Below, one piece after another: positions 1 through 64,000 of a stretch of DNA of 64,000 nucleotides. The DNA is taken from positions 25,902,225 to 25,966,224 of the forward strand of contig CM120640.1 of assembly GCA_051362555.1 (NCBI GenBank). The letters run 5' to 3'. Under the pieces are notes generated by a model. That model was not told the origin of the DNA, ran no database searches, and saw only the letters and a program-made list of their open reading frames with translations. Both the position numbers and the translations under genes were made by a program. Numbering within the stretch: position 1 is the stretch's first letter; every line of letters starts with the position of its first letter. This DNA comes from Lingula anatina (lineage: Eukaryota; Animalia; Brachiopoda).

Positions 1-129
1 GTAGCCATAGAGAAGGAACAGGCAGAAGATGGTGAGGACTTTGAGTTGAGAAGGAGTCATTCTGAGAGCACTTTGGTTGGATCCGAAGGCACCAGGACCC
101 CAGTTCTGGAAGAGAGCTGTATATTTGGG
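1..129 (+). CDS. DAPK1: DAPK1-like candidate linker exon (partial)
   Basis: Open frame VAIEKEQAEDGEDFELRRSHSESTL...CIFG then gtaata; phase 0 fits the next exon; no recognisable homology. Confidence 0.55.
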
Positions 130-3100
130 GTAATATTTACCTGCTAACTTGGGTGTCAGATAGATACACAGTTATAAATAACATTAACAAACAAAGTATT
201 TCATAGATGGAATCAGCCTGCATGAATTTTACATGATGCACTGTGTAGTTAATATGTGGGCACATGTTATAAGCATTGAACTCAGCATGATATAAAAGTA
301 AGCTATCAGGTAAAAAAGGTGAAAATATTGTGTGCCAAGTGAAAGAAGATAAATTAAGCTTTTAGGGATGCTAAGCATGTTTGTATGTGCCTTGCTGTCA
401 CAAAATGTGTCATTTGATGGGTGTTTCCAAAGTGCTACAGTGTTTTTCATATCCGGACATGTATCTTTGCTAATGAGCCTGTTTACAGGTTGAGTTGTAG
501 TTGTCTACAGTGTTCAAGAAGGAAAAAAATAGCTACATTATCTAGTATTTGGTTCTGTTGTTGTTCTCAATGATTTTTGAAGAACCATAGTATAAAAGAA
601 AAAAGTGAATTATCAAAGTTGAGTATCAGCTTACATTCCCAAAGTTTGTATGGTGTGTGATACAACTCATCACCATTCACAGTAACATGTTATACCTGGC
701 AAGTTGGCAGTGTTACAGACCAGACAGTTAGTCTACCAGCATCAGGTACAGCGAGTAATAAATGCCCAGTTTTATGTGTTTGGCAGAGCTGAACTGTAGC
801 TACATATATACAAGTGGCATTTTTATTGCATTTATGGAATGAATACATTTTTTTGTAGTCAGATTAATGAATTGCAGAACTTTTCATCTCTGAGTGAAAC
901 CAACAATGTGCTAATGGTATTTGAATTTGTAGGTGAAAGAATAAAGTGGTGTGAAGGCAGTTTAAGCACAGAAATATCTTACTGGCATATGTTATCCAAG
1001 TAATCTTTAAGAATGGCATTTTCTGTAATTTTTTTTGTGTTTTGTTTAATTAATCTTGAAAGCTTACATGATTGAAAACTTAAAAGAAAATTTTTTAACT
1101 ACGTATTGTACTTCATTTTTAGAAACTTATTGCCATCAGTTGATGTTTGCCAGTTAAAGATGGCTCATTGTGCACAAAAAGATTACCATTTTGAACAGTT
1201 GTTTGATAAATTATAAAAATTTAGGTGATGTAACCTCAAATATTAATGCCCAGATGGAACCTGACATTGAAGATATTGTAATCAATTATGAGCCTTAGTT
1301 TAATGCAATGTGCAAATTTAGCAATATTTCAGAGACCTAGTTATGGTTGATAAAAACCATAAATTTCTCATATTTACACAAGAACAGGTTTTTTTCTGCT
1401 TTTGCTCAGAGAACTGTATATTACAACCCCATTATGTTTTGTTAATGGTGGATATCTTTAAAAAAGTATTATATTCAGACTGTAATCTGAGCTACATATA
1501 TTGTTACACATGGGAAAGATAGCATGACGAAAGTATCATTTCATCTTTTGTAGGAAGAAGAAGACAATTTTGTCCTGACAGCTTTGTTTTGTGCCACTGA
1601 AGATGGGAATTTTGCTGGAATAAAAAGGTTGCTTTCTATGACTTCACTAGACATCAACATATCAAATAGGGTAAGACAATTGCAGACTTACAGTGTCAGC
1701 ATCTCAATGTGACTGTAACTTTTCATATATAGTCACAGTAACACTCCCCTGCATCTGGGCCCTATGTCTGCCCATGTCACAGCAAAACTTAAAAACTGTT
1801 TTTTTCAGTATTTTTTCCCTTTTGAAGAGGGATGAGATTTTTCCGACTATTGGTGGATTTTCTATTTTTTGGGGATCTGGAAATATTGGTCTAGGTGGCC
1901 CCCTGGACCTCACGCCATTTTTTCCGACCTTTTCAATGAATGGCAGTCTCATCCATGTTTGAATCTTTCTGTCCATACATATAAATTAACTCCAAAAAAT
2001 GGTTGGAAGTTTTCTTCCACTTCCTAGTGCATACCCTACAGATAGTGCTAAAATTAACTCAGGAGGTACCTACAACTCTCCAAATTTGAAGTTCTGTATG
2101 TTTTCTTCATTATGTTCTAGCATGGGGAGACAGCGTTACACAGGGCTGCCAGCGGAGGACATGTGGAGGTAGTGAAACTGTTACAGAGCAATGGAATGAA
2201 CCTCAATGTCACAGACCAGGTAAACTACTGACTCAGAGAAATAGAAATTGGTAGAAAATTTTCTTCCTGATAACTTAAGACAAAAAAGAAAAAATGTTTA
2301 TACCAAGATGTTTTTAAATTAAAAGAACGGTTTGTATTACTTTTGAAAAAGAGCAATGACCAAATGACCTCCTCAGTTTGTAATATGTCTATTGGAATTG
2401 TAGCAATATACCTTGCAGTTAATGTTTCATCCTTGCACATTTTTATATCAGCTATGATATGCTGTGTTCCTTGCATACAGTTGTATTATGCTGGACAAAT
2501 ACTTCAGATAATTTTGTTATCAATGTATGATATTGATGTTAAAAAAACTACTTTCGAATGTTAAAAGGATTTTACATTTTATCCTTTGAAGAAAAAGGTA
2601 TTCAAAGTTGGCAAAGAACTCTAGCTTGCAGGACTTGTTTTCTTATATTTTCAAACCAATTATATTATATCTATTAGATGCAAGCTGAAGTTTTTTACAA
2701 ATATGATATAAGTAAGACAGATTTAGAATATAGAGTAGACTCGTTTAGTGCATCCTGGGGGACCTTACATTAGGTGCCTGTTGCAGAAAACAGAAAGCTT
2801 AAGTAAAAGATGAATGTACTTTTTAAGTCACTGTCAGTACAAAATGAATAATAATGTTTAAGATAATTAATATTAATAATCATAGTATTGGATGTGACAC
2901 TTACAAAACTAAAAATTACTTTGTTATAGAGAATGCATAGGCATTAAAAATGCATAATCAAGAACTGCCTTGAAATTGCAATTTAAAAATTGAAATTGAG
3001 ATTTAGAAATTTTAGAAATGATGACATCAGTTCTTGTTTGTAACTGAATTGATAAGAGTCTCTAAAGTACTACAAGATCTACTTGTGTGTCTGTCTCATA

Positions 3101-6100
3101 AAAAAAAGAGTAATGATGTAATTAGGCTTAACTGTATGAAGAAGCTCAACTTTGATCAGCAAGTTAAATTACCCTCTTAGGCAGTAATGGTAGGATAGAT
3201 AGGATAGAAGAGGATTTTTTTCATAACTAGGCCTTCAGACATTACTGTATTATGAAGGACTAATGTGTCTTGGTATTTCTCCTGGGTTTTACAGTGAAAA
3301 TCTGGGCAATGTCAGACAGAGCTAGCTATTCTTGAGCATTATTGCCAGGATATCAGGTCGGATGCACATTACCAAGAATGATTGATTTTCAGGTTGGTTG
3401 ATTCTTACAAACAGATAAGGATTTTCGTTGGTAGTGTAGTGGCACTGATTGATTTCGGCACACTACTTTTATGAGATGTTCTTCCTGAGAATTGTTGTTT
3501 AATGAGCTATCTTGGCCATACCGGAGACGATGTTCAATTTCTATTTACCTGTTATTACAGTTATTACATATAATTTATTTTACAAAGATAAAAGGGGACA
3601 GATAGACCAGGCAAGTACTCAAGTGGGATATATTCAAGATAAAACATAACTCAAAGGGCTCTGAGAGTAAACCTTGTATTAATTTTTGTTTGGCCATTGC
3701 TTTAGATAAACTAATGGTCTTATTTCAAAGAATTTTTTATATCTTGTGCCTAAAAGGTCGCAATATGAAATTACATCTGAGTATCCTGCTGTCAATAATA
3801 GAGATTGGTACTAACTCTCTTAGGTCATCTTTTTTTCTTGTCTGCCATTCCAAGGTTACCACATGAAGAAATCCAATATTTTACTGTATGAGAAATCAAT
3901 GTTTCCAGCCCATTTGTGATTGCTGCAAGATATTGTGGCTGCAAACTGAAATCTGTTTTCCAAGTCAGCAAACAGATTTTTCGTTAGAAACAAAATAGAT
4001 GATAGTGAAAGGCCAGGTTGTCAACCACCCATTAAACCCATAATTTACATTTACTGACAACTAAGAAGTGATATTGACAGGCAGACATATGTATGAATGT
4101 TGCTGAACAATAAACGATAATTGCTTCTCTTCTAATGATTAATTGTTTCCATATTGGTTTTGTATGTATGTACGTCTAATTGTGCTGCAATGTGCAAACA
4201 GTTGTTGCCATTAAGACATTTCTTGTTATTAAGACGTGTATGTGCCATCCCTTTTCAGGATATTTTTTTAATGTTAAAAAATAAATGTGCTTTTATATCT
4301 ATTTTAGCATGGGGACAATGCTGTGTACTGGGCTGCTAGGCAAGGGCACGTGGAAGTGGTCAAATATCTCAAAGAACAAGGGGTCTCTGTGGATCAACAA
4401 AATAAGGTGAAAAACCTGATGTCACTTTTACAGTGAAAAGAAGTAGGGTGTTGGTGGTGAATTTCAAAGGGAATCAACCTCGAGTTCATGACATACATCA
4501 ATCACTTAAGTTGTTAATGGAGCTACATAAATATATGAAAAAAAGGAAAATAACATTATATTTTACATGACTCTTCCATTACTTTGCACTGTGGTTAATG
4601 CATTCTGAAAGTGATAATCTTCCTATTGTAAACTACATGGCTTCATTCATTTATTATGGTTTCATAACTTCCTTTTAGATGTGACTGTCATTTCGTAAAC
4701 TATGGTTACAAAAGACAATTGTCACATGATAATTTCTGTTTCTGTCTGCAGTCTGGAGAGTCGGCCTTGCATGTAGCTGCCCGCTATGGACACAGCCATG
4801 TGGTCCAATACCTGTGTGAGGCAGGAGCCAATGTGGATCTTCAAGATGAGGTGAATAAACTGGGGAATGGCTTCAAATACCCCGGGCAGAAGTTGATAGT
4901 CATATCTAGAATAAATGTGTCAAGTGATATAATTACAAAATGAAATCCCAGCTTTGTATTTTCTTTCCCAGTGTACTACATACAGGCGCATTGCATAAGC
5001 CCAGCTTAAACGGTGATTAATTTGAGCTTAAAGTCGGGCCAGGTGTAACCACATCAGCAAATATCCCAGTCTTCTGCCTATACATACCTACCTAAATATA
5101 CCTTGTTATGTTGTAGCCTGAACCGGCAGCATGGACATCTTGATACATGGTGCCAAGATGTAATCAATTAAAATACTTGATGTGTTATTTAATTATTTGT
5201 TTTATGTTGCATGCATGCTTTTGTCTGTATGTGTGGACACTTGTCAATGTCTCCTTGGCAGGCAGTTGTTGCATGTGGAATATAAACTTGAATATTGTAA
5301 TCCAGAAAAAGAATTCTTTGAACTTATTTTTATTGGAAATCAGTCATTTGATCTATATACAACTTGTTGTCTTCAAGTGAAACTCTTTTGTGGAAATAGA
5401 TATATGGTTTGAGTCTTTCCACTCAGTTAATTCTTGATGTTTAGTGTCATTTGTTGTGTCATTGTCAACCCGTGCATGGATGTTTTTTTTTTATTATTTT
5501 TTTCCTCCAGCTTGGTGAGACTGCTCTCCATAGCGCAGCATGGCATGGTTTTTCCATTATCTGTACATACTTGTGCAATGCAGGATGCCAACTAGACGTG
5601 CAAAATAAGGTGAATCTTACAGAAAATTTTAACAGAAAGGGGTAGTTCATCATAAGATTTTATATGAAATGAAATAAATGTTAATGACTAGAGGTCTAGC
5701 ATAGATTTTGGCAGAATTATTCTCAGTTTATGTATTTTTTTTTCACACATTTGCAGCATTCTCCTTTATGTATTCCTTTGAGCCTGTGACATTTTATTGC
5801 AATGTCGAGTGTTTTTTTTTACAGATTTAAGTTGATAAAAGGGTATTCAGTTTCAATAGTGTAAGGTTCTTACATCAAAACAATTTTATCTACACAAACC
5901 TATGTTTATCTATGCATTGTCAACTTAAGTATATTTTCTATCTAAACATAGGCTTGTCAGAATTAAGTAGATTAAATTTCAAAAAAAGTAAGGAATAATG
6001 ATTTTTCAGATTTTTGATCTGTTAGAAAGTAGAATTGATTTTATTCAAAAGGAATACAGTAAGAGAAGTAGTGGCTTTGGTATAATTTTCCCCATAGTTT

Positions 6101-8303
6101 TAGAAAGGGTAAAACACTGCATTGTAAATATATTTAAATCTAAAGGCAGTGTGGAAATTAATCACCATAATATTTGAAACCATATTTTGTTGTAGGATGG
6201 CGAGGTGCCCATCCATAATGCAGCTGGGCGTGGTTACCTGGAGTGTGTGAAGGTACTGCTGAATACTGGGGCCAGGCTGGACCTGTATGATAAAGTAAGG
6301 AGAAAACGGGCCACATGATGCTTCATAGATGATAATTGATGGATTTTGTTTCTAGTGCTTGGAAGCCGTAATAACATTGGGCAACAAATGTATATATTCC
6401 AGCTTTATGGAACAAGAGTTCACAGGACCACGTTAGATACCTATGAAAATAGCAAGAAAGTTTTAATATATTTATATGAGGAAATTCATGTTTTTTAAAA
6501 TAGAATAGAAACCTTACTTTAGTATTAAACCTACTTTAACTTGTTATCATTTATTTGAGAAATTCATAAAAAAAAACATAACATTTGATTCAGACAGATT
6601 CATAACTATAAACAAATGAGTTTAGAGCATCATGTTAAGTGTATATATATTCAATTATTAATTTGTATTCCAGCGTGGTAGCAGTGCCCTCCACTGGGCC
6701 TGCAGGCGCCACCACACTGCCATAGCCATGCAGCTGGTCCAGGCTGGGTGCCCTCTAGATGTGGTAGATGAGGTGAGCAGGAAACGCAATCAGGAGAATG
6801 TGAAAATATCATCACATACATAGACAGCTAGGCATAGATAATAAGTGACAATATTTATTTTACAGACGCTATTTACTGTATAAGAGTGATTAACTTCAGA
6901 TCTATCTTATTCACATAGGAGAATGTAAATATAGTATAAAGCTTGAAATTTATTTTCTTAGACTGGAGAAAGTGCTATCCATGCAGCAGCACATGAAGGA
7001 CTGTTCTCTGTGGTGCAGGCAATGTGTGCTTATGGTTGTGATGTCAATATTATTAGCAAGGTAAACAAAACAGAATTTACTGTGGTTTTAGCGTCAGTTT
7101 CTATAAAGGTAAATCGTTAGATTGTATTCTATTGTCGTAATTTTTTCAGAATTTTCAAGCAAGTATTAAAAAAAAAACTTTATTCTCATTGTCTCTGAAT
7201 AGTTGCTCTTGGCAGGTTGCATTCAAAAAAGTTTTTTTTTCCAGAATTCTCTCACTGCTCTCCACTCTGCAGCTAAGGGTGGCTACCTGGAGATAGTCCG
7301 CTGTCTGTTACTGGCTGGAGCTGACCCTGATGTGCCCAACAAGGTAAGAGGCTTTAAATTTGTAACAGTGACTGGATAATGCATGTCACACTTGATGCAA
7401 TTACCTCGATTGTCTGTTCCACAGTCAAAAGTGTGTGGTGTAATGGTTTTGTTACTATCCAATAGCATTGGATACCATTATTCTTTTATGATAATCATTT
7501 TAATAGGAAAGAGCTTGTTCTGCCAAAAGATTATCTATTATTAAAGTTATTTGTTGAAGGTGACATGGACTATGAAGAGAAAAAAAAAGAACATTTGTTT
7601 GCTACTGATAACATAACTACTCAGTTAATTTCACCGGCCTGCACAACAAATGGCTCATTTATCTCAGTGTTACATGTAAATTGAATCGGTGATCGAGAAG
7701 TAATTGTGTAACTTCCTCTCCACAGGATGGTGTGATTGCAGAGATCCTTGCCTTGGCCCAGGGGCACTCTGAGATAGCTGATCTTCTCATACGGATGAAA
7801 CCAGTAAGTATATAATCAGTTTCTGTCTTGTTCCTGTACCACCTCACTAAGTGTTATTTTGTTGTGGCTTAAGGTTCAGGTGAATGTTATCCAGGCCTAT
7901 AGCTAAACATCATCACTTTACAATACAGGTCCTATTGCTTTCAACACACTCCTCTGTTCGGCTTTGAACCGGAAATTAGCTACTTGTTGTTCATCATAGT
8001 AAGAGACAACGTTTCCATATTACTGCCTCCTACTTATTCCCCTTCAATCACCAGGGACCAATCATCAGCTATTTACCAAGAAAATGGAATGTTATTTGAC
8101 AAGTAAGCCACCTGCTATCACACTGCTCCACCTTGATGTATGAATCAAAGAGTCCACTCTTTAGACTGTATTTTTTCCTTTGAACTACTATTTCCTGAAC
8201 TCTAACGACCAACAGCTAGGTCATCAAACCCAGGGTGAGGAGTGGAATTGCCATTCTTCTCAAACTAGCTAAACATTTAAATTAAAACAGAGATGTAGAA
8301 TAC

Positions 8304-8339
<36 letters not shown>

Positions 8340-11300
8340 GGCCAAACTCTACCAAAACTGACCTTATAATCTTTTTTCATTTACTTTTGCCCTTCATTAA
8401 CAGTTTTAAAATATTTAATCAAATTTATTAACACCATGACCTATGAAAGAGCTAACCATGCTGAATCATAGTTTACTGCTTATTGACCACAATTTCCTTG
8501 CATAGCTTAAGCCAGGTGCAGAGCATGGCTTTAAGAATGTATCGACTAAATAATGGACTTTAAGAATGTTAATGAACTTAAAAAGCTGTGTTGCTATAAG
8601 GAAATAATCAGTCATTCATTGGAAAAAGAGGTGGTGTTCCAGTGGGTTTCACTAAGTGGTATATGGTCCCTGTAAATGGATGCAAAAACCACAGTTAATG
8701 CAGCAAATGATGAATGAAATGTGATTAACACGCTCTCTGTAGATTTACCATCCATTAATATCACGTAACATTTTCATGTAGATGATGCAATAGATTTTTT
8801 TTTTTTTTCGAGATGAGAATTTGATGTACAATTTCAGGGTTTTCTTATTCAAGACATGTTCAGCTATTGTTGTTATGTAACAACATTGTTACAAGCATAT
8901 TTCAGGCTTTTCTGAATAAGTGTGATACTGACTTCGTCAGTCAAAATATAAAACTAAATTTCCCTTCTTTGTTCCCCTATGGACTTAAGAACAAAGTATT
9001 TCTTGGAAATCTTGGATCCTTTTGAGACGGTTTTGTTCTTTGCCTATTCCTTGCCTAACAATAAAAATTTTAAGATAAAGTGCATAATCCATGCTTGAAA
9101 ATGGTTTTAGCCCTTCTCAAACCAGAAAAATGTTATTGAGATAGCACTACAGCTTAAAGCCTGTATGTGTGAGTAAGCTACCTCTAAGTTTTCCATAATG
9201 AAAAATATACTTTGTTGTCTACCACAAATCAATAATTGGCTCACTCATTTTATAGAAAAGCCTACTTTACAACAAGGATTTCTTATTCTTAGATGTAAGA
9301 AAATCAATTGTATGCATAGGACATGTAAAAATACCCATTATTATAGTAATCTAATATATCAATTGAATCAGATGAGAAATATTTAATGAGGCATTAACAC
9401 TTGGATTGTGTTGAAATTTGTTCAGAAAAGAAAAATGTAAATTTATGTCATATTCCATTTTCTAAAATAGGGGCATTTTTGAAGTGGCATCCAAGAGTCA
9501 CATTTTCTTATTCTACCTTGCATCTTATCCATTATACAGTCCTGGTATTAGCACTAATAGTGATGCATGTGTAAAGCACTTACTGTTGTTAGGTAATGGA
9601 GTTTCCTAAATGACAATAAAGGAAGTGTTATTTCAAGGCTTAAAAAATGGACCTTGCTTACAATATGGTAGCCAGGAATGTCTCTCCCTAGTGGCCCCAT
9701 TGCTAGCAGAAAAATGCCTTTTTTTTTTTCATAACTTCTGAATGGTTTAGTCGATGCTATCACATTCTGCATCTTTTCGTTAGAGTGCACAAACATCCAA
9801 AATGAATGTTCATTTACCAGGTTTTGTTTTTCAAATAGTTGACTCTTCAGATAATGCTTTGAAATTTCTTTAATATTTGTTAATGAAGAGGCAAGGGACT
9901 TGGAGCTTCTTGGAAATAAATGCCATGCTCATAGGCAGTTAAGGCGTTTTTTTTTTTCTGTGCAGTGAAATACTATACTATAATAACACCTATGATGAAC
10001 ATCCATGTGCAAGCTGCTTTTTCTGGGAAATAATTATTCTATACAGTTAGTTGTTTCCTTTACATAGTACCCTTTTCCTCTTCCCGGCCATGCATTCATG
10101 CAGTTAGCCCTCTTATTCACCAAAAGTTCATTTTTTTACATATCTCAGAATTAATTTGGTATTTTTCCACTAATTTTTCCCATATGATAAATCATGTGTC
10201 TTAGCAACAGTTCTGCCAGGATATCTTTCAGCCAGGGGCTTGTGTAAGTATCTTCTACCAGGGCTCAATAAATATCCTCATTGAATTGATAGACTGCTGG
10301 AGAGGCTGCTTTTCTTCCTTATCTCTCCCTTGTGACAGTACAACTCAACAGGTATATAATGTGTATTGTTCCAGGTATTCTTGGAGCACATGATCCCCTG
10401 GGACTACAGTGATACCAGCCAGTTTTATTTTGAAAAATTCCGTCTGGTTAGTCGAATAGACTGATGTATGCACTCAGGATGGCAATGGGGGGAGGGGTTG
10501 GGGTGGAATTATATCTAGTGGGGTTGGGGGGGGGGGGGTAATTAAGGAAGCGATAGATATAAGTGATTGATAAAAGCAGCAAAATCACATTTTTTTTCTT
10601 AATATGTTGGTATAATCTGAAAATCATTTCGGAAAATCTCCATCCTGGATACATCCCAGTGCTATCCTAGTCTCTGGCATTACTGCCTGGCTTAGCAAGA
10701 TCAAGTATTGCATAAGGTTGATACCCATGCATGGCAATTGTATCCAGAATGGTTTTCTTTGAAGTGAGTAGGACTCCTCCAACAGTTATCTGTCTTCATT
10801 TGCGTGGGCAGTTGCATTCATTTACCTAGATATGCTAGCTTGGAGCAAGGGCTTTCTGTTGCAGGTCACCTTGATATTCACAAATCAATTACGCCCATCT
10901 TCTCAACATTTATTTGTCAAACAAATGAACATTTTCTGCTAAATAATACTTGATATGAACACGCGCAAGATAAGACACAGACGTGCTGCATTGTTCATCA
11001 CGCTTTATCACAAATGTCAATAAAATGAAAATAATGAATGATTTTTGGAAACAAATAAGAAATAAAACTGCGCAAATGTCAATAAAATGAAAATAATGAA
11101 TGATTTTTTGGAAACAAATAAGAAATAAAACTGCACAAAATATGAATAATGTTTTTTTGAAAGGAATAGATCATCAGTGCTTTTTGTAGAAGTACATTAG
11201 ATCTCAGTTAAGATTAATCTCCTCTGACTACAGGGATGAATGATTTGCTGGTAAAAGATCAGTAACATTCAATATTTGCTGATACAGACGGCTGGCTATA

Positions 11301-13917
11301 TGATGTGGGTGTATGGTTCACTCCTGAGTGTGTCCCAGCAGGTGGTGAACTGTAATGCCCTTTGATATAGCAGGCCATTAGGCAAATTGGCACTTGTTTT
11401 GCACTTTGTCTACCTACTTATCTGAGCCTGTAAACATGGTTTGATTGGAGTTTTGAGTGCTACACTGGACATGCTTTGCACAATTATACTGATAATGCGC
11501 TATAAAAGAGGTTTTATCTAGGCCTCTAGATAGGATGATAAATTAGAATTATTTTTTACTTAGAGACTAAATAACAGAAGTCAGATTCTGGCGCAAAATC
11601 ACCATTCATTGTGTTTGGCTGATGTTATTTAGTCTCTAAGTAAAGAATAATTTTATTTTCTATGCTGAAAATGTTTGTGAAGATAAGGCTTGGCATGATG
11701 CTTTATGACTTTTCCATTTTTTCCTGAGGCATGTATATTGTTATAATATTCAGTGGTTGAACTGGTATAGAGATTTTACTGGTTTCTGATATATTCATTA
11801 TTATGTATGCGACCTTCTGATCACCTACCGCAAATTCAAGTAATTAAAATTGAAAAAAAAAAAAACATGAATGTAAACTTCTGAGATTGTCCCCCAGTAA
11901 GAAAAAAACAATGAAGTGGATTGAAATTTGGCATCCTGTTTGTTTTGAGCATTTTGAGGATATTCTATTTTTGTCATACTTGTACAGAATGCAGACCTTG
12001 GCAAGAACTCTTTGTGGGCAAGTGCAAGTAATCTTGGAAATTTAGTTGCCTCACTCCAGAACAAAAAAATTGGGGGGGAGGGGGGGGGGATTAATTTATT
12101 CTCAATGCACTGCACATAAATTTTGTTTCATTACAGTATAATGTAAGTAATGCAGATTGGTATGCAGAGCAATGGCATGTATCCTTAGATTTAGAAATTT
12201 GAAATCAATTTGTTTCTTTTTTTATGAGTAGGGGAGAAATGATTTAAGATATGCTTTTCAGAATGAAATTCCTTTGCATTATATTGGGATTGCCTGATAT
12301 ATTAGACACATTGCATGATTTTAGTATGTCAATCTTTTAAATTCTTTCACATTTTTTACCCCTTTTGTCTAAAAACTATTAAATTCTGTAATACCAAATT
12401 CATGTACTTACACTTTTGTCTTGTATTTTTGATTGAAATTTTAATATCTTGAAAAATACAAACTGAATGTTATATCACTGAACTTGTTAACTTTTATAAA
12501 TGATATACATAATGCATTGTTATTTCTGAAAAGAATGTTGATTCTATATTTTAAATATAGGCATCTTTCTTTGTTAATTGTCTCAGGACCGACGGGTGAA
12601 CTTCATCAACCAGCTAGTGCCAACACGTCACCCATTGAAGAGAATCAAACTGAAAGTTTTTGGTAGCAGTGGTGTGGGCAAGACCACCCTGATTAGTTCC
12701 TTGAAATGTGGCTACATCACTGGGTTCTTCCGGCGCAGGATCACCAGCACTAGTGCCATGTTGGCCAAGTCACACTGGCACCAAAACCATCACAGAAGTA
12801 AGTTTTTTTTTACAGGGTAACCCAATGGTTTTCAGTTCTTTTTCCTGACTTAAAAAGCTGCCATGGTTTTGAATATCTACAACTTACCATGGCAGTTTTC
12901 CTGTAAGTAAATAATCGTAAGTGAAAGGAGGTGGCTTTGACAGGGATAAAAATGCATGCGACAGGCAAATTATCTTTCACTGTATGCTTGCATGGATGAA
13001 ATGGATGAGAAAGTCACTTTAAAGGTTCTTATGCTGAATTAGATTATGATACATGTTTCTGTGCAGTTTTTATCAATTAGATTGTAGTAGGGCATATGCT
13101 TATAGGGAGTTATTAAAACATACTTTTTTGTGGGGCTTGGAAAAAAATGAATCAGAAATACATTTTTATTGCAAGTATACTACTGTGACGTGAGTTTTCA
13201 TGTTTTAGAAATTAAATGATCATTTATTTTTTTATTAAAAAAACATTATTCTCTTCTCCCCATACCATCAAGTATAGTTACCAGTAATTGTTGTCAGTAG
13301 AGTAACAAATCTTTTTTATGACCAAAAGTGCATTTGACAAGAGTGGGGCTTTATTGTGAAAATTTTGTTTGTAAATACAAATTTGGCTTAAAATGCAAAA
13401 TGATTTTTAAGAGAAAGGTCCACATATTAAAGGAAAATCTGGAATTTCGTCAAAACAGCGTGGGATTGATGCAATGCACAGCCATGCAATTACACTGAAA
13501 TGGATCATTTATTTGCCATTTAAGTGCACTCTTTGAGTCAAACTGATTTAATAACCTGTGTTTGGAACGTGCTTTATTTTCATGTAAGGTCATTTCACAT
13601 TAACCATCTATCCAGTTGACAGAATGGAACACATTTGACGGATGATTTCTTGATAGGCAGTCTAGCCATATAGTGTGTGCAAAAATCAATTGAAGTTTGT
13701 GGGGACTGCTTTCACCTGTAGTATGAAGTGTTCAACAGAGAATAAAAGAGAGAAATGTTGCTAATTTAGACCTTACACTTGTGTTTCATGGTTTAATGGT
13801 TTACCTAGACAAAACCACTTTCATATCCAAAATTATATTGATCAAGTCAGATCAAATTTGTAAGAGATCCTTTTTTTCAGATAAAAAGTCCTCTACTTTA
13901 GTTTTTTATTATCATTA

Positions 13918-13958
<41 letters not shown>

Positions 13959-16900
13959 AAATAACTTTGAGCCTGTACATCACTTTCACAATAGAAGCAA
14001 TTTATAAGAGGGACTTATAAGAATTCCATCAATTTCCCCCATTTCAAGGGTATTGCACCAGCTGTTCTCTATTCCAGTGGGACCATCCCCAGACAACAAT
14101 TTGTATTAAACTGACAATCAAATGGAAGGGACCTTTTCCTGGCTTTTTAAATATTATTCTGCTATTGGTGACAGCTTATCTTTTAGCCTTTTTATGTGTC
14201 ACTTGATAAGTATTAGTCATCTTTTTATAAGAACAAATTATTCATAGTATTTTATGCACATTTTTGCATGTTTAAGATATTAGCATTGGTTATTGAAAAA
14301 AATACTTAAACATTTATCTTGTCTGAATTTACTTTAAAATTCTGGTGGTCATAAAATGGTGGTCATGTGATTATTCGTCAGTGCAAAAAAATAATCACGT
14401 TATGTTTTTCTTTCTCATTAGGTCATGTGAATGGGTTGCAACGTCACAGAAGTCTTCCTAGTCAGTTGTCCTATGAAGTCCGACATGACCACTACACAAA
14501 AGGCATAGATGTTCAGCTTGCCAATATCTCTGGTATGTGACCTGGTCTCTGGTGTACAGCCAGAAATTTAACGTGCATATGGAGATAAAGGGCTGGTACA
14601 GGTCTCATTTAACTAAAGTGTTTTTATTCTATTAACTTTAAAATATTTCTTTTAAAAAGACTTAAATTTGAAAGTTCAGAAAATAATAAATTATGGCCCT
14701 TTGCCAAAACGTGCCTTTAAACATACCAAATTTAGACATCAATAAAAATGGGCCTGGTTGTTATTGGTTGAAAGACTTATTATTCCTCTACATATTGTAA
14801 GTCATACAAAGATAACAGAGAACAGCGTTTCTGAAAAAACGACTGACAAAGATAATGCTCAGCTGATATCTGATTTTAAGATATGACATTGGTTGCACTT
14901 TGACATAAAATGGGATACAACACTGCAGGAGTAATAAATTATTAAAGGCTATGGATTTTTGCTATTCTTTCAATATGTTACTGAGAAAGAATATTTGTGG
15001 AAGCTACGACCTACACCATATTGACAATTGCATCAGCACATATGCCACTGCTGCACTTCTGGTTCGACAGGAACATTTGACACAGTGCCTTATGTCTTTT
15101 GGTGTATATTTTCAATCAATTTCTGAAATTTAAATCTTTTGATTTTGTCATTCATATTGGTACATAATGACAAAAATTCAAACTTGGTTCGTAAAAATGA
15201 ATAAAAAAAATTAGCAGTAGTTGATAAAAAAACATGCAAAAAAAAAAACTTGGTTATGAGGCCCCCCTTTATGTGACTTACTTAGTAACCTAAGAAAACA
15301 TGTAGCATTTTGACTTTTTTCTCTTTGTTGGTGCATGAAGGCCATTTTCTCCAGATAAGTTTACGTGGATTTATCTCATCAAAATAAATTTTTAAAGAAA
15401 AATCTGTATTATGAAAGATGAAGTAACAAGGAGAAATATTTGATAAAGAAAAAGGCAAGTATCCGCCCAGGCATGTTTTGGCAAAGGGATATATATCTAT
15501 ATCTGGTTAGCACTAAATAAAAGCAGTTATTCTAATGAGTGTGCCACACTTGCATGCCTGCCATGGTAAACTGATGCTAAATTACCACTGTAGTTTTAAA
15601 ACCATTGAAACCCCACATAAATCATATCACTTACATCAAGAGGATGTACGTTTTAGGAGAGAGAATGGCCTTCTCTCTGCAGGTCATGTCTGATAGCTGG
15701 TGGTGAAAGTCAAAGTGTTGTTTCTCATTAGGCTGATCATGGTGTAGTTTGACTTGATATTACCCCTTGTATTCAAGTTGTCCTCAAATGAACTTATTAA
15801 AAAAGTACAGGTGTTATTGGGAAGGCCATGTGATAATATAACTGAGGTATCAGTCCTGCCATAGAAATATGACAACTGGGTTAATTGGTACACGTGTTAT
15901 TCATTACGAATCTTTGTTCTAAATGGTGTTTCTAAAAATGATTGATTTGAATTGCCAGGACTGAAAATAGTTTTTTAGTGCATTTGAGGTGTCACTTCAA
16001 GAACTCATCCTTTGAAATATATTTTCACATAGTTTTTGAAAATTAGTAAACAGGTGTACGTTCTGCCAGCTAATTTCCTGTTTCCTTAACAGCCACCCTC
16101 AAATCCACTTCCTCCACATCTCATCAGAATATATCCCATGCACAAACAAAAGCATTTGTCAAATAAAATTTTGAAGATTTTTTTTCCTTTTTTTTTCAGT
16201 TGCTGGAGACCTGAGTATCTGGGAGTTCTCTGGCTATGAGCCTTACTACATGCTTTATGACAACTTCATAGGCGACATCAACTGTGTCCACACTGTATTA
16301 TTCAGCCTGGCTGACCCCCCTGACATCAGGCGAGCTCAGGTGGCCTACTGGTTAAACTTCATCAGGGCCAGAATACAGCCATTAGAACCAATAGGTAAGA
16401 ACATCTGCTTTACCAATTCCCCTGAAAAGATATGTTGATTAGCTGTAAAAATGCACATTCAATGTGGCATTTTCATGCAATGGATTGTATCATTTACTTT
16501 TTTAATGTCAATAAATTAGACTGTAAGAGACACTGATTAGATTTCCGGAACTTGTTGAAGGAACCATGTTTGTGCAATGCTGTCGCAGAGAACATGCTGT
16601 TGGAAAGTGTTGCAGATCATATTATAGATTGAAATTGTCTTTATTCACCTTTCAAAACAGTTTGTTGGTCAGAATTTGCTTTAAAAAATATGAAAATTAA
16701 GATACTGTGGAATCATTAATACCAACTAGACTGTGTTTGATATGCCCTGATGTCTGACTGAGGAGTAATGAAGCTATTTCTCCATAGCATATATCACAAG
16801 AAATACAGTTCTTTTTCATAAATCCTCAGCTTCCTCTGCACAGAAAGTTAAACAAAGAAGGTAAAAATGGCTAAGTTCTGTACTGTTTACGATGAGAAAT

Positions 16901-17281
16901 AAATAAATAGGCAATATATATGTAATATATAGTAGATTCATGAAAGAGCAGTGTGATATAAAGAGCCATTGGTTTGGTTTATTTTCTAAGGTCATTGTGG
17001 CAAGCAGGCAAACTTGGCCAAGATAGTCCTGATAGCCACGCATGCAGATAGAGCCATGTGCTTCAAGAATTCTCGCGGGGAGTTTGTCAATGCTGAGGCT
17101 CTGTCCCTGTTAAATGAAATGCGGCAAAGGTTTTGGCTGGACTTCGACATCTCAGAGTCCATATTTGTCCTGGATGCCAACTCTGCCATGTCCAATGATA
17201 TGAAGGCATTTAGACACTATCTTGCAGATCTAAAAATGTCCACAATCCAGGTATTTTACTATTTTTATTTTCTTTGTCTTT

Positions 17282-17316
<35 letters not shown>

Positions 17317-19304
17317 ATTTTGTGTGTGTTGGGGTATTTTTAAATTTTAGTTAATGGTTATTCTCTTTATTTATTTATTTATTTATTTATTTGATTCCAG
17401 TGGATGTCAGGTAGAAAGAGCTTAGTAGATATTTAGCAGATATAAAAAAAGTGATGATTAAGTAATCAAGTTCAGTCAAAAAGAAATATTCCATAGCTAC
17501 AGCTTGAAAATAAAGATTAATGTTGTTTCCCCTTGATGTAATAATTCCTAGATACTATTTGAAGCCCCTGGAAATGTTTAATTCAAAAGTTTCACCACTC
17601 ATTCCTTTTAATTGTTTCAACCAAATTTCCACTCGCTATTATTTTCCATTTTCCTATTATTCTGGGATTGGTATTTGCTTTGGGCTTTCCAGATATGTTT
17701 AATGCCTCAGAGCAAAGCTTTGGGAATATGATAGAGACCCTGTTCTTAGATTATGTTTGAAAACAATATCAATCAGAGATTCAGTAGGGAGTATTAAAAT
17801 GTTATTTTTTTACCTCCCTCTAGGTTTATAATACCAATCAAAACTGTTGAGAGTTCTTTTTAGTTTAAGGATGGCATTTATCTTGGTGGTCTTAAGACTC
17901 GTGGTGCAGAAGTGAACCTATATTAGTTACAGACTGACGGATTGATCAATAGAATTAATCAATTAAGTTGCTATATGAATGCATCAGTTCATTAATATTC
18001 TGAAAAACTGCCTGGAAAAAAATTATAATCATCAATAATCATCCAAACATTTATTTTAACTTTTTTCAGCATCTTCCAACCACCTTAGGTTTTACTGACG
18101 CAATGGTGGCTCAGCTGCCATCATGGAGAAGGTCTTCCTCGTCTTTTCCTGTGTTGTCATGGCAACAGTTTGTTGAGTATGCTAGGGCCAAGGTGAACCC
18201 TCTGGCCAGTGAAGAGCATTTAAAGACTTTAATACAACAGCTTCAGTTGATGGGAGAGGTAAGCACCTACTTGGAGTAAAGCACTTTAGGGGGGAAGAAG
18301 TGGATTGGAGAATAGCATGTATTTGCTCCATCATTTAAGTTTTGTTGTTTTTGTTAAGGGCGTGAACTATTTGAAACCAATATGTTTTATTGACAGCAGT
18401 ACATTGAACAGCTATAAACATGCTGCCAGTAACCACTTTGCATGTTATGTGGCAACTAACATCAAAGTGAGTCAGCAGTCAATGCTCCTAGCCTTATAAA
18501 ACTAAAAGTAGACAATAGCGGAAGCCTTTGAAGTTAGATTTTGAGTGAATATTTAAAAATGATCTTTCCCTGTGAGCGGAGTGCTGCATTGTTTAGGTAT
18601 CTTGGAACATTTTCCTGACGCTTCAAATAACAATAAATTGTTGAAGCCATTTGATTTACGGAACAAAAGTTACTCTGATTCATTTGCTCAAATGAAAATT
18701 TTCAGTGAAGTCAAAACAAAGACAAGATAATGCAGCACGTGAGTCTTTTACTCATTGCCTGCACAGTTTTCTATAGTGGAAAATCAATCTTCTTTTTCAA
18801 AGTGCTCATACCGTAATGTGTATATTGATTTTTGTTCAAAGAAAAATCATCTGATGGTATGAAAACATGGCATGTCCTGTGATATTCCCATGGTATGGAA
18901 TGGAAATTTCTTGAACAAATTATAGATGGTGCATGACATGCAATCCTATTGTTGTTTTTACACACACTCCACTTGAGTGGGTAATGTGCTCGTGAATTAA
19001 TTATTGTTTGTACGTAAATTGCTCATAAAATTCACACCAAAATGGTGATTAGATGTATTCTGAAAAAAGTGTAACTAATAGCGTAAGTAATGACTGAAAA
19101 TATTATTTGAATTTTTTTTAACAAAAAGGATAAATCTTGAAAATTTTTAATATTGGTGTGAAATGTTTGTAGTATTTAAGTCACTTTTGTACTATCTGTT
19201 ACCTATTGCCATTGGAACTTCCCTTCCAGTAAAATAACTGTGTTCTTCGTAAATGTTTAGTAACCATCATATTGTTAGACATGATTATATTGTCTCATTT
19301 AAAA

Positions 19305-19335
<31 letters not shown>

Positions 19336-21398
19336 TATTCCTTATCTGTTCTTATACTCAACTTAAAATGCATGGGTATATTTCTTTGTCTCTCGTATAT
19401 TCATGTTTAAGAAAGGAAAGCAGTTGTTTGCTGCTGCAGCTGTCCAAAAGGTTTGTTAAGTTGTTCTTTTGGTTTACTTAAAGTCATAATAACTCTTCGT
19501 TTTGGCCAAAAATGGATTTTCCTGGCGTAAACGGCAATTTTCCCGTACTTACCAATGGTCAACGACCCCATTCCTGCATTCAAAGTTAGTCCAGGTTTTT
19601 TTTCCTAAACGCTTGGTTTTTTGTTAAAATCTCTTAAGAGATTTTAACTGACGGAGCTCTCTCTGACATAGCGTATCGAGCGGGGTTTTCTGACGACCTA
19701 CTTAAAACCGCGGGAAAAGCAGACAACAACAACACTTTATTACAGTAAAATAAGATTCATACGATATAATCGTCTTATTGCTCAGAATGCATTTATATCC
19801 ACAACGTGTGCAGTTCTGGGCTATTCATTATCCGACACACTGTACAAAAACTCGCAACTTACGTCTGAGGATTGTGCTATATCTTATCCCTCCACATGTT
19901 ATTTTGGTCTCGAATGCACGCGAGAATCCGCGTGATGCGCCAAAATCCTTGGCAACGAATGCCTTGACGACCGGGAAGAAAGGCACCGAAAGCCCTATTG
20001 ACAAGCACAGTTTTTAGTTTTACTACAATAACAGCCGTTTTAGTGGTGAAATGCAGTATAATATATTTCTGTGTGTTGTTTAGAATGTATTTCTTGCGGA
20101 ATTTTGAATCTCAAAGGAAGAGTTATTATTGCTTTAACAATATATCATACATATTCAGTCATACTCCTATGTCTATATTTTTGTTGCCTTAGGTAATCTA
20201 CTTGGAGACAGATTCTGAGCAAGACCTGGTGATCTTGTCCCCCAAATGGCTATGTCATGATGTCATTGGTGGTTTACTGTCACATGACCGTATAGTGCAC
20301 ACACGTCCAACAGGTTGCTACACAGTGGATGACTTCCAGATGATGTTTCCTGAGGCAGATGCCTTGGATCTGCTACAAGTCCTGCAGGCTGTGGAGATGT
20401 GTGTGCAGTGTGAAAATGATGGGGACATAGAGTATGAATTCCCATGCTTGAACTTCGTGGAGACTTTGCGCGGACTCTGGGAAAGTGACTCTACGCTGAC
20501 GAGTTATGGAGGTGTCCGTTTGCAGAGTGAGGTCCCAATGCAGCTGAAGCATATATTTCCTAAAGTTCAGGTCCAGTTAAGAAGGAGCATCCAAAGTGAG
20601 AACCAAGACCCTGACAATGACTTGTACCAGTGGTACCATGGCTCAAAATTCTGTTGCGGACTTATGGAGGGAATGATAACCCTAGAAGACTTCGATGCTA
20701 TAGATATTAAAGTACGTGGACCGTCTGATTCTGGGAGCACATTATACTATTTCCTGGATGACCTTGTGTCCCTAGTGGAGCAAGTGTTCATAGATGCATG
20801 CCCAGGATTGTTCATTGAAAGACAGCTTCTGAGTTCCGCCCAGCTCCAGAGGCATTCTCTTCCTGTGCACGCATACTCCAACACAGTGCTGCTGAAACAG
20901 CAATTGCTGGGCGAGCTAGAAGTGACTTACAATGGCACCAAGGAAAGGTTCTTTGATGTTTTGTGCCTTCATTCAGAGGAGGTTGAGGCATCGTTAACAC
21001 TGGGCATAGACTTGCATGTATCTGCACTGTCGCTGCACACACGGAGACACCTTAGTTCACTCCTAGATATTCACGACCACATGGGGAGAGACTGGTGTTT
21101 GCTAGCAGTGAACATGGGGATGACAGATGCCTTGCCAAGACTGGATTCCTCTCAGGATGAATCTGAGAGCAAGACGGACAAAGTGTTGCAGAAATGGAGC
21201 AAAGAGGCTGGCAGTACGATTGGACAGCTGATTCTCAAGCTACAAGAACTTGGCAGGCAGGATGCTGTGGATGTCCTACTATATACTGCCCCTGCATATA
21301 GAGTGTCCCCCCTGGAAGAGCAGAGTCAAGATGGCCTAGAAGGTGCTGGAACCCAGGGGTATAACTCTACTAACACTGTGTCAGACCTTTCCAGGTAG
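1..21398 (+). CDS. DAPK1: Death-associated protein kinase 1-like, 5'-partial (ankyrin repeats, ROC GTPase, COR, death domain); 16 exons in window
   Basis: Exons 1-129, 1554-1670, 2121-2219, 4308-4406, 4752-4850, 5511-5609, 6196-6294, 6674-6772, 6962-7060, 7245-7343, 7726-7803, 12587-12797, 14422-14532, 16200-16394, 16991-17250, 18070-18258, 20193-21398 join in frame (3288 nt) with GT-AG sites. Motifs EEEDNFVLTAL, ankyrin GETALH, RIKLKVFGSSGVGKTTL (ROC P-loop), SIWEFSGYEPYY, and GRDWCLLAVNMG (death domain) follow DAPK1 domain order. Confidence 0.93.
1554..1670 (+). CDS. DAPK1: DAPK1-like exon, start of ankyrin region
   Basis: ttgtag|EEEDNFVLTALFCATEDGNFAGIKRLLSMTSLDINISNR|gtaaga. Confidence 0.9.
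2121..2219 (+). CDS. DAPK1: DAPK1-like ankyrin exon
   Basis: 99 nt, HGETALHRAASGGHVEVVKLLQSNGMNLNVTDQ, AG/GT flanks. Confidence 0.92.
4308..4406 (+). CDS. DAPK1: DAPK1-like ankyrin exon
   Basis: 99 nt, HGDNAVYWAARQGHVEVVKYLKEQGVSVDQQNK. Confidence 0.92.
4752..4850 (+). CDS. DAPK1: DAPK1-like ankyrin exon
   Basis: 99 nt, SGESALHVAARYGHSHVVQYLCEAGANVDLQDE. Confidence 0.92.
5511..5609 (+). CDS. DAPK1: DAPK1-like ankyrin exon
   Basis: 99 nt, LGETALHSAAWHGFSIICTYLCNAGCQLDVQNK. Confidence 0.92.
6196..6294 (+). CDS. DAPK1: DAPK1-like ankyrin exon
   Basis: 99 nt, DGEVPIHNAAGRGYLECVKVLLNTGARLDLYDK. Confidence 0.92.
6674..6772 (+). CDS. DAPK1: DAPK1-like ankyrin exon
   Basis: 99 nt, RGSSALHWACRRHHTAIAMQLVQAGCPLDVVDE. 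Confidence 0.92.
6962..7060 (+). CDS. DAPK1: DAPK1-like ankyrin exon
   Basis: 99 nt, TGESAIHAAAHEGLFSVVQAMCAYGCDVNIISK. Confidence 0.92.
7245..7343 (+). CDS. DAPK1: DAPK1-like ankyrin exon
   Basis: 99 nt, NSLTALHSAAKGGYLEIVRCLLLAGADPDVPNK. Confidence 0.92.
7726..7803 (+). CDS. DAPK1: DAPK1-like exon, end of ankyrin region
   Basis: 78 nt, DGVIAEILALAQGHSEIADLLIRMKP|gtaagt. Confidence 0.9.
11011..11135. repeat. Tandem duplication, 2 x 62-63 bp
   Basis: caaatgtcaataaaatgaaaataatgaatgatttttggaaacaaataagaaataaaactgc starts at 11011 and again at 11073. Confidence 0.9.
11547..11652 (+). other. Intronic hairpin (mini-MITE or pre-miRNA-like)
   Basis: 30-bp arms aattattttttacttagagactaaataaca / tgttatttagtctctaagtaaagaataatt, 29/30 complementary. 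Confidence 0.6.
12587..12797 (+). CDS. DAPK1: DAPK1-like ROC domain exon (P-loop)
   Basis: DRRVNFINQLVPTRHPLKRIKLKVFGSSGVGKTTLISSLKCG; ends in phase 1 at gtaagt. Confidence 0.92.
13920..13954. repeat. (GT)n microsatellite
   Basis: About 17 GT units. Confidence 0.95.
14422..14532 (+). CDS. DAPK1: DAPK1-like ROC domain exon
   Basis: HVNGLQRHRSLPSQLSYEVRHDHYTKGIDVQLANIS, phase 1-1. Confidence 0.88.
16200..16394 (+). CDS. DAPK1: DAPK1-like ROC domain exon
   Basis: AGDLSIWEFSGYEPYYMLYDNFIGD...YWLNFIRARIQPLEPI. Confidence 0.92.
16991..17250 (+). CDS. DAPK1: DAPK1-like ROC domain exon
   Basis: HCGKQANLAKIVLIATHAD...FVLDANSAMSNDMKAFRHYL...IQ|gtattt. Confidence 0.92.
17287..17392. repeat. (CT)n and (TTTA)n simple repeats
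   Basis: Visible directly downstream of the DAPK exon ending at 17250. Confidence 0.8.
18070..18258 (+). CDS. DAPK1: DAPK1-like COR region exon
   Basis: HLPTTLGFTDAMVAQLPSWRRSSSSFPVLSWQQFVEYARAKVNPLASEEHLKTLIQQLQLMGE. Confidence 0.92.
19486..20129. mobile_element. Non-autonomous TIR-bounded DNA element in the last DAPK intron
   Basis: Ends ataataactcttc(g)ttt ... aaa(g)gaagagttattat; interior is CpG-rich unlike the host intron; no transposase ORF. Confidence 0.55.
20193..21398 (+). CDS. DAPK1: DAPK1-like terminal exon (COR + death domain + tail)
   Basis: ccttag|VIYLETDSEQDLVILSPKWLC...GRDWCLLAV...LGRQDAVDVLL...TVSDLSR*; matches the 398-aa ORF. Confidence 0.95.
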   Translation, partial: VIYLETDSEQDLVILSPKWLCHDVIGGLLSHDRIVHTRPTGCYTVDDFQMMFPEADALDLLQVLQAVEMCVQCENDGDIEYEFPCLNFVETLRGLWESDSTLTSYGGVRLQSEVPMQLKHIFPKVQVQLRRSIQSENQDPDNDLYQWYHGSKFCCGLMEGMITLEDFDAIDIKVRGPSDSGSTLYYFLDDLVSLVEQVFIDACPGLFIERQLLSSAQLQRHSLPVHAYSNTVLLKQQLLGELEVTYNGTKERFFDVLCLHSEEVEASLTLGIDLHVSALSLHTRRHLSSLLDIHDHMGRDWCLLAVNMGMTDALPRLDSSQDESESKTDKVLQKWSKEAGSTIGQLILKLQELGRQDAVDVLLYTAPAYRVSPLEEQSQDGLEGAGTQGYNSTNTVSDLSR

Positions 21399-22950
21399 TT
21401 ATTTTTTCAATAGACACAGCTTTCAAACAGTGGTGCCCCCTGATTCAAGTTCTCAGGAGGATTAGTAATTTAATTCCAGAGCATAATGTCTTCAAATTAG
21501 ATGTATTTATTGTTATTTGTGATACCATACACTTTACTGAAATGAACAGAGCAAGAAAGGGGTTAGGGGCATTCTCAAACATATTATTGTTGCTGTTGTG
21601 TAGCCAATTTAGGAGGAACCATTCATCTTGTAGTCATAGTCTTTCAGTTGACTTAGATCAAAGCAATATAAAATGTGTTGCCTTTGAACATTACCAAGGA
21701 CAAGGAGACTTTTCAAATGCCCATGTGTGAATTTAAAACAAAGAGATTAATTTTGTTTCATATCTCGTAGTAGATGAAATAAAGCCAATGCCTGTGGTCT
21801 GAAACTCAAAGGATAAATTTAGATCAGAGTATCAATTAGCTAGTTAATGGTTATCGTTGGGTAAATATAGTTATTATCTTGGGTAAATTGGTTTTGTGTT
21901 ATCTATAACTGAATCAAAGCTAATCTTTATGCACTAGATATTTCACAGAAAATTTAGCAATGCTTTTTTGCACTATAGGGTTAATTAGTTATTTGAAGGA
22001 ACCATTTTTCTCTCCCAAAAATGTAATTAAGCTGTAAGGCTGATGTTATTGAATTTGCTTATGGCCATTTCCTTCTCTAATTTAATTAGCTACAGTAATT
22101 TGGGACTAGATCATAAGTGTCATAAGAATTGCCATTGTTTTGTTATTAATGCTTACAGTGCTGCCATGGATATATCTCCATGAAGCACATCTGATTTAAG
22201 TCTCTTTTTTTATTTATTCTGTTTTTCACCAATGCATTTTTATGAGAGAGGAACATAAGAGTATATATGAAACCAGGGCCAGAAAATTATTGTATCAATT
22301 TGTACGCTAACTATTTCACAAGGTTTGGATACTAATAATGGTTATTAATTCCTGATGGTTACTGTTATCCACTTTGTTGAAAAGTAGAGTAGGAGAGGCA
22401 GGGAGGAAGAAAGGAATTGACGAAGGAAAAGAGACGGGCATTGGATTATGTAAAGACTCAATTGGAATGTGTTCCAAGAAAGAATATCTAGGTATTTTTA
22501 TCACATCCTCAATTAAGCCTTATCAGCAAAACAAATTTCATTATCTGAAATGCTGGTTGCAATAGATAAAGGGAACTTGGATGAATCAATCTGCATAGAG
22601 TATCAGAGATGTAATAGAATTGGTTGTTGCCACTTAGCACTGTATTGTCCAGATACTTAGGGGACTACTTGGGAGTTTGACATTCTTTAAACTAGTCACA
22701 AAAGAAAGGGTATTCTATTAAATGTTGTATTCTACAGTTGTCAGTTTGACTGGCAGTTTTCAGTGTGATAAGTGATTCTGATATTATTTAATGTGCGAGT
22801 TAATATGAAGTCAGTCGCCATTCCATGATATTTTAATTGGTTTTAAAGCCCTAGATGCCACAGGTATACAATTGATTATATTTATAAAATGTTTTTGAAT
22901 GATAAAATGGCGACCTATTTATGGATGCTCAGAATTTTTCTTTGGCACAA

Positions 22951-22956
22951 AATAAA
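22951..22956 (+). promoter_or_regulatory. Candidate poly(A) signal of DAPK1-like gene
   Basis: AATAAA followed about 25 nt later by GT/T-rich gtgtgttagtttttcttt. Confidence 0.5.
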
Positions 22957-24138
22957 ATTAAAAAGTCTTTCATTGATCAGGTGTGTTAGTTTTTCTTTTA
23001 TCACTTGATACATTTTTTTTATTATATTATTTTACATATTTATTTTTATTAGTATTATTAATTTTTATGTTTGCAGTGTAATAATGTTCACCTTTTTTGC
23101 AGAACATAAACACTGGAAAACACGAGAAATCGTTTAAATTTGCGACATCCTGTATGCAGCAATTTAACTCTTAATTTATTCCTCAAGTAACATTAGATGT
23201 AATGAAAATGAGGGCTCACGTGCGATGTAGGAATGAATTAACTCTAAAATCCTTATTGTATTTATTTATCTAAAATTCTCTCGTTACTTGATATTGGTCA
23301 ATTGATAATTTTATGAATAACCAGAGCTGCCCTATTGAACGAACTTGATAATGTATGAAATTCGGACAACTGTTTTTAGTTTCTTGTAACACACTAGCCG
23401 CAGACCGTTTTTTTTGCCCATAGTACAGATTGACAGCGTTACTTATTGGAGTCAATAACCTAGGTGAGTTAAGCCCACAAGCTATGTAGCGGGTGTCTGC
23501 AGGTAAAACACGGGGTTACCTGCGCCTTTGAGGTACGAAACGGCTTTTGGAATTGACCGAGCAAGTAGTGAAATGCCATTTGGAAAAGTCGGAAGGGAAA
23601 CTCTGTTGGCCTTGCTCGCTCCTTGAAATGTCAAGAGTAATAATAATATTTGGGGAAAGCTGAGGTCAAGCTATTCACTCTCCGGTTCCAGAACAATTTG
23701 AAGAAGGATCTGCGATTTTGAGCTTCGAAGTAAATACGTGGGAAAGGTACCTTAACGTTTTGCGCATAAACGGACAAACATAATAATATACAGCCATGCA
23801 AATTTATTATGATAAACGGATGTCCCCAAAGGTTAAGATTAGTGCCACTGCTCGATATCGACCTTTAAAAAAAATGACACCAACAAGACGTAAATTGTAC
23901 GATAATTTTGAAAATTGGCCATTTGTTAATAATTTGTACTTTTCATTCGTGCTTGTGAATTTCATCTCATGGTAACAGTCCTACATGACATATTGGAACT
24001 TTTTCAATGAGAAAATTTTTCAATGAGAACAGTGATTAATTAAGATGATCTCAGGATATATGACTAGCTTGCCAAACGTGCGTCTTCAATGTCAGTATTA
24101 TCCCATGAGCACTGTATTGAAATTTTATATAATCTGAA

Positions 24139-25329
24139 TTAAGGAACCATGCCCGAATTATGATTTTTTGGCGGAGACTCTCGGAACGTTCCCATTTCGT
24201 CTGACGAAAGTTGACTCACCGTAACTTTTCTACAATTAAATCCGAAGATATCAATCAATTTCAAACGGAACGTACGTCCTGTTGCAACGTACAAAATGAA
24301 ATTAATTGAGTGATTTGTGTACATAAGCATGAAGCAAATGCTCCGCGCCAGTCTAATCTTCGCCACGGAATGCTTGTCCACGTTTGTGATATCTGCATAC
24401 ACTACCTCTATGACCGTCATTGGGAAGACTAGCAGTATATATGCAATGCTGACTATGATTGGAATCATGGTGAAATATCCACGCGCATCGCGGCGCTTCT
24501 GGCGTTCTCTTTGTTCCCCGCTGTCCGTATTCAGACTGTTTCTTGAAGTTTGCCTGGTGAGAGAGGACGAAAAGTTTTGCTGTCGTCTTTTGTCCAACTG
24601 TGCTAGGTTGACCACTAAGACAATGTTCATTGGAACCAAGAGTGACAATGGTAAGAATGCATAGGCGACCATGTCCATCCAGGGCCAAATTTTCCGCGCC
24701 TCGTCAGTGAAACAACGATAATGAAGCTGTAGTTTGTCAGAATCGGAGTTAAACTTGAAACATTCTTCAACTATTGTGTATGTGAAAAGTGTAGATGAGT
24801 CAAATATCGCCAAACACACGCCTAAAACTGCTATCGTAATTATGGCACGCTTCTTGCCGTTTTTGGCAGAACACTTTGTTGGAAATATAACCAGTAACAG
24901 ACGCTCCATGGTGATTGCAACAACGCACCAGACAGCAAAATGTCTCGTGAAATGGTACAAAAATCCACCAATAATTGAGCACAATAAATCACTCTTCATC
25001 TTTAAGTCCTCCTCCGTGATTTTCCCGACCCAGAGCCGGAACGCACTGACATATAGCACGAGGGTGTCCATTACAGCCATCACAGCTATATACACAGATG
25101 CCGAATGTTGCCGAATAAATTTGTCTTTGCTCACCACCAGGAGTGACAAAAAGTTACCAATTGTTCCGAGTAGAACTAATGCGGGTAAAAACCACATGTA
25201 GAACGTCCCCGACAGTTTGTACTCGTCAAAAGAAAGCATAAATTCATCGAAATCATCCCTTACGTTGTCCCAACTTACTTGGACATGCTGCTCGTTGTAG
25301 TAGCACGTGGCTGTCTTGTTAGAAGACAT
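24139..25329 (-). CDS. Rhodopsin-like (class A) GPCR, invertebrate peptide-receptor type (FMRFamide/sex-peptide-receptor-like), single coding exon
   Basis: 417-codon ORF; first ATG at 25329 (MSSNKTATC, 396 aa); seven hydrophobic segments; TM1 GTIGNFLS, TM2 MAVMDT, TM3 AITMERLLLVIFP, TM5 LPLSLLVPMN, TM6 ILLVFP, TM7 YTNHSINFILY. Confidence 0.9.
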   Translation of the reverse strand: MSSNKTATCYYNEQHVQVSWDNVRDDFDEFMLSFDEYKLSGTFYMWFLPALVLLGTIGNFLSLLVVSKDKFIRQHSASVYIAVMAVMDTLVLYVSAFRLWVGKITEEDLKMKSDLLCSIIGGFLYHFTRHFAVWCVVAITMERLLLVIFPTKCSAKNGKKRAIITIAVLGVCLAIFDSSTLFTYTIVEECFKFNSDSDKLQLHYRCFTDEARKIWPWMDMVAYAFLPLSLLVPMNIVLVVNLAQLDKRRQQNFSSSLTRQTSRNSLNTDSGEQRERQKRRDARGYFTMIPIIVSIAYILLVFPMTVIEVVYADITNVDKHSVAKIRLARSICFMLMYTNHSINFILYVATGRTFRLKLIDIFGFNCRKVTVSQLSSDEMGTFRESPPKNHNSGMVP

Positions 25330-28300
25330 ACTTAGATAGCATGTGTGACAGAAGTACGCAGCAATGCTCGCTATATATGTTACTGCGAACAATTCTCGAT
25401 GTAAAACTCTACATCCCTACAGCTCATGTAGTCGTCTGGCTGAGCAGGCTACACTGCTGGTCTTGTTGTTTGTGATATACAAACATCACATGGGATTGGC
25501 TGAGCCCTATGCAGCGTCACGCTGCCTCCGTTAATGACATCTAAATCAAGGAAATCGGTTTCTGAACAGCCATAAAAAGGTAGGCCTGAGCCTACAACAA
25601 AAATGAGGAATTGATTGGAAAACAATTTGGACTAAACTGTAAGTGACGGTATGATATTTTTGTAGGAAAATGATGGAGCTCATAAATTATCTTTTTTGAA
25701 CCTCGGCAGTAGGGCCTACATGTTATAGTTAAACAACGATGCCAATGCGAAGTTGCACTTTAAATTCTTAAAGACATACTGAAATCAAGACAAGGGGTTA
25801 AATGATAATTTTTGTGCCCAAAAGTTACTTCAAATTCATAGTACACCTGAGGTTTCACAACAGAATCCGAAAACAGATTTGAACCTGAAGAACAAAAATT
25901 TGATCTACTTCAGTTTAACAGTAAGATAAACTCCTATTAATCCATTTAAATAGAGTAAGTCTTGGTCTGAAACATTAACCATGTTTCTTAGTGTAGTTAA
26001 TGGGCGCAATATTTCATTCAATTGGACTACCGGTGATTTATTTGGGGTCAAAGTAGGCTTAAATTTTGCTCTAAAAGTTAGGACCAAATTACGTCTGTAG
26101 TTATTTTGTAAAACCAGCACCCAAATGTTGATAAAATACCATAAATTCACTTTGCATATTTTTGCTTCTATTTATTTCTATTTTTTAGTGAATTTTTATT
26201 TTTATTTTTATTTATTAGTGAAAATCTCTATATAAATATATCCAATAAGATGTCAAGTTAAAGGTCCAATATCTCAAACTGAACATGTTTTACAATCTCT
26301 TAGAAAACACAGCTGTCTAGGTCTCTAGGGAACGCCAATAGTTATCAGCAATTAGTTATTCTACAATATCCATTGGCGTGAGTTCGTGTATTCTGATCTT
26401 GACTCCTACAATATATCTCTATTATTTAGCAAATAAAATGATATCGGGGTCCAGCAAGTAGCTGTCAAGTAGTTCGAAAAAAATTCAGAGGTATCTTGAA
26501 TTCCATGTTTAATTCCAAATCTGAACACAACCTAAGCACATCTTTAAGTCTGTTTACTGTGTATCATCAATCTAGGGGCCTGTTTTGTAAACGATGACAT
26601 GTTAAAAAAGTTTGTCTAAATAAAAATCTTTCCAGAGCTGAGTACGTTAAACCTACTTTGTGTTCAACGAGAAACAGAGCCCAGTCTAAGATGAAGCGCA
26701 AGGCCTTTTTCATTTCTTATTGAGTTGTCATTTTATCAGCAAACTGCAGAGAGCTCTGTGATTTCGGGCTTGATCTCTACTAGTAACACAATTTCAGTAG
26801 TATTATCCTGCTGTTGCCCTTATATCAACTTTTACCTTAAGATACTCCACTGGTTCTGTAATCTTTTCAGCGCCATCAGAGAGTTATACTGAGATATGCA
26901 AAAACTGCTACCTGTTGGTTATGACTTACATACAACCTGTCATGCACTTGATTTATCTAAGCATTTTTTCAAAGAGAGAAGTAATTAAAAGGTAGAAATT
27001 TAGCATAACCCTGTGCAATGTTGTCTGATGACAGACACACAGATCAACAATCAAGACAGAACGTCCTGATCTTGGAAGGTGACCAAGATATGATCATTTT
27101 GATTCTAGCAGATCAATTCCAAGGTGGCCGTCCTGGCCTCCTTCCTTGTATCAGCTATGAAATAAGATTAAACGTTTCCTGCAGGCAGAAAAAGGGCAAC
27201 AAATAACATAGTTAATTATCTTTGATTCCTGTGAGGAAATGTTTCTAGGACTCCACATCTAAATGTCAAGTTCAGTTGCGGTTTTTTCGTGAATGATGGA
27301 TTAACTAGTCGACTGAAAACGGGTCAGTAAAAAACGTAATTAAATTAAGCACAATTTGAGTTGAAATAAGTGGGTCAATGTATGTCACGTAAATGTAATT
27401 TTAAGTCCCCTAATATGTAAATTGTCGCAATGCTTAGCGTATATGCAGTTGTAGTTAACATTTGTCGTCCGAAGTCGGTGCCCGAATATTGCCTGTGCAT
27501 CGATTTTGTACGGAGGTAGGCGTGAGCCGTCCGAAATCGAACGGATTCTCGGCCTTCGCAATCAAGCCTAAACTTTTGACAATTTATTAATCGTTTGCTT
27601 GTATAGTAGGCTGTACCAATTTCATCGTAGTTGACACTGAACAGTTCCCGTGGGGGCATTGTTCGGTGGAATCGCAATGATCGGAATGGTCGATTCCGTT
27701 TTTGTCTCTCTACTTTCCACCTTTGGTGCTTTGGGGGTAGAACGATAGTGAAACTAAGCGTTATTGCATTTCTAAGAATTTGAAGTCGTGTGTTTTCTTA
27801 TTCTGACCATGTGGGGGCTAAAAACGAAGAGGGATTGTAGCCTACAGACAACGTATCGATCTTCAAAGAAGACACGTAGAGGGTGCACGGCAACTGCACT
27901 CAGACTGAAAGGGCTCCGTATGATCACTCTCAACCGACAAACCGATTTTCCCTACCTTACCTCAAGGTCATGTCGGAGAAATGGGATTGCACCCGTTCAA
28001 AATGTAAACTGGTAGGTACTCTCCCTTAGCCACTTACGATGTCAAGAAAATCGCACGGAAAATCATGTAAGATTTCATCGTACGGTGCCCGTGGCAAATC
28101 TAATCTAGTCCTCGAGGCGGTACCACATATTGACAAGCAATCGAACAACGCCAATGTAATCACACTCATGGGTTTTGTAAGTGACACAGGCAACATTTCT
28201 AAATCAGATTTAAGTTTGGAAATTTCTTCTTCATGCTGATGTGTTAAGAGACAATTGTGAATTTTCTGTGAATTCTGACGATCAATATCTTCACACTGTT

Positions 28301-30867
28301 ATGTACAACAACCCACTTACGAAGAGCGTAAGTGGAAACTACATCTTGTATCCTTTTCTTTTATTTTCACATAACAGCCCCCTCTAAAATAAAAAAAATA
28401 GCCCCAGAAATTGGTATTACCAAGTTTTTCCTGTTAGTTCTTTAAAAAGATCACTAATTTACAAGCTCCTTTCAATCTTATTTCTCGATCTATCATGACG
28501 TATTCCCTGAAGTATACCAAAAATGTCATCCCAACCCACTGACACATTGTTCTTTTACCCGACTGCAGTGTCACTCCCACTACTTACAACATTTTGTTCT
28601 AGGTAGGCACTAATATTGCGACTCGTTTTTTATCTAATAGGCAAATTGTGAATCTAGTCATCCATCATCATCGGACACTTGTTCAAAATCATGTGTGGGA
28701 CGATGCCCTTTCCTTATAAAAAAATGTTATAAACACTTGGAGAGAGGCTGCACCAGTCTACGAGACTACGAAATATTAAGCGCTGCATTCATTTGTACAA
28801 TAAACCCCAAGTGGACAATACACTGACTATTGAATAATTCAGAATGCCATGTAGTTGTGACATGGGATTCCTGGTCCTGACCTCTGACGCCAGGGGCTTC
28901 TAAAATAGCACACAAAATTAAGGTATCAGCGATATAATGATTTTGCAACACAATACTACTCTGACCACACACTGTGGTCAGAGAGTAGCCTGACCCTAGC
29001 TGTAGGAGAAAAGTGTAGGCTATATGATAATTAAGGTTGTAAAATAAGGTTGTCCAAATGCCTTCAAGTTTTCCGGCGGGATTATAGCCCTAATTCCAGG
29101 AACTTGTCCAACTTAAACAGGATATTTACTGCTTTGATACAAAGGACGCACACCCCGTTATATATGGACATCAAGCAAAGGTCTAGCAAGAACATGTTCC
29201 TAGTACGTCCAAATTGCCTACTTTTGCTCAACGTAAATTGAATTTTAGTTGGCAATCCCTTTGGACAGATCTCTTAGGTCATTACTAACTCCATTAACAT
29301 GCGGTATCCTACCGATACGCTCTGTAACCTGTAGATATTCAGGCGAAAAGGAGTTAAATCGCTAGTGTAATCTAAAAAGAACTTTGAAAATAAATACGTT
29401 TTCTTCAGTTGTAAACCATATGAAAAACAAAGTGACTATCTTTGCTGCCAGCAAGCAACAATATGGTAGAGATTTAGGGGGAAAACTCGACGTATCTGTG
29501 CCATATTCTTCAAAACGCCCGAGCCCCGTTCTCATATTTTTTATTCTGTATTGATTAAACATGGCATTGCGAATGACCAGTGAATAAGTGACCACACCTC
29601 ACATAAGTGCGTCCCCGAAGATTTAAGGGTATTTTCAGACAGGAGAAACTCATTTTAGGAGTCAGAACATAATTTGTTTAAAAGTGAATTGAATACAACT
29701 AAAGAAGTGTATGAAAGCACATAATTTTAGAGTTCGGCACTGCAGTCTTGCATTAAAATACGATCACAATGCTGCAACCATTTTGCAATGTGTTAGTTGT
29801 GCTCTTCATTCCCAGTAGGTTACGTTTTTCATCAGTTTCAGTCGATTTTCTGTGTCATACCTACTTTTCTTCTGAAAAATAACCTAACATAGAATAGTAA
29901 CCGGTGCTGTTTTTTTTTTTTAATCTATCAGTAAATGTTGGAGATAAACATGAATTAACCTTTTAATGTTAAATTTAACGATGGATCATTGTTACGTACG
30001 TTTTACAATAAATGACAATATTCTCCCTTTTCCTATAAGAACTAAAACGTAGCTCAGTAAGCGATAAACTACATGAATAACATTCCAGATGTTTATCAAG
30101 AGAATTCAAAAACTGGAAGATGTATTATTTCTATTACGATTTTTGGAAAGTTGACATCTGGATCATGCATCAGAGCCCTACATACCACTTCAATCACGCA
30201 GATATTGACGGCTTCTTCCGCTAGCCAATCGTGTAAATTTTTGTAAGGGAATTGGAAAAAAATTCTTAGCAACGAGTTATAGAACTTTCCTCAGATTAAT
30301 TTAATTCCTCTTAAATTAATAACTGGAAATGTTCTGTAAACTTCGAAAAATATTAATACCATCTTTCAAGTTTCAGAAATTCGAAATAACAAGTCACAAC
30401 AAGGGAAGTTTAATTATATCATAATTGTTATATTTACATTTTATACAAATGTAAGCATCAAACTTTGATTCTGAATGCTCTTCAAATTGCTTTGGTACAT
30501 ATCTGCAATCTATAATTTATTGTCAGGATCTTATTTTTTCAATGTTGGCTTACACGGATGAAATAAATAGCATGATGTACTTTTACGATAAAAGAACAAC
30601 ATATATAGTAAAATTACAGAAACGATAGGCGCAAATCTGAGCAGCTAGTTAACATTACAATGGGAAATGGATTATAATGCTTTGTACATTTTTTTTCCTG
30701 CAGAAATTAGCTACTTTTCTATAGAACATGGTTTGTACAAAAAACATAACTCTTCTCTTTTCAAACTTCACACCTTATCATTTCCCTGACATCCAACTGA
30801 ACATTCAAATAAACGCTTTTGATTTATAATTGCTCATGCATTATCAATATACAAGTCAATTGCACTG

Positions 30868-31126
30868 TCAGTTAGGTGTCATCCAGAAAGGCATAGAAGG
30901 GGGTGGCATCTGGAACCCTGGGGATGCTACAGTCACTAGCCCTGCTATTAAATCAGTTAGGTGTCATCCAGAAAGGCATTGTAGGTGGTGGTATCTGGAA
31001 CCATGGGGATGATACAGTCACTAGCCCCTGCTATTACATCAGTTAGGTGTCATCCAGAAAGGCATTGTAGGAGGTGGTATCTGGAACCCAGGGGATGATA
31101 CAGTCACTGGCCTCTGCTGAACATAC
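30868..31126 (-). repeat. Tandem triplication (86/85-bp units) of the KHDC4 C-terminal coding segment and stop codon
   Basis: Three copies ending ...ATGCCTTTCTGGATGACACCTAACTGA, stops at 31039, 30953 and 30868. Confidence 0.95.
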
Positions 31127-31616
31127 GTGTCTTGGGGGCTTGACCTTCCAAAATGCTCTGGGTTCTGTCCTCCAAACTGTGTTGAATTCCCAGCAGCAAA
31201 TGCTTGGCCTTGCTGCTGTGGTGGTGGTGGCGGCGGCTGATGTGACTGAGGCAGTTGCTGTGACAGGGGTAGACCTGGTCCCTGTGGCTGTGTAAACTGT
31301 GGTCCAAATGGCTGCTGTGGATTAAACTGTGGCTGTTGTGGTTGTCCAAACTGACTTTGTGTGAACTGGCCCCCTTGTTGTTGCTGCTGGACAGCAAACT
31401 GACTCTGTTCAAACTGTTCTTGACTAGTAAAGTGTGGCTGGCCTGGTTGGCCATATATTTGGGGTTTGCTAGAGTACTGATTGAAAGCATACTTTGCAGC
31501 TTCTCTGTGTTGCTGCCTCATTGTCGAGTTCACATCAGTGTCTTCCTCATCATCTGATCCATATGCTGTGACATTACGCAAAGCTCCCTTCATACGCTTT
31601 CTCTGGGGCTCCACTG
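31039..31616 (-). CDS. KHDC4: KHDC4 terminal exon
   Basis: [25 protein letters not shown]...[16 protein letters not shown]. Confidence 0.9.
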
Positions 31617-34600
31617 CTGTAAAGGTAAATTGTACAATTTCATCAATTTCAACCAAAAATATGAAAAACATCAGAATTAACATTAGTCATTTCAGGGATG
31701 TGATTGTTCAGGGTATTGCCCATTTAAGATTTTATCAAGAGAATCACATCCCTTCAGTTCCCAGGAAATGGCAATTGCAAATGATAAAGTTTCAATTTAC
31801 AGATGAAAAAAAAGTAATAACTGGTAAACGCAACCATTTCTCAGTTTGTGGGAAGCAAATATTACAACTACCTTGATCTTGTAAGGCTCCTAGGGGAGGT
31901 GGAGGGGGTGGTGGCATTAGCAGACTGTCTTGATTTTGCCTGCAAAAATGACATATGGCATGGAATTACAAATTCTGGTGTAACTATTCATATCATTTGA
32001 AGCTGTTTTGAATCTTCAAATGCAATTAAGGATATGGATATCTGGCATATCTTATATTTGTTTTGTGTGCTGAAAAGTAGCCTCCTGATATGTAACTAGC
32101 AGTCAGAAGATTGTTCTCCCAGCAGTTTTATTTTGGAGGGGTGTATCAGTGATTATGTGAGCCCTGTACATAGATCACTTTCTTAACCCTCCACCCATTA
32201 GAGAAACTTGCACTCATTTTTACTTCTGTCACAATTTCTATTTGTTTTATACTGCAATTCATAAGCAAATATCATGATCATTTCTCTGCAACTCCTTTCT
32301 ACATCTTATATTAATGAACCATCAACCTAAGTAAAAAGACAATGACAGTTTAAGCTACTTTCTAGCTAATAAATGTCCAAATGATAGGATTTATAATGTG
32401 GGGCACTTGAAAAGTATTTCATGCCGAGACAACTACACATCTGATCTTTTCTGTATCAACTGTACCTCAACTCCTCTGGGGGTGGTGGAGGTGGTGGGGG
32501 CGGAGTGATACCAAAGTGTTGTTGCTGTGGCTGTTGTGGTCCTGCCTGTGATGATGGTGGGGGTGGGGGTGGCCCAGATGCTACCAAGTTCACCAGGTGT
32601 GTTGGACCATGCTGAAAGAGCACATATCCAACAATAAAACTTTTTTATCAAAATTATAGTATTCAATGACATTGGTGAAAACATTTATTTATTTTATTAT
32701 TTTTTTTTACAATCTCAAAATCTTTAAGGTGATGTATTTGACATATTATGATGGCTTTAAGAAAACACTAAGGAAGCGTCCTCAGTATTACTCTTTGCAC
32801 AAACTATTATTCCTATGTCAACAAACCTGATATCCCAGCAACCCCTCTGGTAATTTCTCCTCCTGTTTCTCCTCTGTAAACCTCCTCTTGTGTGGCTGCT
32901 GCTGTTGCTGCTGCTGCTCCATCTCCCTCTGCATGCCAGCAAAGTTATTATAATAAGGAGGCAGGCCCGAGGGGAACCCATCCCCACCATTACTGTGCCC
33001 TGGGCTCCCTGGAAGATTGGAGGCCACACTGGCCTGAGGTGCTGGACCACTGGGGCCCATCTGACCCAAGCCTGCCTGCATCTGCTGTTGTTGTTGTTGT
33101 TGCTGTATCTGTTGTTGTAACTGTTGGAACTGCTGAGGTGCTGCCTGCTGCAATATTTGCTGACCACCCCCTTGGATTTGTTGCTGGACCTGAATGTAAA
33201 TGTCAAATAAAATTGCATAAAAATTTAGTTGAATTTAATGCCATATATTTCATAGAAAATGATGTTACATGGGAAACATAACACTACCACAAATAAAACA
33301 TTTAAATAATTCTGCTATAAAAGTTAGCAATTAGACCCTTTAGTGATTACTCAAACAATACAGAATTTGTCCACTTACTTGCTGTTGTTGCAACTGTTGT
33401 TGTTGTTGCTGTAACTGGTGCTGCTGTTGCTGTAACTGTTCTTGTTGTTGTTGTCTTATGCGTGTGATCTGGTTGAGCTGGTTGACAGCATCATTGAGCT
33501 GCTGGCTAAGACTGACACTGGCTGGACTTTGTAATAGCGGAGACTGGGATACATCAGGCATTCCCCCTAAAACACCGGTGCCTGAAGAAAACAATTTCCA
33601 ATACAACACCATGATAATAAATGACCAAACCAGACAACAATCATGCTACCATGCTTCTTTCTGGTTCAATTTTAAATGAGTGCTCCTTCCTTTTTATCAC
33701 AGTATTAAGTAAATTTGTTCCTACAAAATACAATTTTGATACTACTATATAAGTGTTTTTCTTTCTCTTAAAAATCTTCTTGTCTATAACTTACTTAATC
33801 TTGGATCATTTGACTGCAGCCCAGGTGACAGTTCCCTGGGTGGTGGTAATATATGTGGGTGATTGACTAGAGGGGGCGGAGGCTTGGACAAGATTTGATT
33901 CAATGAAGTGGCCGCTGTGAGCAAATCTGAAAGAAAAATGATAAAAAATCTTTATGTATGTCATAATATTTAAGAAGGATAAATTATTATTAAGTAATTC
34001 AGCAATCCGGAAGAAGTATGATAAACTCCTCAGTATTAGCAATTAGAATTTTCTTTATTCCATGCTTTACATGATCACTTTTCACATTTACAGTTTTCCT
34101 GATACAGCCAGTAGACAGCTAGATATATTCTCAAGTAGGCAAAATCCATTCTTGAGTAATGAGCTTTGCATAAGCATACTACATTCCCTGGAATACATAC
34201 TTTCTGACTGTGCCAGCAGTGATGGTACAGAGGAAGGTGCCAGTGAAGTGGTTAGTGTTGAGCCTGGCTGGAGCAGAGAGGCCAGAGTGGACATCAGAGA
34301 GGGGCCGGACACTGGCATTCCCAGGCTGCTGGAGGGTATGACTGGAGTGCTCAGTAGGCTGGGTATACTAGTTGCCACTGGAATCAACCAATGATGGCCA
34401 TCACATATAGTAATAAAACTCTGTTCCAACAGTTTATTTGACATTTTTAGATGTTTTGCTTTCATTTGGAAACATGCACTGCTTACCACTCAGTTACAAT
34501 TGATTTTATTTCAGTGCCACTACCACAGAATGAATCTTTTAAATGCAGATTCATATTAACACCACCTTAACATAAAATTAGAATGCCCCAGGCAGTTCAT

Positions 34601-37600
34601 AATCGATTCCTACAAAATTTATGCTGCATGCATAAACATCATTTGAACACAACAGCAGAATTGTAATCACCTGAAGTGGGTAGCTGTGCCACATGTGTCA
34701 ATCCTAACCCAGGTGGGGCAATCAAACTCTGGCCTGCAACAGATGCTGAAACAGGGGAACATATGTCAGTGAGAAAAAAACAACAGAAAGCAGGATGACA
34801 CAGACAGTACATGTCAACAGTGGTTTCACCTTTTCAAATAAAAGCAACAGGAATTCACAAACATACAAACAAAACATTATTCATGTGACTTTACACAGTT
34901 TTCATTTTGTATATCAAATGAAAGATACTGTACAGCAATAATTGCAATGGTAGAAGCTGTGAAAAATCATTTTGTCAGTCCCTAGCATGCTTCGATCTTG
35001 CCATTACTGCTGTCTTTTTGACAGTTTCCCATTGAATTGGAAGTCTTTTTCTCCACAAACATGCGCATCCATTAGCAGTGAATACCTAAAATTGATCAGG
35101 CAGCTGTAATTGAGTAGTCTTCTTGCATTCCTTGATATAAATCAGTGTTAAAGAAAGGGACATCCATAATCTGTTTGTGCCAAACAGAGAAATATTCTTT
35201 CTTGAATACCAATAAATGATGGACAAAAATACAGACAGGAATAAAATATCTTTTGATATTCCTTTAAGTTGTCGGGTAGGGTACTCCTTCAAAATCATTA
35301 AATATGGATGGCTGGTGTCTTGAGCAGTCTTCCCTCAATTCTGAGTTAAAATGTTTAAAAAAAATTCTATGTTTAATTAGTGAATTATTGTCAGAAACTT
35401 AAAATCAACCTAAATATAACATATTACCAGGAATAAAAACACATTACATATGGTGTTAATTGGAAGCAGCAAGTTCAATTAGGCAACTAATATTGAAGTG
35501 TAAAGACTTCCAAAAGCACTTGGATTGCTGTGTAGAAGCACCATCTTACTGCAGTTACTGAAGATTGTATGCAAAGTGACACCTGGGAAAGAACAGGGAG
35601 AGGCAAGAGGGGACAGCAGACAACTTGCTTCTACACAAATAATCAAGCACCAAAAATATTTAAAAAAAACATGCTTTGCTTTTAACATATAAACTATCTA
35701 CTTCTCACCTCCAGCCCCTTAATTTGTTCAAAAACACAGAGCACATCTTCAGATCAATAATAGGTGCAGAACAGAAGAATGCTTAGTCTAAATAAACTAT
35801 CTACATTGTGAATTAACATACATGCAAAAAGATAGCTATTAAAAATGAGAAAAGCATCATTGGGCTGGAATAACAATTAGATAATAGCCATTGCACCATT
35901 CAGTTTGTCTGTTATTTTTGACAACAGTACTGAATAATGTAAAACAAACATCTGAAAGAGAAACAAAAAATGCATTTCCCAAAGAAAGTAAAATCAATCA
36001 AGGTTTTGACTGTCTTTTAATGGTAATATAAAACCACATACATATCTTGCAAAGCAGTTTGTGAGGATGAATCTTTGACACAGGCAACCCTTTAGTCTCA
36101 ACCTCTGTTTCAGAGTAAGGATATAACTTTGGACATCACGAGTTTCTAGCCAAAGGAATCCACCATATACAGCATCTTCATTGGGAACATCTGTTGTTAA
36201 ATTGTTGACCAAAAGACCTTTCAGGCAGTTGGCATCCAGGTTACTTTCAGGTCTTCGCATGAGGGAAACAGTACAATAGCCATCCAAACTGCATGAAGTG
36301 GGAAGTGATTGTTGTTTCTTTAGTTACATTCCTTCACCTATATTCACTAAAAAGAATGGGAAAGGTCCATTGTCCGAGAACTGAAACAGGAAATGTCTGG
36401 TTGCCATGGAAATTAGTGGTAAAGACTTACTCTGGTGCTGTAGGCCTGCTAGCAGTGCAGCTGTACCTGGTGATACTGCAGGAGGCATTGCTGCCAAGGC
36501 TTGCTGGAACTGGGCATATTCTTGTTGGACCTACAACAGATTTCACATGGCATTTCAAGGTAAAAATCAAGACAAACAGTTGACCTACAGAGGATGAACA
36601 AAAAATGGAAAGTCCAGAATGAGGAAACATACTACCTGAGTGACTGTAGCACTGGCTGGCAACCATCTCAGCTCACAGGAGGTGGAGTTCACTGCTCTTT
36701 CAAAACTGACACATTTCCATTTAATCACATTTCATCATTTCATACACACTGCATTCCTTTAAGGAAAGGGAATGTTATAAAAACTATTTGGTCAAAAATT
36801 ATATGTTTTAGGGAAAATACCCCGTAGACATATAATGTGAAATTCCTGCAAATTCCAATCTGGGCATATTTCTTTTCTATTCACCTGCTTTAAACATCAA
36901 GACAGCCTAGTTTTCGATACCTTTAATGACCCAACATATGTAATACGTCCTCTGAAATGGTTTCTCATTGAACGCCTGTATTTTTTGGAATAAAAGGTTT
37001 CAGGCATTCATTTATGATCAAAGGAATACAACTGGAGAAACAATCAACCAATCATTCCACACAGTATTTCCTACATCTGACCCACCATCATATCATTCCC
37101 TTGCAAACATGATAATAAAAACATATACATATTTACAAACCTTGTATATTACTAATTATGTATAACTTCCTTGGGATTTGGAGAGTAATCTAAGAAATGC
37201 AAGCCAACATGCATCAATATAACAATTTGTAAATTCTTATATAACTTTACCCTAAAGAGAATTTTTCATATAAACATCCTTATGGTTCTCTAAAATATAT
37301 CTTGTTTTTGTTATTCATTTTTTTTGAAAAAGAAATCAGCTGCTGAAAAGAAAGAAATCAGTAACCGTACATATTAATTAAGATGAAAAAATTCCATTCC
37401 GACAACCTATGGTTAAGAAATGAGAGAGAGAGCACTTTGATCAATTATCTAAGGAATTATAATGTTGAAAAAAAAAAAAGGCAAAAACTGAAATGGCAAG
37501 TGAGAGAAAATGTGGGTGGATTCCTGCTTAACTTGTGCTAAAATTCAAATGAAGTCCAATCATGAAAAAAATTGACTCATCAATTCAAATAGGGATCATT

Positions 37601-40600
37601 CAAAAAAAGACAAAAATTCCACCTACTGTTTGTATAAGGTTTGCAGCTAACTGCTTGGTCTGCTGTAAACCCACCATATTAGCATGCCTGAAAAAAAAAG
37701 CTTTTTTTAAGAATACTGCAGTAACAAATTAAATGAATACATATTGATTCATCATTCAATTAACATGATCAAAAGCAATGGAGGCTTTTACAGAGCATTC
37801 TTTCTAGAAAACTTGCATGGTCATTGTACTGTCTATGTTAACAAACACATCAAAAAACCATAGACATTCCCAAATTGTTACAATCCCTAGCAGTCAACTC
37901 ACTGTATAAATATGTGCATGGGCTCAAAGGACTCCCTTCCTGTGGCTGGGTCTATGTAACCAGATCCTTTCCCCTGAAGCATCACTTTGCCTCCAGTTTC
38001 CAGCTGGATGTGTTGCAGGAAAGAGCACTAGGACAGAAATAACATGGTTTGAATGAAAATGAATATATAATATGCACTGTCTTAAATTAAGCAAACATAT
38101 ATATATGAACTTGTGGACATGTGATCAATACATGGAGAAGTGTTCAGGTTCCAACTTACCCCTGGACCAAGAAGTTTGTTTTTGACATCAAAAGTGGGTG
38201 GGGCATGCTCCAGACCAATGTACAACTTTTCTTGGACAAAGGATAACTGAAAAAAAAATTACTTCTTGTACATTCAAAGTACATCAAATCAGGAAGCCCA
38301 TTGGTCATATCCACAAACAATTTAAACATCTGACTTCTAAAATTATGACAATTGTTTACTAAAAGAAAGAATCAAAAGAGCTTCTCACCCCTGGAGGCTG
38401 TGTGTTAAGTGACATGAGTGGAGGGGGTGGCTGACTAAGTAAAGGGGGCGGTACACTGGATAGCACTCCAGGCATTGGGGGAGCTGCCAAGGGGTTCTTT
38501 AAAGCTGCTTGAGCCATCTTCTGGGCCTTGTGCTTGTAACCATTGGCTATTATCTCCTTGATTCTATCTACTGCTTCTGAAATACAGGAAAGGATGAAAA
38601 GATTGTTAGTAAATGTATAATCAGACACTGACAACCTTGCTGACTCTAAAAGCTAAAATTATTTTCTGGAGCACGAGTTATATAACATTTTATCTAACCA
38701 TTTTTTAAAATATCTCTGTTATGCACTTACTATCAACTGACTCTTGTGTAGCACCTTGAACACACAAATACAAAGGACGATCATTGGCACTGGAAAAAGC
38801 ATAAACATCATGTAACAAACTGATGATTTCAGATCTTAATACTGAGGACGTTACAACATGAAACAAAGCTATGTCAAACAAAACATAAGCATTTTACTGG
38901 GATCAATTTACAAGCAAATAATTCAAGCATCTCAAACCAACTTACTAAAAACACTGTTTAACAATATTCAGATTACTTATCATTCTACATTCAAAAATAT
39001 AAGAAAGAGCTCACTTGTTAGCATGTCTTGCCTTCTCCTCTGGGTTCATAAATCTCCCCCTGGTGGACACTGCAGCTCCACTCATCTTGGATATCTAGCA
39101 ATAAAATAACACCATCAGTAATTTACTATAGACTTTTATCCAGACAAATAAAACCTTCCTCTTTACACATCTTTACATTAAACAACTGTCAAACATGTCT
39201 ATCATTGAAGAATTTTATGATTACTTTTAAATTACTTTTGCAGCATGTGATGTTAAAAATGCATATTTTTCGATGCCCATCCAGGCTAGTATATCTCAAG
39301 AGTAAATTATGAAAATTCGAATCGAGTTCTGTGATTTTACCTCATCTTGTGTTGACCCTCTTGTGAGCATGTTCCGACATCCAATAGGAACATCATTTAT
39401 TTCTACCTCAGCAACTATCAAGCTATTTGGCTGTGATCCAGTCTGCAAAACAGAACAACCCAAATTTGAATGGAGTGGATAAAAAGGAACAAAACACAAT
39501 TGTGTCCATAACAAGTGCAAGATCCAAAATCAGACATCTAGATAAGAAAGCCAAAATAGATGTTCACATGAAAAGATACAAAATTGCTCCCTCATGTAAG
39601 TCATTTGAAAACCATTCTCAAAATACTTCTGAGATTTCTCTTACTTTTGGTTTTGTTGGTATACTAGCTGGCTGAGATAACTGTGATGGCTTTAGCTTTC
39701 CCTTGGCTATTAACATGGCATTCACTTTGGCTGCTGCCTCTGCAGCAGCTTCCAGGCTACTACGTTGAGCACTGGATGCAACAGCAGGATTATCCCACTT
39801 GCTGGCTCTGTTTCTACAAAAAAGAGAAAAAAGTCAGTAGATATTTTTTATCAGTGGTTCCAACTTTTCTATCCTTGTTTTTGTCATATAATTTAATACA
39901 GGGGCAACTGCACTACCTCCACACAAGGGCTTATCTCCTGGAGACCATTTAAAGATGAGAAATCATGGTTCACTTAAATGTTACATCAACTTTGACTTCA
40001 GCCCACTGCTATAAATCTACTGAAACCTGATGATTATACTTTGAATTTTTTCTTTCCACAAAACACGATTTAGTGAGAGGGAAAGTATAGCACGTACCTA
40101 AAGGGTTTCAGTCATTTTTATATCATATAAGTCAATATAATCACACTGATCCATTTCATTTGTTTTTCAAAAGGCTAAAATCAAGTCTTCAAATTTGCCC
40201 ACACACCGTCCACAAACCGTATACCTCTTTAATTTTTAATGCTTATTAAATTATGTGCTGACTTTGATCAATCTCTCTGCCATTCCAAAGTACAAGTAAC
40301 TGAATTGCCAATTGTATTGGAGTAGCAGAGACATTGCTCAAAGTCACCACATAAAACCGAAGACTATGTGATAAAAGGGAGAGAGAGAGAGAGAGAGAGG
40401 TTGCAAAAGTGCCGCTAGTTGTTCGAGACGAATAACCACTAATAATGTAACAGTGTAGGTCTATAATCTTGAGTTGTGGTAACTATCAACATATCACTTT
40501 CACAAAGCAGTGCTCACTTTTTCTACTTCTCTGATAAATTGATAATATGATAATAAATTAAACATAAATAACACGACCAGTTATAACTAGGCAAGAAAGA

Positions 40601-40789
40601 TTAAATTTCTCTCTCTCCAACAAGTACAGTACATCCACATTCAAAAATGCTCGATTATTATTTGACGCTGTATGCTGACTATTGAAATTGAAGTGTTAAT
40701 CTTACACGTGAGTAAGTGATTTTATCGCTAAGAAGGTCAAATATTTAGAATTTAATGAAAAAACAGACGCACCTTTCAACAGCTGCCAT
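31039..40789 (-). CDS. KHDC4: KH homology domain-containing protein 4 (KIAA0907/BLOM7)-like pre-mRNA splicing factor, 18 exons, 909 aa
   Basis: Exons 40789-40773, 39813-39645, 39442-39341, 39094-39015, 38789-38731, 38576-38389, 38246-38160, 38027-37903, 37687-37627, 36530-36431, 34745-34671, 34377-34201, 33926-33795, 33581-33379, 33189-32827, 32611-32466, 31939-31872, 31616-31039 join in frame (2730 nt). Motifs [104 protein letters not shown] and MPFWM match recalled KHDC4. Confidence 0.92.
31872..31939 (-). CDS. KHDC4: KHDC4 exon 17
   Basis: [22 protein letters not shown]. Confidence 0.85.
32061..32194 (-). ncRNA. SCARNA4: Box H/ACA guide RNA, SCARNA4 (ACA26)-like, predicted to guide U2 snRNA Psi41 and Psi39
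   Basis: Hairpin 1 UGGAGGG..UAAGAA / GAUAC..CCCUCCA, H box AAAUAA, hairpin 2 UGCUGGG AGAACA / UACU UUUCAGCA, ACA plus 3 nt. Pockets are complementary to U2 GUAGUAUCUGUUCUUA with about 14-nt spacing; intronic, sense to KHDC4. Confidence 0.85.
32466..32611 (-). CDS. KHDC4: KHDC4 exon 16
   Basis: [19 protein letters not shown]...PPPPEEL. Confidence 0.88.
32827..33189 (-). CDS. KHDC4: KHDC4 exon 15
   Basis: [13 protein letters not shown]...[23 protein letters not shown]. Confidence 0.9.
33379..33581 (-). CDS. KHDC4: KHDC4 exon 14 (polyQ)
   Basis: [14 protein letters not shown]...[25 protein letters not shown]. Confidence 0.85.
33795..33926 (-). CDS. KHDC4: KHDC4 exon 13
   Basis: [43 protein letters not shown]. 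Confidence 0.78.
34201..34377 (-). CDS. KHDC4: KHDC4 exon 12
   Basis: [21 protein letters not shown]...SLLAQSE, phase 1-1. Confidence 0.8.
34671..34745 (-). CDS. KHDC4: KHDC4 exon 11 (low complexity)
   Basis: [24 protein letters not shown], phase 1-1, CAG/GT. Confidence 0.7.
36431..36530 (-). CDS. KHDC4: KHDC4 exon 10
   Basis: [33 protein letters not shown]. Confidence 0.88.
37627..37687 (-). CDS. KHDC4: KHDC4 exon 9
   Basis: [20 protein letters not shown]. Confidence 0.9.
37903..38027 (-). CDS. KHDC4: KHDC4 exon 8 (KH2)
   Basis: [41 protein letters not shown]. Confidence 0.93.
38160..38246 (-). CDS. KHDC4: KHDC4 exon 7 (KH2)
   Basis: [29 protein letters not shown]. Confidence 0.93.
38389..38576 (-). 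CDS. KHDC4: KHDC4 exon 6
   Basis: [14 protein letters not shown]...QPPG. Confidence 0.92.
38731..38789 (-). CDS. KHDC4: KHDC4 exon 5 (KH1)
   Basis: [19 protein letters not shown]. Confidence 0.92.
39015..39094 (-). CDS. KHDC4: KHDC4 exon 4 (KH1)
   Basis: [26 protein letters not shown]. Confidence 0.93.
39341..39442 (-). CDS. KHDC4: KHDC4 exon 3 (KH1)
   Basis: [34 protein letters not shown]. Confidence 0.93.
39645..39813 (-). CDS. KHDC4: KHDC4 exon 2
   Basis: [11 protein letters not shown]...[20 protein letters not shown]. Confidence 0.92.
40378..40399. repeat. (GA)n microsatellite
   Basis: In KHDC4 intron 1. Confidence 0.85.
40773..40789 (-). CDS. KHDC4: KHDC4 exon 1 (coding part)
   Basis: aaaATG GCA GCT GTT GAA AG|gtgcgt; phase 2 fits exon 2. 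Confidence 0.7.
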
Positions 40790-40812
40790 TTTTCTGTAAG
40801 TCTCTTGTGTCG

Positions 40813-40824
40813 GTCACGTGACGT
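40813..40824. promoter_or_regulatory. Palindromic E-box GTCACGTGAC (CLEAR/USF/MiT-TFE type) with overlapping TGACGT, KHDC4 promoter
   Basis: Perfect 10-bp palindrome 24 nt upstream of the ATG in a small CpG-containing patch. Confidence 0.55.
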
Positions 40825-42576
40825 ATTACACGGACACATCTCCGCTAACGCAATGAGTTAGTGAGTGGGAGTAATTTTGTAAAACCCTCACTACTCCAAC
40901 AAGAAACTATAAAAATTAAATTACTTAATTCGTAATGTTACTTAATAGGCAGATATAATTATTATTTAAAATAATTTATTTAAATTGGTTTGCTTTTATT
41001 TAGTAAGTATTTGTCAGCCTTTCACTTTGATAATTAGATTGTTACTTGTTATGGTCTATCTTGATTTTGAGAGTGAAAGAGGGGCAGTGGATGTTGCTGA
41101 ACACCATGCATGTGTAATGCAATTTAACTCTTCTTAAATCAAAATTTGTTTGACATTGAAAGCTTTGGATATATCATAGGACCATCAATCCAAAAGATCT
41201 CAAATGGAAATATTTCAACATAGAAAAGGCAATAAAATTCCTGTGTAATAAATCCTTGGTATTTTATTGTGTACAGACCAAAACAATGAAATACATGAGA
41301 TGAACAGTGTGACATTTATTACTTATATAAACTTTTACTAAATGAAGAAACAAAACACATGAAAAATGACAATGAGGTTGTACATTAGTCTTTAAATTAA
41401 CAGTGCACATAACATAATAAAAAAAAATACTTTGACGCATGAGGACCTTAATTAAATTGATTTTTTACTTGTGACAAGGAATAAACATGAAATCACAAAA
41501 TTGGTCCCACAAATTAAATAAAAATAAATACATCATAATGATAATGATTTTAATTTCAACAGTTTTCTCTGTAAGAGACACATTTCATCATATCCATATA
41601 CACCTGAAACAAATTATTTGGTTCTTTTACATTTCTCACAATTCTGCTGCAACAAAAATAATTTGAGTGAGATACTGTTACAAACAATGCTTTGTTTTCC
41701 AAATAAAATAACGCTCTACATATTGCTTTGTTTTTTGATCAAGCAGTTGCTGACGCAAGGTTTAATGAGATAAGTTGTGTTCTAAAAGTAAGTTGTGTTC
41801 TAAAAGTTTTTGAAAGTAACAAGAATTTCAAAATGTTGAACATATTAAATATTTCATTTGGCAACTATATGATGCATCAAAGCTGTAGATATCTACTTGA
41901 ATGCTTTTAAATATGATGCATACAATTGGCATGTATTTGCAGGCTAAAAAGCAAAATTATTTCTAATGTGACAATAAATTCTAATTCCATGAAATGGTTT
42001 GTCTTTTTGCTGGAACATGTCCAAATGTTATACACTTCCTTACACAAAGAAAATGATCTTGAACAATTCTTTAATTACTAAAAAACAAAACAAAACAAAA
42101 CAAAAAACAGCCTTCCTTATGCTCTATATAAAATGATGATGAATTCATGAAGATATCTTATGATGCTTAAGATAATGTAAGAGATAGTATGGTTGCTCTT
42201 AATGTCTACCATTGTGAAATATATATATCTGACTGCAGCTTTCTGATGTAATTTTATAAATTGTCAGTACTGAGGCATTTACACCAATGGTGACACTCTA
42301 CCTCAGATGAAATAGTATGAAAAGTATGAAAGTATGAAAACAAACCTCCCCTAATTTAAAGTAAGCAACCAGGATTTTTTCACTTTCATTATGAAGACTG
42401 TCAATTTCATTTTTTGCTATAAAATAGGTTCATAGTAATCTGTTGCATTGCAGCAAATAATTCTATCAAGACAAAAATATGTGAGTGATGTCAAAATCTA
42501 TCTTATGTATGTAATTGACTTCAACACTGAAACCTGTTGGAACACCACCTTTCTTGTTACCTCTTCATTTAAGAGA

Positions 42577-42937
42577 TCAATTAAATATTTTGAAACTTTT
42601 GTTGAATATTCTAAAGCTTGGCACAGATTTTTTATGTACTCCACGGGCACTGTCTTTTTCACTTCTTGCTTCACTTTTTGGCGATTTAGCTCGCCTGAAG
42701 CCAGGTCTTTGTAAGCTTCCTGTTGAGCCAGGTCCAAGAGCAATACTGCCAGAAGGTTTGTCCTCAGTAATAAATAAAGGTTGTAAAGGCATTTGTCTCT
42801 CTTTCTCCCTCTGAATTTCCTTAACAATTCCATGAAAGACGGTCTCTACACACTGATAATCCTCTGCTGCTGTGGTCTCATAGAACAAACATTCCTGCTC
42901 TGTGGCAAGTGCTGAGCCTTCTGCTTTACTGACTTGT
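42577..42937 (-). CDS. RASL12: RASL12-like terminal exon
   Basis: QVSKAEGSALATEQECLFYETTAAEDY...SFRIFNKSFKIFN*. Confidence 0.92.
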
Positions 42938-45444
42938 CTGGAAATAACAATATATTACCTTGTAAAATAAGCATAAATAATTTTGAATGAAAAAAAAAAA
43001 ATAACCTGAAATTATATAAAACATAGTAACATTTAGAATACATTCAACTCTTAAACTACATTACTCAAGGTTGCCTTATTTATATTTACACAGTGGCGGA
43101 TTAAGGGGGGGGCGGGGGGGCTTTGATTTCTGAAAAAAATCACACCAATGATCCCCTCTTGAAATTAGAATTTTCACTAGCTGAATCATAGTTCTAAACT
43201 GTACCAAATGGTACTGTTCGCCGTCTAAAATACCAAAATTTTTCGGGGCCCTTCAGCTGCCCCAAACCCCATGCCAACGCGGACCCCCCCCCTTTAATTA
43301 ATCCTGGATTCAGTCCTGTTACATGTACATATATTATACATGTGCTATATTAATATAATGTATTTGTACTAGTAGTGCATTTACCTATATCGTTCTAGGT
43401 CCATTTTGTTCCCTACTAATGCCAGTGGAATCTCTCTTGTTGTTTTATTCTGATAATTCAAAACTGAGCAAATGTAGTTCCTGGCTTCTTCATAGCTCTG
43501 CCTGCTAGTTATACTGTATACTACTATGATGCCATCTGCCCAACGCAAATATCTTTCAGGGTCTGAACCCTCCTGAAACAAACAATGATCATCTGAGAAT
43601 TATTCATCTTCAGTTTCATTTCATGTTTCAAATCAATCCACATTTTTTAATGATCACTTTCAAAACCCTTTTGCAACCACTCTAACCAGATATTAATGTA
43701 TTGTTGAAAAAAATTCCATTACCCATACGACTTTTCAATGCTTTTTTCATCATAATAAAAACCATCTGCTTTAGAAAACAACGAAAAATGAGGTGTTGTT
43801 TTACAGTTATTGGACACTGAAATCTGTTTTTCATTTGATGGTTGGTTGCTTTTATTGCTTTTGGAGTGAAAACGACAATTGGCAGGAATATAAGATTAGG
43901 CTTTTTATGAAGATTTTTTGTTTTTGTTTTTCAAAATTTCTAATTTAGAAAGTTTACAGGCCTTTTCCTTTAATAATTTAATTTAAATGAAAAAGAATTT
44001 CCTATTAAGAACTTTAGGGGGAGAGAACTTACCCTATCATAAGTATCCATTATTCTGACTATGATCTCTTGTGCATCTATACATTCATGCTTTGTATATG
44101 TATCTTCTAAAAGAGAAAAATTATAAAATTGTGAACATATTTTAACTTTTTTAATAGGAAAAATAAAATACACTTCATATTACATTCAAACTGAAACAAG
44201 TGTCCATCAGATATAATCACAAACTACTGCAACAACATGCTGAAAAGATTTGGTAAATGCGTACACGTAAGTCGCCCACACATAATTTTTTCATAAACAG
44301 TGTGTGGAGCTTATCAGCTATATTTACTCCAGTAATACTTGTGTGGCTTTACATCTCATATTAGTAAATGCGTCATTACTCAAATGCCCTGCAACTCTCT
44401 CAGAGACTCAGAACAGTAGCATCCCACAAATCTCCTACCAGATGGATTATCAAAGCAATAAAGCATCTATTTCAAATGACTTCTGGCAAATTATCAGACT
44501 GAGTATGATTTGGTTAATAAACAGACGTAAATGAACTTATTGGTCTCTCAATGGCCTCATAATGCCAATGGAATGTCAACAGCTCTTGTTTTTGTGCTGG
44601 GAAATCATCTGAATTCTGAGAACAATTTCCTAATTACAATGCAGGTCACAATGGTGCACAGTAACATATAATCCTTTTCAATATTTTTTCTTTTCATTGT
44701 CTGATGAAAAAACAGTAACAGATAAAATGCTTTTTAAAGTGAGCTTTACTACAAAAATAAAATCACTTTGACTAAATTTGCAACATCAATGGGTATCTAC
44801 TCAAAGCCATTTTGATGTACTTGTATACTCATTGTTAGTTTTCATGATAATCTGTGAGATAATTTTTACAACTCAAAAAGAAAAAAAATCAAACATTACA
44901 CACCATTCTTTCTAAAATATTTTCTGGCCCCGAGATGCTTTTCCAAAGCTTTGCCTTTTCTTCTTGTCAAAAAAGGTCTGAATTACAAATGCCTGATAAT
45001 TCAAAACACATATTTGAAAGATGCTTGAAAGTATGATATTTGCATCTACTGGTTTTAGAAACAATTCTTTCCTTTTCTTAGGCCTGTCCTGTCATTTTAA
45101 AAAAACATTTATAATATTGAGAGATACAGGTAATTCATTAAACAATGACGCAAAATTGTAATATGAGAATTGCATGATTATAGTGTAAACAAGTAGTATA
45201 CTGAACATGCCAAATGTTGATTTTAATTTCCCCCATACAGCTATATGCCAGTCATTCTTATAATCAATTTTTGTTGCAGGTGTTTACTGAGAGTAACATG
45301 GTCTGGTAAGCACATGGTGTAAACAATTTACGTCTTCTCTTCTCCTCTGCGCAATATTTTGTTACTGAACGGTACAGGAGTACTAGTTATCATATTTGCC
45401 ATTACTTGATACAGCATTTCTAGTTTAATTCAGGGGAAATAGAC

Positions 45445-45521
<77 letters not shown>

Positions 45522-48500
45522 AAATGTGGAAGAAGGGTAATGGTCACGTCCAAAACATGATCTTTCCCTTTCTTCATTTTTAACAATTTTCAATGTAAGT
45601 TAGATATAAAGTGAGCGTAGAATCCCTATAAGGCATATAAACCACTTCCACTAGTTTCTTATACAACTAAAATTAAGTTGCCATGCAAGGTCATAAACCA
45701 AATTTATCCATCGTTCTGCTAAAAAATAGGTTTAAAACGGCACCTTCTTCAAATTTTTGGTCGTAAATTGACCTTTTTATCCATCACTTCACTTTATTTA
45801 AGTCCCATAAATGACACAGTTTTATGCCGGTGTAACATGAAAATCTGACTCCCATGAAAATGTGACTCCCCAGTCAGATTTTCATTATGAAAATGTGACT
45901 CCCCAGTCAGATTTTCATAATGAAAATCTGACTCCCCCCATGAAAATTTGACTCCCCCTCCACAAAACTTCATACATCTTATTTTATTTGAGTATATGAC
46001 TGTGATCTTGTTGTATGTAAAATGGATGATACGTTGGCACATTTTTTGTAGTTTGCAGTGAAAATTCAAATGAAAAAATAAGAAAAATAAAAATGTGCAC
46101 ATAAAGAAAATCTGACTCCCCCGTGAAAATTTGACTCCCCCATCATAAAACTTCATAAATCTTATTTTATTTTGGGTATACGTCTGTGATCTTGTAGTAT
46201 GTAAAATGGAGGATACATTGGCACATTTTTTGTAGTTTGAAGGTGAAAATTTTAATGAAAAATAAAGAAAATTAAAAATGTGCACAAAATGAAAATCTGA
46301 CTCCCCCATGAAAATTTGACTCCCCCGCCACAAAACTTCATAAATCTTATTTTATTTTGAGTATATGACTGTGATCCTGTAGCATGTAAAATGGTTGATA
46401 CATTGGCACATTTTTTGTAGTTTGCAGGTGAAAAATTATGTGAAAAAGTAAGAAAATTAAAAATGAGCAAATAATGAAAATCTGACTCCCCCATGAAAAT
46501 ATGACTGCCCCTCCACAAAACTTCATAAATCTTATTTTATTTTGAGTATGTGACTGTGATCTTGTAGTATGTGAAATGGAGGATACATTGGCGCTTTTTT
46601 TGTAATTTGCAGGTGAAAATTTTCATGAAAAAATAAGAAAATTAAAAATGTCCACTTAATCGCCTATTGTCTCCCCTATGAAAAAGTTATTTAATATTTG
46701 ATGATCATTTCATCACCTTTTCTTTTAAGATACTTTATGAAAAATATATTGGAAATATTTAAAGGTTTGATGATAAAATAGTGAAAGCATGAAAAAGAAA
46801 CCATGAAAATCTTTATTTTTACACCCATGAGATTTGGACTCCCATGGAGAAAAGGACCTATTTTATATTCAGTCACCATACCACTGTTTTCCACATAGTT
46901 TGCATAGAGATGGATATTTTGTCATTATTTGAAAGTTTGATGATGAAAATTTTGGTCAATATTTTAAAACAAGTATCCATCTTTATTCTTGTAGGTTTTG
47001 CACTCCCATGTCAAAACACTACATTTTTAACACAAGAAATTGGCCCCATCGCCTTTTTTTTAATTCTTCTTATATAGCATACCCAACAAAACACTTTCTT
47101 TTGTTTTCCCATTATTTTCCCCAAAGGTGGATGAAAGATGGGGGTTTATTAAGCAAAAAGGATAATAAGTATGCATTCTTGCGCCCATAGGACTTTGACG
47201 ACCCATCTTACAAACCAAATGTTTCATATTTAATATTTTTTCCTTTAAGCTACGTCATATGAATAAGCTACCCACCAAGCATGTCACAGTCCTATCACAT
47301 TTGAAAGTTTGGTGGTGATAACTTTTGTCAAAATTGAGAATTTTTTAGCAGCATTATTCACATGTTGGTGATATTTCCTTACTATTGTGTTCTTAAATTC
47401 CAATATGATTTTTTTTTAGTTAAGGGGCAAAAGTATTTTGATTTAGCCTAGTGTGCAAAGTAATCATTAAGTTTTCACTGCCACAAGGTAAAATATTGAA
47501 GAGAAGCAGAATTTTCTTGTCTCAGTGGATCCTTTTTACATTCATCTACATTTTGTTGATATTGTATGCACTTAATTGAAAAAATATTCTTTTCTGATAT
47601 GACCCAAAACAATTTTTATTTTCATATAGCTTAGTGTGCAGAGTTATCATTATATATACAATGAAAAGTATGTGGAAAATAGTGATATAATGACTGAATA
47701 AAAAATAATTGTCCTTCTCATGGGTGCAAAATAAATATGATACTGAATTTCTCACTATTTTTAAATTTCAAACACTTATTGCAAAAAGTAAAAACATTTA
47801 AATGTGTGCTAAATATGAAATAAGTGCTTTTATCTAGGGGAGTCAAAATCCTACGGGTACAAGAATGCAAATTTATTATCCATTTTTCATTTATTTTCAC
47901 GCAGTATTTTACCATAAAACTTTTTAATATTTCCAATAAATTTTTTCATAAAGTATCATAAAAGAAAAGTTGTCAGAATGATCATCAAACATCAAATAAA
48001 TAGCTTTTTATAGGGGAGCCATTGGGTGTTAGAAAACAAATCCTTAATTTTTCTTTCTTTCATGTGTTTTATTACTTTTTTCTCTCAATTTTTTAACCAT
48101 GTGCACATTTTCAATTTTCTTATTTTTTCATTAAAATTTTCACTGCAAACTACAAAAAATGTGCCAATGTATCAACCATTTTACATGCTACAGGATCACA
48201 GTCTTATACTCAAAATAAAATAAGATTTATGAAGTTTTGTGGCAGGGGAGTCAAATTTTCATGGGGAAGTCAGATTTTCATTATGTGCACATTTTTAATT
48301 TTCTCATTTTTCATGAAAATTTTCACCTGCAAATTACAAAAAAAGCACCAATGTATCCTCCATTTCACATACTACAAGATCACAGTCACATACTCAAAAT
48401 AAAATAAGATTTATGAAGTTTTGTGGAGGGGGAGTCAAATTTTCATGGGGGAGTCAGATTTTCATTATGTGCTCATTTTTAATTTTCTTATTTGTTAATT

Positions 48501-50254
48501 AAAATTCTCACTGCAAACTACAAAAAATGTGCCAATGTATCAACCACTTTACATACTACAAGATCACAGTCATATACTAAATTAATTAGAGATATATGAA
48601 TGTTTTTTTGTAGGGGAGTCAAATTTTCATAGGGGAACCACATTTTCATTATGTGCACATTTTTAATTTTTCTTTTTTTTTTTGAAAATTTTCACCTGAA
48701 AACTACAAAAAAGTGCCAATGTATCATCCATTATGCATACTACAAAATCATAGTCATTTACTCAAATAAAATGATATTAATGAATGTTTTTTGGGGGGGA
48801 GTCAAAATTTCATAGGGGGAGTCACATTTTCATTATGAAAATCTGACTGGGGAGTCACATTTTCATAATGAAAATCTGACTGGGGAGTCACATTTTAGGG
48901 GAGTCAGATTTTCATGGTACACCGGCATTGCATAATCATCACTCTCATTAAGATGTATCAAACTATAGCTGCCCACACAATTGCTACTTATTTAAATGAA
49001 TTTCCTACAAATATTTATAGCACAGAAAGAAAGCAGAAAATATCCATTCAAATATCATTTTTCAGGAAATATGAAACAATGCCCTTTTGTATTTCTCTAC
49101 ATTACACTATTTGAAATGATATCGCGGCATTTGGTTGGGTTTTATCACAAAAATTTGACTTTAAATGCATCTTTAATAATAATTTCTCTGCTTTTTTTCA
49201 AGAATACAGAAGTACTGTTTGAAAAAGATGTCTTATAAAAAGTAAATTACAAAATCAAAATGTGATCATCAGATGAGGTACAGAGCCCGTTTTAAGAGTC
49301 AGGCCTACTTAACTACCAGACGTGGCACGGAAGGATCCAGAATTCACTGTAGATCGCACCACACTACCAGTTTTCAAGATATATATCAGAACGCGTTACA
49401 AAGTATCAGATGCAGCATGCAAACCAGGCAAGAAGGTGCTGCATCTGATACTTTGAAGCGCATACTGATATACATCTTGAAAACTGGTAGCATGATCCGA
49501 TCTACAGTAAATTCTGGATCTTTCCATGCCGTGTCTGGTAGTTGGGTAGGCCTGAGAGAAATAACTGAATCAGAAACTGCTTCTGTAAAGCCTTTGGTCC
49601 AGTAAACCTGCCATCAGTGTATGTGATATCAAACAGGCTGTGGTTTATTTGGAAGCAGATGGGAAAGGGGAATGATTCCAGGCACACATCCAAACAACAA
49701 GCCAATTTACTGAGAAGTGAAAAAAAAAACTTGGCCAGTATGCCATCTCTTCAGGTATATCGAAAACGCCAACCAAAAAGTTGGCATGTTAGCATAAAGA
49801 CACCGGAATACCAGGTGTGAAATTTAAAAAAAAAGAAAAAAATCAATGCATGGTGGGTTGAAGATAAACATACTTAAAAATGGATAACAAAATTCCAATA
49901 CTTACCCATATAGGGATCATACTCCATTATATATCTCCGTGTCAGATACTTGACAGTCAAAGCTAAAGGAGAAAAAAAAAATCTGCATCAAAACCAAATG
50001 TTTGTTAGATCCAAGTATAGAAATGTATATAAAACATGATAACATTAAAATAAGAAATATATTTTTAATTCTGAAGCAAAATTTAAGCCGTAAATAATTA
50101 TTGTTTTAAATTGCAGCCTTCTGATAAAACACACCAATAACATCTGACAAATGCCAACTTTCAAGACACTTAACACAGAGTGAATCTATGACAATAAGTT
50201 TTGTTGAATATGTATACATTAGACAGGTAGAGGTAAAGTTCAGACATCCAAGGA

Positions 50255-50301
<47 letters not shown>

Positions 50302-53300
50302 TTTTTTTCTATTCCATACATTTTATTGATAAGAGAGAGAGAGAACATGCCTTTCTAAAAAAAAATTACATGTGCAGTACAACATCCTTAAAATGGTTGG
50401 TTTCTGTCAGAGTTATGCATGTAATGGTGTTGAAGTAGTAAATAAGCCAGTTACTTTTTCATTAACCTGCAAAGCCTTCAAAATACCATGAAATGAACCA
50501 AAACGAGAAGCGTGTTTTATGGTACTGACCTTGTCACCCCAATCAACCAATCAAAGAGATGCATATCCTGAGTTATCATGATAAATCCCCTTGAAAAATA
50601 TAGCACTGGGAATGATCACTTTACACAGGTTCTTATTTGAAAGGTAATTCCATTATACATGGAATTTCTTAAGTTTTTTGTCTTAACTGTTAATATAAGT
50701 ATACCTGGATTTAATTAGAAGAAAAAAATGAGTCTATCAGATTTGACTGACTGAAATTAGTTTTTTTTTTTTTACTTTATAACCTTTGCTACTGGATTTT
50801 ACTTCATCCATCAAAAACAGCCTCATTCAACCATGATACCATTTTATGGTAAGTGGGAAAGTATTTTTTAATTGGACAGGGAAAGGTAATATTTGTTTAT
50901 CAACTGTCACATTAAGAAATTCAATATTCAAACAGTTTGCATACATAGTTATTTTAGCTTGATCGTGTTACCATGTGCACTGTAGATGTAATTTAATATT
51001 CTTTTATTTACGCACAGAACTATCCTAATCCTTTTTTTCTTAAAAAAAATTAAGGCACTGAAAACAAAGCCCAACATTACGAGCAAGCAATCCTTGCTTC
51101 TGAAAAAGAAACTACTTTCTCCCAGCATTGCTTAATCAAATTAAAGATAATCACAACTGAAATTCCAAACAGATGGCACTGCCGATTTTGTGGTAATAAT
51201 ACAAGAAATGTACACCCATGTCTCAAACACTCTGAATGCCAAGTAAAGATGTTCCCTGATTGTTATGATGTAATAGAGTAGGCATTGCTAAGGTTACATG
51301 CTGGCTTAAAGCAAATGCTAAAGAACTGAATATCCAGTTCAGAGGTTGTGCAAAAGGCAGTAAAAACAATTTACATGCCTTTCATCTTTCATGTTTTTTC
51401 CTTGAACATTACTGGTTATGACATTTTTCTTACCTTTCACATATTTTACCTAGCAGGTAGCTGTGGCATGCCTGTAATTGCCGCCCAGAAATAAGTAGTC
51501 TGACACTCAATGAATTTTGTTATATTAATTTGTTTTTATTTGGTAGGGCACAAGTTTGTTTGGATTACAATATGGGATTGTAAGTTTGAGACATACTTGT
51601 TCAAAGTTCAAAAGAACCAAATGAGAAGTTTCAAGTCAGTTACGTTTTCCAAACAATGACAATATTATTTGCCCATGATAAAAATGACAACAACTATAAT
51701 GCATAAAAATTTATGAAATATATCTTCTCCCAATTTATCTCACACAATATGATAAAAACCATGTTTCTAAGCAGTCCTTCATGGTTAAAAGAGAACTATA
51801 GAGGCACTGAATAAATCTAATGTCTATTTCTTTAACTGAGAAGTCGTCTTTCATCTATACCTGAAGGTAAAAGTTTGACTTGTTTCTAAAACAAATCTTA
51901 GTGTAAAGTGTAAGCCGTGCATAATGGTTTTCCTACAACACTTGATGTTGTATTATGCTACAATCTGGTAGCACATTTCCCAGAAATTGCTTTTGGCAGG
52001 TTTAACAGAATTTGTGTAAAAAAATGTTCAAACTATGAAAAATGTTTGGATTGAGCATAATTACGGAGGATATGTCAGTCTTCTTAGATTTAAAGTGTAT
52101 GCAAAACCAGTTGACCTTATCGGTGCAAGTTTTAAGGTGGCAAGATAACATGCCTCAGAGAAAGTGACATTTCCAAGGTACTTCACTTCTTCTTTCTTTC
52201 CCAGATGTGCCGCCTGGCTGAATTGCTATTTTTAAAAAGAGCCAGATATGCCTTCCATTCTAATCATGTTGAGTCTCGAATTTGATTAAATGAGGGTAAG
52301 AGATATACCATTAAATTCAATGGTCAAAGCCTGGGAGAAAATTTACTACAGATATGTTCACTCAGGCTCCACTTGTTCAGAAAGTGCTGGTTGCAAGGTG
52401 GCAAAACAGGCAGGTTTAAAACCCTCACATGGCGCCCTTTTTAAATTGGCCTGTATCTATCCCCCTTTCCCTCATTTACACCCTGCTCTCTTCATCATCA
52501 AACAGGTACAAAGCTTGAAGATACATGCAGATTCCAACAGTACCAAAAACTTGAAGAAATCTAACAGCTAAGAAGTAATAATTCTTTGTTTTAGTTTGAC
52601 AATGTGCTGACATTAGGAGTATTCCCTGACTGAGGTCCATGAAACTAAGTGTTTTTATTTCCCTCTTAGTTCAAATTGGATAAAACAAAATAATTAAGAT
52701 ATTCGTATGTCCCTTTGCCTTCTCTGATATTTGACGTTCTTGACATCACAAACAAAACTGAAACTAAGGGACCATTCCCACAGATATTTGGATCGATCTT
52801 CCTCCCTGGGGAGTCTCACTAAATTGCTATCAACTTAACTGGCTTAAATGTCTGTCACACCTAGTAAAGCTGTTAGGGGGTAATTATCTTTAACCCGTAG
52901 CTGATTCGGTAGGCATGACAGACATTTAAGACAGTTAAGTTGATAGCAATTTAGTGAGACTCCCCAGGGAGATAGACCAATACATTACAGATGGATGGAT
53001 CTACAGTAGGCGTGGGAACCCAGTCTAATAGCATACAGCTCTATGCAGCCACCCTGGGTTGATTGCTTTGCATCAATTTTATTCTCTTTTCAACAAACAT
53101 CTGATCCTGGGTTTCAGCAGGCAGTACCTTATATACATTGTAGAATATGTCATTACAATCTACTAATTATTATTATAATAGCCTGCAAAACATAGAGAAG
53201 AAAATTAAATTCATACCAACAGGTGTGTAGGAAATGGTATTGGATGCTGTACATGGCAAAACAACATAAACCAGAAATTACTTGGGTGCTTTTACAGTAT

Positions 53301-56300
53301 TTACTCCTTTATCTGAACAGATGCCTGTCATCTTTCACACTGTACCTACTGTATCTAATTTCCACCAATCAGCTTATTTTCATTGCTTGCATAAAAAAAG
53401 ATTACCGGAAATATAGTTCAAAGTAAAAAAGTGTTTTCACCAATAACAAATACTCATTTCCTTGATCCTTCATATTGCTTTGGACTCCCATTTCAGGAAA
53501 AATGTTACAATAAAGGGACAAAAAGCATATTTCAAATTGAGTATAGAATATCTAATTGTTTAAGATTTTTTAATGGTTTTCTTATTACAGACAGTAAAAT
53601 AAAACATCTTCTAAGGGTCTGTGGTATACCATGTTTCAATGCATATACTGTAGTTACCAATATTTTTAAAACTGTGTATGTGTACATATTCATCAACACT
53701 GGAAAGTGCTATCCTGTGGATAACACTATCTGAAATTGTTATCCTCTGGGCAATTATCCTGTGGGTTAAGAAATGTTTTCTACACAGTAGGTACTTATTT
53801 TTTCTAATATTGCTATCCAATGGCTACCATTTTCAGGATAATTGTCCAGAAGATAACAGTTTTATCTAATGGATATCTAATGGATAGCGTTATCCATAGG
53901 ATAACAGTATCCAGTGTTGATGAAACTGGGCCTTAGTGCACAGAGAGTAGTAGCAGGTACAACAGATAGGTGCACCTTGCTACATGTACCACAGAATGAA
54001 AAGTGACATGTTTCAGGACATTTTAGATATCTTGTGGTGCAAAGTTCACAAAAAGTGCAGTAACAAAGTGCATATACTGTTAGTCTGCAGGTGATAGTTT
54101 GTAAGCTTACTGCCAACAACATATGTCAATCAAGTTAATGCATTGGCTTACTTATTAGGCAGCCCACACAATATCCTAAGGTGTGCCATTATTTAGCATG
54201 ATCTGTAGCTAAAGATTAATTAATTCTGTCCACAAGTTGCCATCAATCCCCACTGAACCAAACCACAGATAAATCTCCTCGCTCCCTTTTACCGGCCATA
54301 ATCAGACTTCTGGGATTCTACCCTTTTCAACTAAAGATGATATACTGAATTAAATCTAACTTCATCAATATTCATTTATTATTTATGACTCTGGATTCCA
54401 GGAACCTGGAGATTGTTCGATTTTTCTGATACCCAAATATGGCTGCAGTATTTTGCAGTACTTTACTAGGTCCACATTGGTCACTCACTGAGCTGGTTTA
54501 CAATAAATGGATCATACAAATTCCTCCACTCAATATACTTGTAATCATACACATTATGCATTAATTCTCATTCAATATGGTTGTAATATTGATTAAAAGC
54601 CACACAAAATATGACATCAGGAAACCACCAAATCAAACCGACAAAACGCAAGTGGTTGCAACCCATTCCTAACAACCAACATGTTGTCTACATTCTCTTC
54701 AAAGGAAATCCAAAATAGAGTATTTCCAGCCTTCAAGCCACATGTTTCCCTTTCTCTCCTTCTTCATACCATATCTTTTTACCTCAGATACCTCACAATA
54801 TACTTGTATTATATTAAAATGAACAGCTTTCTCCTGAAGAACAGAGAAGCTACACCCTTTGGTTTACATCTGCAACTACTTCTAAATGTTTATTTTTCAT
54901 TAGCTTACATTTCGTGTCCAAGACATAGTTAAAATCAGCACTGATCTACACAAACATTTTTTTTTTGCATGAAAGTTGTTCCTTTGGATCATAGTTCATA
55001 TCTCTTTCACCTTGGTGTTCCTCTTAGGGCCTAAAGGAAAGGAACTCTCACCACACCACAAGGGTCAAGGTGTCTGCCCACATGTATATATACATCAGAT
55101 CCCAGATAGACTATCCCACTGAATGTGTATTCTGTCTCTATCAAGTAGGAGAAAATGTATTAACAGGAAATCAGAAATACATTAGGTTATAAACAGCATA
55201 TCATTTTGGCTTTAGCTAATCTAATTCCAAGAGTCTCTCCAGCCCCCTGTCTATGTCTGGAAAAATCCTGCTCAAATCAAATTAGTAATGCATAGTTTAC
55301 CTTTACAGGCAAACTGAGAGATTTTCTTGGGTCAACAGAGTAGCCATATTCACAGTAGCTTTTTTTTTCAAACCATTTATTTTCTGAAAAGGGAAAATTG
55401 AAAAACATTTTTTGCATCTGCAGTTCTGAGTTCAAGAGAAGAGGGAGTTGGGAAGTGCACTTACTGAATAAATAGTATGAGTTAACCCCTATTAGACTTA
55501 CAAAGATCAAACACTTTAATATTCCTAAAATAATATTCTTGCTTTAAAAGTAAACTAATTAAAGAAACCACAGAGCTCAATCTTTACCACAGACCATTTC
55601 ACCAGGTGCTCTTTTCTGGGATAATTTGATCCCAAGTGCTGTGTGAGAACATGAAAAACCTAACAGACTGTGAAAATCAAAGAGGTGTAAAGCAACATGA
55701 TTTCAGTGCCTTAAAAAAATGTGCAGCAGCAGTCAACTCATGTTACTACCAACTCCTACTCGACTTTGACATGTTTCAGCTTTCCCTGAATCAGGCACAG
55801 CAAGAATAGAGTGTGAGTTGGAGGACAACTTGACAGCACTGACAGACAGCTGGCAGCTTGTTCACTCTTAATTATCCATTATAGAAATCCCCTCTGATAA
55901 CAAGTTATGTCTGGCAGCCTCATATATTTGAGTTTACTAAATCAAATAGCATCAACACTGGAAAACATCCTAATAGATTTCTAGCGTTTGGATGCAGAAA
56001 CTGCTAATGTTAGTGAACATGATAAATGCATTGGCCAAAGTCATACATCAATCAACAGGAAATTCACAAACAAATGATTCTACAAGCAGCAATAACTTAG
56101 TGAGAGAGGCAGCTATTTTTTGCAAAAAGTCTGCTCTGGTGATCATTTGTTGTGAATTATACTGTCTGTGCTCCAGATATGAATGTTTGTACTGTCCTAG
56201 AACAAAGAAAATGGATTAATGAATTTCAGCTTACCTGACTTTCCTACCCCAAGTACTCCTAGTAATGCAATGTTGAACTCTGGCAGCGAAACAGAAGATC

Positions 56301-56361
56301 CATTCCGCTGTGGTTTCCTAGAAGTCATAGTTGCTGTATTGCTTGCATTTGCTGTCGGCAT
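42577..56361 (-). CDS. RASL12: Ras-like protein family member 12-like small GTPase (RERG/RASL11/RASL12 group), 5 coding exons, 268 aa from ATG 56361
   Basis: Exons 56361-56235, 49962-49906, 44106-44033, 43572-43385, 42937-42577 join in frame (807 nt). G1 GVLGVGKSALTVKYLTRRYIMEYDP, G3-like MDTYD, G4 LVGNKMD, G5 ETTA; PLFITE and C-terminal FKIF resemble RASL12; no CAAX. Confidence 0.85.
43091..43318. mobile_element. Degenerate CAGTGGCGGA-type MITE
   Basis: Starts cagtggcggattaagggggg; ends ccccccc...cctggattcagtcctg (decayed inverted terminus). Confidence 0.55.
43385..43572 (-). CDS. RASL12: RASL12-like exon
   Basis: EGSDPERYLRWADGIIVVYSITSRQSYEEA...LVGNKMDLERY. Confidence 0.93.
44033..44106 (-). 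CDS. RASL12: RASL12-like exon
   Basis: DTYTKHECIDAQEIIVRIMDTYDR. Confidence 0.92.
45447..45519. repeat. (AT)n microsatellite
   Basis: About 36 AT units. Confidence 0.95.
45826..48926. mobile_element. Non-autonomous Foldback-like DNA transposon with modular long inverted repeats
   Basis: Termini GCCGGTGT(A/C)..CATGAAAATCTGACTCCC in inverted orientation, flanked AT|...|AT; each arm has 33-bp subrepeats plus 4 x ~185-bp units; diverged inverted similarity extends to about 46910/47660; no transposase ORF. Confidence 0.88.
49299..49555. mobile_element. 257-bp palindromic MITE-like element
   Basis: 119-bp arms (about 16 mismatches, no indels), 19-nt loop, GAG direct repeat on both flanks. Confidence 0.75.
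49906..49962 (-). CDS. RASL12: RASL12-like exon (switch I)
   Basis: LTVKYLTRRYIMEYDPYM, phase 1-1. Confidence 0.92.
50259..50297. repeat. (AG)n microsatellite
   Basis: About 19 units. Confidence 0.95.
52802..52971. mobile_element. MITE with ~56-bp terminal inverted repeats
   Basis: ctccctggggagtctcactaaattgctatcaacttaactg(g/t)cttaaatgtctgtca present in inverted orientation at both ends. Confidence 0.8.
53689..53932. mobile_element. Degenerate MITE, left end truncated
   Basis: ttcatcaacactggaaagtgctatcctgtggataacactatc vs inverted gatagcgttatccataggataacagtatccagtgttgatgaa(actgggcc). Confidence 0.65.
56235..56361 (-). CDS. RASL12: RASL12-like first coding exon (exon may start at acceptor 56469)
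   Basis: MPTANASNTATMTSRKPQRNGSSVSLPEFNIALLGVLGVGKS|gtaagc. Confidence 0.85.
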
Positions 56362-59300
56362 GAATGTTGTCTTGTAACAGTGACAAATTACAGAACAATA
56401 TTCTTCTTTTCCCTGAATCAAAAGCCGCAGATTTTCCAGACACCTCTTCACAGGGTCTTCACAGTCACTCTGTAACAATAAAAGCAGTTAAATTTGAGCT
56501 AGGCAAATGAAATGTATGCCATTTGGTGTCAATGTTTCCAAAGGCAATGGTCATCAAGTCCCTTGAAACCCAATTTTTTTCCTTGCATCAAGAACAGTGT
56601 TTTGTAGTATCCACTAGTGACCATCATCAACAATGTCCAGTTGAGTTATTCCTTGGGCAACCCAAAAAGTTGGGACTACTTCAATTTTGTTGCCTATTCC
56701 AGCAACTTTGTATTGCATAAGCTACTCCAGGTAGAGAGCAGTGACCTCTGTCTAAACAGTCAAGTAAACAAGCTAAAATAACAACAGCATACAGTCAGTT
56801 ATCCTATCGTCTGGTTAGAACTTACTGGAAACTTATATCAAATCTTGAAATAAACTCAATATATATGTACCTTCAAGAACTATTACATGAATCAACACCA
56901 GTTCCAAATTTGGACACAAAATGTGTTATTTGTGCTTTTTATAGGAAAAATAGCACCTCTATTTGAAAACTTTAAAATAAATATACATCACACATCACAT
57001 TTCAGTTTTACCAAAAGCTTTGCAATCTTGTTACTAACTGTTACATTAAGTAGAGAATGAAGAACCACGAATCTACATAACAATGAAAAACAGCAGAAAA
57101 AAAGCCCAAACTGTAGGAGCTACAGTACCAACCTTTTCAAGCCAATGTCCTTTCTCCAGTAAAATGCATTTGTTTCTACCAATAGTTCTGAAGGCTAATA
57201 GTAGTACAACTGGTTGACTCTGGTTCACAACTAGGCCTCCTGTGAAGAGTTATGACTTTCGAAGAGAAATAAATTACTCCACAATTACTTCACTTGAGCA
57301 CTTTCAAATTAAGACCACATTTCCTACTTCTAGTTTTGCCTCACTTGTGCAGGAAAAAAATGGACCACATCAGACCCTTACCATAGGTTTACAGGAATTT
57401 TGGCGTAATGTCTTTAATTCGTCAGCCTCCAGCTAAAACTCAACCTTCCCACTGTTCCCTTTACATGTGCTTTTATATTTTACAACAGCACTGGTCCTCA
57501 ATCAGATCCTGCCACTTTTGAGATTAATGCAAAACATAGTGTTCTTGGTGCAGTTGTTCTCAGTGCTACATACCAGTACAGCAGATTTTTACACCTATTT
57601 CCAGCTATCTGTACAATACATCAAACTGCATCTGATAATCCCATTCATTCAGCACTCATCTTCTTAATGACCAAAATGAACTTAGCTAAAGCTAAATCCA
57701 TCTAAGCTCTCAGGTGCTATTTGCCCAGAATTTATGTCTTGCCTGCCAAGCGACCAATCAGCAACTGGTAGTGTGGGCAGTCCAAGCTCCAAATTGTTCA
57801 ACAAGTCTATCCATTGACTGAATGGGTGAACAGTAGGTAGAACCAGGAGTAACGGTATTATATATTTAAATCAATTAACGCAATGTTATATGTCTGTTCA
57901 GTAGTACACTTATGCTACCATGATACCCAGAAGGATTTGAATAAATAAAATTGCTTTTTTCTTCTTATATCTAATATACATTTTTGATGGGCTAAATTTG
58001 ATTTTGAATTACATAAAATAACGATATTTAATTTAGTTGAAATTAACAGATTTTACACACACACATTTAAAAAAATTGACTAATAATGAAAACAGTTTTA
58101 GGTTTAGTGTACTTTCAATGATATGAATACCTGTCATCTGAGAGCCCATGTGAAGCAAAGGTGAGGCATAAAGGCAGACCACTTAACTGTGCTCTTTTTT
58201 TGTCTTCCACATGACAGGTGCTGACAGCATTGCCTACATTCTGGGCAAGCCTTGTCCACCTTTCTTTGCAATTGGCCAGAAACATTTCTGGGAACTTAAC
58301 TTATCCCTTAATGATAATGATGGCAACTGATGTATCTATATATTTAGCGGAAAAGATAAAATTAATGACAAGTACTGAACTGGCTAACATAAACCACCAT
58401 TTCACATTTGAGTTACGTAAGAGTGCAATTTTCAAACACTCACAAAATTGAAAAGTTTCATATCAACAGACTGCACTTAATGTAAGAGTTATGAAGCATG
58501 CTTTTTGGTTTATTTTCCACCTAAAAGCTAAAATGACATGATGGAATAAAGTGCTGCCTTAGGGTTTTTGGGAGGCTTACTTCATCTTAAACTTATTTAG
58601 TTTATATGTATTGCAAACTGTGAACAGAAAGAATATTCTTCTAATGAAGTTTGACACCTGTGCCAGATCTTCTGAAATCACATTAAAAATGGGCATGCAG
58701 AGAAGCACAATAACCTCCATTTCCAGAAAATTTGTAAATTAAATCCTATAGCTTTTGTTGATTTGCACCACCTGATTGAGTAACTCTCCTCCGCCAAAAT
58801 AAACACACTTACCAAGTGAGTGGATGGTAAAAATTTCTGTAGACATGGTAGGGAAACATACATTGGTTTTTACTTCATTGAACAATTTATTCCTTCTAAA
58901 TGTATTAAGCGTGACCATAATAGTTCATTCTGCTGGTGTTTGATGGCAGACTGATTTGGTTTTTACAGCTGTGGTCTACCTGCTGCAAACATTGTGGTTT
59001 TATTTTAATGCTTATGTCATGTTAAATAGGGCTGTAAGGGCAGTGGTATATTTTCAGGGAGGTAAGAGTCTTAAATTGTCAATATTAAGCTGTGTTCTGA
59101 ATTAACATTGAGAGACAGAGACAGACAGATAAACAGAGAGAGAAAGAGAGAGAGAGAAAGAGAAAGAGATTCCTTCCTTCTATTCCATAGATTTTCTTTT
59201 TTCTTGATAAGTCACCATAATGAAAAGCTACTCCCTGTAATGCAGTGAATTTCTTTGGTGAAAACTATAGTCACACCTGTTGTTGTTTCTAAATGCTCGA

Positions 59301-59829
59301 TACTGGCTTCTACAAATGTTCAAGGAAAAAAAAAACAAACTCAGCAAATAACCTTGCAGAAAAAAATGTCAAAACTCTTAAATTAGAACCAGAAAACACC
59401 TGTATGGCCAGATTAGAACTCTGATTATCTATTTATTCATTTCGATGAATTTTGGTGAAATGGAGGGATATTTTGTAACTTAAATTCACAAAAGCAAATA
59501 CTTAACAATTCCTGCCATTGATTGTCAAAATTCAAAATTGCTGAAATTCTTTGCCTTTTATCTACTTTTTACTCTCTCGAGTTATCAATGAAAGTCCAAC
59601 TTAAGTCCAACTGTGAGCTATGATAAGGAAATAAGTACTTGTACTCTCATTCCCTGACAAATACACAAAACATGTATTTCTCCGTTTCAAGAAGATCACC
59701 TGACTGAAAGTATTTCTGTAACAATTTCCGGTATTTGATGTGTGTGCTCAGCTACTGCAATTTTGTTTAAAGATTAAAATCAGTTGTGCACCTCCATGGT
59801 AACCAACTCTGATACAATCAACTTTCATT

Positions 59830-62800
59830 AACTAGAGGATCAGAGAGGCGATACCGCCTCCAAATATTGTACCACCAGCTGGAGCAAACGCATTCGTATA
59901 GACCCCCACATACACAAAATAAGGGACACAGCCACCAGTTTTGTGCTTGACAAGCTGTAAAAATGCAATCAACAAGAATTTTTAAACTATTGCGAAAAAT
60001 ATATATGGTACAATCAAATTTAAGTTCTTCGTAAGGTAGGTCAAGGGTCAATTTCAAGGTCACAGTAAATTGCCAGTATATGACTTCCTATTCAAGTTCA
60101 AGAGTAACTATGGACCTATCTCTGTCAAGTTTGAAGTTAAAAGAGAAAGAAATTAGCAGAGTTCAGTTCATGATAAAAAGTAGTTCAAAGGTCAATTTCA
60201 AGGTCACACTTAGATTGCCAGTATAGGACTTCCTATTCAACTTCAATAGTAACTATGGACCTATCTCAGCCAGTTTTGGAGATAAAAGGGAAGCAAAATT
60301 CGCAAAATTCAGTTCATGGTGAAAAGTAGGTCAAAGGTCAATTTCAAGGTCACATTTAGATTGCCAGTATATGACTTTCTATTCAAGTTCAATAGTAACT
60401 ACGGACCTATCTCAGCCAGTTTTGGAGATAAAAGGAAAACAAAATTTGCAAAATTCAGTTCATGGTGTAAAGTAGGTCAAAGGTCAATTTTAATGTCACA
60501 TTTATAATGCCAGTATATGACTTCCTATTCAAGTTCAATAGTAACTACGGACCTATCTCAGCCAGTTTTGGAGATAAAAGGGAAGAAAAGTTTGCAAAGT
60601 TCAGTTCATGGTGAAAAGTAGGTCAAAGGTCAATTTCAAGGTCACATTTAGATTGCCAGTATATGACTTCCTATTCAAGTTCAATAGTAACTATGGACCT
60701 ATCTCTGCCAGTTTTGGAGATAAAAGGGAAGCAAAATTTGCAAAGTTCAGTTTATGGTGAAAAGTAGGTCAAAGGTCAATTTTAAGGTCACATTTAGATT
60801 GCCAGTATATGACTTCCTATTCAAGTTCAATAGTAACTACAGACCTATCTCAGCCAGTTTTGGAGATAAAAGGAAAGCAAAATTTGCAAAATTCAGTTCA
60901 TGGTGTAAAGTAGGTCAAAGGTCAATTTTAAGGTCACATTTAGATTGCCAGTATATGACTTCCTTTTCAAGTTCAATAGTAACTATGGACCTATCTCAGC
61001 CAGTTTTGGAGATAAAAGGGAAGAAAAGTTTGCAAAGTTCAGTTCATGGTGAAAAGTAGGTCAAAGGTCAATTTTAAGGTCACACTTAGATTGCCAGTAT
61101 ATGACTTCCTATTCAAGTTCAATAGTAACTATGGACCTATCTCTGCCAGTTTTGGAGATAAAAGGGAAGCAAAATTTGCAAAGTTCAGTTTATGGTGAAA
61201 AGTAGGTCAAAGGTCAATTTTAAGGTCACACTTAGATTGCCAGTATATGACTTCCTATTCAAGTTCAATAGTAACTACGGACCTATCTCAGCCAGTTTTG
61301 GAGATAAAAGGAAAGCAAAATTTGCAAAATTCAGTTCATGGTGTAAAGTAGGTCAAAGGTCAATTTTAAGGTCACATTTAGATTGCCAGTATATGACTTC
61401 CTATTCAAGTTCAATAGTAACTATGGACCTATCTCTGCCAGTTTTGGAGATAAAAGGGAAGCAAAATTTGCAAAGTTCAGTTTATGGTGAAAAGTAGGTC
61501 AAAGGTCAATTTTAAGGTCACATTTAGATTGCCAGTATATGACTTCCTATTCAAGTTCAATAGTAACTACGGACCTATCTCAGCCAGTTTTGGAGATAAA
61601 AGGAAAGCAAAATTTGCAAAATTCAGTTCATGGTGTAAAGTAGGTCAAAGGTCAATTTTAAGGTCACATTTAGATTGCCAGTATATGACTTCCTATTCAA
61701 GTTCAATAGTAACTATGGACCTATCTCTGCCAGTTTTGGAGATAAAAGGGAAGAAAAATTTGCAAAGTTCAGTTCATGGTGAAAAGTAGGTCAAAGGTCA
61801 ATTTCAAGGTCATAGTAAGATTGCCAGTATATGACTTCCTATTCAACTTCAATAGTAACTATGGACCTATCTCTGCCAGTTTTGGAGATATAAGGGACTA
61901 GATGTTATAATTTTGGAGTTACCATAATGTGCCTTAAATTTCGTACAGAAAAAATTAATTAAAATAAAGAAAATGTCATTTTGGTCAAAATTCTTGAAAT
62001 AGGAGGTGCTCTGAAGTTTCAGAAGTTCAAATTTGATGAAATAATGTCATTTTTGAACACAAGTTGTCTGCTTTGCCAAGCCTTATGTTTTATTTTTCCA
62101 GAGTTCAAAATTTATTATCCATTACCGTACTGCACATTTTGCTTTTACCACCAATATGTACTTTTTGATACTGCGTAACTCGAAAACCGTATGGAATACA
62201 AAAAAACCGAGACCATCTCCAGTGTTGGGCTTTACATGCTCTACAAAATGCAAAAAAGAATTAGTCTCTAGCATTAACGGTTCCCGAATTAGAGACAGTT
62301 TTCAGTTTCGGTATCTTATGGCCGCTACTCCCGTGAAAATGCACCGATTGACCCCAAATTCATGGAGATGAAAGATGACCTGAAGGGTAACACTTTCCAA
62401 TAATATTATTGGTTAAGTCTGTGTGGTGTCTGAATAACAGGGCAAAAAAAATTTTTTTCGTAAAAAATTTCATTTTTTTGAAAATTTTGGCCCATTTGAC
62501 CTTGAAGTAGAGGTCAAAGGTCAAATCCAAGGGTATATTTGAAATCTACACATATGACTTTTAGAAAGCCGTCTATAGAAATTTTTCCCATAACTCCTTC
62601 CGTAGGGTAGATAATTAGCATTTAATTTTGCCATTTTTAGACAAGGGTGCATTGCAATGAGTGCCACACCCAGACCCCAATACCGACAAAGCCCAAATTT
62701 TACGTGGAACGAGTTGAGATTATAGGTGACATAAATCCATGAGATGGGTACGGGGGCCCTTACCGTCTAGGAGGAGAAGCGGTAACGGTAGCCGTCCGGC

Positions 62801-62890
62801 GGAGCCGGCGGAGCCAACGGAGCCGGCGGAACGATCCGGACGGGACCGAAACCATGTGTACCGCCAGCGCTAACGCTGGTGGTACAAATT
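59830..62890 (-). mobile_element. Non-autonomous Helentron (HINE/DINE-1/pearl-like) with satellite core
   Basis: Minus-strand order: subTIR TTGTACCACCAGC (62887-62875), its inverted partner (62869-62857), TCCG-rich microsatellite-like block (about 62795-62845), central tandem array, 3' subTIR (59879-59867), GAGGCG/CGCCTC stem-loop (59845-59860), CTAG-TT end (59835-59830). Confidence 0.85.
60036..61898. repeat. 146-bp tandem satellite array, about 13 copies
   Basis: Monomer gtaggtcaaaggtcaatttcaaggtcacatttagattgccagtatatgacttcctattcaag... starts at 60036, 60180, 60326, 60472, 60618, 60764, 60910, 61056, 61202, 61348, 61494, 61640, 61786. Confidence 0.97.
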
Positions 62891-64000
62891 AAGATCATAA
62901 GTTAGTTTCATTTTACCTTCCTACTATCAATACTGAATTCTAACACATCAGTCTCATGAAAAAGCATAGATATCTGCATCTGTTTAGTAACAATAAAAGC
63001 TTAGTGTTACATCATGTTGTCACAACACATACTTTATCATTTCAAATATTACCTTTGCCTCAATCAAGGTGGACCTTCAACCAAAACATAATTAGCAGCA
63101 CATCCTATCAAATCTGCCTCCAGGTAGGGTAAACCCTTATATCACAGTTGCATAATCTGAAGTGGTTACTTCCTGGGGTTAAGCTGTTTACTACCCAGAC
63201 TGACTCCATCAGATCTAAACAGTTTATAGATAGCTGATCACTAGGAGTAATCATCAACCTTTGATGGACTAGGCAAAAATAGCCAGGTAACACAAATCAT
63301 CAAAATCATGCCCTAAACTAAGCCATCTATAATACATTCAATTTGAAAAGAAATCTGAAAAAAAAACCTACATTTACATAATGTAACATATTAAGTTGGT
63401 GGTTTTCTGAGGAACTTATATTTGGAAAACAATTACACATTATCTTCAGGAATAATGTTATTCACTCATACTTTCAAAGTAAATTTCATTCTTAGATTAA
63501 GATTCATTAGATATACTTTTTACAAACTTGATGCGTAAAGATTTAATCCAAATATTGACTGTTATAGCCACTACTATTTCTTTTTCAGCCAGATACAAAA
63601 ACAGATAGATCAAATTTCACAATGATTTCTGTTATACATTAAAGATACCTTTTCCCCATAAAATGACAAATGTCAGTCATACAATGAGTTTTGTTTGACT
63701 AATATAACCTACCTTGCACAGACATGTTATACACATGCATAAATGTTCTACATGCAATAAAATGGTTCATACAGCAACATAAGTGGTGGATTTTTTGCAA
63801 TAAGCTAGGAGGTTGCAATAAAATATGCTTATGTGAATTATCAGGCAATGTGGGAGTAAACTTGCATGAAATAATATAAAAAAATATGTTGCAAACACAT
63901 TTATTTCCTGGTCTAGTTGCTGCCACTTATGTTGAGTAAGAGATGTTTGTCAATCCTTTGTTATCGTTTTGTATCTGGGTAACAAGACATTTGCTGTTAT

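What the first reader, a model, noticed from the sequence alone, without database searches (positions are those of the whole stretch)
32061..32194. Intronic H/ACA guide RNA for U2 snRNA (SCARNA4/ACA26-like) inside an invertebrate KHDC4 gene
Seen: the minus strand reads UGGAGGG UUAAGAA AGUGAU...AUCACU GAUACAC CCCUCCA AAAUAA AAC UGCUGGG AGAACA AUCUUCUGA...UCAGGAGGC UACU UUUCAGCA C ACA AAA, i.e. hairpin-H box-hairpin-ACA. Pocket 1 (UAAGAA/GAUAC) pairs with U2 GUAUC-U41-G-UUCUUA and pocket 2 (AGAACA/UACU) with AGUA-U39-C-UGUUCU, each about 14 nt from its box. Recalled knowledge: human SCARNA4/ACA26 guides U2 Psi39/Psi41 next to the branch-point recognition region and is hosted by KIAA0907/KHDC4. 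Inference: the pairing of guide and host, a splicing factor carrying a spliceosome-modifying RNA, may be ancient in bilaterians. No canonical UGAG CAB box is visible in either loop.
Basis: partly seen in the sequence, partly recalled or inferred. Interest (0 to 1): 0.78.

Follow-up and report, generated by a model that had tools for sequence, protein, structure and literature searches.

The report
U2 guide RNA inside brachiopod KHDC4
An intron of the splicing-factor gene KHDC4, in what is likely the brachiopod Lingula, holds a 133-base H/ACA-type RNA gene predicted to guide modification of two uridines in U2 snRNA; such guides are already known from fly, worm and vertebrates, and the one new point is that it shares its host gene with a vertebrate copy, which likely reflects an ancestral arrangement.

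Summary
The hairpin-H-hairpin-ACA element at 32061-32193 (minus strand) is real. It lies in a spliced intron (31940-32465; joint in 8 of 8 RNA runs) of KHDC4, whose exons match Lingula anatina KHDC4. Its pockets fit U2 U41 (6+5 pairs) and U39 (6+4). The best Rfam match is SCARNA15 (53 bits, E 8e-9, under the gathering score), not SCARNA4, and the 3' pocket has the working SCARNA15/fly form. Invertebrate guides of this kind are published (fly pugU2-38/40/42, worm C50C3.14). None lies beside KHDC4 exons: hosts are GMP synthase, PSMB5, MRGBP, TMEM214 and two unidentified. So the host pairing is not general in invertebrates, and the intron probably differs from the vertebrate one. Still, a SCARNA15-type sequence in the SCARNA4 host gene is best read as the single ancestral guide in its ancestral host (about 0.7). 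Expression of the mature RNA and the species' own U2 were not shown. Verdict: new member of a known kind, modest evolutionary interest.

The parts
32061..32193 (-). predicted box H/ACA guide RNA, 133 nt (true ends not mapped)
   Evidence: sequence, fold, Rfam SCARNA15 match, covariation with homologues
32134..32193 (-). 5' hairpin with pocket for U2 U41: left strand UAAGAA 32185-32180, right strand GAUAC 32147-32143; loop with ACAG 32167-32164
32128..32133 (-). H box AAAUAA (ANANNA)
32068..32124 (-). 3' hairpin with pocket for U2 U39: left strand AGAACA 32117-32112, right strand UACU 32079-32076; alternative right strand CUAC 32080-32077 for U37; A at 32111 where most homologues have G; loop with CUAG 32099-32096
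32064..32066 (-). ACA box, followed by three bases
31940..32465 (-). host intron, 526 nt, GT-AG, second-to-last intron of KHDC4; guide starts 272 nt after the donor and ends 121 nt before the acceptor
   Evidence: RNA-seq joint in 4 of 4 runs and 4 of 4 further runs
32466..32611 (-). upstream KHDC4 exon (HGPTHL...PEELR)
31872..31939 (-). downstream KHDC4 exon ([11 protein letters not shown]...)
31039..39815 (-). KHDC4 (KIAA0907) coding exons 2 to last; the exon with the start codon lies further upstream and was not located
   Evidence: PDB 2yqr E 9.8e-17; P0001 Lingula anatina KHDC4, 100% over the KH2 exon, exon by exon; Pfam KH-I_KHDC4-BBP and KH_12 on P0001

Best explanation
[quoted passage not shown] It works like SCARNA15 and fly pugU2-38/40/42; a third site, U37, is doubtful because the base that pairs with U2 C40 in that register is A here. 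It is likely the brachiopod counterpart of the single guide that gave vertebrate SCARNA4 and SCARNA15, still in the ancestral host gene but probably in another intron. Shown: anatomy, intron, host, pocket complementarity, conserved homologues. Inferred: accumulation, activity, Cajal-body location, ancestry of the host (that last step about 0.7).
For: Full-length SCARNA15 match E 8.3e-9, also best for each half. Fold z -2.83. Nine homologues among 36 pattern hits; 6 of the 7 scanned match SCARNA15 and/or PsiU2-38.40.42 at E up to 0.011. 17 of 22 stem pairs change on both sides, 92% of cells paired against 37-47% when slid, while the left pocket strand AAGAA and a loop AG, neither in the search pattern, are invariant in 9 of 9 aligned. 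Homologous fly, worm and Xenopus guides were shown in yeast to modify the equivalent sites (PMC5733568; PMC3884663). The A-U pair next to the target, needed for U39 activity, is present. Intron spliced in 8 of 8 runs, same strand as the host. Single copy in the window. Human SCARNA4 host is KIAA0907.
Against: Below both gathering scores. No read evidence for the mature RNA. The species' own U2 was not obtained. The 3' upper stem closes with A.C (also in L094 and, by eye, chicken GGgACA49). PMC5733568 warns that predicted pockets often fail when tested. One homologue locus (L097) gave no Rfam match. Covariation counts come from related sequences and a structure derived from the same alignment. 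For ancestry of the host: 0 of 6 independent invertebrate loci show KHDC4 exons; snoRNA location is reported as unstable over deep time (PMC3511168); KHDC4 also hosts SNORA42 in human, so it is a permissive host.
Confidence: 0.88

Rival explanations
1. The RNA is a working guide, but its place in KHDC4 is an independent arrival: the guide moves among broadly expressed genes and landed in the same gene as vertebrate SCARNA4 by chance.
For: Hosts differ across animals: GMP synthase (L094; fly bur), PSMB5, MRGBP, TMEM214, SNHG21. Intron probably not the same: chicken lists a KIAA0907 RNA in intron 6, human SCARNA4 lies about 6 kb upstream of SNORA42 in intron 10, whereas here it is the second-to-last intron and introns 6 and 7 are 142 and 132 nt. 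Constrained-drift model.
Against: The host pool looks wide (every identified invertebrate host is a different gene), so hitting the vertebrate host by chance is unlikely, by my rough estimate 1 in hundreds to thousands (not computed from data). Moves between introns of one gene are reported as common. This rival concerns the host only and is compatible with the guide function.
Confidence: 0.27
2. It is a strict SCARNA4 orthologue that guides only U41, the 3' pocket being inactive as in human.
For: Same host gene as SCARNA4; a same-clan match, presumably SCARNA4, was hidden under SCARNA15; A.C closure of the 3' upper stem.
Against: 3' pocket is AGAACA/UACU with full pairing; no second clan member was reported for the 3' half; AGAACA form kept in fly consensus.
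Confidence: 0.06
3. It is a silent or decaying copy; the working guide lies elsewhere in the genome.
For: No reads on the element in 4 of 4 runs laid at fine scale, though these mRNA-type libraries cannot show it (see Tried and rejected); one bivalve-like source carries copies at two loci, so extra copies occur; no whole genome was available to look for others.
Against: Both boxes, both pockets, four stems and both loop AG motifs are intact; compensatory changes relative to homologues include this sequence.
Confidence: 0.06

Closest known systems
Vertebrate SCARNA15/ACA45 (Rfam RF00426, clan CL00019), non-eutherian form
   Same: Best Rfam match; pockets for U2 41 and 39; same 13-nt spacing to ACA as the consensus; chicken GGgACA49 has the same pocket strands by eye
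   Different: Score 53.2 under gathering 65; host is KHDC4, not SNHG21; A instead of G at the base used for the U37 register; no exact UGAG
Drosophila scaRNA:PsiU2-38.40.42 / pugU2-38/40/42 (RF02667) and C. elegans C50C3.14
   Same: Same pocket strands AAGAA/GAUAC and AGAACA/CUAC; intronic; protostome
   Different: Fly host is bur; score 28.8 under gathering 88; fly RNA is a tested triple guide, U37 is doubtful here
Vertebrate SCARNA4/ACA26 (RF00423, clan CL00019)
   Same: Host gene KHDC4/KIAA0907; 5' pocket for U41
   Different: Scores below SCARNA15; its U39 pocket has an A-G mismatch and was inactive when tested; intron probably different; listed as conserved in tetrapods and teleosts only
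Yeast snR81
   Same: Guides the equivalent of U41 (U2 42)
   Different: No sequence match reported; relationship not tested

Membership tests
box H/ACA guide RNA | hairpin-hinge-hairpin-tail fold | tested here: met
box H/ACA guide RNA | H box ANANNA in the hinge and ACA three bases from the 3' end, 14-15 nt from the target | tested here: met
   the RNA's true 3' end was not mapped
box H/ACA guide RNA | in an intron, on the host's strand | tested here: met
box H/ACA guide RNA | accumulates as a stable small RNA | tested here: inconclusive
   no depth on it in 4 runs, 0.93 in a 340-nt bin in 1 of 4; mRNA-type 150-nt libraries
box H/ACA guide RNA | binds dyskerin, NOP10, NHP2, GAR1 and modifies the target | not testable with these tools
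   bench work
Rfam RF00426 SCARNA15 | reaches the gathering score of 65 bits | tested here: not met
   53.2 bits; so not filed under RF00426 itself
U2 branch-region guide group (SCARNA15, pugU2-38/40/42, C50C3.14) | 5' pocket for U2 41 | tested here: met
   6+5 pairs, against the human U2 motif
U2 branch-region guide group (SCARNA15, pugU2-38/40/42, C50C3.14) | 3' pocket for U2 39 with a standard pair next to the target | tested here: met
   6+4 pairs, U-A38; criterion
U2 branch-region guide group (SCARNA15, pugU2-38/40/42, C50C3.14) | alternative 3' register for U2 37 | tested here: inconclusive
   CUAC present but A faces C40; G in 5 of 8 sequences examined
U2 branch-region guide group (SCARNA15, pugU2-38/40/42, C50C3.14) | the species' U2 carries the target | not testable with these tools
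   no genome; 0 of 69 viral-contig hits to the motif were U2
SCARNA4 (RF00423) | hosted by KHDC4/KIAA0907 | tested here: met
SCARNA4 (RF00423) | best or gathering-level match to the SCARNA4 model | tested here: not met
   SCARNA15 ranks higher for the whole and both halves; SCARNA4's own score was hidden
SCARNA4 (RF00423) | same intron as the vertebrate copy | tested here: inconclusive
   chicken intron 6, human upstream of intron-10 SNORA42 against second-to-last intron here; vertebrate exon borders not obtained
scaRNA | CAB box UGAG in the hairpin loops | tested here: inconclusive
   no exact UGAG; AG core, reported as the crucial part, present in both loops at conserved columns
scaRNA | Cajal-body location, WDR79 binding | not testable with these tools
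   bench work

The most novel reading that the evidence does not exclude
The last common ancestor of bilaterians had one U2 39/41 guide in a KHDC4 intron; Lingula keeps it. In vertebrates it was doubled with its host by genome duplication: SCARNA4 stayed in KHDC4 and lost U39 activity, while SCARNA15 kept the ancestral pockets and its non-coding host SNHG21 is the decayed remnant of a KHDC4 duplicate. That would date a snoRNA-host pair to over 550 million years, against the constrained-drift view, and give a traceable origin for an SNHG host gene. That 1q22 and 15q25 are duplicated regions is recalled, not tested.
Probability: 0.35. Interest if true: 0.58.

Novelty: new member of a known kind. 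Interest (0 to 1): 0.33.

Why it matters
The guide type and its chemistry are known and were tested in fly, worm and vertebrates, so the RNA itself is ordinary. Its value is evolutionary: it joins the sequence type of SCARNA15 with the host gene of SCARNA4, which is what an unduplicated ancestor would look like, and it bears on how long snoRNA-host links last. It and the homologues scanned here fall under Rfam gathering scores, so they would widen the vertebrate-biased models. A genome survey of KHDC4 introns would settle the matter cheaply.

Tried and rejected
No whole genome is held, so no search for U2 or other copies. U2 sought by a 16-base motif in viral contigs: 69 hits, none with shared U2 context, judged by eye. 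Guide patterns in viral contigs: 0; in prokaryote genomes: 3 bacterial hits, none scored by the model. Of 36 metagenome hits 27 were dropped: 26 lacked the upstream AAGAA and L071 had it but no two-hairpin fold; none of them scored better than E 0.47 with model R1 (the kept loci match R1 by construction). Sequencing-run search: no RNA holder listed. Reads on the element: none in X3, X5, X6, X8; X1 alone had depth 0.93 in bin 32005-32345, too coarse to read; these libraries give no verdict on expression. SCARNA4's bit score stayed hidden by the clan filter even on half-sequences. No second snoRNA (such as a SNORA42 relative) was found in 30300-40600. Atlas search for the L105 host: no usable hit. 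Hosts of L070/L096 and L076 not identified; for L070/L096 no exon was seen within 1-2 kb, so KHDC4 is not excluded there. Weak matches SNORA47, snoR104, ceN39, SCARNA8 were rejected as shared H/ACA stems or pockets. The search for a 1q22/15q25 duplication paper gave one unrelated listing. Earlier scan findings: nothing relevant.

Full report
Observation. It folds into two hairpins with a single-stranded hinge and tail (-37.7 kcal/mol, z -2.83, 1 of 200 shuffles as stable). No Rfam family reaches its gathering score in the window. In E-value mode the stretch matches SCARNA15 end to end (53.2 bits, E 8.3e-9, gathering 65) and the fly family PsiU2-38.40.42 (28.8 bits, E 0.0052, gathering 88); one lower match of the same clan was left out of the table, presumably SCARNA4. 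SCARNA15 is also best for each half alone. A model built from this sequence and its homologues finds no second copy in the window (next hit E 1).

Host gene. One exon matches the KH domain structure of KIAA0907 (PDB 2yqr, E 9.8e-17) and is 100% identical to a protein named Lingula anatina KHDC4 isoform X2 (P0001), which maps exon by exon to 31042-39815 on the minus strand. The window is therefore likely Lingula. RNA reads give the joint 31938/32465 in 4 of 4 runs and in 4 of 4 more: a 526-nt GT-AG intron, 31940-32465, the second-to-last of the gene, between P0001 residues 698 and 699. The element starts 272 nt after the donor and ends 121 nt before the acceptor. The reads do not show the small RNA itself: no depth on it in four runs, 0.93 in a 340-nt bin in one of four. 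These are mRNA-type libraries of 150-nt reads, so this gives no verdict.

Target. The species' U2 could not be obtained. Using the U2 motif in the finding, numbered on the human sequence printed in bioRxiv 10.1101/2021.08.01.454689 (passages), pocket 1 gives 6+5 pairs around U41 with 14 nt to the H box, and pocket 2 gives 6(+1 G-U)+4 around U39 with 13 nt to ACA. PMC5733568 (parts 1-4 of 6 read; supplements listed only) showed in yeast that non-eutherian SCARNA15, fly pugU2-38/40/42 and C. elegans C50C3.14 carry pockets for the 41, 39 and 37 sites, and that human and Xenopus SCARNA4 modify only 41, the human U39 pocket failing through an A-G mismatch next to the target. This RNA has the standard pair there, so it works like SCARNA15. 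For U37 the right strand CUAC is present, but the base facing C40 is A (32111), against G in 5 of the 8 sequences examined; that site is doubtful. The same paper warns that good-looking pockets can be inactive.

Homologues. One scan of metagenome contigs with a pattern holding the right strand of pocket 1, the H box, pocket 2 and ACA gave 36 loci. Ten had AAGAA upstream and nine of them the two-hairpin fold; they form six independent loci (L070/L096, L100, L076, L079/L092/L097, L094, L105). Of seven scanned against Rfam, six match SCARNA15 and/or the fly family at E up to 0.011, all under gathering; L097 matches neither. In an alignment of the window with eight of the nine (L092 left out as a duplicate), AAGAA and an AG in the 5' loop, neither in the pattern, are invariant, and an AG in the 3' loop nearly so. 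17 of 22 stem pairs change on both sides and 92% of cells pair, against 37-47% when the partners are slid (related sequences, structure taken from the same alignment). PMC2172171 (passages) states that A3 and G4 of the UGAG CAB box are the crucial bases, so ACAG and CUAG here are plausible degenerate CAB boxes; PMC3884663 (passages) notes that fly scaRNAs work without one.

Is the host ancient? For: human SCARNA4 is in KIAA0907 (PMC4914119, supplement file 1 rows, files 2 and 3 not searched; PMC6023535, passages), and the Lingula RNA is its clan relative in the same gene. Against a general pairing: no KHDC4 exon was found in the seven loci searched with profiles that omit Lingula and do detect the window's own flanking exons (all nine; all 39 loci by tblastn). 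The hosts are GMP synthase for L094 (the fly guide is in bur, recalled to be GMP synthase), the last intron of PSMB5 for L097, MRGBP for L100 (nearest named protein from a clam) and TMEM214 for L105 (nearest named proteins from bivalves). L076 lies between exons of an unidentified gene; L070/L096 show no exon nearby, so KHDC4 is not excluded for them. These animals could also hold further copies in KHDC4. Human SCARNA15 is in the non-coding SNHG21 at 15q25.2 (PMC8271217, passages). The intron probably differs: PMC2653536 (passages and supplement rows) lists an orphan RNA, GGoACA5, in KIAA0907 intron 6, which I take by eye to be chicken SCARNA4, and GGgACA49 with the window's pocket type in another host; human SCARNA4 lies about 6 kb upstream of SNORA42, which is in intron 10 (PMC4966663, passages). 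Lingula introns 6 and 7 are 142 and 132 nt, too short for the RNA. I could not get vertebrate exon borders. PMC3511168 (passages) finds snoRNA location unstable at the depth of all eukaryotes; PMC6984369 (passages and supplement rows) says many guides keep orthologous hosts and that SCARNA15 is conserved in invertebrates, and places Xenopus SCARNA15 on chr1 and chr3 and SCARNA4 on chr8.

Reading. Function as a U2 41/39 guide is well supported by homology (0.88). For the host, the wide range of genes used elsewhere makes a chance hit on the vertebrate host unlikely, and moves between introns of one gene are common, so I favour an ancestral KHDC4 host lost in several invertebrate lines (about 0.7, a judgement from two lineages) over independent arrival (about 0.27). 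The mix of SCARNA15-type pockets with the SCARNA4 host fits an unduplicated ancestor of both; origin by vertebrate genome duplication rests on recalled paralogy of 1q22 and 15q25, and one search found no paper for it.

Novelty. The guide type is published for invertebrates. I found no report of a KHDC4-hosted copy outside vertebrates in searches (listings only, apart from papers named above); the library lacks most subscription papers and genome annotations, and unseen supplements may list it. Also read without bearing: bioRxiv 10.1101/2023.06.18.545459, PMC12342898 and PMC1687206 (passages). I file it as a new member of the known U2 branch-region H/ACA guide group, not under RF00426 or RF00423 by score. 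Interest 0.33.

Noticed in passing
window 30868-31118 (-): An 86-nt unit in 2.9 tandem copies spans the KHDC4 stop codon; each copy encodes the conserved PFWM tail, the second and third lying in the 3' UTR.
   Followed up: partly
window 34746-37625 (-): The two long KHDC4 introns after the KH domains carry steady read depth in all four runs, unlike the short introns: possible intron retention or alternative ends.
   Followed up: no
window 31914-32478: A few reads in four runs show other letters across the joint of the host intron (table 5c), probably a diverged allele or paralogue of the flanking exons.
   Followed up: no
window about 4600-21400 (+): DAPK1-like gene: ankyrin-like exon, ROC/COR part and Death domain.
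   Followed up: partly
window 24142-25416 (-): Single long ORF for a rhodopsin-family GPCR.
   Followed up: partly
window 42580-56487 (-): Exons of a Ras-family GTPase, RERG-like by recall.
   Followed up: partly
window 45916-48837 and 60036-61897: Tandem arrays of about 185 nt (two blocks that look oppositely oriented) and 146 nt (12.8 copies).
   Followed up: no
L070:1136-1266, L096:1207-1336, L100:1175-1305: Near-identical guide copies at two loci that share a short upstream flank, one in an MRGBP intron: a recent move or duplication in a bivalve-like animal.
   Followed up: partly
L094:2480-2611: Guide in a GMP synthase intron, as reported for the fly bur gene: host apparently kept in that lineage.
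   Followed up: partly
PMC2653536 Table and supplement: Chicken GGgACA49, assigned to ACA26, looks like SCARNA15, and the orphan GGoACA5 in KIAA0907 looks like a SCARNA4 that lost its U41 pocket (by eye).
   Followed up: no
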